From Deltaproteobacteria bacterium (GTDB lineage: Bacteria > Desulfobacterota > Binatia > Binatales > Binataceae), in NCBI GenBank assembly GCA_021827495.1, contig JAKAVN010000003.1, positions 766-64,765 of the forward strand: a DNA stretch of 64,000 nt, given 5' to 3'. Shown here piece after piece: positions 1 through 64,000 of this stretch; the stretch's first letter is position 1; each line of letters opens with the position of its first letter. The notes below the pieces were generated by a model. That model saw only the letters and a program-made list of their open reading frames with translations, ran no database searches and was not told where the DNA came from. Position numbers and translations under genes: made by a program.

Positions 1-893
1 AGCAACGCATGCACGGTCTCGGTCGCCGGCACGCCAAGGCCGTGGCGGCGCGCGGCGCGCACCACCGCGCCGCTGATCGCGTCGTACTCCAGGCGTTTGC
101 CGCGCTCGAGGTCCTGCAGGGTCGAAGTCTTGATCGCCGCCGCGTTGGAAAAGCCGCGGGCGGTGTTGTAGAGCGTCTCGAGGTCCGCGTCGGAGATCTG
201 CGCGCCCTCGGCGCGTCCCACCATCGCGGTCTCGGCCATCAGGCGATACACCAGCGCGGCGCCCTCGGGGTCGGCGAACATTTCGTCCAGCGTGCAACGC
301 GCGAGCGCGCTCACCGTGTTGGTGCCGTTGTTGCCCGTCAGCTTCTTCCAGCGCACGCTCTTGAGGTCGCGGGTGAGCTGGCCCAAAACCCCCGCGCGCT
401 TGAAAGCCTCGGCCAGACGCCGCGCGCGCGGCGTCTCGCGTCCGTCCAGCTCGCCGAATTCGATTAAGCCGGAGGCGGTATGGAGCAGCTTGCCCGGCGC
501 GGTCAGCTCGGCGCCGACCCGCGCATTGCCGCCCATCACCGATTCGCGCGGCAGCACCGTGCACAGCGCCTCTTCGTTCTCGACCCCGTTCTGGATCGTC
601 ATCACCGCGCCGCCCTCGCCGAGGCATCCGTCGAGCTGGCGCGCGGCGGCGATCGTGTCGTAGGACTTGACGCAGAACAGGATTAGCTCGTAAGGGGCGA
701 ACTCGCGCGGGTTGCCGGTCGCCGTGACCCGCAAAGCGAAGTCGCCCTGGAAGCTCTTCACTTCGAGCCCGTGCGCGCGGAGCGCGCGCAGGTTGTCGCC
801 GCGCGCGCAGCAATAGACCTCCTCACCGGCCTGTTGCAGGCGCGCGCCGAAGAACAGCCCGACTGCGCCCGCGCCCATGATCAGGATTTTCAT
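1..893 (-). CDS. panE: 2-dehydropantoate 2-reductase (ketopantoate reductase), C-terminus cut by window edge
   Basis: Own translation of the minus strand from ATG at 891-893; absent from the ORF track because it runs off the window. MKILIMGAGAVGLFFGARLQQAGEEV has the GxGxxG Rossmann start, and the rest is ApbA/PanE-like (CVKSYD, TIQNG, KTSTLQDLERGK). Confidence 0.75.
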   Translation of the reverse strand, partial: MKILIMGAGAVGLFFGARLQQAGEEVYCCARGDNLRALRAHGLEVKSFQGDFALRVTATGNPREFAPYELILFCVKSYDTIAAARQLDGCLGEGGAVMTIQNGVENEEALCTVLPRESVMGGNARVGAELTAPGKLLHTASGLIEFGELDGRETPRARRLAEAFKRAGVLGQLTRDLKSVRWKKLTGNNGTNTVSALARCTLDEMFADPEGAALVYRLMAETAMVGRAEGAQISDADLETLYNTARGFSNAAAIKTSTLQDLERGKRLEYDAISGAVVRAARRHGLGVPATETVHAL

Positions 894-903
894 CGTTATT
901 TCC

Positions 904-1521
904 TCAACCGGCGCGGGCGAGCGCGCCGTGCCATAGGCCGGTCACCGCGGCGCGCAGCTCGTCGAGCGTGCCGTCGTTGCGGATCACGGCGGTGGCGAAC
1001 TTGCGCCGCTCCTCGTCGGAGAGCTGCGCCCTGAGGCGGGCCTCGGTCTGCGCGGGCTTCATCCCGCGGTCGCGCTCGACGCGCTCGATCACGTGCTCGC
1101 GTGACGCGGTTACCAGCCAGATTTCGTCGAACAGGGGCTGCCAGTTGGCCTCGATCAGGATGGCCGCCTCGATCACGATCGGCCGCGCCTCGCCGCCGCG
1201 CCGCAGCGCCGCGACCATCTCGCCCATGCGTGTGAACATCTTCGGATGCACGATCGAGTTGAGCCGCCGGAGCGCCGCCGGATCGGCAAACACGATCGGC
1301 CCGAGCTTGCGGCGGTCGATCGTGCGGTCGGGCGCCAGGATGCCCTCGCCGAAGGCGCCGATCAGGTCCTGGTAGGCGGGAGCGCCCGGCTGGTAGATCG
1401 CGTGGCCGACCTTGTCGGCGTCGATTACCGGCGCGCCCAGCTCGCCCAGGATTTTCGCCGCCGTGCTCTTGCCCGAGCCGATTCCGCCCGTCAATCCGAT
1501 GGTAATTGGTTTCACCGCCAT
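904..1521 (-). CDS. coaE: dephospho-CoA kinase
   Basis: Track ORF 904..1755 trimmed to the internal ATG at 1519-1521. MAVKPITIGLTGGIGSGKST P-loop and CoaE-like body (VIDADKV, IVHP). Confidence 0.9.
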   Translation of the reverse strand: MAVKPITIGLTGGIGSGKSTAAKILGELGAPVIDADKVGHAIYQPGAPAYQDLIGAFGEGILAPDRTIDRRKLGPIVFADPAALRRLNSIVHPKMFTRMGEMVAALRRGGEARPIVIEAAILIEANWQPLFDEIWLVTASREHVIERVERDRGMKPAQTEARLRAQLSDEERRKFATAVIRNDGTLDELRAAVTGLWHGALARAG

Positions 1522-1594
1522 TGATTCGTTGCCCCACCAGTCCTGCCGATCGGTCTTCCAATCCGCGCCGCTCGCAGCTTTGCGATTCGCTGTC

Positions 1595-3382
1595 CTAGCC
1601 GGCCGCCGCGCCTCCCCAAGACTGGAGATTGTAGAGGTAGCTGAAGAAGCCGCCGCGCGAAAGCAATTCGGCGAAGCTTCCCTGCTCGAGGATTTCACCG
1701 TCGCGCAGGACCAGGATGCGATCCGCGTTTTGAATCGTCGAGAGGCGATGCGCAATCACCAGCGTGGTGCGCCCGCGCATCGCTTCGCGCACCGCGGCCA
1801 GCACCAGCGACTCGGTCTCCACATCCAGCGCGCTGGTCGGCTCGTCCATCACCAGGATCGGCGCGTCGCGCAACAGCGCCCGCGCGATCGTCACGCGCTG
1901 CGCCTCGCCCTCGGAGAGGCTGTGGCCGCCCTGGCCGACGACTTCGTCAAGCCCGGCCGGCAGCCGCGCGATCACCGGGTCGAGGCGGGCGGCCGCGGCG
2001 GCGCGCTCGATCTCGCTCTGGCTCGCGCCGGGGCGGCCCAGCGCGATATTGGCGCGCATCGTGTCGTACAGCACCAGCGGTGGCTGGAGCACCATCGCGA
2101 CGTTGTGCCGCAGCGACTCCAGCGTGAAGTCCAGCGCGTTGTGGCCGTCGATGCGGATCACGCCCTGCTGCGGCTCATAAAAGCGCACCAGCAGGCTCGC
2201 CATCGTGGTCTTGCCCGCGCCGCTTGGCCCGACGATCGCGATCGTCTCGCCGCGTCCGGCGCGAAAGCTCACGCCCTTGAGCACCGGATGGTCCGGCGCG
2301 TAGCCGAAGACGACGCCCGCGAACTCGACCTCGCCGCGCGCGCGCCCAAGCGCCCGCGCTCCAGCCCGGTCCTTGACCTCGGGTTCGATCTCCAGCAGTT
2401 CCAGGCAGCGCCGCAGCCCCGCCATCGCCCCCTGCACCATGCCGTAGGTCTGGAACATCTGGTTGATCGGCGCGTAGAGCGAGGCGAGGTAGGTGGCGAA
2501 CACGATCAGGTCGCCGACCGTGAGCCGGCCGCTCAGCGTATGCAGCGCGCCGATGTAAATGACCACCGCGGTGCCGATCGCAATCAAGGTGTTTACCGCG
2601 CCGGCGTAAGCGGTCTGCAGCGTGTACAACCGCAGCGTCTCGCCCAGGCTCTCGCTGCTCGATTCGACGAACTCGCGATAGAACTCGGCCTCGCGGGTGA
2701 AGGCCTGCACCACGTGGATCGCGGCGAGCGAGCGGTGGGCGACCGTGTAGAGGCGGCTCTCCTTGATGCGGGCGGCGGCGGCGATGCGGTCGATCGGTTT
2801 GCTGGCGGTGGCGATCAGCGCGGCCAGAAACGGCACCACCGCCAGCGCCACGATCGTCAGCTCGGCGTCGATTCGCATCATCACCACGAACATCTCCGCC
2901 AGCATCACCGACGAGGACAGCAGCGGAAACAGACCGTTCATCGCGATGGTCTGGACCGAAAACGTGTCGTAGGTGATCCGCACCATCAAATCGCCGATCG
3001 GGCGGCCGCGATGGAACGAGAGCGAGAGGCGCTGCAGATGGTCGAACATTTCGGCCCGCAGATCGTTGACCATCCGCTGGCCGATCGAAATCGAAACATA
3101 ATTGTTGAAGACGTTGACCAGCCCGAGCACCGCGTACAGCGTGACCAGCCCCACGCACGCGGCGATCAGCAGGTCCGGGGCCGAAAGGCGAACGGCGCTG
3201 GCGGGCCACGCGGCGCTCAGCGGCGCGCCGCGCAATACGTTGTCGATGACGATCTTGAGCGGCCACGGCTTGAGCACTTCCAGCGCGGCGGCCAGCACCA
3301 CGCCCACCACGGCCAGCGCGAGGCGCCCCAGATGAGGCCGCGTGCGGCGCAGCACCACGCCGATGAGCCCAAGCGCGCCCAT
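1595..3382 (-). CDS. ABC exporter, fused permease/ATPase (MsbA/ABCB-like)
   Basis: Track ORF 1595..4426 trimmed to ATG at 3380-3382 (TGATG junction with the upstream stop). Six-TM exporter domain, Walker A GPSGAGKTT, signature LSEGEAQR, Walker B ILVMDEPTSALD. Confidence 0.9.
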   Translation of the reverse strand: MGALGLIGVVLRRTRPHLGRLALAVVGVVLAAALEVLKPWPLKIVIDNVLRGAPLSAAWPASAVRLSAPDLLIAACVGLVTLYAVLGLVNVFNNYVSISIGQRMVNDLRAEMFDHLQRLSLSFHRGRPIGDLMVRITYDTFSVQTIAMNGLFPLLSSSVMLAEMFVVMMRIDAELTIVALAVVPFLAALIATASKPIDRIAAAARIKESRLYTVAHRSLAAIHVVQAFTREAEFYREFVESSSESLGETLRLYTLQTAYAGAVNTLIAIGTAVVIYIGALHTLSGRLTVGDLIVFATYLASLYAPINQMFQTYGMVQGAMAGLRRCLELLEIEPEVKDRAGARALGRARGEVEFAGVVFGYAPDHPVLKGVSFRAGRGETIAIVGPSGAGKTTMASLLVRFYEPQQGVIRIDGHNALDFTLESLRHNVAMVLQPPLVLYDTMRANIALGRPGASQSEIERAAAAARLDPVIARLPAGLDEVVGQGGHSLSEGEAQRVTIARALLRDAPILVMDEPTSALDVETESLVLAAVREAMRGRTTLVIAHRLSTIQNADRILVLRDGEILEQGSFAELLSRGGFFSYLYNLQSWGGAAAG

Positions 3383-5844
3383 CAGGCGGCCGCTTCCTCG
3401 ACCTGGGCGCGGGCGCCGAGCGCGGCCACCGCGTCGGCGGCGGCCGCCTTGAGCGCGGCGGGCAGGCGGCTCAAACGCAGCACGGCGAGCGCCGCCGCGC
3501 AGACTCCGGCGATGGCGGTCGTGGCCACGGCGCTGGTGGCGGAGAAGCCGGTTACCAGCATCACCACGACAATTGCCGCCGCCGCCGCCGCGATGCGCCA
3601 TCCGGCGGGCGCGGCACGCCATGAGAGCGCGACGCGGCCGTCGTCTAGTTCCAGGCCGTTCAGCCGCACGCGCATCCCGGGTGGAATCACGATCTCGAGG
3701 TCGTAGGGCGCGTAACGATCGCCGCGGGCGGCGGCGAGGCCGCGGCGGACGAGCGCCGCACGCATCGCGTCGACCAGCGGCTCGACGCCGCCGGGGCCGA
3801 GCCGCGCCGCGGGCGTGACCAGTACGCGGCCGCGCGCGCGCACCGTGGCGGCCTCGTCCTCGGCGGGGCCGGGCGGCGGCGCGGAACTCCATATGACGCG
3901 CGCGCGCGCCGCGCTGCGCGCGAGCGCTCCCGCCAGCGAGGCAAGTGCGAGCAAGGCGCGTGCGGCCAGCGTCATCCTGGCGCCGCCGCACGGCGCGCGT
4001 ACCGTGGCGATGCGCACCGCGCCAGCGAGGGTCAGCGCGATTGCGGCCCATCCCAGCCACTCCATCGGCGCGCTCGCCAGGCCGGCCACGATCATGACGA
4101 TCGCGATCGCGACCCACGGCATGGTGAGCGGCAACTGCAGAAGCGGCGAAGCCTCGGCGGCCGGATAGACGGTCTGGAATAATCCGCGGCCGAAGGCGCC
4201 GTAGTAAATTCGCGCGCCGCCGAACAGGCCGCCGAGCCACGAGGCGCCGCCGTACACCGTGCCCGCGCCGCCGGCCTTCAGTGGATACTTGCGAAACAGC
4301 AAGCCCTCGCCCCGGCCATAGCCGCGTTGCTGTTCGACGTACGCGGCGAGCGTCGGGCGGCGCGCATGCATCACCACCGCGGCCGCAGCGCTTGCGATCG
4401 TCAGCTTGCGCTCGGCGAGCCGCCACGAGAAATCGACGTCATCGCCGGCGGCGGTAAACATCGGGTCGAATCCGCCAACCGCCCTGGCCGCGGCCTTGTC
4501 GACGATCATGTTGCATCCGCACACTTGCTCGAGCGTGTCGTCACCGGCACGAACCTCGCGCGGCTGGCCGGGCGCGGCGGCGATCGCGGCCGCGAGCGCC
4601 GAGGCGGGCGGCGGCGCGAGATTGGGGCCGCCGGCGGCCGCCGCGCCGCGGCGGATGACGGTTTCCACCAGATGGTAGAGCCAATCGCGATCGGCGCGCG
4701 CGTCAGCGTCGATGAAGGCGACGCAGCTTCCGTCGGCGGCCTCGAGCCCACGGTTGCGCGCGGCTCCGAGTCCGCGATGCTCCGTGCGGAGCACGCGCAC
4801 CCCGGCGCGCGCCGCGACTTCGCCGGTCGAATCGCTCGAGCCGTCGTCGACCACGATGGTTTCGTAGTCGGGATAGTTGAGCTGGGCGAGCGAGCCGAGG
4901 CATCCGCCGAGCGTCGCCTGCGCGTTGTAGGCGGGCACCACGACCGAGACCTTGGGAGGCTCCTTAAGCGGCGGCGGCAGCGGGCCTTTGAAGACTTCGC
5001 CGACCGCGGCGAAGGCGCGCTTGGTCGCGCGCGCGCGCGTCACCAGGCCGAAGGCCCAGTCGGTGATCTCGGCGCCACCGGTATGCCATTCGTCGGTGAA
5101 GGCGAACACGATAAAGCCCGAGAGGCCAAGTTCGAAGGCCGCGCGCGCCTGCCATGAGAGCAGCTCAGCCTGCTGCGCCTCGCCCTCGCGGATGGTGTCC
5201 ATCCCGGTTTCGCTGAGCATCAGCGGGCGCTCGCCCGTCGCCGCCATCAGATGCGTCAGGTAGCGGCGGAAGTCGGGCTCGCGATGCAGGTAGACGTTGA
5301 AGCAGATGAAATCGAGGAAACTCAGGTCGAGGTATTCGGCCGACGGGTAATTCGAGTAGGTGAAGAGCGAGTCGGGCGCGAGGCTTTTGCCGAGGTCGTA
5401 GAGTTCGCCCACAAAGCGGCTGACCGCGCGCGCGCCGTGCCAGCGCACGATGTCGGAGCGGACTTCGTTGCCGAGGCTGAAGGCGAGGATGACGTCGGCG
5501 AAGCGGCGCAGCTCGGTGACCGCGCCGCGAATCGCGCCGCGGATGTCGGCGGCCATCTGGCGCGAGTCGAGAAACGCCATGTGAAACGGCCACGGTATCC
5601 CGACCATCAGCCGCAGCTCGTGCCTGGCCGCCAGCTCGAACATCCACTCCGGCGGCGGCACGTAGGTGCGCACGACGTTGGCGCCCAGCTCGCGCATCAG
5701 CGCGAAATCCTGTGCGGCGCGTTCGGGCTCCGGATAGCGCTCGCCGCGCGAATTGGGGCTGAACGGCCCGTAAGAGACGCCGCGCGCGTGGAACTTGCGC
5801 TCGCCCTCGAACAGGAACTTGCCGCGTGCGACCAGACGATCCAT
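3382..5844 (-). CDS. fusion protein: clan GH-A-like TIM-barrel domain + family 2 glycosyltransferase + C-terminal multi-TM region
   Basis: 820 aa with no N-terminal signal peptide. N-terminal part has SLGNEV and LSETG motifs (acid/base-like and nucleophile-like Glu). Central GT2 region has VVVPAYN, IVVDDGSSD and FIDADA. The hydrophobic C-terminal third has several predicted helices. Confidence 0.8.
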   Translation of the reverse strand: MDRLVARGKFLFEGERKFHARGVSYGPFSPNSRGERYPEPERAAQDFALMRELGANVVRTYVPPPEWMFELAARHELRLMVGIPWPFHMAFLDSRQMAADIRGAIRGAVTELRRFADVILAFSLGNEVRSDIVRWHGARAVSRFVGELYDLGKSLAPDSLFTYSNYPSAEYLDLSFLDFICFNVYLHREPDFRRYLTHLMAATGERPLMLSETGMDTIREGEAQQAELLSWQARAAFELGLSGFIVFAFTDEWHTGGAEITDWAFGLVTRARATKRAFAAVGEVFKGPLPPPLKEPPKVSVVVPAYNAQATLGGCLGSLAQLNYPDYETIVVDDGSSDSTGEVAARAGVRVLRTEHRGLGAARNRGLEAADGSCVAFIDADARADRDWLYHLVETVIRRGAAAAGGPNLAPPPASALAAAIAAAPGQPREVRAGDDTLEQVCGCNMIVDKAAARAVGGFDPMFTAAGDDVDFSWRLAERKLTIASAAAAVVMHARRPTLAAYVEQQRGYGRGEGLLFRKYPLKAGGAGTVYGGASWLGGLFGGARIYYGAFGRGLFQTVYPAAEASPLLQLPLTMPWVAIAIVMIVAGLASAPMEWLGWAAIALTLAGAVRIATVRAPCGGARMTLAARALLALASLAGALARSAARARVIWSSAPPPGPAEDEAATVRARGRVLVTPAARLGPGGVEPLVDAMRAALVRRGLAAARGDRYAPYDLEIVIPPGMRVRLNGLELDDGRVALSWRAAPAGWRIAAAAAAIVVVMLVTGFSATSAVATTAIAGVCAAALAVLRLSRLPAALKAAAADAVAALGARAQVEEAAA

Positions 5845-5976
5845 CCCGATGAGCTAACCGCAAACAGTCGGAGCGCGCAACGCGGCCGCGCGCGATTCGA
5901 CCATCGGCAAACCGCGCGTGCTCCACGCGGCCAAGGGTTTCCATCGCCCGGCCGGGTCGCCTATATTGGCCCGATT

Positions 5977-6834
5977 ATGGAAAGCGGGCGCGGCGGCGAA
6001 CCGAAAAGCTTCTTCGTGGACGCCAACGGGATTCGGCTCAGTTGCCAAGACTGGGGCGGTGAGGGACTCCCAATCATAATTCTGCACGCGACCGGCTTTG
6101 TCGCGCGGCTGTACCGGCCGATCGCGCTCGCGTTGCGATCGGCGGGCCACGTCTACAGCTACGACCAGCGCGGCCACGGCGACAGCTCGCGCCCGGCTGA
6201 CGGCGACTACAGTTGGGCGAGGACGGCCGGCGATCTAAGCGCGTTCATCGTGGCGATGAAGCTCGAAGGAGCGCGCGGCCTGGGCCATTCGGCCGGCGCC
6301 ACCGCGATCGGCGCGCTGGCCGGAGCGCATCCCGAGTTGATTTCGCGCGGCGTGCTGGCCGAGCCGGTGGTGTTCGACGGCGAAGTGCCGGAGCCGGAAC
6401 AGAAGTCGCTGTACGAGCGCACGCTCAAGCGCAAGCGATGGTTCGAGAGCGCGGATGCGATGGTCCGCAGCCTCGGGCACAAGCCGCCGTTCGACACCTG
6501 GCGGCGCGGTATGCTGCGCGACTATTGCGAGTATGGCACGCGGCCGGCGCCGGACGGCGGAGTGGAACTCAAATGCCCGCCCGAAATCGAGGCGGAGTTC
6601 TACGCGCGCTCGCGCCAGTTCGCTGGCCTGCCGCTGATTCTCAAGAGCCGATCGCCGTTGCTGCTGATGTTCGGTGAAAAGAGCGGCTCGGCGGGTAATA
6701 GGATCTCGGACAAGATCGCGGCGCAACTGGAAAACGGCAGGGTCGTAAAGGTCCCGGACACGGGCCACTTCCTGCCGATGGAGCAGCCCGAAGAGGTTGC
6801 CCGGATGGCGCTCGAGTTTTTCAGCGAAAAATAG
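5977..6834 (+). CDS. alpha/beta-fold hydrolase
   Basis: Track ORF 5251..6834 trimmed to ATG 5977. HATGF oxyanion region, nucleophile elbow GHSAG, C-terminal GHFLPMEQP typical of the fold. Confidence 0.8.
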   Translation: MESGRGGEPKSFFVDANGIRLSCQDWGGEGLPIIILHATGFVARLYRPIALALRSAGHVYSYDQRGHGDSSRPADGDYSWARTAGDLSAFIVAMKLEGARGLGHSAGATAIGALAGAHPELISRGVLAEPVVFDGEVPEPEQKSLYERTLKRKRWFESADAMVRSLGHKPPFDTWRRGMLRDYCEYGTRPAPDGGVELKCPPEIEAEFYARSRQFAGLPLILKSRSPLLLMFGEKSGSAGNRISDKIAAQLENGRVVKVPDTGHFLPMEQPEEVARMALEFFSEK

Positions 6835-6929
6835 TTGGGCCGCGCGGCGATCCCGTGGGCGTGGCCGGACGCATCGCGCGCAACCATGCCCGGTGCGCTG
6901 TGGCGCCGATGCTGGGTGTTCCTTGGCGG

Positions 6930-7679
6930 CTACGGTCGCTCTAGCAGCGCGCGTGCCTCGTCACTGTAGACGCCCGGCGCGCGGTACATCACCAGCGGCG
7001 GCTCGATTTCGACCTCCACACCGCCGCCCTTGCGTGCTTCGACCAGCACGGTCGAGGCGCTGGCGGCGGCGTGGGGATGGACGAAGCGGATGCGCTTTGG
7101 CTCAAGGCGGCGGGCGCGCAGCGCTGAGATAAGCTCGGCGCTGCGCGCCGCCGCGAAGACGAACGCGGCGCGGCCGCCGTGGCGTGCGTAGCGCGCCGCG
7201 GCAGCGGTGAAGTCCTCGAGCCGGGCCGCCGTCTCGCCGCGGGCGAGACGGCGGCCCGCATGTGGACTTTCGTGCCCGCTTTGGCGGGCGCGAAACGGCG
7301 GGTTGGCGAGCACCAGGTCGAAGTTGCCGGGCACCGCGCCGAGCGCCCGGCGGTTGCGCAGGTCGGCGCATACGGCGCGCACCATACCGAGACTGTTGAG
7401 CGCCGCGTTGCGCTCGACGAGTGCGGCGAGCGCCGGTTGAATTTCCAAGGCGACTACTTCGCGCGGCCGTGCCAGCGCGGCGACGAGCAGCGCCACCACG
7501 CCGCATCCGGCGCCCAGCTCCAGTACGCGAGCCGCGGGACGCACGGCCGCGAAGCGCGCCAGCAGCACCGCCTCGACCGAGAAGCGGTAGCCGCGGCGCG
7601 GCTGGTAAAGGCGTAGCGCCCCACTCAGGATCGAGTCGAGCGTTTCCGGCGCGCTTGGTTCAGTAGTTCGTTCAGCCAT
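6930..7679 (-). CDS. SAM-dependent N6-adenine methyltransferase, tRNA1(Val) m6A37 (YfiC/TrmN6)-like
   Basis: Motif I LELGAGCGVVAL and catalytic NPPF (LANPPFR). Size and layout fit the YfiC family. Confidence 0.7.
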   Translation of the reverse strand: MAERTTEPSAPETLDSILSGALRLYQPRRGYRFSVEAVLLARFAAVRPAARVLELGAGCGVVALLVAALARPREVVALEIQPALAALVERNAALNSLGMVRAVCADLRNRRALGAVPGNFDLVLANPPFRARQSGHESPHAGRRLARGETAARLEDFTAAAARYARHGGRAAFVFAAARSAELISALRARRLEPKRIRFVHPHAAASASTVLVEARKGGGVEVEIEPPLVMYRAPGVYSDEARALLERP

Positions 7680-7693
7680 TCGTCCGTTCAGTT

Positions 7694-7900
7694 ATGGATT
7701 GGGGCGCCAAGGGCGCGCGCGACGCGCGCATCTTTCGCAAGGCCGGCGCCTATCTCGCCAAGGGCAACCTAACGCGCGTGCGCGAGGTGCTCAAAGAGGG
7801 GCGCGATCTCGCCGAACGCGAGGAACCTTCAAAAATGGCGCGTCGGTTCAGCGCCGAGATGGAGCGGGCCAAGGCGCCCGCCGATCCCGCGCAGGAATAA
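7694..7900 (+). CDS. hypothetical small protein (68 aa)
   Basis: ATG ORF divergent from the methyltransferase. Third codon positions are strongly G/C, as in neighbouring real genes. No recognisable family. Confidence 0.35.
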   Translation: MDWGAKGARDARIFRKAGAYLAKGNLTRVREVLKEGRDLAEREEPSKMARRFSAEMERAKAPADPAQE

Positions 7901-8005
7901 TCGTCGCGTGCGGGCTCCTTTCCGGGCCCGACAGAGGCGCGGCAGGCGCGGCAAAACCGCCGCTTGGCGGCAATTTCACTGCCATTGCGCATGCTGGTGT
8001 GCCGC

Positions 8006-8033
8006 TTGACGGCGCGCGGTTCGTACTTACGTT
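8006..8033 (+). promoter_or_regulatory. candidate sigma70-type promoter for hsp20 (TTGACG-N16-TACGTT)
   Basis: TTGACG at 8006-8011 and TACGTT at 8028-8033, about 90 nt upstream of the hsp20 start. By-eye match only. Confidence 0.3.
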
Positions 8034-8125
8034 CTATGCAGCGAGGCGTGGAGGGCGAAGGAGCCCAAAGCGCGCAGCGGAAATAAAATATCGACTGGCG
8101 GATAGGCAGTCGGGAGGTTTAGACG

Positions 8126-8563
8126 ATGGATGTGGTAATCGGAAACGGATACAGCAACGGATGGCTGTATGATCGGGTTAACCGGCTCAACCGGCTTTTC
8201 AACGAAGCGGGTTGGACGCATTCGGAAGCCGACTTGGTGCCGCGCAGCGACGTGGTCGAGCATGGCGAAGGCTATCACTTCTACTTCGAAATGCCGGGGA
8301 TCAAGGCCGACTCGGTCCAGGTCCAAGTTGAGGACGGCAACTTGGTAATCGAGGCGGAGCGCAAGCGGCCCGAGTGGCCTAAGGAAGCCGAGATTCACGT
8401 GGCGGAGCGCAGCTACGGCACGATGCGCCGGGCGTTCACGATGCCCGAGGATGCCAGCGCGGACGGGATCAAGGCGACCTATCGCGACGGCGTGCTCGAG
8501 GTGACGGTGGCGAAGAAGCCCGAAGCCAAGCCGACGAAGATCAAGGTCAACGTCGAGAACTAG
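8126..8563 (+). CDS. Hsp20/alpha-crystallin family small heat-shock protein
   Basis: GGGAGG RBS at 8112-8117. Alpha-crystallin domain signature (YHFYFEMPGIKADSVQVQVEDGNLVIEAER ... RRAFTMPEDA ... YRDGVLEVTV). Confidence 0.9.
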   Translation: MDVVIGNGYSNGWLYDRVNRLNRLFNEAGWTHSEADLVPRSDVVEHGEGYHFYFEMPGIKADSVQVQVEDGNLVIEAERKRPEWPKEAEIHVAERSYGTMRRAFTMPEDASADGIKATYRDGVLEVTVAKKPEAKPTKIKVNVEN

Positions 8564-8572
8564 TAGCCTCAA

Positions 8573-8609
8573 GTGGCGCGCCGCGCGCGTGAAGTGTGCG
8601 GCGCGCCAC
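8573..8609 (+). terminator. hairpin downstream of hsp20 (12-bp perfect stem, 13-nt loop, no U tract)
   Basis: gtggcgcgccgc (8573-8584) pairs with gcggcgcgccac (8598-8609). Confidence 0.35.
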
Positions 8610-8739
8610 AGTTCATGCGTCGGCGGAGCGAACGGCGGGGCAACCGCCGGTCGAGCCCGCTGACGCGCTTGTTTCTCTAGATGGCGCGGCGCAACGCGGC
8701 CGGCGCAGAGTCACCGGCGAAGGATTCGGAAGTGCTGAT

Positions 8740-9315
8740 ATGAGCGCATCGCTTGTCGTGCTGATAATCGCGATCGTGCTAGCCGGCTGGGCCGTGCTCG
8801 CCTACAACGGCCTGGTGAGCTTGCGCAATCAGGTGCAGAACGCCTGGCGCCAGATTGACGTCCAGCTCCGCCGCCGCCACGACCTCATCCCCAACCTGGT
8901 CGAGGCCGTCAAGGGCTACATGCAGTTCGAGCGCGACACGCTCACTCAGGTGGTTGAGGCGCGCGCCAAGGCGGTCGGCGCGCCCGACCAGGCTTCGCGC
9001 ATGGCGGCCGAGAACCAGATCACCGCGGGATTGGGCAAGCTGCTGGCGGTGATGGAGAACTACCCGCAGCTTAAGTCCGACCAGAATGTGCTCAAGCTGC
9101 AGGAGGAGTTGACCACCACCGAGAACCAGATCGCCTTTTCGCGCCAGGCCTACAATGACTCCGTGATGCAGCTCAACACGCGCGTCGAGAGTTTCCCCGC
9201 CAGTCTCATCGCCAACAATTTCGGCTTCAAGCATGCCGAGTATTTCCAGGGCGCGCCCGAAGACCAGGCGGTGCCGAAGGTCGATCTCTCGATGGGCGCG
9301 CCGCCGCGCGCTTGA
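8740..9315 (+). CDS. lemA: LemA family protein
   Basis: Track ORF 8596..9315 trimmed to ATG 8740. N-terminal TM helix followed by the LemA signature (YNGLVSLRNQVQNAWRQIDVQLRRRHDLIPNLVE ... ENYPQLKSDQN ... YNDSV). Confidence 0.9.
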   Translation: MSASLVVLIIAIVLAGWAVLAYNGLVSLRNQVQNAWRQIDVQLRRRHDLIPNLVEAVKGYMQFERDTLTQVVEARAKAVGAPDQASRMAAENQITAGLGKLLAVMENYPQLKSDQNVLKLQEELTTTENQIAFSRQAYNDSVMQLNTRVESFPASLIANNFGFKHAEYFQGAPEDQAVPKVDLSMGAPPRA

Positions 9316-9339
9316 CGGCCCTGCGCTGAGACGGAGCGG

Positions 9340-10392
9340 ATGGCGGCCGCGCACACCGATTTCTGGGCGCTCGAGCGCCACAACCGGCGCCAGACCGTGA
9401 TGCTGGTCGCGGTCTTCATCGCGCTGTTCATGGCGCTGGGCTGCGGGCTGGATTTCGTTTTTCACGATCTTGCGATCGTCGACGGCGCCTTGGTCGGCTT
9501 CCCGTTGGTGACGTTGATCGCGCTCGGCTTCGGAATCTTCCAATCCCTGCTTTCATACTACGGCGGGGCCGCGCTGGTGCTGGCCTCGGTGCGGGCGCGC
9601 GAGCTTACCCCTGACACGCCGCAGCATCAGATGGTGCTCGACGTGGTGCGCGAGATGGCGCTGGCGGCGCGGATGCCGGTGCCCACGGCGTACCTGATGG
9701 ACGACCCTTCGCCCAACGCGTTTGCGACCGGCCGCGACCCGCGGCATTCGGTGGTCTGCGTCACCCAGGGGCTGGTCGACACGATGGATCGCGAAGAGGT
9801 GCAGGGCGTGCTGGGCCATGAGATGGCGCATGTGCGCGACTACGACATCCGCACCATGATGATGATCGCGGTGCTGGTGGCGGGGATCGCGATGCTGGCC
9901 GACTTCGTGTACCGCTCGATGTGGTACACGGGCGGAGTGGGTGGAGGTGGCGGCAGGAGCGGCGGCGGCCGCGACGACGACAGCGGCGGCAACGCGGGCG
10001 CGATGATCGGCGTCCTGGTGGTGGTGCTGGCAGTGCTGGCGCCGTTCTTCGCGCAGTTGCTTGCGATGGCGGTGTCGCGCGAGCGCGAATATCTCGCCGA
10101 CGCCGCCTCGGTCGAGTTCACGCGCAATCCGCGCGCGCTGCTGCGCGCGCTCGAGCGCATCGCCGAGACCGAGTCGCCGCTGCGCAACGCCTCCCGCGGT
10201 ACCGCGCACATGTTCATCGTCAATCCGTTGCAGGGCGCGCGCGCCGACGACGAGGGGTTTTTCGCCAACCTGTTCTCGACCCATCCGCCGCTTGGGCGCC
10301 GTATCGAGCGGTTGCGTGCGATGCTCAACGCGGCGGGCGGCGAAACCCCGCCGGGCGGCGCGGCCGCGCCGGCCGCAACTCCGCGCGGCTGA
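9340..10392 (+). CDS. M48 family zinc metallopeptidase (HtpX-like)
   Basis: HEMAHV (HExxH) motif, flanking TM helices, Gly-rich insert, C-terminal THPPLGRRIERL typical of M48. Confidence 0.85.
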   Translation: MAAAHTDFWALERHNRRQTVMLVAVFIALFMALGCGLDFVFHDLAIVDGALVGFPLVTLIALGFGIFQSLLSYYGGAALVLASVRARELTPDTPQHQMVLDVVREMALAARMPVPTAYLMDDPSPNAFATGRDPRHSVVCVTQGLVDTMDREEVQGVLGHEMAHVRDYDIRTMMMIAVLVAGIAMLADFVYRSMWYTGGVGGGGGRSGGGRDDDSGGNAGAMIGVLVVVLAVLAPFFAQLLAMAVSREREYLADAASVEFTRNPRALLRALERIAETESPLRNASRGTAHMFIVNPLQGARADDEGFFANLFSTHPPLGRRIERLRAMLNAAGGETPPGGAAAPAATPRG

Positions 10393-10415
10393 AGGAAGCG
10401 CGAACGGGAACCGCG

Positions 10416-10904
10416 CTAACGGTTGCGATGCCGGAGTTCACGTTCGACTTCGCGCTGGGAGGTCTTGCGCTTGATCGCCTCGCGCTTGTCGTAAAGCTTC
10501 TTGCCCTTGGCTAGGCCGAGTTCGACCTTGGCGCGGCCGCGGCGGAAGTAAATCTTGAGCGGCACCATCGAGTAACCCTGCTCGCGCGCACGTCCCCACA
10601 ATCGGTCGATTTCGCGCCGATGCATCAGGAGCTTGCGCGGGCGGATTTCCTTGTGGCTGAACTGGCCGGCCGGCGCGTAGGCCCCGATATGCACGCCGTA
10701 CAGGAAGGCCTCGCCGTTTTTGATCCGCGCGTAGCTGTCGCGCAGGTTGACCTTGTGCGCGCGCAGCGACTTGACCTCGGTGCCGGTCAGCGCCATCCCG
10801 CACTCCAGCGACTCCTCGATAAAGAAATCGTGGCGGGCCTTGCGGTTGTCGGCGACCAGATCGAAGCCGTCGTCTGGCGCCCTGGCGCTTTGCTGGCGAG
10901 CCAT
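10416..10904 (-). CDS. smpB: SsrA-binding protein
   Basis: NRKARHDFFIEE, GTEVKSLR and LLMHRREI signatures; 162 aa. Confidence 0.95.
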   Translation of the reverse strand: MARQQSARAPDDGFDLVADNRKARHDFFIEESLECGMALTGTEVKSLRAHKVNLRDSYARIKNGEAFLYGVHIGAYAPAGQFSHKEIRPRKLLMHRREIDRLWGRAREQGYSMVPLKIYFRRGRAKVELGLAKGKKLYDKREAIKRKTSQREVERELRHRNR

Positions 10905-10906
10905 CC

Positions 10907-11491
10907 TTACGAGCTTACCTGCCCGGCGCCTCCAGCATAAGCGACCCAGTCGCGCAGCGCGGCGTCAGTGGTGCGAAAGGCGATCTGGTCCCACGGAATC
11001 TCGCCGGGCCCGAAGTAGCGCACCTCGCTGGCTTCGTCGGAAAGCCCGGGGCGCTCGCGTCCGGGCCTTGCGAGATAGACCACGACCGCCGCGCTCGGAT
11101 TTTGCGGATCGGCATAGACGCCGAGCAGGCGCTCGATCGCGACGTTCATCCCGACTTCCTCGACCGTCTCGCGCAGCGCCGCCGGCTCGGGCATCTCGCC
11201 CAGGTCGACGTAGCCGCCGGGAAAAGTCCAGTAGCCCAGCCGCGGCGGGATCGCCCGGCGCAGCAGCAGCACGCGGCCCGCTTCGATCACCAGGCATCCG
11301 GCGACCAGCTTGGGGCTTTGAAAATCGATGAAGCCGCATCGCGAGCACACCTTGAGCCGCTTGCGGTCGGGCAGCACCGTGCGCAGTTCCATCGCGCCGC
11401 CGCATAGCGCGCAGAAGCGCACGTTGGCGGGATATTGATGCTGGATTGCATGGCGCGGCTCCACGGGACGATCGTGGTCATCGGCCATCAT
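10907..11491 (-). CDS. NUDIX hydrolase with N-terminal C4 zinc ribbon
   Basis: CALCGG...CSRCG ribbon, then a Nudix box (GGYVDLGEMPEPAALRETVEEVG). Confidence 0.85.
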   Translation of the reverse strand: MMADDHDRPVEPRHAIQHQYPANVRFCALCGGAMELRTVLPDRKRLKVCSRCGFIDFQSPKLVAGCLVIEAGRVLLLRRAIPPRLGYWTFPGGYVDLGEMPEPAALRETVEEVGMNVAIERLLGVYADPQNPSAAVVVYLARPGRERPGLSDEASEVRYFGPGEIPWDQIAFRTTDAALRDWVAYAGGAGQVSS

Positions 11492-11507
11492 GCATGCCCT
11501 CTCGCCG

Positions 11508-14087
11508 TCAGAACGTAAGGCGGCGCACCAGCGCCTCGCCGATCAGGAGGATCATCGCGGCGAGCAGCGGCCAGGCCGCCATCGATTGCCGCAGTTCATG
11601 CTCGGGGCGGGTCAGGCCGACGTCGGAGGGCGAGGGATTGAGCCGCCCGCCGCTGCCCGAGGCGAGGCGCTCGAGCAGCGTATAGTTGGGCTCCGGGCGC
11701 GGCAACTCGGCGTTAATCGCGGGGCTGACCGTGTATGCGAGCGGCGGGAAGGCGAGTGCGTCGGCGGTGGCCGCCTTGAGCGCGATGTTATAGGTGCCCG
11801 CATGTGGCGCGTCGAAGCTGCCGTAAAGCTCGCCCGGGACTTCTTCGGAAAGCGCGGCCTGTACGCGGCTGCCGTCGGGGCGCGTGATGGTCGCGCTGAC
11901 CAACGCGGCCGATGGCGTCGGCCGGTCGCTATAGTTGGTGAGCCTCAGATGGATGCGGCCCTCGCGGTAGCCGAGCGCAACGTCGAACTTCTGCTCGGTG
12001 GCGGCAGTCTCGGGCGTCATCCAGGAGAGCACCTTGTTCCAGACCTGGCCGAAGACTCCGTCGCGCACCCACGGCGATGACCATCGCCCGCTCGCGTCGG
12101 TGGTGACCGCGACCGCCTTGCCGGCCCCGAAGCGCCAGCTCGCGATGAGCGGCTCGTGCGTGTCGGCGCGGTTGATGAAGGCGTCGAGCGTGGCCTGGGG
12201 CTTGAGCTGGGTGCTGACGAAGCCCTTGATCGCGGGGAGCTGGCGGCCCGCGAGGTCCTTGAGCAGCGGGTCAGGCTTCACCGTGATTGGGGTGAAGTCT
12301 TTTTCGACCATCGTGGTCTCGCCGCCGTGCGCTTTCACGTCCTGCAAGAACAGTTCAGGGAGATTGGCGGCGCTGTCGGTCTGGTAGAAGCTTCCGCCGC
12401 CGTATTTGCTGATCGCTTCGAGCAGCGGCAGGTTGGCCTCCCGGCCGATCGCGATGGTGGAGATGGTCACGCCGCCCTCGCGATGCATCGAGGAGACCAG
12501 ATCGTAGTACATCGCGGCGGTGCCGCCGGTTTCGCCGTCGGTCAGCACGACCACGTGCTTTACCGAGGCGGTGTTGGCGGCAAGCATGCGCTCGGCCTCC
12601 TGCATCGCCGGCAGCAGGTAGGTGGTGCCGCGCGCTTTGAGCCGATTGATTAGCTCGTCGAAGTAGGGACGGCTTTTGCTGAGCGGCTCCAGCGGAACCA
12701 TCACGAACGGCTGCGAGTCGAAGCCGATGACCGCGATAAGGTCGCTGCCGCTGAGCGTCTTGGTGACGGTGCGCGCCGCGGCCTTGGCGTACTCGAGCTT
12801 GTTGTTGCGGCCCATCGAGCCCGACTTGTCGATTATCAGGACCAGCGCGCGGGTGCGCTGGCGATGCTGCGGCGGCTTCATGATGACCGGCAGCGCGCGC
12901 GCAATGGGGCTGTCCTGGTAGCCGCCCAGGCCGAAGCTCTCGTCGCCGCCCGCCATCGCCAGCGAGCCGCCCTCCTCGACGTAGTTGACCAGCGCCTGCT
13001 GGGCCGCGGGCGAGAGCCGCGAGCGCGGCATGTTGTTGAGCAGCACCGCGTCATAGCCCTTGAGATTGCCGCTCCAGGAGCCACTGGGCGTGACCACGGT
13101 CGGTTCGAGACCCATGCGGTGCACCACGGCTTCGAGGTACTCCGCGTCGCGCGCCGAGCCGGTCAGGATGAGCACCTTGCGCTGCGCGCCGATCCCGATC
13201 CATCCGGTGAGCGAATCGTCCTCGCGATAGGTGTCCTGGGCCGGATTGGCGGGCTTGAAAGAGGCGGTGTACGAGGTCAGTCCGGAAGCCTCGGCATGAA
13301 CCGGAAAGTCGAAGCGCTGCTGGCCGCTTTGCAGAGTGACGGTGCGGGTGTCGATGGGGCGGCCGTTCTGGAAGACCGAGATGGTGCCGCTTACCGGCGT
13401 CGAATTGTAATTGGTGGTGGTGACCCCGAGTGCGAACGGCTCGGACTGAGCCAGCGCCGGCGGCATCGCGAGATCGGTAATCGCAACGTTGGGGATGCCG
13501 CGCGCGCCGGGCGGCGTGAAGATATACAGCCGCACTCCGGCCGAGCGAATTGTGCCGAGCGCGCGCTCGGCGTCGCCATGATTTTCCCATCCGTCGGTCA
13601 CCAGCACGACCGGACCGTCATGCGCGGCCGGATTGGCGGCGACCTTCTCCAGCGCCGCTTCGAGGTCGGTCGCGCCCGGCGCGCAGGTGGTGCATCCGGC
13701 GGCCGCGGCGAGCTTGGTGAGCGCGCCCGCGACCGTGGCCGGCTCGGGATCGGTGGCGAAGATCACCGCCGGGTCGCCGGCGCGCAGCTTGAGATCGTCG
13801 CGCAGAAGGTTCGCGGTCCACGCGCGCATCGCGCCGGTGATGCTGGCCGAGGCGTCGACCACCGCCGGCCGCGTGGCGCCTTCGCTGCGCGTGACGGTCT
13901 GCGGATCAGCCAGCGCGAGCACGCATAGCGCCGCCACCGCCGCGCGCAGCAGCGGTGCGAACAGCTTGCGCGGCGTGTCCACGCCGCGCAGCGCCCAGGC
14001 GAGAATCACGGCGACCCCGATCAGCAGCCACAGCGCGCTCGGATTCGCCAGCTTGACACCGGCCAGCAGCAGGGCGCTCGGGTTCAT
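11508..14087 (-). CDS. membrane-anchored VWA domain protein with GATase1/ThuA-like middle domain (BatB/C-type component)
   Basis: Track ORF 11508..14642 trimmed to ATG 14085-14087, 2 nt after the upstream TAG. N-terminal TM helices. MIDAS motif in VLIIDKSGSM with VVLTDGETGG. C-terminal TM helix. Confidence 0.8.
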   Translation of the reverse strand: MNPSALLLAGVKLANPSALWLLIGVAVILAWALRGVDTPRKLFAPLLRAAVAALCVLALADPQTVTRSEGATRPAVVDASASITGAMRAWTANLLRDDLKLRAGDPAVIFATDPEPATVAGALTKLAAAAGCTTCAPGATDLEAALEKVAANPAAHDGPVVLVTDGWENHGDAERALGTIRSAGVRLYIFTPPGARGIPNVAITDLAMPPALAQSEPFALGVTTTNYNSTPVSGTISVFQNGRPIDTRTVTLQSGQQRFDFPVHAEASGLTSYTASFKPANPAQDTYREDDSLTGWIGIGAQRKVLILTGSARDAEYLEAVVHRMGLEPTVVTPSGSWSGNLKGYDAVLLNNMPRSRLSPAAQQALVNYVEEGGSLAMAGGDESFGLGGYQDSPIARALPVIMKPPQHRQRTRALVLIIDKSGSMGRNNKLEYAKAAARTVTKTLSGSDLIAVIGFDSQPFVMVPLEPLSKSRPYFDELINRLKARGTTYLLPAMQEAERMLAANTASVKHVVVLTDGETGGTAAMYYDLVSSMHREGGVTISTIAIGREANLPLLEAISKYGGGSFYQTDSAANLPELFLQDVKAHGGETTMVEKDFTPITVKPDPLLKDLAGRQLPAIKGFVSTQLKPQATLDAFINRADTHEPLIASWRFGAGKAVAVTTDASGRWSSPWVRDGVFGQVWNKVLSWMTPETAATEQKFDVALGYREGRIHLRLTNYSDRPTPSAALVSATITRPDGSRVQAALSEEVPGELYGSFDAPHAGTYNIALKAATADALAFPPLAYTVSPAINAELPRPEPNYTLLERLASGSGGRLNPSPSDVGLTRPEHELRQSMAAWPLLAAMILLIGEALVRRLTF

Positions 14088-14089
14088 CG

Positions 14090-15901
14090 CTAGACCGTGG
14101 CCACCGAGCGGCGGCGGCGGCGGTAGGCGACGAGCGCTTCGAGGATGACCAGGGCGACGATCGCCAGGATGAAATCGTTGGTAAGCGGCGCGCGGCGCGG
14201 CGCGACCTCGGCGACCGCGCCCGAGCCGCTCGTTTCGATCTTCAGGGCGGGCGTATTTTCGAGATCGGAGGCGCGCAGGTTGGCGAGGTTGGCCGCGCGC
14301 AGCGATTTGGCGCCGTCGGAAGAGATGAGCTGGTACAGCCCCGGGAAATTGGCGCCGGTGAACAGCATCCCCGGCGTGACTTTGATCTGGCGCCCGCCGG
14401 GCGGCACGATGCCCGTGACGCCAGCCGGCACGATCCACGGGTCGCCGGTATGGTAGCCGGCGGTCTCGGCGCCGAAGCCGGCCAGGTAGCTGAGCGAGTT
14501 GAGCGTCAGCACCGACATCGGAAGGTTTTGCCGGCCGAGATAGGGAAAAGGATTGAAGCCCAGGGCGACGAAGCGATGGCCGGCGCGTTTGCCGGCAAGG
14601 ATCAGCGCGCCGCCGCTGCCGGTCACGATCGCCCGGAGCCACGGATGTTGGCCGAGGTATTCGCCGGCGCGCAGATTGAGCAATCGAAAATTGACCGAGT
14701 CAGTGAGCGGGCCGGTCGGCGGCCATCCGGTGATCTCGACGCGCGCGGCCGGCTGAATGTTGAAGCCGAAGAGCGGGTCGCCCGGCGGCGGCATCACCAG
14801 CAGCGTGTTGACCGGCGGCATCTCCTTGGGCACCGCGTACTCGAAGATCGCGAGGTCGGCGGAGGCGAGGTCGGTGGGTGAAAAGCTAGTGGGCGACGCG
14901 ACGCGGACCGAAATGCCCGGCAGCGTAGCGAGGCCGGCGGCATCGGCCGGAGCCGGCGTCACGAACAATATCGAGATTGATTTGACCGCGCCGGCCGTCG
15001 CGTAAGCGACGTTGTCGAGCGCAAAGCCGTCGCTCGGCGTGAGCTCAGCGCGATAGACCCCGGCCGGCGCGAGGTTGGGGAACTCCACCACGCCGATCTG
15101 GCCCGGGGCCAGATGCGCCTGGGCATGTCCGACTGGCTTGCCGTCGCCGGTGATCGCGAGCTTAAGCGTCTGGGCCGCGGGGCTGAAGTTGGCGACCGTC
15201 AGGCGGGCGTGCAGCGCGGAGTGTCCGAGCGCCTCGCGGCGCAGGACGAACGATCCGATTGCGTAGTTGGGCAGCGGATCGCCGACCGCGAACGCCTCGA
15301 TGCGTGGCGGGACGGGCGGCGCGAGCGGCTGCGCGCCGGCATAGATCACCCGGCGCAGCCGGGTGTCGGAAGCGAGCTCGCTCAAAAGCGCGGCCAGCGC
15401 GGCCGGGTCGGAGGGGGCGCCGGTGGGCCGCAACCGCGCCAGCGCGGCCGCGGCCTCGGCGGCGCTGCCGAACGGCGGACCGGCACGATGAGGCTGCGGG
15501 GCGGTCAGATAGAGGCTGACTTCGCCTGGGCCTTCCCGGCCAAGCGCATCCTTGAGCGCCGCGCGCGCCGCGTCGAAGCGGGTGCGCCCGCCGGCCGCAA
15601 GGGCCTGCATCGCGGCCGAGTCATCGAGCACCACCGCGATTGGGTTGCCGCTGCGCAGGACGTACGGCTCCGCCATCGCCAGCACCGCGAGGCTGAGGAT
15701 CAGCATCTCGACGAAGAACATCCAGTCCGGCTGCGGCCATCCGCCGAAGCGCCGGCCGCGCCGCGCGCGCAGCGCGCGAAAGGCGAGCACGCTGGAGACG
15801 ATGACGCGGCGCGGACGCTCGCGCACCAGGTAGGCCAGCGCGAGCGCCGGGATCAGCGCGAGCAGGTAGTAAAACGCGCCTGGATAGAGGACTCCCATCA
15901 C
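14090..15901 (-). CDS. BatA-like protein (aerotolerance-regulator N-terminal double-TM domain)
   Basis: N-terminal two-TM segment (YYLLALIPALALAYL ... FFVEMLILSLAVLAMAEP) followed by a VVLDDSAAM-type region. Position between DUF58 and VWA genes matches the classical MoxR operon layout. Confidence 0.75.
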   Translation of the reverse strand: MMGVLYPGAFYYLLALIPALALAYLVRERPRRVIVSSVLAFRALRARRGRRFGGWPQPDWMFFVEMLILSLAVLAMAEPYVLRSGNPIAVVLDDSAAMQALAAGGRTRFDAARAALKDALGREGPGEVSLYLTAPQPHRAGPPFGSAAEAAAALARLRPTGAPSDPAALAALLSELASDTRLRRVIYAGAQPLAPPVPPRIEAFAVGDPLPNYAIGSFVLRREALGHSALHARLTVANFSPAAQTLKLAITGDGKPVGHAQAHLAPGQIGVVEFPNLAPAGVYRAELTPSDGFALDNVAYATAGAVKSISILFVTPAPADAAGLATLPGISVRVASPTSFSPTDLASADLAIFEYAVPKEMPPVNTLLVMPPPGDPLFGFNIQPAARVEITGWPPTGPLTDSVNFRLLNLRAGEYLGQHPWLRAIVTGSGGALILAGKRAGHRFVALGFNPFPYLGRQNLPMSVLTLNSLSYLAGFGAETAGYHTGDPWIVPAGVTGIVPPGGRQIKVTPGMLFTGANFPGLYQLISSDGAKSLRAANLANLRASDLENTPALKIETSGSGAVAEVAPRRAPLTNDFILAIVALVILEALVAYRRRRRSVATV

Positions 15902-15905
15902 GCCG

Positions 15906-16805
15906 CTAATGCCTCAGGCCGAAGTCGGCGGTCGCGCGCAGGAAAAAGTCGTGGAAATTCAGGTCGGTGGTGTAGAGCGTGTAGTGCAAGCCGCGGCGCA
16001 GGCAAAAGGTCCGGATCTCGCGCGAGAGGCGCTGCAGCGTCTGGCGATATTGCTCGCGCTCGCGATTGCCGATCGATACCGTCACGCGCTCTCCGCTCTC
16101 CGCGTCGACCAGTTCGACGTCGCCCGCCAGCCCCGCGCCGGCCATCTCGCTGCCGCCCAGAATCTGCACCGCCGTCACGTCCATATTGGCGGCGGTGAAG
16201 AGGCCCAGTCCGCGGGTCACCGAATTTATCATCATCAGGTAGTCCGAGATCACGAAGACCTTGCCGGCGCGGCGAATCGAGACCAGCTCGCGCGCCAGCA
16301 CCGTGGCGAGGTCGAGCTGGCCAGCCGGCCGGACCGCGCCAAGGCGCTGGGCCAGTTCGACGATCCGATGGCGGCCGTAGACGAAGCCGGGCGTGGAGGC
16401 TTGGCCATCGCCGGCCAGCACGCGGATCATCACCCGGTCGCCCTGCCCCAGGGCGACATAGGCGAAGGCCAGCGCGGTCGCCACCGCCATGGGGAATTTG
16501 CGGTCGGCTTCGGGCAGGCCCATCGAGGCGCTGGCGTCGAGAAAGATGTAAGTGAGAAGGTCTTCCTCCTCCTTGAACAGCTTGATGTAGAGCTTGTCGG
16601 TACGGCCGTAAAGTCCCCAGTCGATGAAGCGGAAGTCGTCGCCCAGCACGTAATGGCGGAAGTCGCTGAACTCCAGCGACGAACCGCGCCGGGGCGAGAG
16701 ATGGGAGCCCTTGCCGAGCCCCTCGAACGCGCGCCGCGGCTTGATCCGGAGATGCTCGAGCCGGGCCAGGAAGTCCGGCGTGAATTCCTCGGGCAGTCCC
16801 AGCAT
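15906..16805 (-). CDS. DUF58 domain protein
   Basis: GSHLSPRRGSSLEFSDFRHYVLGDDFRFIDW signature; follows MoxR as usual. Confidence 0.9.
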   Translation of the reverse strand: MLGLPEEFTPDFLARLEHLRIKPRRAFEGLGKGSHLSPRRGSSLEFSDFRHYVLGDDFRFIDWGLYGRTDKLYIKLFKEEEDLLTYIFLDASASMGLPEADRKFPMAVATALAFAYVALGQGDRVMIRVLAGDGQASTPGFVYGRHRIVELAQRLGAVRPAGQLDLATVLARELVSIRRAGKVFVISDYLMMINSVTRGLGLFTAANMDVTAVQILGGSEMAGAGLAGDVELVDAESGERVTVSIGNREREQYRQTLQRLSREIRTFCLRRGLHYTLYTTDLNFHDFFLRATADFGLRH

Positions 16806-16811
16806 CGAGAC

Positions 16812-17849
<1,038 letters not shown>

Positions 17850-17873
17850 ATTGATGAAAGCCGCGCCCGCCGC

Positions 17874-19352
17874 CTAATGGATCAGATCGCGGTAGCGTGG
17901 CGGCACAAGCTGACGTTCCTGGGGCGCGAGGTCAAGCCGCTCGGCCTTGAGCGGGACGTTGGCGTACGGCACGCTGGCGGTGGGCCGGTTGGTGTCGGGC
18001 ACAATCTTGCCGCCGCTGGCGGAGACGACCTCGGTTGGCAGGCGGAACAGGACGTAGCGCGCGTCGCGAATCTCGATCGGCGGCCCGTGGCCTGGTTTGT
18101 AGAAGCGCTGGAAATTCTCGGGCGCTGGCATTTCGCCAAGATGGGTGTCACCGTGGCCGCCCTTTTCATTTTTACCGCTCTTCGCGCCGCCTGACGGCGT
18201 TTGCCCCTTGGCCGCGGTGTCGGGGCGGGGGATCTTGCCTTGGGCCAGCGCGTCGGGCTGTTGCGAGGCGCCTTTGTTGTTGGGCGCGTTGCCCGGCTTG
18301 AGCGCGCTGCCCTTCTCGCCCTGGCCCGGCTTGGGCGCGTTGTTCTTGGAACCCGAGCCGGTTTCGATTTGCGCCTGGGCCTTGGAAAGGTCGTTGCGCA
18401 GCTCGACTATCTGCTGATTGCCTTTGGGGCCGTTGGGATTCTGGCCCTGGCTTTGACCTTGGCCACTGCCTTTGCTCTGGCCTTGTCCGTTACCCTGTCC
18501 GGGTCCTTTGCCGGAGGAATTGCCCTTGCCGTTCCCGTGGCCCTTGCCGGTGGCGTTCTGCGCGGCCTGCTGGGGTGACGATCCCTGCTGCTGCTTTTGC
18601 AGCTCGCGCATCGCTTCGGCCAGCCGCTCGAGTTTCTGTTCGGGCGGCAGCTTGGGATTTTCCATCGCGTCGGCGGCGGCGAGTATTTTGGCGGCAAGTT
18701 CCTTGTCCGCCGGAGAGGATGAACTGGCCAGTGGCTTAGCGGCGGCGCGGAGCCTGTGCGCCTGCAACTGCTCGGCCGTCGGCGGCCGCACCAGCGCCAG
18801 CGCGGCGGCCGCGAGTCCCACGACTATCGCGGCTGCGATCGGCAGCGACCGCGCCAGCGGGCGGCGCACCTCGAAGGCGAAGGCGCGCTGGGGATCAAAG
18901 CGCTCGAGGTAGCCGATGGCGCGGAGCCATAGCAGCGGGAACAACGGGGTCCGTTGCGCGCGCTGCGCGCGCGGCTCGGCGGGATCGGCCAGGCCTGCGA
19001 GGGTGACGATCTCCTGATGGCCGTCGACCGCCTCGTCGACGCGCGCGGCGGCGTCCATGAAATCGTCGGCCTTACGATAGGCTCGCCAAGCCAGGAAGGC
19101 GCATCCGGCGAGCGCCGCCACGCCCACGGCCAGCAGGGCCAGGCGCAGGCCGCCGAGCTTCGCCGGCGCCAGCAAGTAACCCATCCGCTCCCACGTCGCG
19201 GCCCCGATAGCCTCAAGCGCCGCGGCCAATAACAGCGCGGTGAGGGCGGGAACGAAAAGCGCCAGGCCCGCGCGCATCGCGGCGACCTGTTTGAGGCGGC
19301 GGCGGGCGACTACGATCTGCTCGACGGGGTTAATCACGGTGGGGGGGGTCAT
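17874..19352 (-). CDS. hypothetical membrane protein with Gly/Gln/Lys/Asn low-complexity region
   Basis: 492 aa. TM helices in the N-terminal 200 aa, then GKGHGNGKGNSSGKGPGQGNGQGQSKGSGQGQSQGQ. Its start forms an ATGA overlap with the mltG stop (19349-19352). Confidence 0.6.
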   Translation of the reverse strand: MTPPTVINPVEQIVVARRRLKQVAAMRAGLALFVPALTALLLAAALEAIGAATWERMGYLLAPAKLGGLRLALLAVGVAALAGCAFLAWRAYRKADDFMDAAARVDEAVDGHQEIVTLAGLADPAEPRAQRAQRTPLFPLLWLRAIGYLERFDPQRAFAFEVRRPLARSLPIAAAIVVGLAAAALALVRPPTAEQLQAHRLRAAAKPLASSSSPADKELAAKILAAADAMENPKLPPEQKLERLAEAMRELQKQQQGSSPQQAAQNATGKGHGNGKGNSSGKGPGQGNGQGQSKGSGQGQSQGQNPNGPKGNQQIVELRNDLSKAQAQIETGSGSKNNAPKPGQGEKGSALKPGNAPNNKGASQQPDALAQGKIPRPDTAAKGQTPSGGAKSGKNEKGGHGDTHLGEMPAPENFQRFYKPGHGPPIEIRDARYVLFRLPTEVVSASGGKIVPDTNRPTASVPYANVPLKAERLDLAPQERQLVPPRYRDLIH

Positions 19353-20428
19353 CGCTTCGCGGCGGGCGCGGGCAGCGGAGCGGCGTAGCTCGCGGACCGA
19401 TGCGCGTTGTCTTGCGCTGGCTTAACGGTCTCCTGGGCGTTCAACTTCTTCAGCATCGCGATGGCGCGGTTGTGCTCGCGCAGCGTGCGCGAAAATATAT
19501 GGGTTCCGTCGTTGCGCGCCACAAAATACAAGTAATCCGTATGCGCCGGGTAGAGCGCCGCCATTATCGACGACATTCCAGGGTTTGCGATCGGTCCCGG
19601 CGGTAGTCCGGCGAACGAATACGTGTTAAAGGCAGACGCAGTATGCACCGCCGTCGCCGCGGGCTCAAATTCACCCTGTGGATTATACTGGGCGGTTGGA
19701 TCGGACTGAAGCGGCATCCCCAGCCGCAGGCGGTTATAAAACACGCTTGCTATGGTGGGACGTTCCCCGGGCACTTTGGCCTCTTTCTCGATGATGGAGG
19801 CGAGGGTCACCAGTTCGTGCACGCTTAGATGGAGTTCGAACAGCCGCTCCTCGATGTTCGGCGGCAGCGCGCGGTAGAATCGTCCCAGCATCGCAGCCAG
19901 CATCTGCCCGACGCTCGCGTGCGGCGAAAAGCGGTAAGTGGCGGGGAACAAGTAGCCCTCGGCGCCGAGCGGTTCCAGTCCCAACGCCACCGGCAGTGGA
20001 CCCCGCCGCGCCGCCGCTTCGAACTGCCGCTGGCATACGAGGCCTGCCCCCTCCAGCCGTTCGGCAATCTGACGCAGCGTCGCACCCTCGGGAACCGCCA
20101 CCGTCACTACCGTGAAGTCGCCGTTAATCATGTGGCGCAGCACGTCGGCCATGCGCTCGCCGCCGCCGAAGGCATAGTCGCCGGGCTTCAGGTTGCGCCC
20201 GCCCCCGGTCAACTCGGCATACAGCACCATCACCCGCGCGCTGCGCACCACGCCGGCGGATGCGAGCCGGTGCGCCACCACGGCGAGCGAATCGCCCCGG
20301 TTGACGGACACGATTCTCGGCGTTGCGAATCTCGCGACCGGAACGAAGCATGCGTAGGTAATCCATGCCACGGCCGCGAGCGCGCCGAGCGTCGTCAGGG
20401 CGGCTGCGGCCTTGACGTATCGGCTCAC
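19349..20428 (-). CDS. mltG: endolytic murein transglycosylase MltG (YceG-like)
   Basis: GTG start at 20426-20428. N-terminal TM helix. YceG signature (EGYLFPATY, ASIIEKEA, VFYNRL, LQSDPT, NTYxxxGLPPGPIANPG). Confidence 0.9.
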   Translation of the reverse strand: MSRYVKAAAALTTLGALAAVAWITYACFVPVARFATPRIVSVNRGDSLAVVAHRLASAGVVRSARVMVLYAELTGGGRNLKPGDYAFGGGERMADVLRHMINGDFTVVTVAVPEGATLRQIAERLEGAGLVCQRQFEAAARRGPLPVALGLEPLGAEGYLFPATYRFSPHASVGQMLAAMLGRFYRALPPNIEERLFELHLSVHELVTLASIIEKEAKVPGERPTIASVFYNRLRLGMPLQSDPTAQYNPQGEFEPAATAVHTASAFNTYSFAGLPPGPIANPGMSSIMAALYPAHTDYLYFVARNDGTHIFSRTLREHNRAIAMLKKLNAQETVKPAQDNAHRSASYAAPLPAPAAKR

Positions 20429-20472
20429 CAGGGCACCATCGGAACGTATCGGCTCACCAGGGCACCATCGGA
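20415..20472. repeat. perfect 29-bp tandem duplication spanning the mltG start codon
   Basis: acgtatcggctcaccagggcaccatcgga occurs at 20415-20443 and again at 20444-20472, 29/29 identical. Confidence 0.9.
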
Positions 20473-20538
20473 AGTAGAAATCTCAATTTAAGCACATCCG
20501 GAGCTCGCGCAGGTTTCACCGGAGGCGGTCCGGGTTCT

Positions 20539-20964
20539 TCAGGAATTTGGTTGCGCGCGGCGCTTTTCCAGCCATCCCTCGAGAATTATCGCCGCGGCCA
20601 CCGCGTCGCGTAAGGCCTTCTTCGCCGCGCGCGAGGCAGCCGCGCCGCGCAGCCGCTCTTCGGCCTCATAGCTGGTCAACCGCTCGTCGAACATCTCTAC
20701 TGGAAGGCCGGTCGCTGAGCCCAAATGCTCTGCAAAGGCCCGCGCCGCGCGCGCCGATGGCCCCTCGGACCCATCCATGTTGAGCGGCAGGCCGACGACG
20801 ATACGCGAGACGCCGCGCTCGGCGAATTGCGAGCGAATCGCGTCAAGGTCGTGCTTTAGTGAACCGCGTTCAAGCATTCCCAGCGGATAGGCCCCCTGAC
20901 CGTCGCCATCGGTGATGGCCAAGCCGATCCGCTTTTGGCCGAAATCGATTGCTGCGATTGGCAT
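20539..20964 (-). CDS. ruvX: Holliday-junction resolvase-like nuclease RuvX (YqgF)
   Basis: Track ORF 20539..21162 trimmed to ATG 20962-20964. MPIAAIDFGQKRIGLAITD, VVGLPLNMDGSEG and DERLTS motifs. Confidence 0.9.
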   Translation of the reverse strand: MPIAAIDFGQKRIGLAITDGDGQGAYPLGMLERGSLKHDLDAIRSQFAERGVSRIVVGLPLNMDGSEGPSARAARAFAEHLGSATGLPVEMFDERLTSYEAEERLRGAAASRAAKKALRDAVAAAIILEGWLEKRRAQPNS

Positions 20965-20992
20965 AATGACACGTTTGGATGGGCTGTGGCGT

Positions 20993-21039
20993 TCTATAAG
21001 AAAAACTGTTGAAACTCTATAAGAAAACCTGTTGACAAC
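20993..21039. repeat. AT-rich tandem 23/24-bp repeat in the ruvX / M23-peptidase divergent intergenic region
   Basis: tctataagaaaaactgttgaaac (20993-21015) is followed by tctataagaaaacctgttgacaac (21016-21039). Confidence 0.8.
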
Positions 21040-21082
21040 GAGGACTATCGAGGGGTTGCGTATGTGAGTCAAATCTCTTAGA

Positions 21083-22531
21083 TTGTCCCCGATGGTTCGA
21101 GGGATCGTTGCTCGCATATTTCCGCGCCTTATCACGGCCTTGGTGGTCGCTGGGCTGGCCACGCTTGCGGCAATTCACCTCTTTTTCCAGGCCGGGGAGC
21201 CTCCGACGCCCACCATAGCTCTGATGGCCTTACAGGCCGGCCGCACCGAAGGCGGCCCCACCGAACTGGCGGAGAGCGCCACTCCCGCTCCCGACCCGAT
21301 CATCATACAGCTCACACTTGACCGCTCGGCCCCCGTGCTGCGCTACCTCGAAGATGCCGGGCTGGATCCTGCGGAGGCGCGGAACTGGGCTAATCATTTC
21401 CAAGAAGCCGCCAATACCGGGACGATGAAGGAGGGCCACGCACTGGTCCTCTATAGGGATCCCGAGACCGGGGACCTGCGCGGCCTCAGCTACAACCTTA
21501 ACACGAACATCGCGATCCGCGAGCACGGCTTGGGCGCCGGCGTCATTCGCACCTCGCGCGATCTGATCCAGTACGACATCAAGCGGGTCGGCGTCGCTTT
21601 CCAGGTGGATCGCAGCTTCCGTAGCGCCGCCCAGCGCAACAACCTGCCCGAGCCAGTCGTCTATACACTGGAGAACACCTTCAGCGATCGTTATCATGTC
21701 GACGAATTGCCGTCGGGTTCGGTCGTCAAGCTCATCTATCAGGAAAGGGTGGCTCGCGATGGCAGCTATCAGTTAGTGACCGGCGTAGAGGCGGCGCAGA
21801 TCGAATCGGACAACCGGATTATGAGCGCCTTCGCCTTTCGCGACGAGCACGGCCAACCGCGCCTGTTCGATGCGAACGGCCGGGAGTTAGGCCAGCCGCA
21901 AGCCCTGCGCTTCCCGGTCAAGTTCAACTACATCTCCTCAGGCTTCACCTTCCATCGCTACCATCCGATTCTCCACGAGTACCGGCCGCACCTCGGCGTC
22001 GATTTGGCTACCAAGTACGGCACCCCGGTCCAAGCGATAGCGGATGGGCGGGTGGAATATGCCGGATGGTGCGGGGAACTGGGGCGATGCGTCCGGCTGG
22101 ATCACTCGCAAGGCATGGTGAGCATTTACGGCCACCTGTCGCAAATCACGCAGGGACTGGCGCGTGGCGAATCGGTGTCGCTGGGCGAGGTCATCGGGCG
22201 GGTCGGTTCGAGCGGCCTGTCCACCGGACCGCATCTGCACTTCGCGATGGAGCGGGAGGGCCACTACGTCAACCCGCTGACCCAGAGCATCGGCGTCAAC
22301 CATCAAGTATCGCCGCGGATGCGCACCGTGTTCGAGCAGTTCAAGGAGCACTACCTCGCGATGCTGTCCAAGCTGCCCGACATGGGCGGTCATTTCCATG
22401 TCGGCGGCGCCCGGACATCGGCGGCCGCGCAGACTGCGGTGGTGGGGCAGCCGGGCAAGCGCCTGGCCAGTGGGCAGGCGCTCCGCCGGCGCTCGCGTCA
22501 TCATTGGCATTCGTGGCGCACCGCCTTTTAG
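21083..22531 (+). CDS. M23 family metallopeptidase (LytM-type)
   Basis: N-terminal TM helix. HLGVDLATKYGTPV, GHLSQI and GSSGLSTGPHLHF motifs. The start could instead be the ATG at 21092. Confidence 0.85.
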   Translation: MSPMVRGIVARIFPRLITALVVAGLATLAAIHLFFQAGEPPTPTIALMALQAGRTEGGPTELAESATPAPDPIIIQLTLDRSAPVLRYLEDAGLDPAEARNWANHFQEAANTGTMKEGHALVLYRDPETGDLRGLSYNLNTNIAIREHGLGAGVIRTSRDLIQYDIKRVGVAFQVDRSFRSAAQRNNLPEPVVYTLENTFSDRYHVDELPSGSVVKLIYQERVARDGSYQLVTGVEAAQIESDNRIMSAFAFRDEHGQPRLFDANGRELGQPQALRFPVKFNYISSGFTFHRYHPILHEYRPHLGVDLATKYGTPVQAIADGRVEYAGWCGELGRCVRLDHSQGMVSIYGHLSQITQGLARGESVSLGEVIGRVGSSGLSTGPHLHFAMEREGHYVNPLTQSIGVNHQVSPRMRTVFEQFKEHYLAMLSKLPDMGGHFHVGGARTSAAAQTAVVGQPGKRLASGQALRRRSRHHWHSWRTAF

Positions 22532-22577
22532 CGCTACCCGATTCAACTTCGACAAAACACCCGCCAGGCTTCGCGCC

Positions 22578-25130
22578 TCATAGCGCGCAGACGGCCTCTC
22601 GTACTTGGCCGGCAAGCGCCGCGTAATCCTCGCCCCTCAAATTCAATGGCTTGCCGAAGCTGACTGAACCCGGCCCGGGATGAACCATCCGTGAATCGCG
22701 GTGGAGCACGCGGTCGAGTCCTCGTAGGCGGACCGGCACGACGGGGACCCGAAGCCGGGCGGCAATCAGTGCAACTCCCGGCTGGAACGGCTTGATCTCG
22801 CCGGACTCGGTTCGTTCGCCCTCCGGGTAGATCAGGACCGACCATCCTTCGCTTGCCAGGTCGCCGATGTGGCGTAGGGTTTGCCTGATTCCCGCTTCGT
22901 GTTGCGGGATCGGAAAGCCGTTAAAAAACAGCGTCGCGAGGTAATAAGTCAGGCTGTTACTGAGCCAGCGCAGCCGCGAGTACTGGTGCGGATAAAAATG
23001 CGCGTCGAAGAACTCCTTCAGCATCGCCGGCGCGATGGAATAGCGCCAACGCGCGGGAAGCGCGGCGAAGATCGCGGCAGTGTCCAGATGGCTCTGATGG
23101 TTGGCCGCAAAGACCACCGGTCCCTCAAGGGACTCGAGTTCTTCCAGGCCGGTGACAGACATACGGACACACAGCCGGGTCAGCGGAAGGAACAACCCGG
23201 CCAGCGTCGCCCGCCGAACCAGCCCGGCGAGCGCGTTTCGATTCCAGTTGATAAACTCGATCGGTTCTCTCGGTTCGGCGCTTCCGGCAGGGCGTGATAC
23301 CTGCCTGCTCAGATCCGCGACGGTGGTGGCTTCCGTAAATCGGGCCTCGTCGATCGCGACATTAAAGGACTGCTCCAGCTCGACCATGAGTTCGACCCGC
23401 TCTAGCGAGCTCAAGCCGATTTCCTGGAGCGTCGTCTCAGGCATGATGGTCCGATCGGGCGCGTAGTTTTTGACGAGAGCCGTGATTTGGTCGTCCAGCG
23501 AGGGAGATGGTGGCGGCGGCCCTCCCGCGTCCACCCATTGCTGTATCGCGCGCCGCCTAAGCTTGCCGGTCCCCGCGGTACGCGGCAGCTTGCCGCCGGT
23601 CCATACCGATACGCTGCGGATCTTCTGATGATCGTCCAGCCGGGCGTTGGCGAGTCTCACGACTTCTTCCTTGTCGGCCCCCGGCTTGAGAACAAGCACG
23701 GCATGGACCCGGCCCCTGCCAACCACCGCCGCGTCGATCACGCCCGGTATCTGACCGAGCACGAGTTCCACGTCTTCGGGAAAGACCTTGAGGCCCTCCG
23801 GCGTGACGATCACTTCGCTTTTGCGGCCGCGAACGTAAAGATAGTGCTGGTCGTCCAACTTGCCGATATCGCCGGTATGGAACCAGCCGCCCTCGAAAGC
23901 ACTTGCGGTTTCGGCGGGCGCGTTGAGATAGCCCGGCGTCACGATGTCGCCGCGGACCAGGATTTCGCCGTCAGGGGCGATCTTCACCTCGACTCCGGTC
24001 AGCGGTTTGCCCACACTCCCGCGCCGGCCATGGAAGGGGTGATTGAAGCTGATGATCGGCGCGGTTTCGGTTAGCCCATATCCTTGAACCACGAGGAAGC
24101 CGAGGCGCGACCAGAATTCTTCCAGCTCGGCTTCGAGCGGAGCGCCGCCCACCACGAAGCCCCAGAACTTCAGCCCGAAGTGGCAATGCACTTTCCGGTA
24201 ACGCCACCATCGCAATAGCCAGTGGGATTCGCCGCCTGACGGATGAGCGGTTTCCGGCGCCAGCCTGACGACATACTGACGCAAGAGGTCGAGCATCTTT
24301 GGCACCGAGACGAGGAAAGACACTCGCCGCTTGCGGATCTGCCGCGCGATTTCCTGCGGGTTGTAACTGTGCACCATCACGACCACGCCCGGCAGCATCG
24401 GCGGAAAGAACGTGGCCAGCGCTTGGCCGAACATGTGGCTGAGCGGAAGCAGGTTGAGAAAGCGCAAAGGAAACGCCGGGCGCACGTATTTGCGATAGCG
24501 TAAGACTTCGCGCTCGATCGGAAGCAGGTCGGCCGCGATGTTGCGGTGCGTGATGACAACGCCTTTTGGCGCCGCGGTCGAGCCGGAAGTAAACACGAAT
24601 TCCGCCGGGTCGTCCGGACGGATTTGCGCGACGCGGGGCGAAACCGGCGCGGCGGCCATGTCGAGATCGGCAAGTCGCCAAATGACCGGCAGGCCGGCCC
24701 CTGCGGAGGAGGCCGCGACATCATCGCCAACCAGGAGGAGCCGCGCGTGGACGATCTCCTGGATGTGGCGGACAACTTCCGGCGAGGCCCGGTAGTCGAC
24801 AGGAACAACCACGACGCCCTCGAGCACGCAGCCCCAAAAGGCGACCAGCCACTGCGGGCGGCTCTCCGACCACAATAGAACCCGCTCGCCCTTGTGTACG
24901 GATTCGCCGCGCAGCCGCTCCGCGAAGGCGCCCGCCGCGCGGGCAATCTGCCGGTATTGGTAGCACCGGGTGCGATACCCGTCGTCGTGGATCACGAACT
25001 CATCGGAGAGCCCGGCAAAGCCGTCGAATATATCGACGAGCGTTCGGTGTGAGGCGCCCGAATCATCGCGAGCGGCGCCCGGTTCCGCGGCTGCCGAAGC
25101 TGGCGCGGTGGAATCGACACGACACGACAT
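22578..25130 (-). CDS. tri-domain protein: adenylate-forming fatty-acid ligase + acyl carrier domain + PlsC/LPLAT acyltransferase
   Basis: AMP-binding cores FTSGSTAAPKGV, GYGLTET, GDIGKLDDQHYLYVRGRKSEVI and GTGKLRR. Carrier domain IGLSSLERVEL. Acyltransferase motifs NHQSHLDT (Hx4D) and IYPEGERT. Confidence 0.85.
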   Translation of the reverse strand: MSCRVDSTAPASAAAEPGAARDDSGASHRTLVDIFDGFAGLSDEFVIHDDGYRTRCYQYRQIARAAGAFAERLRGESVHKGERVLLWSESRPQWLVAFWGCVLEGVVVVPVDYRASPEVVRHIQEIVHARLLLVGDDVAASSAGAGLPVIWRLADLDMAAAPVSPRVAQIRPDDPAEFVFTSGSTAAPKGVVITHRNIAADLLPIEREVLRYRKYVRPAFPLRFLNLLPLSHMFGQALATFFPPMLPGVVVMVHSYNPQEIARQIRKRRVSFLVSVPKMLDLLRQYVVRLAPETAHPSGGESHWLLRWWRYRKVHCHFGLKFWGFVVGGAPLEAELEEFWSRLGFLVVQGYGLTETAPIISFNHPFHGRRGSVGKPLTGVEVKIAPDGEILVRGDIVTPGYLNAPAETASAFEGGWFHTGDIGKLDDQHYLYVRGRKSEVIVTPEGLKVFPEDVELVLGQIPGVIDAAVVGRGRVHAVLVLKPGADKEEVVRLANARLDDHQKIRSVSVWTGGKLPRTAGTGKLRRRAIQQWVDAGGPPPPSPSLDDQITALVKNYAPDRTIMPETTLQEIGLSSLERVELMVELEQSFNVAIDEARFTEATTVADLSRQVSRPAGSAEPREPIEFINWNRNALAGLVRRATLAGLFLPLTRLCVRMSVTGLEELESLEGPVVFAANHQSHLDTAAIFAALPARWRYSIAPAMLKEFFDAHFYPHQYSRLRWLSNSLTYYLATLFFNGFPIPQHEAGIRQTLRHIGDLASEGWSVLIYPEGERTESGEIKPFQPGVALIAARLRVPVVPVRLRGLDRVLHRDSRMVHPGPGSVSFGKPLNLRGEDYAALAGQVREAVCAL

Positions 25131-25223
25131 CCAACTCGAGCCCTCGCGGCTAAACTAGCACGATCGATTCGCTTATACTGTGCCCAGGGCCAAGGCCCAT
25201 CACGGCGCCGGCCCGGACACCCG

Positions 25224-26015
25224 ATGCGTCTCGAGATGGACACCGACTTCTTCGCGCTCCCTGTCCCGCGCGTAATCGCTCACCGCGGCGTCAGCGCGCA
25301 CTATCCGGAAAACACGATCGCGGCGTTCTCAGCGGCGCGCGACCTTGGCATTCCTTATGTCGAGCTCGACGTCCACATGACGCGCGACGGTGAGATCGTC
25401 GTGACCCACGATGAAAATCTGCGCCGCGTCGGCGGACATGATGGGGTGGTCAGGGAATTGACGTTTGCCGAGCTTGCCCAAGTCGACGCCGGCCGCAACT
25501 TTAGCCGGGACAGCCTTCGGTTCCCGTTTCGCGGGTCAGGGCTTCGCGTTCCCAGGCTTGCACAGGTACTCGAGGTGGTGCGCGGACAACGCCTCGTGAT
25601 CGAGGTCAAACAGGAAAACCCGAGCCTGATCGAACCGATGCTGAGGGTGATAGATCGGGCCGGGATGCGCCGGCGCGTGCTGGTGGCGAGCGAGCAGCAG
25701 ACTCCGATCGACGAGGTGCGCGCGCTCGCGCCGGAGCTTCCGACCGGATTTACCTATCGCGAAGTCGCCGGCTTCATGGCGGCGCTGGCGCCCGGCGCCG
25801 AACCCTACCAGCCGCGTGGCGACGCCTTGCAGATTCCGCCCGAGTACGAGTCGTGGCGGATCGTGACGTCCGAGAGCGTCGCCGCGGCGCATCGGATCGG
25901 CGTCGAGGTGCACGTGTGGACGGTCAACGCCGCGGCCGCGATGAGCGCGATGCTCGAGCTCGGCGTTGACGGCGTAATCACCGACTATCCCACTCGCCTG
26001 CTCGCGCTGCTTTAG
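25224..26015 (+). CDS. glycerophosphodiester phosphodiesterase
   Basis: VIAHRGVSAHYPENT, YVELDVHMTRDGEIVVTHD, VHVWTVN and GVDGVITDYP. Confidence 0.9.
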   Translation: MRLEMDTDFFALPVPRVIAHRGVSAHYPENTIAAFSAARDLGIPYVELDVHMTRDGEIVVTHDENLRRVGGHDGVVRELTFAELAQVDAGRNFSRDSLRFPFRGSGLRVPRLAQVLEVVRGQRLVIEVKQENPSLIEPMLRVIDRAGMRRRVLVASEQQTPIDEVRALAPELPTGFTYREVAGFMAALAPGAEPYQPRGDALQIPPEYESWRIVTSESVAAAHRIGVEVHVWTVNAAAAMSAMLELGVDGVITDYPTRLLALL

Positions 26016-26136
26016 CCCGCCGCCCCCGCGTGCGCATTCGCGCGCCGCGGCGCGCGAACGCGCTTGTCCGGCGCAAGGGACTTTGTGTTACAATCCCCCG
26101 CGCTTCAACCAACCGCAGCGCATGGAGGTGGAATCA

Positions 26137-27153
26137 ATGAAACTCGACACGATGCTCTCCGCACGCGACCTGCACGAAGTTCCCAAGGCGGCGAAGGCCG
26201 CCGAGGAGGCCGGCTTCGGCGCCATCTGGTCGATGGAGGCGGGCAACGACGGATTCCTGCCGCTGGCGCTCGCCGCGGAGCACACCCGGCGCATCAAGAT
26301 GGGCCCGGCGGTCGCGATTGCCTTTCCGCGCAGCCCGATGGTGATGGCCAATACGTCGTACGATCTTGCGCGCCTGTCCGAGGGGCGCTTCATTTTGGGG
26401 CTCGGCACCCAGGTCAAGGGCCATATCGAGCGGCGCTACGGAATGCGATATGAGCCGCCGGTGCCCAAGCTGCGCGAGTACCTGGAATCGCTGGCGGCGA
26501 TTTTCAAATGCTGGAACGAGGGCGGCGCGAAGCTCTCGTACAAGGGCAAGTACTACAACTTCTCGCTGATGACGCCGTTTTTCGCGCCGCGGCCGCATCA
26601 GTTCAAGATCCCGGTCTACATCGCCGGCGTGAACGAGCACATTTGCCGGCTGGCGGGCGAGCTGTGCGACGGCCTGCACGCGCATCCATTCAACTCGCCC
26701 AAGTATCTGCGCGAGTTCGTGATGCCGCATCTCGAAGCCGGCTTCAAGAAATCCGGCCGCTCGCGCAAGGACTTCACCGTCTTCACCACCCCCTTCGTGG
26801 TGGTGGGCGGCAACGACGAGGAGATCGAAAAGGCGCGCGCCGGCGTGCGCCAGCAAATCGCCTTCTATGCCTCCACCCGCACCTACCAGGTCGTACTCGA
26901 GACGCACGGATGGGGCGACGTGGCGCCGCGTCTCAATGAGAAGGCCGCCAAGGGCGATTGGACCGGGATGGCCAGCGAGATCACCGACGAGATGCTCGAC
27001 ACCTACTCGGTGAGCGGCAGGTGGGACGACATCGCCGCCAAGGTCAAGGCGCGCTACGACGGCCTGCTCGACCGCGTCGCCTTCTATATGCCGTACAAGG
27101 CGGGCGTCGACGACGACGCCTGGCGCCATCTCTGCCAACAGTTCAACGGCTGA
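26137..27153 (+). CDS. luciferase-like monooxygenase (LLM) class oxidoreductase, probably F420-dependent
   Basis: Track ORF trimmed to ATG 26137, preceded by GGAGGTG at 26124-26130. LLM fold signatures throughout. The F420 subclass assignment is from memory of TIGR03617-like sequences. Confidence 0.8.
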   Translation: MKLDTMLSARDLHEVPKAAKAAEEAGFGAIWSMEAGNDGFLPLALAAEHTRRIKMGPAVAIAFPRSPMVMANTSYDLARLSEGRFILGLGTQVKGHIERRYGMRYEPPVPKLREYLESLAAIFKCWNEGGAKLSYKGKYYNFSLMTPFFAPRPHQFKIPVYIAGVNEHICRLAGELCDGLHAHPFNSPKYLREFVMPHLEAGFKKSGRSRKDFTVFTTPFVVVGGNDEEIEKARAGVRQQIAFYASTRTYQVVLETHGWGDVAPRLNEKAAKGDWTGMASEITDEMLDTYSVSGRWDDIAAKVKARYDGLLDRVAFYMPYKAGVDDDAWRHLCQQFNG

Positions 27154-27185
27154 GCCCGCGCGGGCGCCGCCGCGCGCGCAGGCGC

Positions 27186-27968
27186 TTACTTGTCGAGCGT
27201 CGAGCCCAACTGCTGCACCTTCTTCTGCAGCATGCTCACGAGCGCCGGGTAGCCGTCGTTGTTGAGCACGCGGTTGAACTGGTTGCGGTAGTTGGCCATC
27301 ACGCTGATCGCGTCAATATCGAGGTCGTAGATTTTCCACTCCGCGCCGTCGCGCTTGAGCAGATAGTCGACTTTGATCGGCGGGGGCTGGTCCTTCAGCA
27401 ACACGCTGCTATGGACCTCGGCATAGCCGGCGCCGTTGTACTGCTGTCCGGTGAAGCTGACGTTGGAAGTGTTCACGTTCTGGCGGATTTTCTGCACGCT
27501 GTAGTCCCGCATCTTGCTCAGGTAGACGTTCTCCATGAAGGAGGTGAACAGCGGGACGAATTGGGCCTGCTGCTGTGGCGTGATCTGGCGCCAATGGTAG
27601 CCCAGCGTGGTGCGCGCCATGTCGGCGAAGTCGAAGTTGGCCTCCGCGATCTCACGCAGCTTCTTGTTGCGCTCGGCGGTCGGCGTCTGGGTGTCGCGCA
27701 CCACCGCAGTGGTCTGGTCGATAACCGCCTTGACCATCGCCGTCGGGTCGCCTGCCGTCACCGCGGCGGAGGCCGCCGCCTGGGCGCGCGCCGGCTCCGG
27801 CATGAGCGCTACGGCGGCGGCGCAAAGCGCGCCGGCAAGAAAGATTGCGCCCGCGAGCCCTTGGCTGATGACGGCGCGGCGTTTGACCGATGCGCCACAA
27901 TCGCGGCCGCCCACGCGGCCTGGTTGGCTGGTAAGGTGTGAATTAAACATCGCGTATAAATAATCCAT
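27186..27968 (-). CDS. MlaC/Ttg2D-family phospholipid-binding periplasmic protein
   Basis: Signal peptide, then the toluene-tolerance Ttg2D pattern (FDFADMARTTLGYHWRQITPQQQAQFVPLF ... WKIYDLDIDAISVMANYRNQF). Confidence 0.8.
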   Translation of the reverse strand: MDYLYAMFNSHLTSQPGRVGGRDCGASVKRRAVISQGLAGAIFLAGALCAAAVALMPEPARAQAAASAAVTAGDPTAMVKAVIDQTTAVVRDTQTPTAERNKKLREIAEANFDFADMARTTLGYHWRQITPQQQAQFVPLFTSFMENVYLSKMRDYSVQKIRQNVNTSNVSFTGQQYNGAGYAEVHSSVLLKDQPPPIKVDYLLKRDGAEWKIYDLDIDAISVMANYRNQFNRVLNNDGYPALVSMLQKKVQQLGSTLDK

Positions 27969-28067
27969 CAGTTGCCATTATCGCCGCTCGCGCCGGGCAT
28001 TAAAATAAGCCCGGCAACTTGAATGGCCGGCTGTGCTAAGCGTCCGAATAGGCTACGCTATTTTGCT

Positions 28068-28940
28068 ATGCACAAGCGCGTGCTTTACGCGGCGGACCCG
28101 CGCTGGGCCGCGATGGCCGAGCGGCTCGACCTGCTCATGGCGGACAGTGGCTTTCGTACGCTCAAGGACGAGGCCCGCACGCGCGCCGGCTTGCTCAAGG
28201 GGCCCGACGGCGTGTTGGTTTTCGTCAAACGCGTGCGCACCGGCTCCTGGGCGAGGGGGCTGGTCGCCGCCGCGCGCGGTTCGCAGGTCAGGCGATGGCT
28301 CGATGGAGCCGCGATGCTCGCGGCGGCGGGCTTCAATCGTCCTGCGCCGCTGGCCGCGCTGGAGGTGCACCGCGCGGGCGTGGTGAGCGAGTGCTACCTG
28401 CTCTGCGAGGCGCTGCACGATGCGACCGTGCTCAGCGGCGCGGCGCTGGGAGGCGGGACGGTGCATTTTCGCTCCCGCCGGACGCTGCTCAGCGCCGTGG
28501 CGCGCGAGGTTCGCCGGCTGCATGACGCGGGGCTTTACACGCTTGATCTGCAGGAGACCAACCTGATGGTGGAGGAGCGCGGCGCTGCGCCGCCCCGGAT
28601 AAGCTTCGTCGACCTGGAGGATTTCCGCCGGGTGCGCATGGTCTCCTGGCACAGAAGGCTGCTCAATCTCGTTCATCTCGACCGCAGTATCGGACGCTTC
28701 CTTAATCGTCCCACGCGGCTGCGCTTTTTTTACGAGTATCTCGGCGCGGCCGCGCTCGGCCGGAATGAGCGGCGGCGGATCGTCCTCCAGTTCTGGCAAC
28801 TGCGCGACGGGCTCGAGCGCCGCCGCCGCGCGCGCGCGCCACGCATCGCGGCCGCGACGCTGGAGACGGTGGCCGGCTGCGCGCGTGGCGCGGCGCCGGC
28901 CGCAGCGGACAAGCTGGCGCCGCCGCCGCGCGGCAACTGA
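28068..28940 (+). CDS. lipopolysaccharide kinase (Kdo/WaaP) family protein
   Basis: Track ORF trimmed to ATG 28068. RTLKDEARTRAGLL, VFVKRV, LHDAGLYTLDLQETNLMV and FVDLEDF resemble the InaA/Kdo-kinase family. Confidence 0.7.
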   Translation: MHKRVLYAADPRWAAMAERLDLLMADSGFRTLKDEARTRAGLLKGPDGVLVFVKRVRTGSWARGLVAAARGSQVRRWLDGAAMLAAAGFNRPAPLAALEVHRAGVVSECYLLCEALHDATVLSGAALGGGTVHFRSRRTLLSAVAREVRRLHDAGLYTLDLQETNLMVEERGAAPPRISFVDLEDFRRVRMVSWHRRLLNLVHLDRSIGRFLNRPTRLRFFYEYLGAAALGRNERRRIVLQFWQLRDGLERRRRARAPRIAAATLETVAGCARGAAPAAADKLAPPPRGN

Positions 28941-28971
28941 CAACGCAAGCATCGACGGGGTACCGGCGGCT

Positions 28972-29694
28972 ATGGCCTTTGCGATTCGCAGACGCGAGTA
29001 CGATCACCATACCGAGCAGGTCCACGCGGCCGGCGGCGCCAGCTTGCGCGACCTGATGCTGGGGCTCAACGACGGCCTGGTGGCCTCGTTCGCGGTCACT
29101 TCCGGCGTGGCTGGCGCGTTCACCACGGGCGGTATCGTGGTCATGGCCGGCCTCGCCGAGATGCTGGGTGGAGCGGTCTCGATGGGCCTGGCGGCGTTCA
29201 TCTCGGCCCGTTCGCAGATCGAGTTCTACCACAGCGAGATCCAGCGCGAGCGCGACGAGATCCGCCGATGGCCCGAGCGCGAGCGCGAGGAAGTCCGCGC
29301 CATCTACCGCGCCAAGGGCTTCGGTGGCGAGTTGCTCGACCTCATCGTGCGCCACATCACCGCCGACCCCGAGCGCTGGAGCGACGTGATGATGCGCGAG
29401 GAGTTGGGGATGGCCGTCGAATCGTTCGACCGGCCGCTGCGCTCGGCCTTGACCGTGGGCTTCTCCTACCTCGCCGGCGCAACCGTGCCGGTGATCGGCT
29501 ATCTCTTCGTCGCGCCGCACGAGGGCCTGATCATCTCCGCGGCCGCGACGGTCGCGACGTTGTTCGTGGTCGGCGCGGCCAAGACGAGAATCACGGCGCG
29601 CTCGTGGTGGCGTAGCGGACTGGAGAGCATGGCGACCGGCATTGCCGCCGCGGCGGTGACCTACGGCGCGGGGCGATTCTTCGCTGGCCGTTGA
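28972..29694 (+). CDS. VIT1/CCC1 family Fe/Mn transporter
   Basis: Track ORF trimmed to ATG 28972. LRDLMLGLNDGLVASFAVTSGVAGA, the E-rich cytoplasmic helix and C-terminal TM helices are typical of VIT. Confidence 0.85.
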   Translation: MAFAIRRREYDHHTEQVHAAGGASLRDLMLGLNDGLVASFAVTSGVAGAFTTGGIVVMAGLAEMLGGAVSMGLAAFISARSQIEFYHSEIQRERDEIRRWPEREREEVRAIYRAKGFGGELLDLIVRHITADPERWSDVMMREELGMAVESFDRPLRSALTVGFSYLAGATVPVIGYLFVAPHEGLIISAAATVATLFVVGAAKTRITARSWWRSGLESMATGIAAAAVTYGAGRFFAGR

Positions 29695-29865
29695 GCGTCG
29701 CACGGCGCACCCCCGTGCCGCGCGTCATCGTGGACGGCGCCGCGGCATAGACGCGCCATAGAGAGCCGCGCCGGGTTTGCGCGGCACGGGGCCCGCCATC
29801 TCCGGTTATCCGGCGTTGATCTCAATGGCGCATCCCCGCTATCTCTACCCGCCGGGGCCGATATC

Positions 29866-31248
29866 GTGAGTGAGCAAGCTGGGTTGACCTCCTCGGATCG
29901 CGTGGCGGTTGCTTCGCCGCCGCTGCCGCGCCAGATGGCATGGGAGACGGCGGCATCGGCGTGGCATTCGACGCGGTTGTTCGCGTTCGTTCTGGTAGTG
30001 ATCGCGATCGTCGTCGGCGCGCACATGCGCTTCCACCGCTTGGCGCGCTTCGACATGAGTGGTGACGAGGGAGCGTCTTGGGCCGCCGCGTCCGCGCCCA
30101 GCGCGCAGCAGGTGGCTAAGATAGAGCGGCGGCTCGATCCCGGCAAGCTCGCGCTCTATGACGAGATGCTGCACGAATGGATTGGGGTCTTCGGCGACAG
30201 CGTGTTCGCGCTGCGCGCGATGTCGGCCGCCTTGGGAACCATTGCTATAGTTCTGGTCTTCGTCGCCGTGCGTGAGGTCTGCCGTTCGCTGGTTGACGAG
30301 TCGGCTGCCGCGATTGGTGAGCTGGCGGGCGCCTTCGCTGCGCTCCTGTATGCCACCAATCTTGAGATGGTGCTGTCGGACCGCATAGCGAGGATGTATC
30401 CGCTCGTGATGTGCGCGGAGCTTTTGCAGATCACATTTTTTGTTCGCGCCCAGCGTCGCGGTGGGATGTTAAACTACGCCGGTATCGCACTTTTCACAGC
30501 CGCGATGGTCGCCAGTAACTTTACTTCAATATTTCTGATGGCAGCGGAAGCGTTGTGGCTCGGCTGGCTGCCGCTCGCGACGCTCTGGGATGCGCAGTCG
30601 CGACGGCTGGCAGTGCTCCGTCCCGGCTGCGCGCTGGCCGCAGGAATCGCGACCCTTCTGTCTTGGCTGCCCGCCGCGTTTGCTTTATCGCGAGGCGCGG
30701 TGAAAAGGGGCTGGATCGACTGGATCAGGCTACAGCCTATCTCCTGGCCGTACACGACGCTGCGTAACTCGACAGGCGACGATGTGCTGTTCTGGATCTT
30801 TGTGGCGCTCGCCACCTTCGGTGTTTGGCGGCAACGGCGTTCGGCGAGACTGGTTGTGGAGTTCGTCGCTCTGTGGACGGGTGGCCCAATCCTGGCGGTG
30901 ATGGCGGTGACCTATCTCATCCACCCGCTGGAGTTTCCGCGCTACGTACTTATTTCGTTCGTCGGTATGTTCGCCTTCGCCGCGTTGGGCGCCGCATCGC
31001 TGCGCTCCGCCGCGTTGCGCATCGTGCTGGCAATACTTCTCATATCTCTCTCCGTGGGTCCGGTGCATTTCCGGGTGAGGCATTCTGATGCGGCCGCTTG
31101 GCGCGGCGCGACGCTGTTGGCAGTCCAACTAACCACGCGGGGAGAACAGGTCGCGGTAGTCCCACCTTATTGCATCAACGTGGTGCGTTTCTACATGCCG
31201 CCCCAGCGCCGCGCCGCCGCCGTCGGGATGAAGCATAAATGCAGCTAG
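29866..31248 (+). CDS. GT-C fold membrane glycosyltransferase (PMT_2 / ArnT-like), paralog 1, ending at an apparently premature TAG
   Basis: Multi-TM protein with FHRLARFDMSGDEGASW (first-loop DE motif). About 55-60% identical by eye to the next gene. The start could instead be ATG 29935. Confidence 0.75.
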   Translation: MSEQAGLTSSDRVAVASPPLPRQMAWETAASAWHSTRLFAFVLVVIAIVVGAHMRFHRLARFDMSGDEGASWAAASAPSAQQVAKIERRLDPGKLALYDEMLHEWIGVFGDSVFALRAMSAALGTIAIVLVFVAVREVCRSLVDESAAAIGELAGAFAALLYATNLEMVLSDRIARMYPLVMCAELLQITFFVRAQRRGGMLNYAGIALFTAAMVASNFTSIFLMAAEALWLGWLPLATLWDAQSRRLAVLRPGCALAAGIATLLSWLPAAFALSRGAVKRGWIDWIRLQPISWPYTTLRNSTGDDVLFWIFVALATFGVWRQRRSARLVVEFVALWTGGPILAVMAVTYLIHPLEFPRYVLISFVGMFAFAALGAASLRSAALRIVLAILLISLSVGPVHFRVRHSDAAAWRGATLLAVQLTTRGEQVAVVPPYCINVVRFYMPPQRRAAAVGMKHKCS

Positions 31249-31362
31249 GCGCCGGTGTTGATCCTCAGAAGTTTTGCTCCGCCCCAACAGATCGCGGCTG
31301 CGGAGGCGTGCTACCCACAGGTGATCGCGAAACTGACGAAGGTCGAGGTACGTGCGCGCTGA
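31249..31362 (+). other. in-frame continuation after the TAG of GT-C paralog 1, homologous to the C-terminal tail of paralog 2
   Basis: 37 sense codons (APVLILRSFAPPQQIAAAEACYPQVIAKLTKVEVRAR) then TGA at 31360-31362. They align to RAPVLILSGWGIVSNEEIAMAQACYPRVLAHLNRVEVRAR of paralog 2. Confidence 0.7.
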
Positions 31363-32857
31363 GCTTGGAGTGAATTCGGAACGCGTTATCGTCGCTTCGC
31401 CACTGCAGTCGTCGCGCCCAACGATGTGGGACGCGGCACGATCGGCCTGGCGCTCGCCGCGGCTGTTCGCTGCCGTGGTGCTCACGCTCGCGGTCATTCT
31501 TGGCGGCTTCTATCGTTTCCATCGGCTCGCCCGCTGGGACATGAACGGAGATGAGGGAACCGCGTGGGCGGCGGTGGTTAAGCCGACTCTGCGCCAGGTG
31601 GCGGCGACGTTCTGGCTGCTTGAGAATGGCGGCAAGTTCCCGCTCTATGACATTCTGCTGCACGAATGGGTCCGGGTTTTCGGCGACAGCCTGTTCGCGC
31701 TGCGCGCGATGTCGGCCGCGCTGGGCACGATCGCGATCGTGCTGCTGTTCCTCGCGGTGAGCGAAATTTGTCGCTCGCTGGGCGGCGAAGCGTCCGCCGA
31801 AGCAGGCGAGGTGGGCGGCGCGTTCGCCGCTCTTATCTATGCGCTGAACCTCACGATGGTGCTGTCGGACCGCACGGCGCGGGAGTTTCCCTTGCTGACC
31901 GTGGCGGAGCTGGCGCAAATAATTTTTTTCGTGCGCGCGCAACGCCGCGCCACCTGGGTGGACTACCTTGGAATCGCGGTCTTTACCGCGATGATACTCC
32001 CCATCAACTACACCGCGAGTTTCCTGCTGTTCGCCGAAGCGCTATGGCTCGGCGGCCTGCTGCTGGCCAAATGGGCGGGGTCGGCGCGCGCCGGCGCGGC
32101 CGCGATCTTTCGTCCGGGTATCGCGGTGATGGCCGGTATCGCACTGCTTGCGCCGCTGCTGCCTGGGGTGTTCGTCTCTTCACGTGGAGCCATACAGACG
32201 GGCGCAGTCCGCTGGATAAAATTGCAGCCGATCTCTTGGCCGTTCACGGTGCTGCGCGACGTGGCCGGCAGGCCCGCGCTGTTCCGGATCTTTGCCGCCT
32301 TGATCGCATTCGGCGTATGGCGGCAATGGCGCTCGGCGCGCCTGGCCTCGGGATTTCTGGCGGCCTGGATGCTGGGGCCGGTGCTGGCGGTATTCCTGGT
32401 GACCTACCTGATCGAGCCGATGGAATTTCCACGCTACGTGCTGATCGCTTTCGTCGGCATGTTCGCCTTTGCCGGTTTCGGCGCGGGCGCTGTGCGCAGC
32501 ACCGCCGTGCGCATCCTGCTCGCCGTGCTGATCGTGCACCTGTCGGCGCCGGTGTTACACAACTCGCTCAAGGTCTTGCGCGAGGGCGCCTGGCGCGAAG
32601 CGACCGCCGTGGCCGACCAGGCCGCGGCCGGCGATCAAATCGCGGTCTGCCCGTCGTTCAAGCTGAGCGTGGTGCGCTTCTATCTGCCGCCCGAGCGCCG
32701 CGCCGCCGCCGTCGGGATGGAGGATAAGTGCAGCCGGGCGCCGGTGTTGATCCTCAGCGGATGGGGGATTGTCTCGAATGAAGAGATCGCAATGGCGCAG
32801 GCGTGTTACCCGCGCGTGCTCGCACACCTCAACCGGGTTGAGGTACGCGCGCGCTGA
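31352..32857 (+). CDS. GT-C fold membrane glycosyltransferase (PMT_2 / ArnT-like), paralog 2
   Basis: FHRLARWDMNGDEGTAW motif and a multi-TM body. Start is uncertain: GTG 31352 from the track or ATG 31424. Confidence 0.8.
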   Translation: MRAELGVNSERVIVASPLQSSRPTMWDAARSAWRSPRLFAAVVLTLAVILGGFYRFHRLARWDMNGDEGTAWAAVVKPTLRQVAATFWLLENGGKFPLYDILLHEWVRVFGDSLFALRAMSAALGTIAIVLLFLAVSEICRSLGGEASAEAGEVGGAFAALIYALNLTMVLSDRTAREFPLLTVAELAQIIFFVRAQRRATWVDYLGIAVFTAMILPINYTASFLLFAEALWLGGLLLAKWAGSARAGAAAIFRPGIAVMAGIALLAPLLPGVFVSSRGAIQTGAVRWIKLQPISWPFTVLRDVAGRPALFRIFAALIAFGVWRQWRSARLASGFLAAWMLGPVLAVFLVTYLIEPMEFPRYVLIAFVGMFAFAGFGAGAVRSTAVRILLAVLIVHLSAPVLHNSLKVLREGAWREATAVADQAAAGDQIAVCPSFKLSVVRFYLPPERRAAAVGMEDKCSRAPVLILSGWGIVSNEEIAMAQACYPRVLAHLNRVEVRAR

Positions 32858-32914
32858 ACTCGCGGCTCGCCGCGGGCGGACTTTCATTCCGTGAGCGAGA
32901 TCGAGGGGCCTTAT

Positions 32915-33733
32915 TCACCCGCGCTTCGCTGGACCAGGCCGGGAGCGCGGCGCGGCAGCCGTATCGTAGCGGGCAAGCTTGCACAGCCGCTCGTAGAGCC
33001 GGACCATCCGGCGCGGCACCGCGGCGCCCGCCCGCGAGCGGTTAAGCTCGGCCGCCGCGAACCCGCGATCGATTCTGACCCCGAGCCGGCGCTCCAGTTC
33101 CGCGTCCGCCGAATGATCGAGCAACTGGTCGTAATGGACGAAGAGCCAGTCGCCACCCTGCGCATAATGCACGTCCAGGATGCGGCGGTACATCGCCTCC
33201 CACACCTTGAGCCCCCAGCGCGCATCGACCGCCAGATTTTTCATGTAGCCGGCGCTGCCGCACTCGCGGACGATGCTCGACGCGGTGACGCTGGGGCCGC
33301 GGAAGACGCACAGCAACAGCGCGTCACCGATATGGGGCCGCCACGCCGGCAGGGTATACGACAAGCGCGGGTCCTTGAGACAGAACGGCTGATGCGCGGT
33401 CACCGCCGCGATCCGCTTGCTCATCGCGGGCGGGCACGGAATCGACACGCCGGGGCGCAGCACCGCGACCCAGTGCTGCAAATCGCCGAGCACCGGAACC
33501 TCGCCGAAGAGCAACCTGCGCAGCGCGTGCGGCGGCGACTTCGCTGACACGGACGCGATCAGCTCGTCGTTGATCTGGTTGACCTCGCGGTCTTCGAACT
33601 GGCCCTTGGGATTGCCCTCGTTGGCCGGCCAAATCTCTTCGCCCATGAAATAGCCGGCCTGGGCCAGGAGTCCGGCCGTCATGCTGGTGCCGCTGCGGCC
33701 CGAGCCCAGGATCAGGCAGTTGCGCTGCTTCAT
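32915..33733 (-). CDS. sulfotransferase family protein (A)
   Basis: P-loop-like 5'-PSB LILGSGRSGTSM and CLKDPRLSYTL (3'-PB-like); 272 aa. Confidence 0.8.
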   Translation of the reverse strand: MKQRNCLILGSGRSGTSMTAGLLAQAGYFMGEEIWPANEGNPKGQFEDREVNQINDELIASVSAKSPPHALRRLLFGEVPVLGDLQHWVAVLRPGVSIPCPPAMSKRIAAVTAHQPFCLKDPRLSYTLPAWRPHIGDALLLCVFRGPSVTASSIVRECGSAGYMKNLAVDARWGLKVWEAMYRRILDVHYAQGGDWLFVHYDQLLDHSADAELERRLGVRIDRGFAAAELNRSRAGAAVPRRMVRLYERLCKLARYDTAAAPRSRPGPAKRG

Positions 33734-33742
33734 CGCGCGACC

Positions 33743-34843
33743 CTAATAGAGCGCGAGCGGCGCTCGGCCGGCGAGCAATTCTTCGGCGAAGCCGGCATGG
33801 CTTGGTGGCGGGGGCGGGATCTCGAGCAGGCCCCTGCGGCGCATCGCTTCAAGCGCCGCTCGATGCGGCATCAGCGAGTACCACGCCCTAAGCACATCAT
33901 GGCGATCTACGGCCGGAGCCTTCCCGTTGGAAACTGAGGCCGGCCCGTTTCTAAAAATCGCGCGAAGCTGATGGCGCAGGCCCGGTGGTGTGAGGCCGGG
34001 CTGATAGCGCAGCACGCAGAACAACGCGCGCCGCGCCTCGCGCATCTCGCCCGCTTCCAGGCAGCGCAAGCCCTTGACCGTCAACAACCAGCGGTACAGC
34101 GCCGCGCAGCGCCGCGCCAGCTTGTCGCCCGGCTCGCCGTAGCGCTTGCGCACGCGCTCGGCGAACACGCCAAAGCCGGGCGCGTACTTGCGCATCCGTT
34201 CGACCAACGGCGTCAGCCGGTAGCGCACCAGTGGTTCGGGCACAAAGGCGAAGTCGCCCAGCTCGCGCAATAAAAACCACAACTCCGCGTCGTCGAAGCC
34301 GCCGGCGCCCCGAAATTTCTCCGTTTGGCCGCCGACCCGGTTGAAGGCCCAGCGATGGATGGTCACGGTGCTGGGCAGAATCGGCCACCATCCCTCCTCC
34401 AGCAGGTCTTCCATCAGCGGCGGCCGCGCCATGCCGGGATGCAAATAGGTCGGCGCCAGCGTGGCGCCGTTGTCGTCGACCGGCACCACGTCGGAAAACG
34501 CCAGGGTCGTGGTCGGATGGCTTTGCAGGGCCTCCACCGTTTTGCTCAGGCGTTCCGGCAGCCATACGTCGTCGGCATCCAGAAAGGCCAGGTAGCGGCC
34601 CTGCGCGCGGTCGACGGCGCGGTTGCGCGCCGCGGCGAGCCCGCGATTTCTCTTGCGGCGGATCACCCTGATGCGGTCGCCGTAGCGGGCCAGCACGCGG
34701 GGCGTGGAGTCGCGCGAGGCGTCGTCGACGACGATCAACTCGAAGCTCTCGAATTGCTGCGCGAGCACGCTGTCGATCGCGCGTGCGACGTACCGCTCGC
34801 CGTTGTAAACAGCGATTATCGCCGAGACCAGTGGCGCCGCCAT
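33743..34843 (-). CDS. family 2 glycosyltransferase
   Basis: SAIIAVYNGERYV, LIVVDDASRD, NRGLAAARN, FLDADD. Confidence 0.85.
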   Translation of the reverse strand: MAAPLVSAIIAVYNGERYVARAIDSVLAQQFESFELIVVDDASRDSTPRVLARYGDRIRVIRRKRNRGLAAARNRAVDRAQGRYLAFLDADDVWLPERLSKTVEALQSHPTTTLAFSDVVPVDDNGATLAPTYLHPGMARPPLMEDLLEEGWWPILPSTVTIHRWAFNRVGGQTEKFRGAGGFDDAELWFLLRELGDFAFVPEPLVRYRLTPLVERMRKYAPGFGVFAERVRKRYGEPGDKLARRCAALYRWLLTVKGLRCLEAGEMREARRALFCVLRYQPGLTPPGLRHQLRAIFRNGPASVSNGKAPAVDRHDVLRAWYSLMPHRAALEAMRRRGLLEIPPPPPSHAGFAEELLAGRAPLALY

Positions 34844-34867
34844 CTCAAGCCGACGAACCCGGACGCG

Positions 34868-36745
34868 CTAGCTGTTCACCGCGCCGCGCGCGGGCTCTTC
34901 GCCGTCTTCGGGCATGTAGAATTGCAGGTCGCACAGCTTGCGATACGCGCCGTCGCGCGCGAGCAGTTCGTCGTGCGTGCCCTCTTCTACGATCTCGCCG
35001 CTGACGATCACGAAGATGCGGTCGACGCGGCGCACGGTGGAAAGCCGATGCGCGATCGTCAGAGTGGTCCGGTTCTCCATCAGCCGCTCAATCGCGTCCT
35101 GGACCACACGCTCGCCCTCGGAGTCGAGGTTCGAGGTCGGCTCGTCGAGGATCAGGATCGGCGCGTTCTTGAGCAGCGCCCGCGCGATCGCAAGCCGCTG
35201 GCGCTCGCCGCCCGACAGCCGCACCCCGAGCTCGCCCACCAGGGTGTCGTAGCCGTTGGGCAGGCGCGTGATGAAGTCGTGGGCGTTGGCGGCCTTGGCG
35301 GCGGCCACAATCTCGTCGAAGTTCCTGGTTCCGCTGCCGTAGGCGATATTGGCGCGCACCGTGTCGTTGAACAGAAAAGTGTGCTGCGAGACCAGCCCGA
35401 TCTGCGAGCGCAACGATTTGAGCGAATAGCGCCGGGCGTCGACTCCGTCGACCAGCATCGCGCCCTGCTCGGGATCATAGAAGCGGAGGATCAGGTCCGA
35501 GAGCGTCGATTTGCCGCCGCCGCTCATCCCCACCAGCGCCACGGTCTGGCCCGCGCCGATCTTGAGGTTGATGTTGCGCAGCACCCACTCGCCCTGCGGA
35601 TTGTAGCGGAAGTTGACCTTGCGGAACTCGATGTCGTGCGGGCCGGGCTTGAGTTCGATTGAGCCCGGCGCGTCATAGATCTCGGGCGGATGATCGATTA
35701 TCGCGAAGACGCGCTCGGCCGACACCAGCCCCTGCTGGATCGAGTTGTTGGTGCCCGCGATGGTCTTGAACGGCCGGTAGATGATCAGCATCGCGCCGAT
35801 GAAGGCCGCAAACGTGCCGGGCGTGCGGCTTCCCGCGAGCACGGCGGTGACCCCGTACCACAGCACCGCGACGACTCCGAACGCTCCCAGGACTTCGATC
35901 ACCGGGCTGCTGACGGCGCCGACGCGCAGCACACGGCGCAGGATGCGAAGCTGGCGGCCGAGCTGGGTGCGGAAGCGTTCGCACTCGTATTCCTCCATCC
36001 CGAACGCCTTGACCACGCGGCATCCCTGCACCGCCTCCTGCATCAGCACCGAGAGGTCGCTCAGTTTTTTCTGTGCCTCCTTGGACATCTTGCGCACGCG
36101 CTTGGCGATCCCGATGATCGGCAGGACCGCGACCGGAAACACCACGAACGCCAGGATCGCGAACTGCCAGTCCATGTAGAACAGGCCGCCCACCAAGGCG
36201 ATCAGGGTGAAGCTCTGGCCGACCAGCGAGAAGAGCGTGTTGGTGATGATCGAGGAAGCGAGCTGCACATCGCTCAGCGCGCGCGTGAGCAGGCCGCCGG
36301 TCGGCGTCCAGTTGAAAAACGAGAGCGGCAGGCGCTGCAGGCGGTCGTTGAACTCGCTCCGCAGGTCCATCGCCGTCTTCATCCCGATATAGCTGGTCAG
36401 GAAACTGGCGGCGAAGTCGCTCAGCGCGCGCACCACGAATACGCAGAGGATTTCGAGGCTCAGAATATGCAGCCGGTGTACCGCGTGGCCTGAAAGGCCG
36501 GTTGTCCCCTTAAGCGCGGTCAGGGCGTTGATCGTCTCCTTGATGAGGTAGGGGATCGCGCCGTTGGCGGCCCCGAGCGCCAGCATCGCGGCGACCGCCA
36601 TCACCAGATCGGGAAACAGATACGGCCGCGCATAGCGCAGCAGGCGCAGGTAGGTGTTCATGTACCGGCTGGCGTCCTGCTCGCCCGCCACCGGGCGCCA
36701 CCACAGCAAGGTCTCGCTGATCGTGCGCCACAACTTGGTGCTCAT
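34868..36745 (-). CDS. ABC exporter, fused permease/ATPase (MsbA-like)
   Basis: Six-TM domain, Walker [10 protein letters not shown], signature LSGGERQR, Walker [13 protein letters not shown]. Confidence 0.9.
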
Positions 36746-36868
36746 CGGTTCCTTGCGCGCCGCTCGTGGCGCGACTTTACGGCTTCGCCCGCGCGCTCCG
36801 CCCGGAGGGCGCGCGGCCTGCGATCACTTTGATACATCGTGGCCCGGTCCGAAACCGGGCATTTCAGT

Positions 36869-37831
36869 CTAGCGGAAATAGTTCTCAAGCTCAGGCTTCG
36901 TGCGGCCGCCGCGGACGATACGCCCGCTGAGCGCGCGCACCATCGTCATCGGCAGGAACGTGCGCAGCCAGCGCGATGCGGCGCGAAGCTGAAACGGCCC
37001 ATAGCGCATCGCACAGGCGAACGCCTGTCGCGCGCGCAGCTTGTCGCCGTCGCGCAAGGCGACCAGTCCCGCATAGCCCCAGGCCGAGACGAAGGCATTG
37101 CTGGACTCGCGGATGAGCCGCTGGCCGGCCGCGCCGTAACGCTCCGACACCAGCCGCCCGAAAATCCGGTAGCCCTTGGCGTACTTCAACATCCGCTCCA
37201 TCGGCGGAGTGGTGCGATACCTCACCAGGCGCTGCGGCACGTAAGCGAAATCGCCCTGCTCGCGCATCACCAGCCACATGTACGGGTCCTCGAAGCCGGG
37301 CCTGGTGAAGCTCTCGTCAAACCCGCCCGCGCGCTCAAACGCGCTGCGGCGCATCACCGCCGCGCTGGTCAGAATTGGCCACCATCGCGTCAGCAGCTCC
37401 TCCATCGAGGGCGCGTGCGCGGAGCACTCGTCGATGAACTTGACGTCGAGCTCGTGATCGTAGTCGTCCACCGGGACAATGTCGCAAAACGCAAGCGACA
37501 GCGTCCGGGCCGCATCCAACTCGGCCGTCATGGTCTTGAGCATCGCCGGCAGCAACACATCGTCGGCATCGAGGAAGGTGAAGTACCCGGACTCTAGGCT
37601 GGCGGCTGCAGCGCCGGCGTTGCGCGCGGCGGAGGGGCCGCGGTTACGCTGGCGCACGACCTTTATCTGGCCGCCGTAAGAGCCCAGGATGCGAGGCGTC
37701 GCATCGGTCGAACCGTCGTCGACCACGATCACCTCGGGCCGTTCGCCCTCCTGCCCGAGCGCGCTGTCGATGGTTCGCCGGATGGTGGCGACGCCATTGC
37801 GCACCGGGATAATAACTGAGACTCGGCTCAT
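36869..37831 (-). CDS. family 2 glycosyltransferase (paralog of 33743..34843)
   Basis: Track ORF trimmed to ATG 37829-37831. VSVIIPVRNG, VIVVDDGSTD, NRGPSAARN, FLDADD. The C-terminal half parallels the other GT2 (WWPIL ... GDFAYVPQRLVRYR). Confidence 0.85.
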   Translation of the reverse strand: MSRVSVIIPVRNGVATIRRTIDSALGQEGERPEVIVVDDGSTDATPRILGSYGGQIKVVRQRNRGPSAARNAGAAAASLESGYFTFLDADDVLLPAMLKTMTAELDAARTLSLAFCDIVPVDDYDHELDVKFIDECSAHAPSMEELLTRWWPILTSAAVMRRSAFERAGGFDESFTRPGFEDPYMWLVMREQGDFAYVPQRLVRYRTTPPMERMLKYAKGYRIFGRLVSERYGAAGQRLIRESSNAFVSAWGYAGLVALRDGDKLRARQAFACAMRYGPFQLRAASRWLRTFLPMTMVRALSGRIVRGGRTKPELENYFR

Positions 37832-37904
37832 AGCCACATAATTATCATTTCGACGCGGTTGCAACCAATAACGCGCGTCGGCGCCAAAACGACGCTATTT
37901 TCCC

Positions 37905-38786
37905 TCAAAGCCGTGCCGCCAATCGCTCGCCGCCCTTGGACGATGGCAACTTCCAGGCCGACAAGTCGCGCCCGAGGACCGATTCAAGATCCTCGATTTC
38001 AGGCAGCAGCAGCTCTCTCAAGCGCCTGTCAACTGCTGAGTCAAGCGGCGGGTAGGGCTTTCCACCGGTGAAAAAGAGATTCCACAGGGGCGATCCCGCT
38101 TCGAGCAGTCGAGCGAGCCGCCACCGCCGCCGGATGAGTAGGTCGCGGACCTTGCGTATCTGGCGCGCCAGCATCATGCTGCGGGGCTCCTCCTCTGAGC
38201 GATTTACCGGATCGGCGGCGCGCGGCGATCCGCTCAAATCGATGCGCGGGATTCCGATAAAGCCGCATATCGAGTTGATGTAGGCTTGCGGATCGGCTCG
38301 CAGATCGTCGTACAGCGTCACCAGGACATTGCTTGCGTCGAACATGCTCAGCCAGGCGCGGAGATTCGACGCGTAGCTGGCTGACGCCGCCAGCCGGGTA
38401 CGCTGCGCTTCGTAGTCAAAGGGCCCTTCCACAAGTCCGGCCCGACGCCATGCCTTGTACTGCGAGTAAACACGCTCAATCGGGTCGCGCAAAGAGCAAA
38501 TAATGCGGCACTCGGGGATGATTTCAGCTATGCGCGTACGCGCTTGCGGATGATCAAAGTAGGTGGGCGCGATTTCGCCGAGCGGGAGGTGAGGGGAAGC
38601 CTCGCGGAAGTATGAGAGATACCATTCCAGGCCCAGTTCGTAATTCCACGCAAAGAATTGTGTCTCCTTGATTCCAGACGGTAGGCCGACGTGCCCCGTC
38701 AGAACGCCATGCAGCCAAGTGGTGCCGGTGCGTGGCGGTCCGACCGCGAGAAAGTCGGGCAGTCGTCCCTTCATCGAGGGCAACAT
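37905..38786 (-). CDS. sulfotransferase (B)
   Basis: Track ORF 37905..39488 trimmed to ATG 38784-38786. 5'-PSB VGPPRTGTTWL and 3'-PB SLRDPIERVYSQY. Confidence 0.85.
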   Translation of the reverse strand: MLPSMKGRLPDFLAVGPPRTGTTWLHGVLTGHVGLPSGIKETQFFAWNYELGLEWYLSYFREASPHLPLGEIAPTYFDHPQARTRIAEIIPECRIICSLRDPIERVYSQYKAWRRAGLVEGPFDYEAQRTRLAASASYASNLRAWLSMFDASNVLVTLYDDLRADPQAYINSICGFIGIPRIDLSGSPRAADPVNRSEEEPRSMMLARQIRKVRDLLIRRRWRLARLLEAGSPLWNLFFTGGKPYPPLDSAVDRRLRELLLPEIEDLESVLGRDLSAWKLPSSKGGERLAARL

Positions 38787-38881
38787 TGTAACGTCTTGAG
38801 CCGCCAAATCATACCACCGCCGCGCCGCGCGGCCGTGAAGCCACATGATGAAAAGTGCATCTACGGAAAATCCCCAAAGTG

Positions 38882-39787
38882 TTACATTTCGGCGACTGCG
38901 GAACGCTCCGCGCCACCCGGCCTTTTCCACGCCGACAGGTCGCGCCCCAGCATCTCTTCGAGCGCTTCGACCTCGGGCCGGAAGCGCTCGCGCAAGCGCC
39001 GATCTAGCGCGGGATCGAGCGGACCGAATTCGCCGCCGCCGCGGAAGCTGAAGCGCCATAGGCCGGCCTTGCGCAGCAGCGTGATCGCGGCCCCGGCCTT
39101 GCGCTCCTGGAGCCATCGCCGCAGCCGCCAGGCCTGCTCGGCGAGCAACGCGATGCGCGGGCCGCGCGTGACGCTGTTGACCCGCTTGCCCAGCAGCGGT
39201 GAGCCCGCAAGCGCGATCGGCGCGATCCCGATGAAACCGCAGATCGCATCCAGGAAGCGCTGTGGCTCGCTCTCCAGATCGTCGTAAAGCGCCACCAGCA
39301 CGCGCTCGGCGCCGAACCATTCGCGCCAGCGGCCAAGATAGTGCGCGTAGCGGCTGGCCTCGGTCGCCGGCGTATCGCCTTGCGCCAGTTCCGCCATCGT
39401 CGCCCGCGTCCATCCGTTGTGCCGCATCAGGCGGTAAAACGAGTACAGCCGCTCTACCGGGTCGCGCAGCGTGCAGACGATGCGGCATCCCGGAATATGG
39501 CTTGCGATCCGCTCGGGCGCCTGGGGCGCGGCGAAGTAGTTGGGCGAAATCTCGCCCATCGGGAGAGCCGGCGCGCAGTCGCGGAAGAACTCCAGGTACC
39601 AGTCCAGCCCCTTGGCGTAGTGGGCCGAGAAGAAGTCGGTCTCCTTGGTCTCGCGCGGCAGCCCGACGTGGCCGCCCAGCGCGCGGTAGAGCCAGGTGGT
39701 GCCGGTGCGCGGCGGACCGATGGCGATAAAGCCGGGCAGGCGCAGATCCGCCGCCTGTTTGGGAGTCGCAGCCACGCCGGGTTCCAT
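38882..39787 (-). CDS. sulfotransferase (C), paralog of B
   Basis: IGPPRTGTTWL and TLRDPVERLYSFY. Collinear with B to the C-terminus (MLGRDLSAWK). Confidence 0.85.
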   Translation of the reverse strand: MEPGVAATPKQAADLRLPGFIAIGPPRTGTTWLYRALGGHVGLPRETKETDFFSAHYAKGLDWYLEFFRDCAPALPMGEISPNYFAAPQAPERIASHIPGCRIVCTLRDPVERLYSFYRLMRHNGWTRATMAELAQGDTPATEASRYAHYLGRWREWFGAERVLVALYDDLESEPQRFLDAICGFIGIAPIALAGSPLLGKRVNSVTRGPRIALLAEQAWRLRRWLQERKAGAAITLLRKAGLWRFSFRGGGEFGPLDPALDRRLRERFRPEVEALEEMLGRDLSAWKRPGGAERSAVAEM

Positions 39788-39877
39788 TAATTCATCGGGT
39801 TTCTAAGCGCCCACCGCATCAGTCCGGTAGCGGGAGCCGAGCCCGCATCGGAGGGGGCGGCTTAAGTCCCGGCCAAT

Positions 39878-40183
39878 TCAAGCGTCAATCAGAATGTCGT
39901 CGCCGTCCACCCGCACCGCGAAGCAGGCGACCTTGACCCCGGGATCGTCGACGGCTTGTCCGTTGGTGACGTCATACTCCCATCCATGCCACGGACATAC
40001 CACCGTCGTACCTATCAGGTCGCCCTCGCCGAGCGGTCCTCCGCGATGGCGGCAGGTGTTGTCGATCGCATACAACTGGCCGCCCGCGTTGAACAGCGCG
40101 ATCTGGCGCCCGCCGATCTCGACCGTCTTGCCGCCGCCGTCGGGAATTTCGCCGCGCCGTGCGGCTTTCACGAAGTTTGCCAC
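39878..40183 (-). CDS. Rieske [2Fe-2S] ferredoxin-like protein (NirD-like)
   Basis: Track ORF trimmed to GTG 40181-40183, with GGAGG 12 nt upstream. CRHRGGPL and CPWHGWEY cluster-binding boxes. Confidence 0.8.
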   Translation of the reverse strand: MANFVKAARRGEIPDGGGKTVEIGGRQIALFNAGGQLYAIDNTCRHRGGPLGEGDLIGTTVVCPWHGWEYDVTNGQAVDDPGVKVACFAVRVDGDDILIDA

Positions 40184-40304
40184 GCGCCCGCCTGCCTCCG
40201 TTTCGCGCCCGAATTGTATTGGGCGGCGGCCTGCCGATGCAACGTGGGCCCATCCCCGCGCCGCCGTGCGCATCGCACCGCGGCCGCCCGCGCCGGCTCC
40301 CCGC

Positions 40305-41501
40305 CTAGGTCGTGTACTCGGCGTTGATCTTCACGTAGTCGTAGCTGAAGTCGCAGGTCATGATGCTGGCGCGGGCCTTGCCCAGCTTCAGATCGATCGT
40401 CAGGCCGAACTCGGGCTCCTTCATCTTGGCCGCCGCCGCCGCCAGCGCCTCGGTGTGCAGCGCGCCGCGGCTGGCGATGCGGATTCCGGCCATTCGCACT
40501 TCGAGCCGTTCGAGGTCGATCGCGACCCCGGCCTTGCCGGCCGCCATCACGATTCGTCCGAAATTCGGATCGCATCCGAAAAACGCCGTCTTGACCAGCG
40601 GCGAGTTGGCGATCTGCCGCGCGATCCGGTCGGCGTCGGCGGCGCTGCGCGCGCCGCGCACCTCGATCGTCACCAGCTTGGTCGCGCCCTCGCCGTCGCG
40701 CACCAGCTCGCGCGCAAGCGCGCCCGCCACCGCCGCGACCGCCTCGTCGAAAGCCGCGAGGTCGCGCCCGCCAAGTGGCCGCCCGCCGGCGGCGCCGCTG
40801 GCCATCAGGAGCAGCGTATCGTTGGTCGACATATCGCCGTCGACGGTGATCGCGTTGAAGCTTGCGGGCAGCGCGCGGCGCAGCGTGCGCCTGAGCTCCG
40901 GCGGCCGCACGGCGGCGTCGGTCACGACGAAGGCGAGCATCGTCGCCATCTTCGGCTCGATCATCCCCGCGCCCTTCGCGCATCCGGCGATCGTCACGGC
41001 GGCCCCGCCGAGCTTAAGCCGCGCCGAGGCCATCTTGGGATGCGTGTCCGTGGTCATGATCGCGCGCGCGAAATCCTCGAGCCGGTTGGGCGAGAGCGCG
41101 GCGGCGGCCTCGCGAATTCCGGCACGGTATTTCTCGAGGTCGTAGAGATGCCCGATTACGCCGGTGGAGCAGGGCGCCACCAGCCCGGGTGCGCATCCGA
41201 TCTCCGCCGCCAGCGCCGCGCACGAGTTCTGCGCCAGCTTGATTCCGGCCTTACCGGTGAAGCAGTTGGCCGAGCCCGAGTTGGCGGCCACCGCCTGGAG
41301 GCGGCCGCGCCGGATGCGCTCCTGGGCGACCACGACCGGGGCGGCCTTGACCCGGTTGGTGGTGAAGACGCCCGCCGCGGCGGCGGCACGGTCGGCCACG
41401 ATTACGCCGAGGTCCTTGCGTCCCGGCTCCTTGCGCAGTCCGGCGGCGACGCCGGCGAAGCGAAAGCCTCCCACTACTCGGGGTTCCAGGGTGAGATCCA
41501 T
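40305..41501 (-). CDS. argJ: bifunctional glutamate N-acetyltransferase / amino-acid acetyltransferase
   Basis: KGAGMIEPKMATMLAFVVTDA autoprocessing region and TVDGDMSTNDT. Confidence 0.9.
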   Translation of the reverse strand: MDLTLEPRVVGGFRFAGVAAGLRKEPGRKDLGVIVADRAAAAAGVFTTNRVKAAPVVVAQERIRRGRLQAVAANSGSANCFTGKAGIKLAQNSCAALAAEIGCAPGLVAPCSTGVIGHLYDLEKYRAGIREAAAALSPNRLEDFARAIMTTDTHPKMASARLKLGGAAVTIAGCAKGAGMIEPKMATMLAFVVTDAAVRPPELRRTLRRALPASFNAITVDGDMSTNDTLLLMASGAAGGRPLGGRDLAAFDEAVAAVAGALARELVRDGEGATKLVTIEVRGARSAADADRIARQIANSPLVKTAFFGCDPNFGRIVMAAGKAGVAIDLERLEVRMAGIRIASRGALHTEALAAAAAKMKEPEFGLTIDLKLGKARASIMTCDFSYDYVKINAEYTT

Positions 41502-41578
41502 CAGGAATACGCCTCCGGTGGCGATTTATACGTGCCGGTTTGGCGGCGCCGCTCCGTTGTCGCGAGAGTCGCCAAAAT

Positions 41579-45028
<3,450 letters not shown>

Positions 45029-45061
45029 CAGGGACGTAACCTCCTCCTCGCAACAACCACT

Positions 45062-45234
45062 GCCGCCGCGAGGCCGCCGCCGCTTTGGCGGCGGCCTCGC
45101 GGCGGCTCGCCCAAGGGCGCGGTGTGCCCAAGCGCGGCATGATTGATGGCCGCGTGGCGCGGCCATCAATCATGCCGTTCACGCACACGGTTCACGCCGG
45201 GGCAGCGATGCGCGTTCACGCGCATCGCTGCCCC
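45062..45234. repeat. three consecutive long near-perfect or perfect hairpins between rplY and dnaE
   Basis: Stem 1 spans 45062-45106 (20 bp, loop gcttt). Stem 2 spans 45135-45177 (about 20 bp, loop tgg). Stem 3 spans 45199-45234 (16 bp, loop ttca). None has a U tract. Confidence 0.85.
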
Positions 45235-45298
45235 GCCACGCGCGCAACTGCGCACGCTGCGCGGACGCGCGCAATAGCGCGCGTCGCGCGCCGGCGCG

Positions 45299-46063
45299 TC
45301 AGCCCTTCTTCTGGCCGCCGCCCGCCTTGCCGGCGGCGGCGCCTTCCTTGGCGCCGCCCTTGGCGGCGGCCTCTTGGGCACCGCCCTTAGCGCCCTCTTT
45401 GGCCGCGCCCTCGGCGCCGGCCTCCGCCACCGGCGCTGCGGCGCCCTCGGCGCCTTCGACCGGCGCGGCCTCGGCGGCGGCCGCAGCCGGGGCCTCGGCG
45501 ACGGTCGGCGGCAGCACGGTCACCACCGGATAGTCGGTATCGAAGATCGGCTTGAGGTTGCCGGCGAAGGTCATCGCCGAGACGTGGATCACGTCATGGA
45601 TGTCGAGCGCGCTCACGTCGACTTCGACCACCTCGGGGATTTCCAGCGGCAGACATTCGACCTCGACCTCGCGTACCAGCGGCTGCAGAATACCGCCCTC
45701 GGCCACGCCGTGGGCCTTGCCGGTGAAGCGCAGCGGCACCGACACGCGCAGCGGCAGGGTGAGATCGACCTCGTAGAGGTCGGCGTGCACGAAGTTGCCG
45801 CTGACCGGCGCGCGCTGGATCTCCTTGACGATGACGTGGCGGTCGTTGAGATCGGGCGAGCTCGACTTGAGCCGCAGCAGGCGCTGGTGGGCGCTGCCCG
45901 AAACCCGCGAGCGCAGCTCGATGGCGCTTATCGCGATCGCGGTCGCCTTGGTCCTGGGTCCGTACAGGATCGCCGGGAGGCGCCCTTCGCGGCGCAGTTC
46001 ACGACAGCGGCTCTTGGGCCGGGTCTCTCTGATTTCGGCGGCTAGTTCGACAGTCTCCATCAC
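45299..46063 (-). CDS. rplY: 50S ribosomal protein L25 / general stress protein Ctc, with Ala/Gly/Lys/Glu-rich C-terminal tail
   Basis: RREGRLPAILYG, HVIVKEIQRAPVSGNFVHADL and the two-domain Ctc form. GAGGA RBS. Confidence 0.9.
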   Translation of the reverse strand: MMETVELAAEIRETRPKSRCRELRREGRLPAILYGPRTKATAIAISAIELRSRVSGSAHQRLLRLKSSSPDLNDRHVIVKEIQRAPVSGNFVHADLYEVDLTLPLRVSVPLRFTGKAHGVAEGGILQPLVREVEVECLPLEIPEVVEVDVSALDIHDVIHVSAMTFAGNLKPIFDTDYPVVTVLPPTVAEAPAAAAAEAAPVEGAEGAAAPVAEAGAEGAAKEGAKGGAQEAAAKGGAKEGAAAGKAGGGQKKG

Positions 46064-46118
46064 GTCCTCGCGTAAGTTAATTCGGAATCGGCCGGACTAA
46101 TCGGGAGATCGCCGCGGC

Positions 46119-46179
46119 GTAAAAGTTTGCCGTAAAGTTTGCCGTAAGCTTGGCCGTGAACCTTGTCGCAAAGTTTGCT
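46119..46179. repeat. five tandem copies of a 12-13 nt unit (GTAAAGTTTGCC-like) upstream of rplY
   Basis: gtaaaagtttgcc / gtaaagtttgcc / gtaagcttggcc / gtgaaccttgtc / gcaaagtttgct. Confidence 0.75.
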
Positions 46180-46343
46180 TTGGCGGCAAGCCTCTTAAGC
46201 GGAACTCCCATTTTGAATCCCAATTCAAGCTGACATATATAACCCCTGATCGCCAACGTGGGTGTCCATCTGACCTGGTCCGATAAGCCCCCGGCGGGCT
46301 GATTCATTTTCAGCGGCATTCGGCCACTGTTGCGATGGCGCGC

Positions 46344-47666
46344 CTAGCGCATGATCGAGCCGAGACCGCCGGGTGTCGTGTACTTGGAGATTGAGCGCCA
46401 CTGTTGCGGGACCTCGCGGTTGATCAGGATGTCGAAGCCGTGGCCGTCGGCCGGGCCGAAGAAAGTCGCGTGGTTGTTCTTGACGTCCCAGATGTGCCCG
46501 ATGTGCGCGCCGGAGGAATTCTGCGGGCCGACCTGCGGCACGTTGATCACGATCGGCTGGTCGAAGTCGAATTTCCACGGGCGCATCCGCGCGTCGTAGA
46601 GGTCCTGCCATAACAGGCCGAGGAATTGCTTGTCGATGTACATGATGCGCTTGCCGTAGCAGTAGCCCTGGGTCTGCGAGGGAATGCGGCGCACGTCGAT
46701 GACGTAAGTGTCACGCACCTCCCATTTGCCCCACGACGGCTTGGGCCATCCCAGCGGCATGTCGTAGTTGCCGGGGAAGTCGCCGCCCGCGGTGCCGAAG
46801 TCCATCAGGGTGAGTATTTTGCGCTCGCCGAGGAAGTGCGCCTGGAATAGCGGGATGTTGCCGTTGAAGCCGAAGCGCCCGTCGTCGGGGGTGGCGTCAG
46901 AACCGCTGCTCGCGCATCGCGCCGCCGAGGCGACCGGCTGGTAGCGCCTGAGCGCCGGGCGGAAGGCGTAGATCTCCTGCGGGCGGGCCAGGTCGGTGAA
47001 GCCGATCGTCAGGTTGGTGCTGTATTTTTCCTGCTCGGGCTCGTAGACCATCGCCCACATCGTAAAGAACTTGCCCTCGCCGCCGGGAATCGTCACCGGG
47101 ACGCCGGGATCGATGTTGAAGGAAAGTTGGCGATAGACCCATAGGCTCTTGGTGCAGTTGATCGAGCCGTAGGCATCCTCGGTGCAGAAGAAGCCGAGGT
47201 TGTCCTGCGAGTTGACGACCAGGTGGGGAAAGTAGCGGTACCAGAAGTCGGCAAGGATCTTCCATCCCTTGTGCGGCGCGGCGGGATTGGGAAACGGCTC
47301 GCCGCCGCGGTAATTGGCAACATTCAACCCGCCGTCGGGCAGCGCGACCAGCGCGGTCTGCGCCGCGTACTTGCCGGTCGCTTCGAGGTAGCCCTTGGGC
47401 AGTGGATGAATCACGGTCGGACCCACGTCGATCTCGACGTCATCCGGCATCTTCCAGAAGTACTTGCCCTCGAACAGCGCTACCATCCCGTCCGGCATGA
47501 AGGCCTGGTACTGGCGCCAGTTCTGCATCGTGATTTTGGTGCCGGGCGCAATCATGGCGGCGGCGGGCGCAGCCGCCGGATCGCTGCCGGTGGCTCCCCA
47601 AGCCATCGCGGCCAGCGCTAATCCGGCGAATAACAGGGTTGCGGCGAAACGGCAGAGCGCTTTCAT
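46344..47666 (-). CDS. DUF1329 domain protein (LolA-like fold, periplasmic/outer-membrane associated)
   Basis: Signal peptide. Family-typical segments from memory (ITMQNWRQYQAFMPDG, RGGEPFPNP, HKGWKILADFWYRY, GKRIMYIDKQ). Confidence 0.8.
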   Translation of the reverse strand: MKALCRFAATLLFAGLALAAMAWGATGSDPAAAPAAAMIAPGTKITMQNWRQYQAFMPDGMVALFEGKYFWKMPDDVEIDVGPTVIHPLPKGYLEATGKYAAQTALVALPDGGLNVANYRGGEPFPNPAAPHKGWKILADFWYRYFPHLVVNSQDNLGFFCTEDAYGSINCTKSLWVYRQLSFNIDPGVPVTIPGGEGKFFTMWAMVYEPEQEKYSTNLTIGFTDLARPQEIYAFRPALRRYQPVASAARCASSGSDATPDDGRFGFNGNIPLFQAHFLGERKILTLMDFGTAGGDFPGNYDMPLGWPKPSWGKWEVRDTYVIDVRRIPSQTQGYCYGKRIMYIDKQFLGLLWQDLYDARMRPWKFDFDQPIVINVPQVGPQNSSGAHIGHIWDVKNNHATFFGPADGHGFDILINREVPQQWRSISKYTTPGGLGSIMR

Positions 47667-47678
47667 CCTTCGCCGCCG

Positions 47679-47798
47679 CTAGCGCATAATCTGGCCCAGC
47701 CCGCCCGGCGCCGTGTACCTGGGGACGCCATGGTATTGCTTGGGCGCCTGCTGGTTGAGGTGAAACGCATTTCCCTCCGAGGGGTCGGAAATCCGGGC
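47679..47798 (-). pseudogene. 3'-terminal remnant (about 39 codons) of a second DUF1329 gene
   Basis: Own translation: ...SDPSEGNAFHLNQQAPKQYHGVPRYTAPGGLGQIMR then TAG at 47679-47681. It aligns to the C-terminus of the intact neighbour (GHGFDILINREVPQQWRSISKYTTPGGLGSIMR). It is bounded upstream by the prs stop codon, which lies in the same frame. Confidence 0.65.
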
Positions 47799-48776
47799 TT
47801 AAGCGAACAGCGAGCTTACCGACTCTTCATTATGTATGCGGCGGATGGCTTCCGCTATAAGGCTCGCCACCGACAGCACCTTGAGCGAGCCGAGTTCGGC
47901 CTGCGCCTTGGCGCGCAGCGGGATGCTGTTGGTGGTGATCACTTCGACCAGGCGCGACTTGTTCAGGCGCTCGCAGGCCGGATCGGAGAGGATCGGATGA
48001 GTCGCGCAGGCCAGCACCTCGGTCGCGCCGGCGTTCATCACCACCTTGGCCGCCTCGGTGATCGTGCCGGCGGTGTCGATCATGTCGTCGACCAGCAGCG
48101 CCGAGGAGTCGCGCACTTCGCCGACCAGTTGCATCTCGGCCACCTCGCTCGCGCGCGGGCGGCGCTTGTCGATGATCGCGAGGTTGGCGTTGAGCCGCCG
48201 CGCAAAGGCGCGCGCCCGCTCCACTCCGCCGGCGTCGGGCGAGACCACCGAGACGCGGCGGCCGTCCAGGCGCTTGCGCAGGTACTGGATCAGCACCGGC
48301 ATCGCGTACAGGTTGTCCACCGGGATATTGAAGAAGCCTTGGATCTGGCCGGCGTGGAGGTCGACGGTGAGCACGCGCGAGGCGCCCGCGGCCGTGATGA
48401 CGTCGGCGACCAGTTTGGCGCTGATCGGCACCCGCGGGGCGACCTTGCGGTCCTGGCGCGCATAGCCGAAGTAGGGGATCACGGCGGTGATGCGTTTGGC
48501 CGAGGCGCGCCTGAGCGCGTCCATCAGCAACAGCAGCTCCATCAGGTTGTCGTTGGGCGGCGTGCAGATCGACTGGAGCACGAAGCAATCGCCGCCGCGC
48601 ACGTTCTCGCGCACCTCGACCATCACCTCGCCATCCGGGAAGCGGCCGACTTCGGCCTCGCCCAGTTGCACGGCGAGATGTTCGCACACCTCGCGCGCCA
48701 GCGCGGGGTTGGCATTGCCGGTGAAAATCTCCAGTTCGTCTTTCGCCCGTTCAGGCATCTCGGCCCCTCCGGCCAA
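47799..48776 (-). CDS. prs: ribose-phosphate pyrophosphokinase
   Basis: [19 protein letters not shown] and [10 protein letters not shown] signatures. The start may instead be the internal ATG at 48758. Confidence 0.95.
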
Positions 48777-48858
48777 GCCAAAATCGTAACTCTTCGCGCA
48801 TCATGTTTCCGCATTCGCCCCCGGCCCTTGCGGACTCATCGGACCGGCCGAAGCTATA

Positions 48859-48934
48859 TGGCTGGGCGGGAAGGATTCGAACCTTCGAATGCCAGGTCCA
48901 AAGCCTGGTGCCTTACCAGCTTGGCGACCGCCCA
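48859..48934 (-). tRNA. tRNA-Gln (anticodon UUG), CCA encoded
   Basis: Hand-folded cloverleaf: acceptor TGGGCGG/CCGCCCA, anticodon stem CCAGG/CCTGG with loop CTTTGGA, T arm GAAGG-TTCGAAT-CCTTC, discriminator G plus CCA; 76 nt. Confidence 0.9.
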
Positions 48935-49183
48935 GCACAGGCCGCATGTCCATCCCGCCGCTCCCACTGTCCGCCGCGCGCGAGGACTGCCGTTCGAGGG
49001 CATGGCGACGGCGGCCGATCCTAACGAAAGGCCATCGACCACAGGCCGTGCGCGCCGCATCGGCCGCTTGCCCCCGCCCGGTCATTGGCCGGCCATTGGA
49101 TGGAGCCGTGACGCGGAACCCTTGCCAACGGATCGGCCCAACTTGTTGGCCGCAGCGCGCGGGGCGCTGCGGCTCGTGGAGCG

Positions 49184-49213
49184 ATGTTAATGGATGGCGT
49201 TTTTGGGTGTCAA
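49184..49213 (-). promoter_or_regulatory. candidate sigma70-type promoter facing tRNA-Gln/prs (TTGACA-N18-TAACAT)
   Basis: The reverse complement of 49208-49213 is TTGACA and of 49184-49189 is TAACAT. By-eye match only. Confidence 0.3.
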
Positions 49214-49230
49214 TCACGCCTCCCGATTAT

Positions 49231-49545
49231 GTCATAAACATTGGAGAAGTCCGGGCATAAACATTTAAAGATGTCCGCTGGGTGGGGTAGCGCCGCGCGA
49301 TGGAGCAGATCGAGCGGCCAGTGCGGCGTCGCCGCGTCGCATTGGCCGGCGCGTATCCACAATCTCCAGTTTTTCGCCCGCGCTCCACTCCAGGGCGAGC
49401 GCGCAAGCGAAAAACTGTTTCAACAGCCCCCTGCCACTATCACCTTTCAGGAGGACACCCCACATGCTGAACTCCACCAACCACACCCCCCGCCTGCGGA
49501 CATCTCTAATTGTTTATGACGCGGACATCTTTAACTGTTCGCGAC
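49231..49545. repeat. 315-bp element bounded by doubled inverted repeats (two direct about 25-bp units at each end, ends inverted); MITE-like or a clustered protein-binding site
   Basis: Left units: gtcataaacattggagaagtccgg (49231-49254) and gcataaacatttaaagatgtccgc (49255-49278). Right units: gcggacatctctaattgtttatgac (49496-49520) and gcggacatctttaactgttcgcgac (49521-49545). Confidence 0.6.
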
Positions 49546-49797
49546 CGTGACGCGCAAGCAGGGGGGACGTCCTATCTAAGAAATAATTTTGGGCCCGGCT
49601 TGTCTGCGGCAATTCGCTGACCGTTCACAGCCCGGCGGTCGGGAGAAGACGCCGGTTCAATTTTCGACACTGGCTAGTGTAGTGTCTCTCAAATAGGAGT
49701 AACGAATTGCTCCACCCGGAACCGGACGTTCCCTCGAACTGTCAAATGCATCGCGGAGAGCCGGAGCTTGGTCAATGTTACTGACCCTTACGAGACA

Positions 49798-50154
49798 CTA
49801 CACTAGCGAGGGGCTGGCGCCGGGCGTTTCGAGCCGCCGGGCCGCCGCCGCGGGCTGCTCCGGTCGGCGCAACAGCGAGACCGGAACGAAGCCAGGCTTA
49901 TCCTCTCCATTGAGATCGGTATCGCGCAGTTCGACAAACCTCATCCGTGTAGAAGTGATTCCGGCCCCCACCGGCCGGTACGACCGCTTGGGCGTGATCA
50001 ATCCGAACGCGATTTCGACTCTGATACTGGGTAACGCATCGCGCACATCCACACTCATAACGGCCCCAGGCCACCAGCGGCTCTTTCCTAATCGGGTCAG
50101 CCATACCCAAACAGCCGTACCAGGCTTGAGACTCCCTTCATCGCCAGGTTTCAC
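49798..50154 (-). CDS. hypothetical protein, 118 aa, with a PWWP/Tudor-like WWPG segment
   Basis: GTG start with AAGAGGAG 8 nt upstream. GTAVWVWLTRLGKSRWWPGAVMSV resembles the hydrophobic-W-W-P core of SH3-like readers. No family recognised with certainty. Confidence 0.55.
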   Translation of the reverse strand: MKPGDEGSLKPGTAVWVWLTRLGKSRWWPGAVMSVDVRDALPSIRVEIAFGLITPKRSYRPVGAGITSTRMRFVELRDTDLNGEDKPGFVPVSLLRRPEQPAAAARRLETPGASPSLV

Positions 50155-50237
50155 TGCGCTTACTCCTCTTTCTGACCTATCGCAACGGAAAATCGATGCC
50201 GCTTGGCCGTGCCGCCTTGGTGCGGCCAGCGGACGAG

Positions 50238-52022
50238 TTAGTCAAGTTCCAATCCAGCTCTCAAGGCCTCGCGTTGCACATCCAGCTCCGCGGGTACGGT
50301 CTCACCAATCTTTGTGAAGAACTCTTCCTGCAAGTCGAGTTCGACAGCCCATTCCTGGGGTTTCACAGCCATCGCCTCTTTTAGGGAATCGTTGGAAATG
50401 TCGATACCCGTGAGGTCGAGAGATCCTTCAGCCGGCATCACGCCCACAGCCGAGTCATGCGCTCCAGCACGACCGTTCACCCGGTCCACGATCCACTTGA
50501 GCACGCGGATGTTCTCGCCATAGCCAGGCCACAGAAACCGGCCCTCCCGATCTTTCCTAAACCAGTTGACCATGAAAACTTTTGGCGGATGTTTGAGTCT
50601 GCTCTGCATTCCCAGCCAATGAGCAAAATAATCGCCCATGTTGTAGCCACAGAATGGGAGCATCGCCATCGGATCGCGGCGTACGATACCCACCTTGCCC
50701 GTGGCGGCGGCCGTCGTCTCAGAGCCCATGGTCGCGCCCAGGTAGACCCCGTGGGCCCAATCGAAGGATTCAAGAACCAGCGGCGCCGTCGAGGCGCGCC
50801 GCCCGCCAAAAACTATTGCCGAGATTGGTACTCCTTGCGGCGAATCCACCCTCGGGGAAAGCGCGGGATTATTATGCATGGGAGTCGTGAAGCGGCTGTT
50901 GGGATGCGCGGCGGGCTGGTCCGAATCTTTGCGCCAGGGCCGCCCCTGCCAGTCGAAGATTCCCGCGGGCGCCTCGACGCCCATACCCTCCCACCAGACA
51001 TCCCGGTCAGGCGTCATGGCGACGTTGGTGAAGATGGTATCCCGCTCCACCATCTTCATGGCGTTGGGATTTGAATGCGCGCTGGTTCCCGGAGCGACGC
51101 CGAAATATCCGGCCTCCGGATTAACCGCCCACAGGCGGCCATCCGGTCCAACTCGCATCCAGGCAATGTCGTCGCCCACCGTGAACACCCGCCACCCGCG
51201 GAACGACGGGGGCGGGGTAAGCATCGAAAGATTAGTTTTGCCGCATGCGCTTGGAAATGCCGCCGCGATGTAGGATGTCTCTCCGCTGGGACTTTGCAGG
51301 CCCAGGATCAGCATGTGCTCCGCCAGCCAGCCTTCCTTCCTGCCCAGCCAGCTCGCAATGCGCAGCGCGAAACACTTCTTACTCAGCAGGGCGTTGCCGC
51401 CGTAACCGCTGCCGGCAGACCAGACGGCGTTGTCCTGCGGAAAATGGCAGATGAGGCGGCGTTGCGGGTCGCAGTCGAGGGTGGAATGGAGTCCGCGATT
51501 GAAGTCGTCGGACGATCCCAGCGCATCGAGGGCGACGGTGCCCATCCGGGTCATGATTCCCATGTTGAGCACGACATACACACTGTCCGTAAGCTCAATG
51601 CCGACTCGTGCAAAGGGGGAATCGATAGGGCCCAAAATATAGGGCACAACGTACATCGTGCGGCCGCGCATCGAGCCGTCGAACCAGCCCCGTAGTCTCT
51701 GGTAAGCCTCGTCGGGCGCCATCCAGTTGTTCGTCGGGCCTGCATCATCCCTGTTCGGCGTGCAGATGAAAGTAAGATCCTCGGAGCGCGCGACGTCGTT
51801 GGGATTAGACCGGTGCAGGTAGCAACCTGGCCGCGTGGCGGAATTCAGCGGAATCAGAACCCGCGCCGCGACCGCTTGTTTAAATAGACGCTGCCGTTCG
51901 GTTTCGCTCCCGTCGCACCACACCACCTGGTCCGGCTTTGTTAGATGGACCATCTGGGCCACCCACTCGGACAGAAAATGATTTGTGGCGGCGGTTTTTC
52001 TCAGCACGCGCATATCCGTCAT
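50238..52022 (-). CDS. pckG: phosphoenolpyruvate carboxykinase (GTP)
   Basis: GPTNNWM, YVVPYILGP, AAFPSACGKTNLSML kinase-1a loop and FMVNWFRKD. Confidence 0.95.
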   Translation of the reverse strand: MTDMRVLRKTAATNHFLSEWVAQMVHLTKPDQVVWCDGSETERQRLFKQAVAARVLIPLNSATRPGCYLHRSNPNDVARSEDLTFICTPNRDDAGPTNNWMAPDEAYQRLRGWFDGSMRGRTMYVVPYILGPIDSPFARVGIELTDSVYVVLNMGIMTRMGTVALDALGSSDDFNRGLHSTLDCDPQRRLICHFPQDNAVWSAGSGYGGNALLSKKCFALRIASWLGRKEGWLAEHMLILGLQSPSGETSYIAAAFPSACGKTNLSMLTPPPSFRGWRVFTVGDDIAWMRVGPDGRLWAVNPEAGYFGVAPGTSAHSNPNAMKMVERDTIFTNVAMTPDRDVWWEGMGVEAPAGIFDWQGRPWRKDSDQPAAHPNSRFTTPMHNNPALSPRVDSPQGVPISAIVFGGRRASTAPLVLESFDWAHGVYLGATMGSETTAAATGKVGIVRRDPMAMLPFCGYNMGDYFAHWLGMQSRLKHPPKVFMVNWFRKDREGRFLWPGYGENIRVLKWIVDRVNGRAGAHDSAVGVMPAEGSLDLTGIDISNDSLKEAMAVKPQEWAVELDLQEEFFTKIGETVPAELDVQREALRAGLELD

Positions 52023-52786
52023 CGCGAAAACCTCAGATCCTTCGCATTCGGGGCCTGTAGTTCTCGCTCAGCATCCGACAGCGCCTGAAAAATATCCAGG
52101 GCGGCTGAAGCCGACATCAGAGCCTGAATCGCATCAGGCTTTGCGCACATCTGTGAAAGCTTCGACAGCCAGGGCAGATGGAGCTCGTGAAACTTCAGGC
52201 CCAGGGCAAAAAACAGGTACGTTGGCCGCCCATCAAGGGCGTCGAAGTCCACGCCCTCATGCGAACGGCCAAGCACCATGAACGGACGCACTACCTGTCC
52301 CGGATGGCGCAGCAAGGTATGCATGAACGCTACGCCATTGCCCATAGCACTGGGCATGATGTTCTCACGTTCGATGAGCGCGCCGACAAACCAGGCCTTG
52401 TCGCGCACCAGGTCCAGGCGATTCGCTAAATCAGCAAGCTCCTCGATAACGCCAATTTTTGTGTCGGCTGAAAGCTCGGCGATTATGTGGCTCGGCTGAA
52501 AGCAGCTGGCGAGATCGAGCATCCTGCGGGGCATGGACGCCATTATCGAAACTTCCGAATGGCGCGGCGTGACGCCAAGCATCTGGTCGTCGAGCCAGGC
52601 GTCCAGCATGGCTTTGCGGAACCGCCATTGATTGCCGATCTTGACGCCCGGCAACGTCCCTTCCGAGACGAGCTTCAGGACGGTGCGCTCGTTCACGTTG
52701 AGGTAGCCCGCGACTTGGCGCGCAGTCATCAACCGGTCGCTGAATTCGACGGGATTTGGGCTTGATTCACGGACTGTGTTTGACAC
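52019..52786 (-). CDS. fusion regulator: excisionase/MerR-type HTH + PTS EIIA(Ntr/fructose-mannitol)-type domain
   Basis: LMTARQVAGYLNVNERTVLKLVSEGTLPGVKIGNQWRF (HTH_17-like). EIIA-2-like body with ERENIMPSAMGNGVAFMHT, comparable to the PtsN GxGxAxPH phospho-His region. ATGA overlap with pckG at 52019-52022. Confidence 0.8.
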   Translation of the reverse strand: MSNTVRESSPNPVEFSDRLMTARQVAGYLNVNERTVLKLVSEGTLPGVKIGNQWRFRKAMLDAWLDDQMLGVTPRHSEVSIMASMPRRMLDLASCFQPSHIIAELSADTKIGVIEELADLANRLDLVRDKAWFVGALIERENIMPSAMGNGVAFMHTLLRHPGQVVRPFMVLGRSHEGVDFDALDGRPTYLFFALGLKFHELHLPWLSKLSQMCAKPDAIQALMSASAALDIFQALSDAERELQAPNAKDLRFSR

Positions 52787-52839
52787 TTGCGCAAGATTAC
52801 GTGAAAATACCTCGGATTACAACAGATGACCTTGTTATT

Positions 52840-53244
52840 ATGAAAAAGAAGGATAACTGCGGTGATGGCGGCATTGGCGGCTCCGCGCAGGATTGCCAGG
52901 ATTCGCTTGCAATCCGAAGGCTTCGTGTGATTTTCACGCCGGGCGAGAAAAAGCTTCTTGCTGGCGGAGTCTTCAGCGACGTGGACCTCGACAATGTGGA
53001 TTTCTCAGGCGCGGACCTGCGCGAGACCTGCTTTATCGGTGTCTCATTGGAGGGATCTGATTTTTCCGAAGCGAATCTGAGCGGGGCCAGATTCCTCGAA
53101 TGCGATCTCCGCGGCGCATCCTTCGAGCGGGCGATCTTTCATCGCACAAGCTTTCATAAGAGCTGGCTAATCGGGGTAACCGGGCTCTCGCAGCAACTGC
53201 GCGATTATGTCAGCGCGAAGGGCGGCTTGCTCTGGTCTTGCTGA
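52840..53244 (+). CDS. pentapeptide-repeat protein
   Basis: Track ORF trimmed to ATG 52840. Consecutive A(D/N)LXX-type pentads ([52 protein letters not shown]). Confidence 0.8.
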
Positions 53245-53412
53245 GCTTTGCGGGCCTGCGGATTTGCCCTCCAGCGCCGTGGTCTCAAGCCGATCCCTGC
53301 GCCGCCCGGCCAGCACGACCGAGTAGCCTTCGTGCAACAGGGCCAGCGCCGCCTGCTTGCCTATTCCGCTGCCCGCTCCGGTGACGATGGCGATCTTGCC
53401 CGCTGCCTCCAT
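53167..53412 (-). pseudogene. N-terminal remnant of a short-chain dehydrogenase/reductase
   Basis: GAGGAGGG RBS plus ATG 53410-53412, then [38 protein letters not shown] (the TGxxxGxG NAD(P) motif). SDR similarity is lost after about 45 aa and the frame ends at 53167, overlapping the pentapeptide gene. Confidence 0.5.
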
Positions 53413-53473
53413 GTATCGATCCCTCCTCGCAAAAACCGCTCTTCGCTGGCCGGGCGAATCCGCGCACCGGCCG

Positions 53474-54490
53474 CTACCCTGAACGCCGAGTGAGCTTGAA
53501 GGCTTCGGCGAGGAGCTGGTAAGAGCGCATGCGTGCACGATGGTCGTGCACGATCGTCACCACCATCTGATCCTCGACGTGGAGCGCGCTCGCCATATCG
53601 ATTAGCTGGCCGCGAACCTTGTCGGGCGTACCAGCAAAGTAGCGCGGCCAATCGCCGAGCTCAGTGGGCGGCGCTTCCGCTGACGGACCCAGCTCCGCGA
53701 TCGCCTCCTCGGGCGGCGGAATCGGACGCACGTCGCCTTGCCTGATGCGGCGGCGGAACAGGCGGGCGCTGGTGAGCAGGCGCCCGGCCTCGGCCTCGGT
53801 ATCGGCGCAAATCACGCCCAGCGCGATGATCGCCTGCGGCGCGGACAATTCCCTGGAGGGCGTGAAGTGCGAGAAATAATGCTCCAGCGCGGCGCGGGTC
53901 GGATGGGGATCGATGAAGTGCGCAAAGGCGTAGCGCAATCCGAGCTGGGCCGCCGCCGAAGCGCTCCACAGGCTGGAGCCGAGCAGCCACACCTCGGGAC
54001 AGCCAGGCATGTCGGGCGAGACGGTCAGGCGGCTGAACGGATGCTTGGCGGGGAAGCCGCGGTTGAGGAAAGCCAGCAGCTCCACCATCTGTTGGGGGAA
54101 ATCATCGGCCGGCGGCTGCTGGCGATTACGTTGCAGTGCGAAGGAATCCAGCGGGGTGCCGCCGGGCGCGCGGCCGACGCCGAGATCGATGCGGCCCGGG
54201 TACAAGGCGTGAAGCACGCGGAAGGTTTCAGCGACTTTCAGCGGGCTGTAGTGCGGCAGCATCACGCCGCCCGAACCGACCCGGATGGCGGAGGTTTCGG
54301 CGGCGACCCGAGTTATGAGAATCTCGGGCGCGGGGCTGGCCAGCGCCGTTATTGCGTGGTGCTCGGCGATCCAATAACGCTCGTAGCCGAGCCGGTCGGC
54401 CAGGCGGGCCAGCTCGATCGTGTTGCGCAGGGCGTCGGCCGGGGTGAAGCCGGCGGACACTGGTGCTTGGTCGATGACCGAAAGCTTCAA
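53474..54490 (-). CDS. LLM class flavin-dependent oxidoreductase (YhbW/MsnO8-like)
   Basis: [38 protein letters not shown] and [12 protein letters not shown]. Confidence 0.9.
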
Positions 54491-54591
54491 GGCGGGGTTT
54501 CCTTTATGCCGCGAGGGCCATTAGGCTACGTTATCCCGGGGTTTCGCACAGGTTCAATTGCCATTCAGCGCCGCATGCACGGAGAACAAAC

Positions 54592-55698
54592 GTGAACTTC
54601 GGACTGCTCGAGTCGTTTCGCAATTCCGACCGCAACGAACTCGCTTTCCCGGAACTCTACCGCCGCCACGTCGACCTCGCGGTCGAGGCCGAGGAGATGG
54701 GCTACGACACCATCTGGCTGACCGAGCATCACTTCGTCGGGGACGGTTACTCGCCGGTGATGCTGCCGCTGGCGGCGGCGATCGCGGCGCGGACCAAAAA
54801 AATCCGCATCGGAACGTTCGTCCTGCTGATGCCGCTGCATCATCCGCTCCACGTCGCCGAGTCGGCCGCGACCGTCGACGTGCTCTCAGGCGGACGCTTG
54901 GACCTCGGCCTGGGCCAGGGATACCGGCCCCAGGAGTTCGACGGCTTCAACATCGCGCGCACCGAGCGCGCCTCGCGCCTGCGTGAGGGCGTCGAGATAA
55001 TCCGCCGCGTCTTCACCGAGAACGACGTCACCCACGAGGGCCAGCACTTCACGGTGCGCAACGTGACGCTTTACCCCAAGCCTGTCCAGCAGCCGCATAT
55101 CCCGATCTGGATCGGCGCGCGCAGCCGCAAGGCGACCGAGCGCGCGGCGCGCAACGGCTACCATCTGGCCGGCACCGGGCCGCGCCAGGCCGAGCTTTAC
55201 AAGGAGGCGCTTAAGGCGGCCGGGCGCAACCCGGCCGACTTTCATATTGCGCAGTTGCGCTTCGGCTACGTCGCCGCGCGCCGCGAGCGCGCGTGGGACG
55301 ACGCCGAGTACGCGATTCATTACCTGATGGCCAGGTACGGGCAGTGGATCGCAGAGGCCGCGGATGCTCCGGGCGACCAGCGGTTCGCCAAGGCGCCTTC
55401 GATCGGCGCGCTGCGCAAGCTCAACGACACGCGCTTTTTGGGCGAGCCGCTTATCATCGGTTCGCCCGACGACGCTATCGAGATGCTAGAGCGCTACACC
55501 GATTACACGCACCTGGCGTTGGGGATGTCGCTGCCCGGGCTCGATCCGAAGAAGGTGCGCGCCAGCATGCGGCTGTTTGCCAGGGAGGTGATCCCGCACT
55601 TCCGGCGCAAGTCGCGCGCCGCCGCCGCCAAGCCCAGGGCTGCGCGCGCCGGCCGCGCGCTAGCGGCTGCTATCGCACGGCCGCGCGCCAGGGGATGA
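54592..55698 (+). CDS. LLM class flavin/F420-dependent oxidoreductase
   Basis: GTG start. YDTIWLTEHHF, GRLDLGLGQGY and IPIWIGA. Confidence 0.85.
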   Translation: MNFGLLESFRNSDRNELAFPELYRRHVDLAVEAEEMGYDTIWLTEHHFVGDGYSPVMLPLAAAIAARTKKIRIGTFVLLMPLHHPLHVAESAATVDVLSGGRLDLGLGQGYRPQEFDGFNIARTERASRLREGVEIIRRVFTENDVTHEGQHFTVRNVTLYPKPVQQPHIPIWIGARSRKATERAARNGYHLAGTGPRQAELYKEALKAAGRNPADFHIAQLRFGYVAARRERAWDDAEYAIHYLMARYGQWIAEAADAPGDQRFAKAPSIGALRKLNDTRFLGEPLIIGSPDDAIEMLERYTDYTHLALGMSLPGLDPKKVRASMRLFAREVIPHFRRKSRAAAAKPRAARAGRALAAAIARPRARG

Positions 55699-55835
55699 AT
55701 CGATGTCCAAGATCAGGATTTCGCACGCGTGCCACGGATGTTCCGCGCCAGAACGGCGAGGAGCGTGTGATCCGCATGGCCGCCCGGAGCAAACAATGAT
55801 CGAACTGATCCAGACATGAGGCGCTGGCCCGAACG

Positions 55836-57434
55836 ATGGTCGCACCTACACTGAGCGCCGCACCAGGGCTCGTCGAGGAGCGCGCCCAGCACAAGTGGCT
55901 GGTGGCGGCCGCGGTGATGCTGGGGACCTTTCTCACGGTGCTCGACACCTCGATCGTCAACGTCGCGCTGCCCTACATGCAAGGCTCGTTTGCCGCCAGC
56001 GTCGATGAGATAACCTGGGTCGTGACCAGCTACCTGGTCGCCAGCGGCGTGATGATCCCGATGACCGGATGGATCGCCGCGAGCCTGGGCCGCAAGCGCT
56101 ACTTCATCGTTTCCGTAGTGGTGTTCATGGCCGCCTCGGGGCTGTGCGGCATGGCGCAGACCCTCGACCAGATGGTGGTGTTTCGCCTGATGCAGGGCGT
56201 GGCGGGCGCGGCGATGATGCCGCTGTCGCAGGCGATTCTGCTCGAGACCTTTCCGCCCGCCGAGCACACCCTGGCGATGTCGACCTGGGGAATGGGAATC
56301 CTGGTTGGGCCGATCCTGGGACCGACGCTGGGCGGATGGATCACCACGCACTGGAGCTGGCGCTGGAATTTCTACATCAACCTGCCCGCGGGAGTAGTGA
56401 CCGCGCTAATGGTCTACAGTTTCGTGCACGACCCGGCGCATCTGCGCGAGCGCCGCAGCGGCCGCGTCGACTACCTGGGGATATTCCTGCTGGTCGCGGC
56501 GCTCGGGCTGCTGCAGATCGTGCTCGACCGCGGCCAGCGCTCCGACTGGTTCGCGGCGCCGTGGGTGCGCTACTTCGTAACTTGCTCGGGGCTCTCGATG
56601 GTGCTGCTCACGATCCACGAGCTGCGCTTTCCCGATCCGATTCTCGATCTCCGGATGTTCAAGCACTTCTCCTTTTCGCTCGGCGTGATCCTGACCGCGG
56701 CGCAGGTGTTCGTGATCTTCGGCGTCAACCTGCTCAATCCGCTCTTCACCCAGGAGCTGATGGGCTACGACGCTTGGATCTCGGGCCTGGCGGTCGCACC
56801 GCGCGGCGTGGGCGCGGTGATTTCCCTGTTCAGCATCGGCCAGATCTCGCGCCGCGGGGTCGATACGCGGCCGTTCATGGTGGGCGGTTTCTTGCTGGCG
56901 GGATGGGCCGCCTTCAGGATGGCCGACTGGAACCTCTCGGTCAGCATGATGAACCTGGTGCCGCCGATCTTCATTTTCGGGCTCGGCCTGGGCGCGGTCT
57001 TTTCGGCGCTGACCTCCGCCTCGCTCACCGGGATTCCGCCGGCCCGGATGGGTTACGCCTCGAGCCTGTTCAATATGGTTATCACCACCGGCGCCGCAGT
57101 AGGGGTCTCAACCGTCAGCAATATGCTGACCGCGCACGAACAGATGCATCAGACCTACCTGGTGCAGCACTTCTCGGTCTTCGATGCCTGGCGCATGAGC
57201 CGCGACCATCTGCCGATGCCGGGCGCGCCGCATTTCAACTATCTCGGGCAGGTGATCAGCGGGCAGCATCAGCAGCTCGGCGTGCTTTATGGCGTGATCC
57301 AGTCGCAGGCCTGGCTGCTGGCCTACAATGACGTCTATCGCCTGATGGCAATGGTCCTGGTGTTCATAGCTCCTTGGTGCTTGCTGCTGCCGCGTAGCGG
57401 ACGCGGCGGCGGCGCTTCCGCGGCGAGCCACTGA
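55836..57434 (+). CDS. MFS transporter, DHA2 (EmrB/QacA, 14-TMS) family
   Basis: LDTSIVNVALPYMQ, GWIAASLGRKR and RLMQGVAGAAMMP motifs; about 14 hydrophobic segments. Confidence 0.9.
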   Translation: MVAPTLSAAPGLVEERAQHKWLVAAAVMLGTFLTVLDTSIVNVALPYMQGSFAASVDEITWVVTSYLVASGVMIPMTGWIAASLGRKRYFIVSVVVFMAASGLCGMAQTLDQMVVFRLMQGVAGAAMMPLSQAILLETFPPAEHTLAMSTWGMGILVGPILGPTLGGWITTHWSWRWNFYINLPAGVVTALMVYSFVHDPAHLRERRSGRVDYLGIFLLVAALGLLQIVLDRGQRSDWFAAPWVRYFVTCSGLSMVLLTIHELRFPDPILDLRMFKHFSFSLGVILTAAQVFVIFGVNLLNPLFTQELMGYDAWISGLAVAPRGVGAVISLFSIGQISRRGVDTRPFMVGGFLLAGWAAFRMADWNLSVSMMNLVPPIFIFGLGLGAVFSALTSASLTGIPPARMGYASSLFNMVITTGAAVGVSTVSNMLTAHEQMHQTYLVQHFSVFDAWRMSRDHLPMPGAPHFNYLGQVISGQHQQLGVLYGVIQSQAWLLAYNDVYRLMAMVLVFIAPWCLLLPRSGRGGGASAASH

Positions 57435-57481
57435 CTCTGCAGGTGCCGCATCCGTGGCGGCTTGCTTTTGCGCAGCCGGCG

Positions 57482-57958
57482 ATGAATCTCTTAAAATGGG
57501 TTGGGATGCGAAGGATCGGGCCAAAAACAATCGTCGCCGCGGCGCTGGCTGCGGCCATCGCGATCGTTGCCGTGCTGCCGGCCCTGCGGCCCCGCTGCAT
57601 CGAGCTTCGGGGCGCCGAGCGGCTGACGGTCTCGATGGCGCGGCTTAGGAGCGGCGAGGCGCGATTGTTCTGCTACCGCGGCCGCGCGGGCGAGCGGCTG
57701 CGCTTTCTGCTCGCGCGCGGCAGCGACGGCAAGGTCCGTGCGGTCTTCGACGCCTGCCGCCAGTGTTACAAATTCCACCAGGGCTACGACACCGCGCACG
57801 GCATGTTGATCTGCCGGCTCTGCGGCAACCGCTATCCGATCGATCACATGATGAAGGGCGCAGCCTCGTGCGTGCCGGTCAGCCTGCCCCACCATGAGGA
57901 CGCCTCTCGCGTTCAGGTCAACGTCTCCGACCTCAAAGCGGGAGCGTCGCTGTTTTGA
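57482..57958 (+). CDS. membrane-anchored Cys-rich protein, DUF2318-like zinc-ribbon
   Basis: N-terminal TM helix, then CRQCYKF ... CRLCGNRYP (two CxxC pairs). Start chosen at ATG 57482; 57443 and 57506 are also possible. Confidence 0.55.
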   Translation: MNLLKWVGMRRIGPKTIVAAALAAAIAIVAVLPALRPRCIELRGAERLTVSMARLRSGEARLFCYRGRAGERLRFLLARGSDGKVRAVFDACRQCYKFHQGYDTAHGMLICRLCGNRYPIDHMMKGAASCVPVSLPHHEDASRVQVNVSDLKAGASLF

Positions 57959-58269
57959 GGCCGCTTGCGAGATTGCGGCGTCGCGGCCGCGCCGCCGCCG
58001 CGATTGTGGCGCTAGCCGTGTTGCTGGGCGGGATGCCGCTTACGCTCGGGATAGTGGTGCACAACCCCGAAGCGATGTTCACCCTCGACATCTGCCATCC
58101 GCTGCCAAGTTTCAGCCATTCACCGGTGCCGGTGGTGGCGATCATGCCCGGCGCTCCAGCCGTGGCGCAGTTCCTCCCCGAGCGCCGGTGCTTTACCACG
58201 TCCTCGCAACCCCCGTGTCCGCGCGCGGCCGACGCTCCCGACCCGCCGCCTCCCAAAGCGCGCGCCTAG
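57955..58269 (+). CDS. hypothetical small membrane-anchored protein (104 aa, Arg-rich N-terminus, DICHPLPSFSH)
   Basis: TTG start overlapping the preceding stop (57955-57958). G/C-rich third codon positions. No family recognised. Confidence 0.4.
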   Translation: MRPLARLRRRGRAAAAIVALAVLLGGMPLTLGIVVHNPEAMFTLDICHPLPSFSHSPVPVVAIMPGAPAVAQFLPERRCFTTSSQPPCPRAADAPDPPPPKARA

Positions 58270-58390
58270 GCGCGCAAGTCAGCAAATCAGGAATTGACCT
58301 CCGCGGGATTTGGCGCCCGCGGCGCCGCCGCGATGCGCGCGTGCCACCGGCGCCTCGGAGGCGGCCCTGCGCACGGCTTCGGAGACGATT

Positions 58391-59293
58391 ATGAGACGCG
58401 TTTGTGCTCTCACGCTGATATTGGCTATTGCGATGCCCGCCGCGGCTTTCGCACACGGAGTAGTTGGGGATTATGTCTTTCTGGAGCCGTTGATCGCCGA
58501 AGACCCAACGCCCGCCAACGAGTTGGATATCGCCCAGCCAGCATGGAACAAGACCGGCGCCGGCCAGAATTTCTCGCTCGGATACACATTGGAGAAGGTG
58601 CTTTACCAGGACGAGAACCACACGCCGAGGTTCAGCGCCGGGGTGTTCAGCGCGTGGCATTACCAATGGCCGAAGAATGCGCCTGACCAACGCGGCTTCG
58701 ACGACCTCAACCTGTTTGCCAAATGGGCGTTCTTCGTTTCGCCCAAGCATGAGTTTCTGCTCTCGGCCGGCCCGCTCCTGCAGATCCCCACAGGCAATCC
58801 GGGCGTGGAGCAGCAGAGCCATACGAGCTTGGGGCCGCTGTTGCTGTGGGAGAAAGGGATGGGCGATCTTCCCAATTGGCCGGTCCTCAAATATCTGCGG
58901 CCTTTCGGGCTGCAGGGGGACTTCAGCTATCTGCCCGCGCTGGGCGGCCACACCAGCCACCTCATGTTCGCCGATCAGGTGGTCGAATACTCGCTCCCGT
59001 ACCTGAGCAACTCTGTGCGGGACATCGGCTTGAAGCCGCCGTTTCGGAACCTCTTCCTTTTCACCGAATTCAACTACTCACAGCTCGTTGCGGGGCCGGC
59101 GCAAGAGACCTTTCCGAGCATCGTGGCGACGCCGGGGATTGCTTACGTGGGCTACCATTTTGAACTAAGTTTCGGTACGCAACTGGCGCTCAACAAGGCG
59201 GCCGTACCGGCCACCCACGCCGTGGCAATCGGGCTGCTCGATATATTTTACGATTCGATATTCCCGCAGGCCGGCAACTGGACGATCAATTAG
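58391..59293 (+). CDS. putative outer-membrane beta-barrel protein (MetA-pathway 'transporter' family-like)
   Basis: Track ORF trimmed to ATG 58391. Signal peptide ending AFA-HG, alternating amphipathic strands, C-terminal aromatic-rich end. Family assignment is tentative. Confidence 0.6.
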   Translation: MRRVCALTLILAIAMPAAAFAHGVVGDYVFLEPLIAEDPTPANELDIAQPAWNKTGAGQNFSLGYTLEKVLYQDENHTPRFSAGVFSAWHYQWPKNAPDQRGFDDLNLFAKWAFFVSPKHEFLLSAGPLLQIPTGNPGVEQQSHTSLGPLLLWEKGMGDLPNWPVLKYLRPFGLQGDFSYLPALGGHTSHLMFADQVVEYSLPYLSNSVRDIGLKPPFRNLFLFTEFNYSQLVAGPAQETFPSIVATPGIAYVGYHFELSFGTQLALNKAAVPATHAVAIGLLDIFYDSIFPQAGNWTIN

Positions 59294-59305
59294 AGGATTC
59301 TCCGA

Positions 59306-59689
59306 ATGAAGCCATTGAATCTGTTGATATTCGGCGCTCCGTTACTATTGGCCGCGAGTATAACCAGCGTGCCGGCCGCTTCGGCGCACGCATTTCCCGA
59401 ACAGGAGACCCCATCGGCCGGGCAGCGGCTGGCCGCGCCTCCATCCGAGGTCACGATCAAATTCGATGCTCCGATCGAGCAGCTGTTTGCCAAACTGGAG
59501 GTGCTGGACGCCAACGGCAAGCCTGAAACGATAGGTCCACCCGAGGTCGGTTCCGGCGCGCTGACTCTGTCGGTCAAGCTCGCGGCGCTCAAACCCGGTG
59601 ACTACACGGTCAAGTGGGGCGTCGTCTGCATCGACTCGCATCATACCGAAGGTTCCTACCTCTTCACGGTCGGCGGAGGCGGCGGATGA
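59306..59689 (+). CDS. copC: CopC domain copper-binding periplasmic protein
   Basis: Signal peptide cleavage ASA|HAFPEQ leaves an N-terminal His. VTIKFDAPIE, GDYTVKWGVVCIDSHHTEG and FTV follow the CopC pattern. Confidence 0.85.
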   Translation: MKPLNLLIFGAPLLLAASITSVPAASAHAFPEQETPSAGQRLAAPPSEVTIKFDAPIEQLFAKLEVLDANGKPETIGPPEVGSGALTLSVKLAALKPGDYTVKWGVVCIDSHHTEGSYLFTVGGGGG

Positions 59690-60555
59690 CCCCGATCGGA
59701 GAGCGGGCCATCGTCGCATGGCCCTTGCTGGTGGCGGAAACCTTGATCTTCGGCACGACCGCGTTTGCTCTGCTGCTGGCGCCGGCACCGCAGTCTAAAG
59801 GAATTGCCAGCGCGCTGACGCCGTTGTGGCGCGGGCTGGCGCTGCTGGCGGCGTTGCTCTCGCCGCTCGCTCTACTGGTGGGCACGGCGAATATGGCGGA
59901 CGTCTCTCTGCGCGCCGCAATTTCCTTTCTTCCGCAGGTGTTGCGTGAGACGCACTTTGGGCACGTATGGTCGTGGAGCTTTCCATTGACGTTGGCGCTT
60001 CTGGTGCTTGCGTGGACGCCCGGGCGCGGACCATTGAAAACAGCCGCGTTGAGTCTTGTGGCCGGCGCGCTGCTGTTGCTCGTAAGCTTTTCCAGCCACG
60101 CGATCGATCGGGGAAGGATCGCGCTCATCGTCCACTTCACCCACGAAGTTGCCGCGGCGCTCTGGATCGGAGCGATCCTTGGACTGTGGTTCGGCGCCGT
60201 CCGCGGCAGGCTTGGCTCTGGATGGATACGGCGGATTGCGCCGCGGGTCTCGCGCGTCGCGGGATGGACCGTTGCAACTCTGATATTGAGCGGTCTTTAC
60301 ACGGCCTACTACTCGCTTGGCGCCGATCCATATCGCCTCATCGACTCGGCATACGGGCGGACCCTGGTGGAGAAGGTATGCGCCGCGGCGCTCGTGCTCC
60401 TCATCGGCGCTTACAACCGCTACTGCCTGATGCCCGCAGTCTCCGAGTCGTCAGCACAGGAGCGCCTGCTGCGAAACGTCGGCCTCGAATCCCTGCTGTT
60501 AATTGGAGTTCTGGGGCTGGCCGCCCTGCTCGCCAACACCCCGCCGGCGCATTGA
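59686..60555 (+). CDS. copD: CopD family copper membrane protein
   Basis: ATGA overlap with copC (59686-59689). Eight or so TM helices. HFGHVW and SSHA ... HEVAAALWIG are CopD-like. Confidence 0.85.
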   Translation: MTPIGERAIVAWPLLVAETLIFGTTAFALLLAPAPQSKGIASALTPLWRGLALLAALLSPLALLVGTANMADVSLRAAISFLPQVLRETHFGHVWSWSFPLTLALLVLAWTPGRGPLKTAALSLVAGALLLLVSFSSHAIDRGRIALIVHFTHEVAAALWIGAILGLWFGAVRGRLGSGWIRRIAPRVSRVAGWTVATLILSGLYTAYYSLGADPYRLIDSAYGRTLVEKVCAAALVLLIGAYNRYCLMPAVSESSAQERLLRNVGLESLLLIGVLGLAALLANTPPAH

Positions 60556-60786
60556 CGAGCGAGGCCGCGTGGCGGAACCCACCACACACCGTTTTCGCAT
60601 CGGCCCCATAGGGTGCATATCGTGCGGAGCACCTTTCCTAACCAACGATTCTTGCGCCAGCGGCAAGCCAACCCCGCCCGCCCCTCGAATACCTTTTCCT
60701 AGTGTCGCAGACGATCGGTTTCCGCTCGCTGCGATCCTATCCAAGGCATACAAATGTAGTGTGTACTCTCTGCGTGGATTGCTCCC

Positions 60787-62361
60787 ATGCATGCATTATT
60801 TACACAAGCCTTCGCCGCAGGCCACTTCGTGCCGCATGGCCAGTGCCTGCTGTGGGATCCGCCACTGCTGTGGCTGGACGTAGTATCGGATTCGATAACC
60901 GCGGTTGCCTACTATTCAATCCCGCCGCTGCTGATCTACTTCATCAGCAAGCGGCGCGATATGCCATTTCGCGCGATCTTCTGGATGTTCGGCATTTTCG
61001 TTTTCTCTTGCGGCACCACTCACGCGCTCGAGGTGTTGACGATTTGGTATCCGGCATACTGGGCGGCGGGCATCGCCAAGGCGGTGACCGCGATTGCCTC
61101 ACTGGTCTGCGCCATCGCGCTGATTCCGTTGCTGCCCAAGGCGCTCGCCCTTCCGACCCACTCGCAGCTCGAGGATACCAATCGGGAGCTGCAGCGGGAG
61201 GTGGCGGAACGCAAGCGTGCGGAGAACCGGTTCCGCGGATTGCTGGAGTCGGCTCCCGACGCGATAGTGGTCGTGGATGCGCAGGGCGACATCGTGTTGG
61301 TGAACGGGCAGACCGAAAAGCTGTTCGGCTACGCACGGCCGGAGATGATCGGAAAGCCGGTCGAACTCCTGCTGCCGGAGCGCTTCCGCGGACGCCACGT
61401 GGCCCAGCGCCAGAACTACTTCAGCGAGCCGCGCGCGCGTGCGCTGGGCAGCGGTTTGGAACTGTTCGGCCTGCGCAAGGACGGCGCCGAGTTCCCGGTC
61501 GAGGTCGCCCTGAGCCCGCTGGTTACCGACGAAGGCCTGGTCTCCAGCGCCATCCGCGACATTTCCGCGCGCAAACGCGTCCAGCTCGAACTGGCGCGGG
61601 CGCGCGACGAGGCGCTGGAAGCCTCGCGGCTCAAGTCCGCCTTCGTGGCCAACATGTCGCACGAGTTGCGCACGCCGCTCAACGGCATCATCGGCTTCAG
61701 CCAATTGCTTTACGCCGGACACATCACTCCGGCTTCCGCCGAATACAAGCAGAGCCTCGGCGACATCCTCGCCAGCGCGCGCCATCTGCTAAGCCTGATT
61801 AACGACGTGCTCGATCTTGCCAAGGTCGAATCGGGCACGATGGAATTCACGCCCGAACCGATCTAGCCGGCACTGCTGATCGAGGAAGTCCGCAGCGTCC
61901 TGCGCGGCGTGGCCGCACAGAAGAAAATCCAGGTCGAGGCCGAAGCCGCGCCGGAGTTGGGCCAGGTCGTGCTCGATCCCGGCAAACTGCGGCAGGTGCT
62001 TTACAACTATCTTTCAAATGCGCTCAAGTTCAGCGGCGCCGACGCGCGCGTCACGATCCGGGTGCGCCCCGAGGGCAAGGAATGGTTCCGCCTCGAGGTC
62101 GAGGACAACGGCGAGGGCATTCGCGCGGAGGATTTGGCAAAGCTCTTCATTGTTTTCAACCAACTCGATTCTTCCTCCAGCAGGCGCCATCAGGGCACCG
62201 GTCTCGGCTTGGCGCTGACCCGCCAGATCGTCGAGGCCCAGGGCGGCACCGTCGGAGTCACGAGCGAGCACGGCAAAGGAAGCATCTTCTGGGCGGTGCT
62301 GCCGCGCCGCCACCCGCTGCGCGACGGCCACCACACGGCGGCGGCGGATCCGGCTAAGTGA
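60787..62361 (+). pseudogene. sensor histidine kinase: ethylene-binding-domain-like 3-TM sensor + PAS + HisKA + HATPase, interrupted by in-frame TAG at 61864-61866 (pseudogene, split gene or sequence error)
   Basis: Track ORFs 60787..61866 and 61909..62361 are in the same frame. EBD-like [19 protein letters not shown] and FSCGTTH. The PAS domain starts [14 protein letters not shown]-box [10 protein letters not shown]. After the stop come N-box YNYLSNALKFS, G1 EDNGEGI and G2 GTGLGLAL. Confidence 0.8.
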
Positions 62362-62383
62362 TGCGCCCGTTTGCGGGCGTGGT

Positions 62384-62563
62384 TCAGATAACGCCTTCGG
62401 CGCGCAACCGTTCCAGTTCCACCTCGTCGCATCCCATCAATTCGCGCAAGATGTCGGCGGTATGCTCGCCGAGCAGCGGCGACGAAGTAATCTCGACCGC
62501 GCTGTCGGACAGCGCCAGCGGGCAGCCCACCGTCTTGAAGGCGCCGCGGCTTCGGCGGATCTG
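62384..62563 (-). pseudogene. C-terminal remnant (about 59 codons) of a family III (CaiB/BaiF) CoA-transferase
   Basis: Own translation: QIRRSRGAFKTVGCPLALSDSAVEITSSPLLGEHTADILRELMGCDEVELERLRAEGVI then TGA at 62384-62386. Bounded upstream by in-frame TAA (62564-66). Only about 230 nt remain before the next gene, so a full-length enzyme cannot be present. Confidence 0.7.
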
Positions 62564-62799
62564 TTAGCAGCCCCGGCCATGTTCATTCTCCCGCACGAGC
62601 CGTGTCATTGAGTAGTGCGGCGGGGCTCCAAGCGCACGTTCGGAGGGCCGTTCACGAACGGCCCCTATGGGAAAACTGTCATCGAGCCCAATCGCACGAT
62701 TGATATACCGTCTCGCGGCAATCGCGGCAAACCGGGTGGCCGCCGCGCGGCTCCGGATCGCCCGGAGGCCTGGTGGTGACGCGCGGATCGCCGGCTAGG

Positions 62800-64000
62800 T
62801 CAGCGGCGGCGAAAATGATCCGCGATCACCCCGGCCACGCAGCAAGTGACCCGCTTGCCGCTGGGTATGTGGAGAAACTCGTTGGGGCCGTGCGCGTTCG
62901 CATGCGGGCCCAGCACTCCGGTGACCAGGAATTGCGCCTCGGGAAAGCGTTCGCCCAGCATGTTGGTGAACGGGATGGTGCCGCCTTCACCCATGTATGC
63001 GGCGGGCTTGCCGAAGTAAGCTTGCGAAGCCTGCTTAAGCGATTGCTCCAGCCACGGCGCGAGCGCCGGCGCATCCCAGCCGCTGGCCGCCCAGTTGCCC
63101 TCGAAGCTCACGCGCGCGCCGTCGGGCGGGTCCTGCTCCATCAGGCTTTGCAGCCTGCGCGTGGCGGCCTGCCCGTCGCAGGTCGGCGGCAGCCGCAGCG
63201 AGAGTTTCACCGCGGTCATCGGGCGCAACACGTTGCCCGCGCTGGCCGGCGGGGGCAGGCCGTCGGCGCCGATGATCGAGAGCGCGGGCCGCCAGGTGCG
63301 ATTCAGGATCAGCTCGGCCGGATCTTTGGTAAGCGGACGCGTGCCTGGCGCGAACGGAAATTTGGTGTAGAGGCTATCGCCGAGCGCGGCGCCGGCGGCC
63401 GCGGCCTGTTGGCGGCGCGCGCCGGGAATCGGAACGTGAAACTCCGCCGGCAGCACGCTCCCGGTGGTTTCGTCCTCCAAGCGGCTCAGCAGCCGGCGCA
63501 CGATGCGGAAGCTGTCGGGGACGACGCCGCCGGCGTCGCCCGAATGCACCCCTTCGCTGAGCACCTCGACCTTGAGCGTCCCGCCCACCAGGCCGCGCAG
63601 CGAGGTCGTGCACCATAGCTGTTCGTAGTTGGCGCAGCCGGAGTCCAGCGCAATCACCAGGCTCGGCTGGCCGATACGCTCGCCGAGATGATCGATGTAG
63701 AACGGCAGGTCGAAGCTTCCGCTTTCCTCGCAAGCCTCGATTAGTATTACGCAGCGCGCATGGGGAATCGCTTGCGCCTCGAGCGCGCCGATCGCCGCGA
63801 GGCACGCGAACATCGCGTAGCCGTCGTCCGCGGCGCCGCGTCCGTACAGGCGTTCGCCCTTAACCACCGGCTGCCACGCTCCCAGGCCCGGGTTCCATCC
63901 GCTCATCTCCGGCTGCTTGTCCATGTGGCCGTAGAGCAGCACGCAGTCGCGCGAGGCCCCCGGAATATCGATGAACAACAGCGGCGTGCGGCCCTCCAGC
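62800..64000 (-). CDS. M20 family metallopeptidase (dipeptidase/ArgE-DapE-CPG2 clan), N-terminus beyond window
   Basis: LLYGHMDKQP, RLYGRGAADDGY, EACEESGS and HGPNEF. The reading frame stays open to position 64000 (LEGRTPLLFIDIPG). Confidence 0.85.
   Translation of the reverse strand, partial: LEGRTPLLFIDIPGASRDCVLLYGHMDKQPEMSGWNPGLGAWQPVVKGERLYGRGAADDGYAMFACLAAIGALEAQAIPHARCVILIEACEESGSFDLPFYIDHLGERIGQPSLVIALDSGCANYEQLWCTTSLRGLVGGTLKVEVLSEGVHSGDAGGVVPDSFRIVRRLLSRLEDETTGSVLPAEFHVPIPGARRQQAAAAGAALGDSLYTKFPFAPGTRPLTKDPAELILNRTWRPALSIIGADGLPPPASAGNVLRPMTAVKLSLRLPPTCDGQAATRRLQSLMEQDPPDGARVSFEGNWAASGWDAPALAPWLEQSLKQASQAYFGKPAAYMGEGGTIPFTNMLGERFPEAQFLVTGVLGPHANAHGPNEFLHIPSGKRVTCCVAGVIADHFRRR

Follow-up and report, generated by a model that had tools for sequence, protein, structure and literature searches.

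The question raised by this locus is what would be made by three sulfotransferases, two family-2 glycosyltransferases, an ABC half-transporter and two GT-C membrane proteins encoded side by side in the window (the whole 64,000-nucleotide stretch of a Binataceae genome that was analysed), and in particular whether their product would be a separate sulfated glycoconjugate with an exporter of its own, as in the original prediction, or the lipid A-core of the lipopolysaccharide (LPS).

Organization and conservation of the locus

The anticipated layout, with six genes on the minus strand and two GT-C genes on the plus strand, was fully recovered, all eight ORFs being found essentially where expected and with either coding-type GC3 or family matches (table 1). 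In public gene calls SulfB starts 12 nt later than position 38786, at 38774 (289 aa), and the intergenic gaps of the minus-strand block are then 9, 24, 123, 73 and 107 nt (the SulfC–SulfB gap is 95 nt with the former start). Co-transcription of the block is suggested by these short gaps and by the conserved gene order.

Table 1. Genes of the locus and its flanks, with the evidence for each assignment.
Feature	Coordinates	Strand	Evidence
MlaC, periplasmic phospholipid-binding protein	27186-27968	-	Pfam MlaC, E 8e-40
Kdo/WaaP-family LPS kinase-like protein	28023-28940	+	Pfam PF06293 Kdo, 33.8 bits (cut-off 21.3)
GTC1, multi-pass membrane paralogue of GTC2	29866-31248	+	BLASTP, 57% identity to GTC2 over 457 aa
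GTC2, multi-pass GT-C-fold membrane glycosyltransferase	31352-32857	+	AlphaFold/Foldseek, GT-C fold
SulfA, divergent sulfotransferase-fold protein	32915-33733	-	Pfam Sulfotransfer_3, 28.1 bits (cut-off 27)
GT2a, soluble family-2 glycosyltransferase, conserved core	33743-34843	-	Pfam Glycos_transf_2, E 4e-37
MsbA-type ABC half-transporter (TMD + NBD)	34868-36745	-	ABC_membrane + ABC_tran; NCBIfam MsbA TIGR02203, 564.7 bits
GT2b, soluble family-2 glycosyltransferase, conserved core	36869-37831	-	Pfam Glycos_transf_2, E 2e-30
SulfB, second sulfotransferase of the SulfC family	37905-38774	-	Pfam Sulfotransfer_1, 71 bits; Sulfotransfer_3, 67 bits
SulfC, PAPS-type, likely carbohydrate sulfotransferase	38882-39787	-	Pfam Sulfotransfer_3, 62 bits; Sulfotransfer_1, 53 bits
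Rieske [2Fe-2S] protein, small, soluble, 101 aa	39878-40183	-	Pfam Rieske, E 7e-22

The locus is flanked by envelope genes, among them an Aas-like acyltransferase and the expected Kdo/WaaP-family kinase and MlaC, both of which were identified by Pfam; the kinase is not immediately beyond the GT-C genes, however, a VIT1 gene lying between it and GTC1. Both form a conserved flank, the kinase being syntenic in L005, L008, L011–L013 and L017 and MlaC, a marker of the diderm envelope, in relatives. As previously noted for cysC and cysDN, no cysC-, cysD-, cysN- or cysQ-type gene was detected in a Pfam scan of the about 55 ORFs of the window, and lpx, waaA and kds were found neither in the window nor in the 10-kb flanks of the relatives.

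Synteny in relatives, set beforehand as a check, was found to be strong for the minus-strand block, with the order argJ, Rieske, SulfC, zero to two further sulfotransferases, GT2b, ABC exporter and GT2a. The conserved core is present in all Binataceae relatives for which the flanking sequence is long enough; SulfC, GT2b, the ABC gene and GT2a adjoin one another in 13 of 13 metagenome loci and in six loci from metagenome-assembled genomes (MAGs; L005, L008, L011, L012, L013 and L017). SulfC has a fixed position, its counterparts (76–87% identity) always lying between GT2b and the Rieske gene; the latter follows SulfC in the window and is an invariant upstream neighbour, lying between SulfC and argJ in all relatives for which the sequence extends upstream. 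In each syntenic locus a counterpart of GT2b (78–91% identity) directly precedes the ABC gene, and counterparts of GT2a (72–84%) directly follow it. The position of SulfB varies between genomes, its counterparts (62–67% identity) being across the ABC gene, on the other side, in L005, L013, L017, L036 and L038, and SulfA follows GT2a in L008, L011, L012, L017, L024, L026, L027, L030, L037, L042 and L051.

The slot beside the core varies by genome and may contain SulfA, other sulfotransferases, methyltransferases and zero to two GT-C genes. The latter occur in or near the ABC-gene loci L011, L013, L015, L016, L017, L024, L026 and L051, with a single paralogue in L011 (GTC1 type only), L024 and L051, and with the GTC2 type in L013, L024, L026 and L051. 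They are absent from L005, L008/L009, L012 and L038: the pair is accessory, in a variable slot outside the conserved unit, and its link to sulfation is putative. The proposal that the locus was built by module duplication was overstated: paralogues do exist, but the duplications are old, since the pairs are only 45–57% identical to each other, yet each paralogue has 65–90% identical counterparts in other genomes.

The sulfotransferases and glycosyltransferases

That the three sulfotransferases are genuine, with intact PAPS-binding motifs, was borne out by Pfam matches, alignments of 25 homologues, an alignment with NDST1 and the predicted fold of SulfA. The motifs originally quoted (GPPRTGTTWL, GSGRSGTSM and RDPxERxYS, the last read as RDPIERVYS and RDPVERLYS) were all found, and in the proposed HMM check SulfB and SulfC were well matched by the Sulfotransfer_1/3 models, SulfA barely so (table 1).

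SulfB and SulfC are 51% identical and belong to a family in which GPPRTGTTW (5'-PSB), KETxFF and RDPxERxYS (3'-PB) are invariant in 25 sequences, the motifs of SulfC being GPPRTGTTW, KETDFF and RDPVERLYS. Among solved structures, SulfB comes closest to heparan sulfate NDST1 (E 1e-15) and to 3-OST-1/3; in the alignment with NDST1 the 5'-PSB loop, the Glu of KETQFF and the Ser of the 3'-PB motif line up with what we take to be the functional residues Lys614, Glu642 and Ser712, although Lys614 is replaced by Arg in SulfB. SulfB and SulfC can confidently be assigned to the PAPS-type sulfotransferases, and their active sites are intact. Their acceptor is likely to be a carbohydrate, because the nearest solved relatives of SulfB act on heparan sulfate and because a SulfB homologue (48% identical) is found inside a Wzx/Wzy polysaccharide locus of an Acidobacterium (L019) and a SulfA homologue (49% identical) inside a Wzm/Wzt locus (L010). 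One SulfB homologue is found alone among transposases (L018).

SulfA is a member of a divergent family with GSGRSGTS and KDPR invariant in 25 homologues. Its AlphaFold model (pLDDT 89) gave TPST1/2, the CurM sulfotransferase domain, Stf9, Stf1 and Stf0 as best Foldseek matches, so that its fold is that of a sulfotransferase, with the TPST and Stf enzymes nearest to it; since the closest folds are those of protein-tyrosine sulfotransferases, SulfA might act on something other than a sugar. The statement that PAPS sulfotransferases are uncommon in bacteria holds for characterised enzymes only, searches with SulfB and SulfA having returned 1074 and 689 protein clusters, respectively, mostly from soil MAGs, and the SulfB/C-type family is common in soil metagenomes.

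GT2a and GT2b, 45% identical to each other, both match Glycos_transf_2 with no predicted transmembrane segment, in line with the two cytoplasmic enzymes foreseen. None was predicted in SulfA or SulfB either, and none convincing in SulfC, the only hydrophobic stretch of which (residues 178–200) is within the sulfotransferase domain. Thus, all five proteins are expected to work in the compartment that contains PAPS, the cytoplasm.

GTC1 and GTC2 are proteins of about 460–500 aa, GTC1 with about 8–10 hydrophobic segments. When the AlphaFold model of GTC2 (pLDDT 68) was compared with the PDB by Foldseek, almost all of about 35 top matches were GT-C enzymes (PglB, STT3, Pmt4, ALG12, ALG9, Emb, AftB and PimE), the best being the oligosaccharyltransferase PglB (E 1.4e-4, TMq 0.52), and D63, D67 and E68, in the sequence DMNGDEG right behind TM1, show little or no variation. 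The GT-C fold predicted for the pair is therefore supported, for GTC1 through its similarity to GTC2, but the label ‘PMT_2/ArnT-like’ is below Pfam significance, neither protein having a match at the gathering threshold (GTC2, PMT_2 15.7 bits versus a cut-off of 26.1; 13 of 20 members of its family touch PMT_2). Their C-terminal region is short and poorly modelled (about 80–90 aa, mean pLDDT roughly 40–60), whereas PglB chains are of about 700 aa with a large periplasmic domain that these proteins, of about 480 aa, do not have. An ArnC/GtrB-type polyprenyl-phosphate-sugar synthase to feed them was not found in the locus.

The ABC exporter and its cargo

The assignment as an MsbA-type flippase was upheld, the best NCBIfam model being MsbA TIGR02203, with a score that is however below the trusted cut-off of 602 bits. 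With the transmembrane domain alone, the best solved matches were the MsbA proteins of V. cholerae and A. baumannii (123 bits; TmrAB, 111; Sav1866, 108), while over the full length Sav1866 (405.7 bits) is as good as MsbA (about 401 bits). The equivalents of MsbA R78 and K299 are conserved, but that of R148 is Gly. A second MsbA-like protein in the window scored much lower (429 versus 565 bits on TIGR02203; 285–311 versus 373–402 bits with solved MsbAs), and of the proteins encoded in the window the exporter of the locus is the strongest candidate for MsbA. An MsbA-like exporter paired with GT2 genes occurs twice in the window.

The exporter is 71–84% identical across Binataceae, including loci without sulfotransferases, and relatives at 71% identity in other Binataceae MAGs have neither a sulfotransferase nor the GT2 pair. 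From this retention, its role appears to be that of a housekeeping flippase and not of the dedicated glycolipid exporter originally envisaged. Given that MsbA is the closest among both curated models and solved structures, lipid A-core would be more likely than a new glycolipid to be what it carries.

The lipid A-core reading and its alternatives

The reading that we favour, to which we would give an even chance of being correct, is that of a Binataceae-specific locus that would assemble and decorate lipid A-core and is centred on the MsbA flippase of the organism; equally balanced is the corresponding pathway, in which the LPS lipid A-core would first be lengthened and O-sulfated on the cytoplasmic side, MsbA would then flip it and, as an option, GT-C enzymes would modify it in the periplasm. 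GT2a and GT2b would add sugars derived from nucleotide sugars to a lipid-linked glycan at the cytoplasmic face of the inner membrane. SulfC, always present, and one to three further PAPS-dependent sulfotransferases (here SulfB and SulfA) would O-sulfate the presumed sugar acceptor, and the half-transporter would flip the finished anionic lipid-glycan, its putative cargo, to the periplasmic face. The GT-C proteins, where carried, may take part by adding periplasmic residues from polyprenyl-phosphate sugars, the synthesis of which would be encoded outside the locus, a role resembling that of ArnT and of the rhizobial Rgt enzymes. Because all three sulfotransferases and both GT2s are without a convincing transmembrane segment, the one order that makes topological sense is that already proposed, with glycosylation and sulfation in the cytoplasm and then flipping by the ABC protein.

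Against the lipid A-core reading are the sub-threshold TIGR02203 score, the equally good match to Sav1866 and the Gly at the R148 position, along with the lack of lpx, waaA or kds nearby, of a PAPS-synthesis gene in the window and of a GT-C donor synthase in the locus, and the similarity of SulfA to tyrosine enzymes. The properties of the ABC protein (Sav1866 being a multidrug/lipid exporter), the lack of adjacent lipid A genes and the twofold pairing of an MsbA-like exporter with GT2 genes would rather suit the original model of a separate sulfated glycolipid or oligosaccharide, with its own ABC exporter and finished by the GT-C enzymes outside the cytoplasm. We regard this model as rather unlikely: 71%-identical exporters without GT2 pair or sulfotransferase are unexpected for a dedicated exporter, many loci keep the sulfotransferase/GT2/ABC block without GT-C genes, and no enzyme forming a lipid anchor is found in the locus.

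PglK and Wzk are also MsbA-like half-transporters. A glycan carried on undecaprenyl diphosphate, as for O-antigen, capsule or protein glycosylation, flipped by such a protein and then transferred by a GT-C enzyme, would agree with PglB as the best match of GTC2 and with the homologous sulfotransferases of Wzx/Wzy and Wzm/Wzt loci. It is nevertheless improbable, the exporter scoring only 180 bits on the PglK model (cut-off 1000) against 565 bits on that of MsbA, with no initiating phosphoglycosyltransferase, Wzy or WaaL in the locus or its relatives, and with GT-C proteins that are without the large domain of PglB and give a weak sequence signal to PMT_2, the members of which use monosaccharide-phosphate donors. 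Little probability is likewise left to a conserved neighbourhood in which the genes share no product, the sulfotransferases acting on small molecules, lipids or protein tyrosines and MsbA and the GT2s doing ordinary envelope work: the tyrosylprotein and polyketide sulfotransferase folds nearest to SulfA, the equal synteny of the unrelated argJ, Rieske and VIT1 genes and the isolated SulfB homologue of L018 would fit, but the enzymes nearest to SulfB and SulfC are sulfotransferases of glycosaminoglycans, both sulfotransferase families repeatedly adjoin GT2 and polysaccharide-export genes in unrelated lineages, and sulfotransferases are found on both sides of the GT2–ABC–GT2 unit, with gaps of 9–107 nt.

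With the lipid A-core reading, the variable slot would make surface charge and epitopes differ from strain to strain. If it is true, an uncultured soil bacterium (Candidatus Binataceae) would most likely sulfate its LPS core before export.

Gene content and conservation of the locus

The contig is high in GC (about 66%), proteins encoded in the window are identical to those of the Candidatus Binataceae metagenome-assembled genomes (MAGs) GCA_027321845.1 and GCA_027403275.1, and almost all named homologues are labelled Candidatus Binataceae. The MAGs GCA_035650475.1 and GCA_037025145.1 also carry the locus. ORF listing combined with a GC3 filter confirmed the gene set from which a sulfated glycoconjugate pathway had been proposed, namely three sulfotransferases (SulfA, SulfB and SulfC), two family-2 glycosyltransferases (GT2a and GT2b), an MsbA-type ABC half-transporter and two GT-C membrane proteins (GTC1 and GTC2). 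The original prediction had overlooked two genes, coding for a soluble Rieske protein and VIT1.

Genes of the sulfotransferase–exporter locus (window positions)
Gene	Position	Strand	Source or location
GTC1	29866-31248	+	ORF listing and GC3 filter
GTC2	31352-32857	+	ORF listing and GC3 filter
SulfA	32915-33733	-	ORF listing and GC3 filter
GT2a	33743-34843	-	ORF listing and GC3 filter
ABC half-transporter	34868-36745	-	ORF listing and GC3 filter
GT2b	36869-37831	-	ORF listing and GC3 filter
SulfB	37905-38774 or 38786	-	ORF listing and GC3 filter
SulfC	38882-39787	-	ORF listing and GC3 filter
Rieske [2Fe-2S], 101 aa, soluble	39878-40183	-	between SulfC and argJ
VIT1			between the Kdo/WaaP-family kinase gene and GTC1

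The intergenic gaps of the minus-strand block measure 9, 24, 123, 73 and 107 nt. A scan for promoters and terminators was uninformative on operon structure (1 promoter-like site with 1.5 expected, 13 terminator-like sites with 9.9 expected), and the block is only presumed to be an operon. The locus is flanked by genes for a Kdo/WaaP-family kinase, MlaC and an Aas-like acyltransferase. As the original prediction had noted, genes for PAPS synthesis are missing from the window, where none of cysC, cysD, cysN and cysQ was found.

Relatives of the locus (loci of MAGs, metagenomes and other lineages, with handles from L005 to L055) were obtained from exact-protein look-ups, from a scan of species-representative genomes with the ABC protein and from a metagenome scan with SulfC, and were compared with the proteins of the window by tblastn. 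Among the loci that have a SulfC counterpart (at least 67% identical) and extend upstream of it, all 20 from metagenomes and all 6 from MAGs show the order argJ, Rieske, SulfC. GT2b and then, contig permitting, the ABC gene and GT2a follow in 13 of the 13 metagenome loci with enough downstream flank, as well as in L005, L008, L011, L012, L013 and L017, so that synteny, on which the original prediction depended, holds for the minus-strand core. All the relatives examined have the Rieske gene placed between these two, with no obvious link to either arginine synthesis (argJ) or sulfation (SulfC).

Around this core, gene content varies. The interval between SulfC and GT2b contains from none to two further sulfotransferase genes, and a methyltransferase gene as well in L008. 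The region between GT2a and VIT1, here called the variable slot, may hold SulfA (in about two-thirds of the complete loci), SulfB-type genes, methyltransferases, an unknown 157-aa protein and 0–2 GT-C genes, with canonical PMT_2 proteins in L013 and L017. Each complete locus has 2–4 sulfotransferases. Judging from these gene orders, the GT-C pair of the window is accessory. Other genomes carry a GTC1-type or a GTC2-type gene alone, so that the pair did not arise by a recent tandem duplication and the module duplication originally suggested would be old. In three loci of more distant Binataceae (L014–L016, ABC protein 71% identical), no sulfotransferase gene or GT2 pair is found beside the ABC gene, the neighbours of which encode methyltransferases and 750-aa proteins of unknown type. 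A GT-C gene precedes the ABC gene in L015 and L016, and that of L016 matches PMT_2.

In L013 (14800-18300) and L017 (14700-18400), the genes on either side of the variable slot pass the GC3 filter but most ORFs inside it do not. These low-GC3 slots carry the canonical PMT_2 GT-C gene and methyltransferase genes, and their content is consistent with horizontally exchanged cassettes.

Other features of the window were also recorded. In the envelope-related neighbourhood of the locus, an 850-aa fusion (22578-25130, minus strand) joins AMP-binding (fatty acyl-AMP ligase), ACP-like PP-binding and acyltransferase domains, and resembles Aas-type enzymes of lysophospholipid re-acylation. At 60787-62361 (plus strand), a sensor with ETR1_N (the N-terminal domain of the ethylene-receptor type), PAS and HisKA domains ends at 61866 and the HATPase_c domain is encoded by a separate ORF (61909-62361), so that the region contains a histidine kinase that is split or else interrupted by a frameshift. 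The sole Rfam match of the window is a single tRNA gene (48862-48934, minus strand, 63.9 bits), which lies just upstream of a ribose-phosphate pyrophosphokinase gene and starts a stretch of lower GC (about 60–64%, 48–54 kb).

The sulfotransferases and glycosyltransferases

SulfB and SulfC, which are 51% identical, score well above the Pfam cut-offs of 22 bits for Sulfotransfer_1 and 27 bits for Sulfotransfer_3 (71.4 and 66.6 bits, respectively, for SulfB; 53.4 and 62.0 bits for SulfC), SulfA is borderline (Sulfotransfer_3, 28.1 bits), and none of the three matches the Stf0 family (PF09037) at E ≤ 0.01. Among solved structures, SulfB is nearest to the NDST1 sulfotransferase domain (heparan sulfate; E 1e-15) and to 3-O-sulfotransferases (3-OST), with values ranging to 1e-11. 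In the alignment with NDST1, the GPPRTGTT loop of SulfB pairs with GPQKTGTT, the KETQFF Glu with the second of the two Glu residues in FEEIQFF and the RVYS Ser with that of RAYS; the corresponding NDST1 residues are Lys614, Glu642 and Ser712, in keeping with the chain offsets of the alignment. Thus, SulfB has in common with NDST and 3-OST the 5'-PSB loop, the Glu of (E/K)E-x-QFF and the Ser of the 3'-phosphate-binding motif. However, their 5'-PSB Lys is replaced by an invariant Arg in the SulfB/C family, members of which are bacterial, soluble and about 290–300 aa long, and their acceptor is certainly not heparan sulfate.

The NDST1-aligned positions of SulfB (Arg15, Glu37 and Ser104) are invariant across 25 members of the SulfB/C family (48–70% identity), as are GPPRTGTTW (5'-PSB loop) and RDPxERxYS (3'-phosphate-binding); the invariant motifs of the SulfA family are GSGRSGTS and KDPR. 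Both PAPS-binding motifs are thus conserved in the alignments of the two families. SulfA belongs to a different family from SulfB and SulfC. Its sequence retrieved from the PDB only a spurious archaerhodopsin match, which was discarded, and its profile gave marginal matches to TPST (E 0.02). A confident AlphaFold model (pLDDT 89) found, by Foldseek, TPST1/2, the sulfotransferase domain of CurM and mycobacterial Stf9, Stf1 and Stf0, the last at a low rank (E 8e-3). A sulfotransferase fold is therefore predicted for SulfA by the model and for SulfB by alignment to the NDST1 and 3-OST structures. No transmembrane segment was detected in SulfA and SulfB, and the single hydrophobic stretch of SulfC (residues 178–200) lies inside the sulfotransferase domain; none of the three is predicted to have a convincing transmembrane segment.

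The view that such enzymes are uncommon in bacteria holds only for characterized ones, as homologues abound in soil metagenomes (1074 clusters returned with SulfB, 689 with SulfA). In the Acidobacterium locus L019, a 48%-identical SulfB homologue and a second copy are found between genes for Wzy_C, a Wzx-type flippase, GT2 and GT4; in L010 (1-20792), a 49%-identical SulfA homologue is part of a Wzm/Wzt (ABC-2 plus Wzt_C) polysaccharide locus. Five metagenome contigs (L047, L048, L049, L052 and L055) carry four or five tandem SulfB/C-type paralogues (about 45–48% identical to SulfC), with GT2 genes downstream of the arrays in L047 and L048, and point to heavy sulfation of glycans in other soil lineages. 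These settings, in polysaccharide loci or beside GT2 genes, support sugar acceptors. As a separate observation, the sulfotransferase genes of L010 number at least four and represent three Pfam families; they are accompanied by several genes each for GT2 and GT4 enzymes and by two genes of the sulfatase family, and the locus has Peptidase_S74 flanks. A sulfotransferase–GT2 'fusion' (P0058) was excluded as evidence of functional coupling, since its contig is full of fragmented genes and it is probably a frameshift artefact.

GT2a and GT2b (45% identical) are ordinary soluble proteins that match Glycos_transf_2 in Pfam (E 4e-37 and 2e-30, respectively) and contain DxD motifs (VVDDAS, VVDDGS and LDADD) and no transmembrane helix. 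Curated equivalogs match them solely in the N-terminal GT2 domain and with scores far under every cut-off, so that no specificity can be given. The absence of transmembrane helices and negligible scores with the ArnC model (18–22 bits) led us to reject them as ArnC/GtrB-type synthases of polyprenyl-phosphate-sugars for the GT-C enzymes, and no other donor synthase (ArnC, GtrB or a Ppm1-like GT2 with transmembrane helices) was found at the locus.

GTC1 and GTC2 (57% identical) have no significant Pfam or NCBIfam match: GTC2 reaches 15.7 bits with PMT_2 (gathering threshold, 26.1) and GTC1 is unmatched. Their family comprises 241 clusters essentially confined to Binataceae, a few members of which are labelled GT39 or PMT_2 at source; 13 of 20 members touch PMT_2 weakly (E < 1, best 1e-6), and a profile of 20 sequences found no solved structure. 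The GT-C fold was resolved only by structure prediction followed by Foldseek: with a GTC2 model of moderate confidence (pLDDT 68, pTM 0.72), GT-C enzymes make up almost all of the roughly 35 best PDB matches, among them PglB, STT3, Pmt4, ALG12, ALG9, EmbA/B/C, AftB and PimE (best TMq 0.42–0.52). The catalytic acidic residues of GT-C enzymes are located directly after the first transmembrane helix, and in GTC2 this helix (residues 36–61) is directly followed, in the first extracytoplasmic loop, by DMNGDEG, with D63 and D67 at least 90% conserved and E68 invariant. On the strength of the model, the GT-C assignment of the original prediction holds at the fold level, while its 'PMT_2/ArnT-like' label is a weak lead. 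The window proteins share with ArnT and rhizobial RgtA-D, GT-C enzymes that modify lipid A or the core in the periplasm, the multi-pass GT-C fold, the acidic motif after TM1 and a position next to msbA and LPS genes. However, they differ in their very weak PMT_2 signal, in the absence of ArnT from the top structural matches, in the lack of an ArnC-like donor synthase nearby and in not being conserved with the sulfation block. The rgtA and rgtB genes are also tandem paralogues.

The exporter and the probable substrate

Among 191 NCBIfam models, the ABC exporter is best matched by MsbA (TIGR02203), at 564.7 bits, but the trusted cut-off of that model is 602. Other models give 437 bits (HepA), 359 bits (the glucan exporter) and 180 bits (PglK, the cut-off of which is 1000). 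Compared at full length with half-transporters, the exporter is equally close to Sav1866 (405.7 bits) and MsbA (about 401 bits). With the transmembrane domain (TMD) alone, the three best matches are MsbAs of Vibrio (V. cholerae) and Acinetobacter (A. baumannii) at 119–123 bits, by a small margin over TmrAB (111) and Sav1866 (108). Three basic residues of E. coli MsbA, R78, R148 and K299, bind lipid A; in the exporter, R78 and K299 have conserved equivalents and Gly stands at the position of R148. Thus, the exporter resembles the MsbAs of E. coli, Vibrio and Acinetobacter in its half-transporter architecture, in its best curated-model and solved-TMD matches and in two of these residues, but differs from them in the missed cut-off, in the Gly, in being unlinked to lpxK and in its flanking GT2 and sulfotransferase genes. 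The ABC gene is 71–84% identical across Binataceae regardless of its neighbours, and no lpx or waaA gene was found near it in the window or in the flanks of the relatives.

A second MsbA-like half-transporter gene of the window (about 1595-3436) was rejected as the true MsbA, since its scores are distinctly lower (429 bits with TIGR02203; about 285 bits with the majority of solved MsbAs and 311 at best). Immediately upstream of it is a large ORF for a GT2 protein (3382-5844), which has its GT2 domain at residues 300–590; the two span 1595-5844 on the minus strand and form another glycosyltransferase–exporter pair.

In the most economical reading of the locus, which we hold with moderate confidence, GT2a and GT2b would extend the lipid A-core, SulfC and its variable partner sulfotransferases would sulfate it, the MsbA-type exporter would flip the sulfated product and optional decoration in the periplasm would fall to the GT-C enzymes. 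Since PAPS is a cytoplasmic compound and the enzymes that use it are soluble, sulfation must precede export, and this order points to lipid A-core as the substrate, as do the MsbA type of the sole exporter in the block, its conservation whatever the neighbours, and the Kdo/WaaP-family kinase, MlaC and Aas-like acyltransferase of the flanks. Confidence stays at this level because the MsbA cut-off was narrowly missed, no lipid A genes are adjacent, the operon is presumed, and it was within the window that genes of a PAPS pathway and further MsbA paralogues were sought.

A dedicated sulfated glycolipid pathway, as originally proposed, would fit the missed MsbA cut-off and the lack of adjacent lipid A genes, but is rather unlikely given that the exporter is kept where the sulfotransferases and the GT2 pair are absent. 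An Und-PP-linked glycan moved by a PglK-like flippase would also employ a half-transporter, but the PglK score is far below its cut-off and PGT, Wzy and WaaL are absent from the window locus and its relatives, making it improbable. That the genes are conserved neighbours without a common product is equally improbable.

Within the lipid A-core reading, a more specific and less likely possibility is that the 2–4 cytoplasmic sulfotransferases, which differ among strains, add sulfate esters that replace or supplement phosphates as anionic groups of the LPS inner region before flipping by MsbA. If true, the outer membrane would carry a charge code that spares phosphate and varies among strains, and the MsbA would be adapted to a sulfated cargo, an adaptation of which the R148-to-Gly change could be part.

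Known systems and implications for Binataceae

Characterized sulfated envelope glycans are, to our knowledge, restricted to few organisms, and comprise rhizobial LPS and K-antigen, some marine O-antigens and capsules, cyanobacterial extracellular polysaccharides (EPS) and mycobacterial sulfolipids. In Sinorhizobium meliloti, LPS is sulfated by LpsS. The main Binatota genomic paper makes no mention of PAPS, LPS or sulfate assimilation, and full-text literature searches returned no msbA–GT2 block with embedded sulfotransferases and nothing on envelope sulfation in Binatota. Published examples of sulfated bacterial surface glycans and their sulfotransferases include NodH and KpsS (PMC11625862), the synechan xss cluster for a cyanobacterial sulfated EPS (PMC8205485) and a sulfated Vibrio capsule (PMC11641403). 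By description, the rhizobial systems (LpsS and Mesorhizobium loti KpsS) share with the locus a cytoplasmic PAPS-dependent sulfation of a Gram-negative surface glycoconjugate before export. However, they rely on single sulfotransferase genes rather than on 2–4 per locus with msbA and two GT2s, and literature searches found neither a conserved operon of msbA and two GT2s nor arrays of 2–4 sulfotransferases per locus. The synechan and marine capsule clusters also contain several sulfotransferases inside a glycan biosynthesis cluster, but they export polymers through Wzx/Wzy or capsule systems, whereas the Binataceae block lacks a polymerase and OPX/PCP and has an MsbA-type protein as its sole exporter.

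As compact, soluble bacterial relatives of the heparan-sulfate enzymes, these carbohydrate sulfotransferases may serve enzymatic sulfation, and loci with from one to four sulfotransferases form a natural series for work on specificity. Should the prediction of a sulfated core be wrong, the locus would still be an ordinary, well-conserved envelope glycan cluster. Its interest lies chiefly in that prediction, which is specific and testable, namely that the LPS core is sulfated in Binataceae, an uncultured and globally distributed soil group. If true, sulfotransferases would be wired directly to a lipid A-core flippase throughout the lineage.

Follow-up and report, generated by a model that had tools for sequence, protein, structure and literature searches.

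The closest described counterpart of the kinase studied here is AzoEtr1 of Azospirillum brasilense Sp7, an ethylene receptor whose first 130 aa bind 14C-ethylene (PLoS Genet 2025, PMC11819568). According to its published description (PMC11819568), AzoEtr1 shares with our kinase a three-helix ethylene-binding domain (EBD), a PAS domain and a histidine kinase; the lengths are 525 aa and 524 codons, respectively, and the numbering of D35, C75, H79 and K98 is identical. The surroundings differ. A response-regulator gene overlaps the stop codon of AzoEtr1, and none of the neighbours of AzoEtr1 has a connection with copper, whereas our kinase gene, which a TAG interrupts, has no response regulator nearby and lies behind copC-copD. 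Arabidopsis ETR1 and ERS1 and cyanobacterial SynEtr1 have in common with our kinase the ETR1_N domain, the residues Cys65/His69, Asp25 and Lys91, and Tyr32, Ile35 and Pro36 in helix 1. Compared to ETR1, the EBD carries Val for Ile62, and its loop before helix 3 is shorter by three residues. Plant receptors continue with a GAF domain after the EBD, signal mainly via CTR1 and obtain their copper via RAN1, a dedicated P-type ATPase, and SynEtr1 has a phytochrome-like module; in our kinase, a PAS domain takes the place of the GAF domain.

For the copper genes in front of the kinase, the systems to compare with are YobA-YebZ-YebY of E. coli, YcnJ/YcnI of B. subtilis and CopABCD of Pseudomonas, which all combine the His/Asp/His Cu(II) site of CopC with a polytopic CopD, as does our locus. 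Experiments on YobA/YebZ of E. coli and on YcnJ of B. subtilis have demonstrated copper import by CopC/CopD, which supports the metallation of membrane oxidases there. The multicopper oxidase CopA, YebY/DUF2511 and YcnI are all missing from our cluster, which instead encodes a DUF2318 protein plus a small membrane protein. Its CopC (63 bits, cut-off 95) and CopD (123.5 bits over residues 15-287, cut-off 195) score under the NCBIfam equivalog cut-offs, and the 12-strand barrel encoded upstream resembles CopB/PcoB, although no similarity to PcoB could be detected in its sequence. CopRS, the two-component pair usually found with copper genes, is missing in the window, i.e., the whole 64-kb stretch of DNA that was analyzed, and the EBD kinase occupies its position.

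We consider it likely that the locus represents an AzoEtr1-type kinase, recently nonsense-mutated, behind a Binataceae copper cluster, and that the adjacency of the two is lineage-specific; a functional hand-over of copper from CopCD to the receptor would be a hypothesis. The receptor type as such is already known; new is its copper neighbourhood, which is limited to one small lineage.

The host is an uncultured Binataceae bacterium (phylum Binatota) from soil, and the closest named matches belong to Candidatus Binataceae. The window is chromosomal and encodes housekeeping genes such as DnaE, L25, Prs and ArgJ. Members of the Binatota, a phylum known from uncultured organisms, have been described as methylotrophs and degraders of alkanes, some of them with copper monooxygenases. 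A low-GC3 stretch at 48.9-53.2 kb beside tRNA-Gln was considered as a foreign island, but this idea was dropped because the proteins encoded there are PEPCK and a PTS-EIIA/HTH protein. The features of the locus are collected in Table 1.

Table 1. Features of the copper cluster, the kinase gene and its 3' flank, in window coordinates.
Feature	Position (nt)	Strand	Remarks
FtrD-like / DUF2318 membrane protein	57443..57958	+	Pfam PF10080, E 5.4e-17; first cluster gene
Conserved small ORF, 104 aa, one TM segment	57955..58269	+	TTG start overlaps DUF2318 stop codon
Signal-peptide protein, 300 aa, predicted 12-stranded outer-membrane beta-barrel	58391..59293	+	AlphaFold/Foldseek
copC, periplasmic Cu(II)-binding protein	59306..59689	+	PF04234, E 1.6e-19
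copD, inner-membrane copper importer-type protein, 289 aa	59686..60555	+	PF05425, E 9.7e-18
copD-kinase spacer, 231 bp	60556..60786	+	Conserved blocks (alignment of ten spacers)
AzoEtr1-type sensor histidine kinase, 524 codons + stop	60787..62361	+	Interrupted by in-frame TAG
EBD core, Pfam match aa 27-122	60865..61152	+	ETR1_N PF25487
EBD residue D35	60889-60891	+	Counterpart of ETR1 Asp25
EBD residue Y42	60910-60912	+	Counterpart of ETR1 Tyr32
EBD residues I45/P46	60919-60924	+	Counterparts of ETR1 Ile35/Pro36
EBD residue V72	61000-61002	+	ETR1 Ile62 position, Ile to Val
EBD residue C75	61009-61011	+	Cu(I) ligand, ETR1 Cys65
EBD residue H79	61021-61023	+	Cu(I) ligand, ETR1 His69
EBD residue K98	61078-61080	+	Counterpart of ETR1 Lys91
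In-frame TAG, codon 360	61864..61866	+	Between HisKA and HATPase
Family III CoA-transferase remnant, last 55 codons	62387..62551	-	Deletion scar directly 3' of kinase

The sensor kinase

Judged by its sequence, the sensor qualifies as a genuine EBD of the ETR1 type with its copper ligands, as proposed in an earlier note made from the bare DNA. The profile search matched ETR1_N over model positions 2-97 of 97 with 127.1 bits (cut-off 27) and an E-value of 3.4e-37, and both the reading frame and the domains lie where that note had placed them. The EBD comprises aa 1-125 with three membrane helices, and no solved structure was matched by it in a structure search. The output module was likewise recovered from Pfam matches, translation and motifs: a coiled linker is followed by PAS (aa 148-258), HisKA (aa 283-350, with the predicted phospho-acceptor His292 at 61660-61662) and, downstream of the TAG, HATPase (aa ~385-508), whose N, G1, F and G2 boxes are all present (NYLSNALKF, DNGEGI, FIVFNQLD and GTGLGLA, respectively).

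Cys75 and His79, which sit within CGTTH on helix 2, fall exactly on the codons previously assigned to them and align to Cys65/His69 of ETR1. The gapless alignment to ETR1 at a constant offset of +10, also claimed before, holds from Asp25/D35 to His69/H79 (by alignment to ETR1 and by the AzoEtr1 numbering), but fails in helix 3, where Lys91/K98 gives +7. Alanine at ETR1 Tyr32, Ile35, Pro36 or Ile62 reportedly abolishes ethylene binding, a result attributed to Wang et al. in 2006. The Val at the Ile62 position is a conservative change that is also found in 5 of 48 other EBDs. Both members of the relay pair, D35 in helix 1 and K98 in helix 3, are kept; the role of Asp25/Lys91 in ETR1 has been described (PMC10266040).

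The order EBD-PAS-HisKA-HATPase has been characterized in AzoEtr1, and EBD-PAS-kinase is the commonest bacterial form of the EBD family. ETR1_N-type EBDs make up 8,604 clusters at 50% identity, and a search with a 7-sequence alignment gave at least 594 matches in species-representative genomes. Among 62 other EBD proteins, kinase domains occur in 47-49 and PAS in 43. Among the 48 EBDs retrieved with unbiased search patterns, the copper ligand C is present in all and H in 47.

The copper cluster and the spacer

Upstream of the kinase, genes for the DUF2318 protein, the small membrane protein, the outer-membrane barrel, CopC and CopD follow each other in this order (nt 57443-60555). This is probably a copper-acquisition cluster, and it is widespread in Binataceae. 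The DUF2318 protein, whose start codon is uncertain, has one N-terminal TM segment and two CxxC motifs in its C-terminal domain, and it is syntenic in relatives at 62-85% identity. In the literature, DUF2318 has been linked to the CsoR copper regulon of Firmicutes and to FetA of Campylobacter. The 104-aa ORF was found by tblastn at the same position with 65-80% identity in L001, L084, L085, L087, L089, L094 and L100, and is called as a gene in L145-L150; it has no family assignment and, in the latter loci, no Pfam match.

The barrel protein has no match in Pfam or NCBIfam, but 406 homologues at E <= 0.001; the best 120 of them share at least 60% identity, and all named ones among these are hypothetical proteins of Candidatus Binataceae. 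Its AlphaFold model is all-beta (pLDDT 67, pTM 0.66), and nearly all significant Foldseek matches in the PDB are bacterial outer-membrane barrels (FapF, NanC, KdgM, intimin and PcoB), with an E-value of 5.8e-5 for PcoB (7pge). The protein may serve the copper cluster as outer-membrane entry or exit channel.

The copC-copD pair reported in the earlier note was borne out by the Pfam matches. copC starts 12 bp past the barrel gene, the mature CopC begins with His28 after the signal peptide, and D110-S-H-H is present. The mature protein contains no Met and no Met-rich Cu(I) site, and its class is that with the His1/Asp/His Cu(II) site only. The 4-bp ATGA overlap that couples copD translationally to copC was read directly. 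In CopD, His138 and His150/153 are candidate counterparts of the His135/His154 pair of YebZ.

The kinase had been described as standing directly behind copC-copD. It is indeed the next gene on the same strand, but a spacer of 231 bp follows copD. The sequence blocks of this spacer that are conserved among relatives include an imperfect palindrome at 60652-60666, TTGCGCcaGCGGCAA, and, near 60745, an ATAnAA block; the spacer is a candidate for a separate promoter or operator of the kinase. Consensus scans of the spacer revealed neither a sigma-70 consensus nor a clear terminator. When searched across the 64-kb window, the spacer motif proved unique, and no operator is shared with the upstream regions of the cluster.

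The interrupted kinase gene

The context of codon 360 is CCGATCTAGCCG in the window and CCGATCGAGCC in the relatives L001, L087, L088 and L100. Most relatives have GAG at this codon and others GAA, GAC, GAT or AAC; thus, one G-to-T change accounts for the TAG. The product ending there has 359 aa and no ATP-binding domain. This makes the gene a pseudogene of very recent origin, provided that the base was called correctly.

The TAG might also stem from faulty sequencing or assembly or from a minority allele, the gene being an intact, working orphan ethylene-receptor kinase; in our estimate this has somewhat less than an even chance. A single substitution in a gene otherwise free of defects, catalytic boxes that are all intact, a dN/dS of 0.16-0.21 after the stop, as in intact relatives, and intact orthologues in L086, L087, L094/L146 and L127 are what such an explanation would lead one to expect. 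An intact orthologue is carried by contig DATGIT010000009.1 of GCA_035295545.1. However, polished assemblies rarely carry substitution errors, the gene is also disrupted in two relatives from short-read assemblies (L088 and L090, by frameshifts), and the flanking DNA is truly eroded. In relatives, the kinase is separated from an M20 peptidase by genes for FMN_bind_2, CoA_transf_3 and a TPP enzyme; these three genes are missing downstream of the window's kinase, and what remains is the CoA-transferase remnant, preceded by a stop codon and 82% identical to the L145 gene over its residues 356-410 (tblastn). A recent nonsense mutation remains our preferred reading.

Within the clade, defined here as Binataceae loci whose EBD is at least 60% identical, dN/dS is 0.08-0.26, the part after the stop included, and against the relatives it is 0.10-0.26 in all four kinase domains, which shows that the kinase gene has been under purifying selection across the clade despite losses of single residues. 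Near-invariant EBD residues are lost in 5 of 13 relatives (C75G, H79Q, H79E, Y42C and Y42F/P46V), so that ethylene sensing may not be what the clade selects. Frameshifts in L001 and L145 were dropped as signs of decay: neighbouring genes of L001 are fragmented as well, both contigs come from the same assembly series, and the frameshifts are possible assembly errors. For this reason, decay was judged from amino-acid substitutions instead.

Conservation of the adjacency and its relation to copper

The adjacency is real, is maintained throughout the subclade, and would suit a common requirement for copper. In all close relatives for which upstream sequence exists, the kinase stands behind the copper cluster, and the distance from copD to the kinase in this subclade is 230-380 bp. 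Cluster and kinase are syntenic in L001, L083-L088, L094/97, L127-129 and L145-147, although the outer flanking genes differ; L084, L094 and L127 come from JGI samples. In L089 and L100 the barrel-CopC-CopD part is lost, and both also have degenerate EBDs. The more distant Binataceae L148-L150 possess the copper cluster without the kinase.

Outside the family the picture is different. The association recurs in related Binataceae genomes, but within 10 kb of the EBD gene neither CopC nor CopD was found at any of 129 loci of other lineages (phmmer with the window's CopC/CopD at E < 0.01, a threshold that could miss very divergent CopC). Thus, we regard it as a lineage-specific arrangement rather than a general design. 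The flanks of these other-lineage loci, 1.9 Mb in total, contain only one P1B-ATPase-like ORF, and 36 strongly hydrophobic ORFs at most 6 kb from non-clade EBD genes resemble, by eye, Nuo subunits, TatC, MlaE, Amt, CDF and MFS-like proteins. A receiver-domain ORF lies near the EBD gene in 96 loci outside the clade, while phmmer with CheY and OmpR detected none in the 64-kb window or at any clade locus. In agreement with the earlier note, which was aware of no described coupling of an EBD sensor to CopCD, we found no paper mentioning both an ethylene receptor and CopD, and no such kinase is listed in a survey published on 5,804 copD neighbourhoods of proteobacteria.

On the basis of homology, the AzoEtr1-type kinase placed behind copD in this subclade would hold Cu(I) at Cys75/His79 of its EBD, ethylene or another small, unsaturated ligand like it would bind to the metal, binding would alter autophosphorylation at His292, and the signal would then pass to a response regulator encoded elsewhere. 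A functional coupling of this kinase to the copper supply is plausible.

The strongest form of such a coupling would make CopC/CopD, the barrel and the DUF2318 protein a dedicated copper-loading route of the receptor in the manner of RAN1, cluster and kinase forming one unit that loads Cu(I) and senses ethylene. The conserved position of the kinase, kept while the outer flanks changed, the joint loss of barrel-CopC-CopD and EBD integrity in L089 and L100, the requirement of B. subtilis for CopCD-type importers to metallate membrane cuproenzymes, and a usual neighbouring position without a response regulator all speak for it. Nevertheless, we consider it unlikely. No independent origin of the adjacency is seen within 10 kb at the 129 loci of other lineages (phmmer); the M20 neighbour is about 90% identical and the relatives all belong to one family, so that the synteny may be simply inherited; the kinase is far less widespread than the copper cluster, which functions in its absence; and a spacer with conserved blocks of its own separates the genes. 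Moreover, L001 has lost a copper ligand (H79Q) with its cluster still present, and hence decay of the EBD did not follow loss of CopCD there. The self-contained module envisaged in the earlier note is not upheld either, given the missing response regulator, the stop codon within the kinase and the spacer.

That the EBD is re-used as a membrane Cu(I) sensor, reporting copper availability by occupancy of Cys75/His79 and controlling the adjoining uptake genes through an unlinked regulator, a Cu(I) sensor having also been put forward earlier, gained no specific support and is very improbable: the kinase does adjoin copper-uptake genes and not a regulator, and some relatives differ at residues that ethylene binding needs and copper binding does not obviously need (Y42C, Y42F, P46A/V), but L145 (C75G), L001 (H79Q) and L100 (H79E) have each lost a copper ligand itself, the window protein keeps the ethylene-binding residues with Ile to Val at 72 as the only change, spacer and cluster have no operator in common, L148-L150 do without the kinase, and ETR1 keeps its Cu(I) firmly bound as a cofactor instead of using it as a reversible signal.

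The lineage-specific placement of an AzoEtr1-type kinase behind a Binataceae copper cluster remains our preferred account. Its value is limited by its confinement to one family-level lineage, by the broken copy in the window and by a receptor type that is already characterized; it extends AzoEtr1-type receptors to Binatota, organisms of a type in which both copper and ethylene are physiologically relevant. It is doubtful that the EBD kinase of the subclade depends on, or reports on, the adjoining barrel/CopC/CopD/DUF2318 copper route. If it did, this would be the first genetic pointer to the Cu(I) source of a prokaryotic ethylene receptor or, alternatively, the first case of an EBD re-used to monitor copper supply. 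The conserved placement of an EBD kinase behind CopC-CopD provides a concrete hypothesis for how bacterial ethylene receptors may acquire their copper cofactor.

Gene order and the predicted copper cluster

Six consecutive forward-strand genes span 57.4-62.4 kb of the window, the last encoding a sensor histidine kinase with an ETR1-type ethylene-binding domain (EBD). The earlier note had placed such a kinase directly behind copC-copD, which is borne out by the open reading frames, the Pfam matches and their coordinates. The rest of the 64-kb window (DnaE, ribosomal protein L25, PRPP synthetase, ArgJ, PEPCK, glycosyltransferases, a MoxR/VWA set) comprises chromosomal housekeeping and envelope genes; neither copper enzymes nor a response regulator were found there.

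Features of the kinase locus and its flanks
Feature	Position (nt)	Strand	Evidence or remark
Stretch of lower GC	48859-53200		GC 0.60
Oxidoreductase and pump genes	53474-57434		upstream of the cluster
FtrD-like/DUF2318 protein	57443-57958	+	two CxxC motifs; PF10080, E 5.4e-17
104-aa membrane ORF	57955-58269	+	ORF list; start overlaps stop of DUF2318 gene
300-aa secreted protein	58391-59293	+	no family match
copC	59306-59689	+	PF04234, E 1.6e-19
copD	59686-60555	+	PF05425, E 9.7e-18; ATGA overlap with copC
Imperfect palindrome, then GCCAA	60652-60671		copD-kinase spacer
ATAnAA block	~60745-60752		near kinase start codon
Sensor kinase	60787-62361	+	231-bp spacer after copD
Motif P16-H17-G18-x-C20-x-x-W23	60832-60855		kinase aa 16-23
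In-frame TAG	61864-61866		kinase codon 360
CoA-transferase remnant	62387-62551	-	last 55 codons

The mature N-terminal His and DSHH motif that had been described for CopC, together with its ATGA-coupled copD, are read in the window sequence. Given its signal peptide, mature N-terminal His28, D110-S-H-H motif and a mature chain devoid of methionine, CopC is classed, by its residues, with the proteins that have a Cu(II) site only. The 104-aa ORF, translationally coupled to the DUF2318 gene (TTG over TGA) and kept in all relatives, has one membrane segment and a DICHP motif and belongs to no known family.

No Pfam or NCBIfam model matched the 300-aa protein. Its homologues number 406 at E <= 0.001, with at least 60% identity for the 120 listed; this "hypothetical protein" occurs Binataceae-wide, always just upstream of copC. 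Its AlphaFold model (pLDDT 67, pTM 0.66) has about 12 strands, and the PDB entries that it matches significantly are nearly all outer-membrane barrels of bacteria, among them the copper transporter PcoB (E 5.8e-5). A 12-strand outer-membrane barrel is thus the predicted fold of the protein.

CopC/CopD pairs serve copper import in E. coli (YobA/YebZ), as does YcnJ in B. subtilis, where it aids metallation of membrane oxidases. For DUF2318 domains, which carry CxxC pairs, links are reported with the CsoR copper regulon of Firmicutes and with FetA (Campylobacter FetMP system). By analogy, the products would provide an outer-membrane channel, a periplasmic Cu(II) binder, an inner-membrane importer and possibly, with the DUF2318 protein, a redox helper, so that the cluster is probably a copper-acquisition route in Binataceae.

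Between copD and the kinase, the imperfect palindrome TTGCGCcaGCGGCAA, occurring once in the window, and the ATAnAA block are conserved in most relatives; these blocks may represent a promoter or operator.

An ethylene-receptor kinase of the AzoEtr1 type

The kinase covers the full 97-position Pfam model ETR1_N (aa 27-122) with 127 bits (cut-off 27), and the output module follows as claimed, with PAS (aa 148-258), HisKA (283-350) and HATPase_c (E 2e-28). The kinase also has the phospho-acceptor His292 and all four boxes (N, G1, F, G2). Both copper-ligand codons, Cys75 (61009-61011) and His79 (61021-61023), lie where the first reading had put them. The constant +10 offset to ETR1 that it had proposed holds in helices 1 and 2 and breaks down beyond, since ETR1 Lys91 presumably corresponds to K98, as judged from an alignment to ETR1.

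Published equivalences for AzoEtr1, the receptor of Azospirillum brasilense, agree: D35, C75, H79 and K98 match ETR1 D25, C65, H69 and K91 (PMC11819568). AzoEtr1 has 525 aa with an N-terminal three-helix EBD, PAS and histidine kinase; the 130 N-terminal residues bind 14C-ethylene, and its gene governs biofilm formation and root colonisation (PMC11819568). The window kinase shares its architecture, length and residue numbers. By homology with ETR1, SynEtr1 (the cyanobacterial receptor) and AzoEtr1, the EBD would hold a Cu(I) site, a ligand would bind within the membrane and autophosphorylation would be modulated.

Upstream of the ETR1_N match, the P16-W23 motif sits in the predicted periplasmic N-terminal tail. 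It is near-invariant in other bacterial EBD proteins (H in 124/129, C in 128/129, W in 126/129) and could correspond to the Cys4/Cys6 disulfide of ETR1 or provide a site of copper entry.

EBD proteins form 8,604 clusters at E <= 0.001 and 1,644 at E <= 1e-30 among 1.84 billion representative proteins; at least 594 loci were confirmed by pattern scan with one genome per species. Among the matches listed, cyanobacteria, Acidobacteriota, Proteobacteria, Nitrospirota and others are represented. HATPase_c was found in 49 of 62 scanned proteins, HisKA in 47, PAS in 43 and a receiver domain in 19; EBD-PAS-kinase is therefore the ordinary bacterial form. The closest named homologues of both the kinase and the 300-aa protein come from MAGs of Candidatus Binataceae, a family placed in the phylum Binatota.

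The in-frame stop, local erosion and the kinase across the clade

The in-frame TAG separates the dimerisation/phospho-acceptor domain from the ATP-binding domain. The window reads CCGATCTAGCC where four relatives read CCGATCGAGCC; codon 360 is GAG in 8 of 12 relatives and GAA, GAC, GAT or AAC in the remaining four, and a single G-to-T change, as deduced from these codons, accounts for the stop. The gene has no other visible defect, and against three intact relatives dN/dS is 0.10-0.26 in every domain and 0.16-0.21 downstream of the TAG. The stop therefore either arose very recently or reflects a base-calling error.

The kinase is immediately followed by the remnant of a family III CoA-transferase gene, which is 82% identical to that of the relatives and preceded by a stop of its own. 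Between kinase and M20 peptidase, relatives encode FMN_bind_2, a complete CoA-transferase and a TPP-dependent enzyme, which the window has lost. Such a deletion scar lends credence to a real nonsense mutation in the kinase, without proving it.

On the upstream side, the window carries genes for two luciferase-like oxidoreductases and for an MFS pump of the DHA2/EmrB type. In all relatives this place is taken by PolB, DUF3565, Metallophos and FAA-hydrolase, so the left border of the cluster is rearranged in the window genome. In the lower-GC stretch beside tRNA-Gln, where third-position GC is low as well, lie the genes for PEPCK and an HTH/PTS-EIIA protein; nothing in it points to a mobile element.

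We compared the kinase in 13 distinguishable lineages of the clade (Binataceae loci with an EBD at least 60% identical to that of the window). It is canonical and intact, with PAS kept, in L087 and the L094/L146 group. PAS is deleted in frame in L084, L085/86, L088, L089, L100 and L001, with at least two different junctions; these deletions run between two similar RKRxE/RKRVQ linker segments, joining the EBD straight to HisKA. Substitutions at residues near-invariant elsewhere comprise C75G (L145), H79Q and P46A (L001), H79E and P46A (L100), C20L, W23G, Y42F and P46V (L089), and C20S and Y42C (L127-129). Frameshifts occur in L088 and L090, both short-read assemblies. Deviations at C20, D35, Y42, C75, H79 or K98 affect 5 of 13 clade lineages versus 5 of 128 non-clade sequences (Fisher's test, p ~6e-4, the lineages not being fully independent). 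Receiver-domain genes occur in the flanks of 96 other loci and of no clade locus. The clade kinase is hence, on this genomic evidence, an orphan, under purifying selection overall, yet repeatedly lost or altered.

Copper-gene adjacency and its interpretation

The EBD loci sampled were 80 diverse ones from species genomes and 62 metagenomic ones, the latter biased towards close relatives; extra loci were gathered through homologues of the 300-aa protein. Phmmer matches to the window FtrD-like protein, 300-aa protein, CopC and CopD were confined to the clade. There, the order DUF2318, small ORF, 300-aa protein, CopC, CopD, kinase recurs at every locus with enough upstream sequence (L001, L083-L085, L087, L088, L094/L097, L127-L129, L145-L147) save L089 and L100, which lost barrel-CopC-CopD. 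Outside the clade, none of 129 EBD loci (100 with at least 2 kb upstream) gave a CopC or CopD match within 10 kb. A single P1B-ATPase-like ORF occurs in 1.9 Mb of non-clade flanks. The only other metal-related neighbour noticed is a divergently oriented His-rich membrane ORF within about 1 kb of the EBD gene in two Acidobacteriota loci (L056, 8121-9065; L072, 8981-9922; both minus strand), which by eye looks like a cation-diffusion-facilitator metal transporter.

More distant Binataceae (L148/149, L150) have the copper cluster and no kinase, their 300-aa proteins being 67% and 64% identical to that of the window. Together with the clade-restricted adjacency, this identifies the cluster as an old unit of the whole family and the kinase as an add-on of one subclade. 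Since the M20 peptidase downstream of the kinase shows about 90% identity among clade members, all these genomes are closely related, and shared descent can account for the conserved adjacency.

The evidence best supports a gene for an ethylene-receptor kinase of the AzoEtr1 type, which lies behind a Binataceae copper-acquisition cluster and has been either inactivated recently or mis-called in this genome. That CopCD loads the receptor with copper, as the earlier note proposed, we consider unlikely: co-location is strict within the subclade, the usual regulator neighbour is absent and barrel-CopC-CopD loss coincides with an altered EBD in two cases (L089, L100), but the adjacency is restricted to one lineage, the cluster exists independently of the kinase and a separate spacer divides copD from it. 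L001 combines H79Q with a retained cluster. A role of the kinase as Cu(I) sensor is rated lower still, as very improbable, because some relatives have lost the copper ligands themselves.

The association of EBD kinase and copper cluster appears undescribed, as the earlier note had supposed: no paper joining "ethylene receptor" and "CopD" was found, and a survey of 5,804 proteobacterial copD neighbourhoods, listing CopABCD(RS), Cus, PCuAC, YcnI and DUF2511, does not list an EBD-type kinase. What is new is the genomic association; the kinase itself belongs to a characterised kind of receptor.
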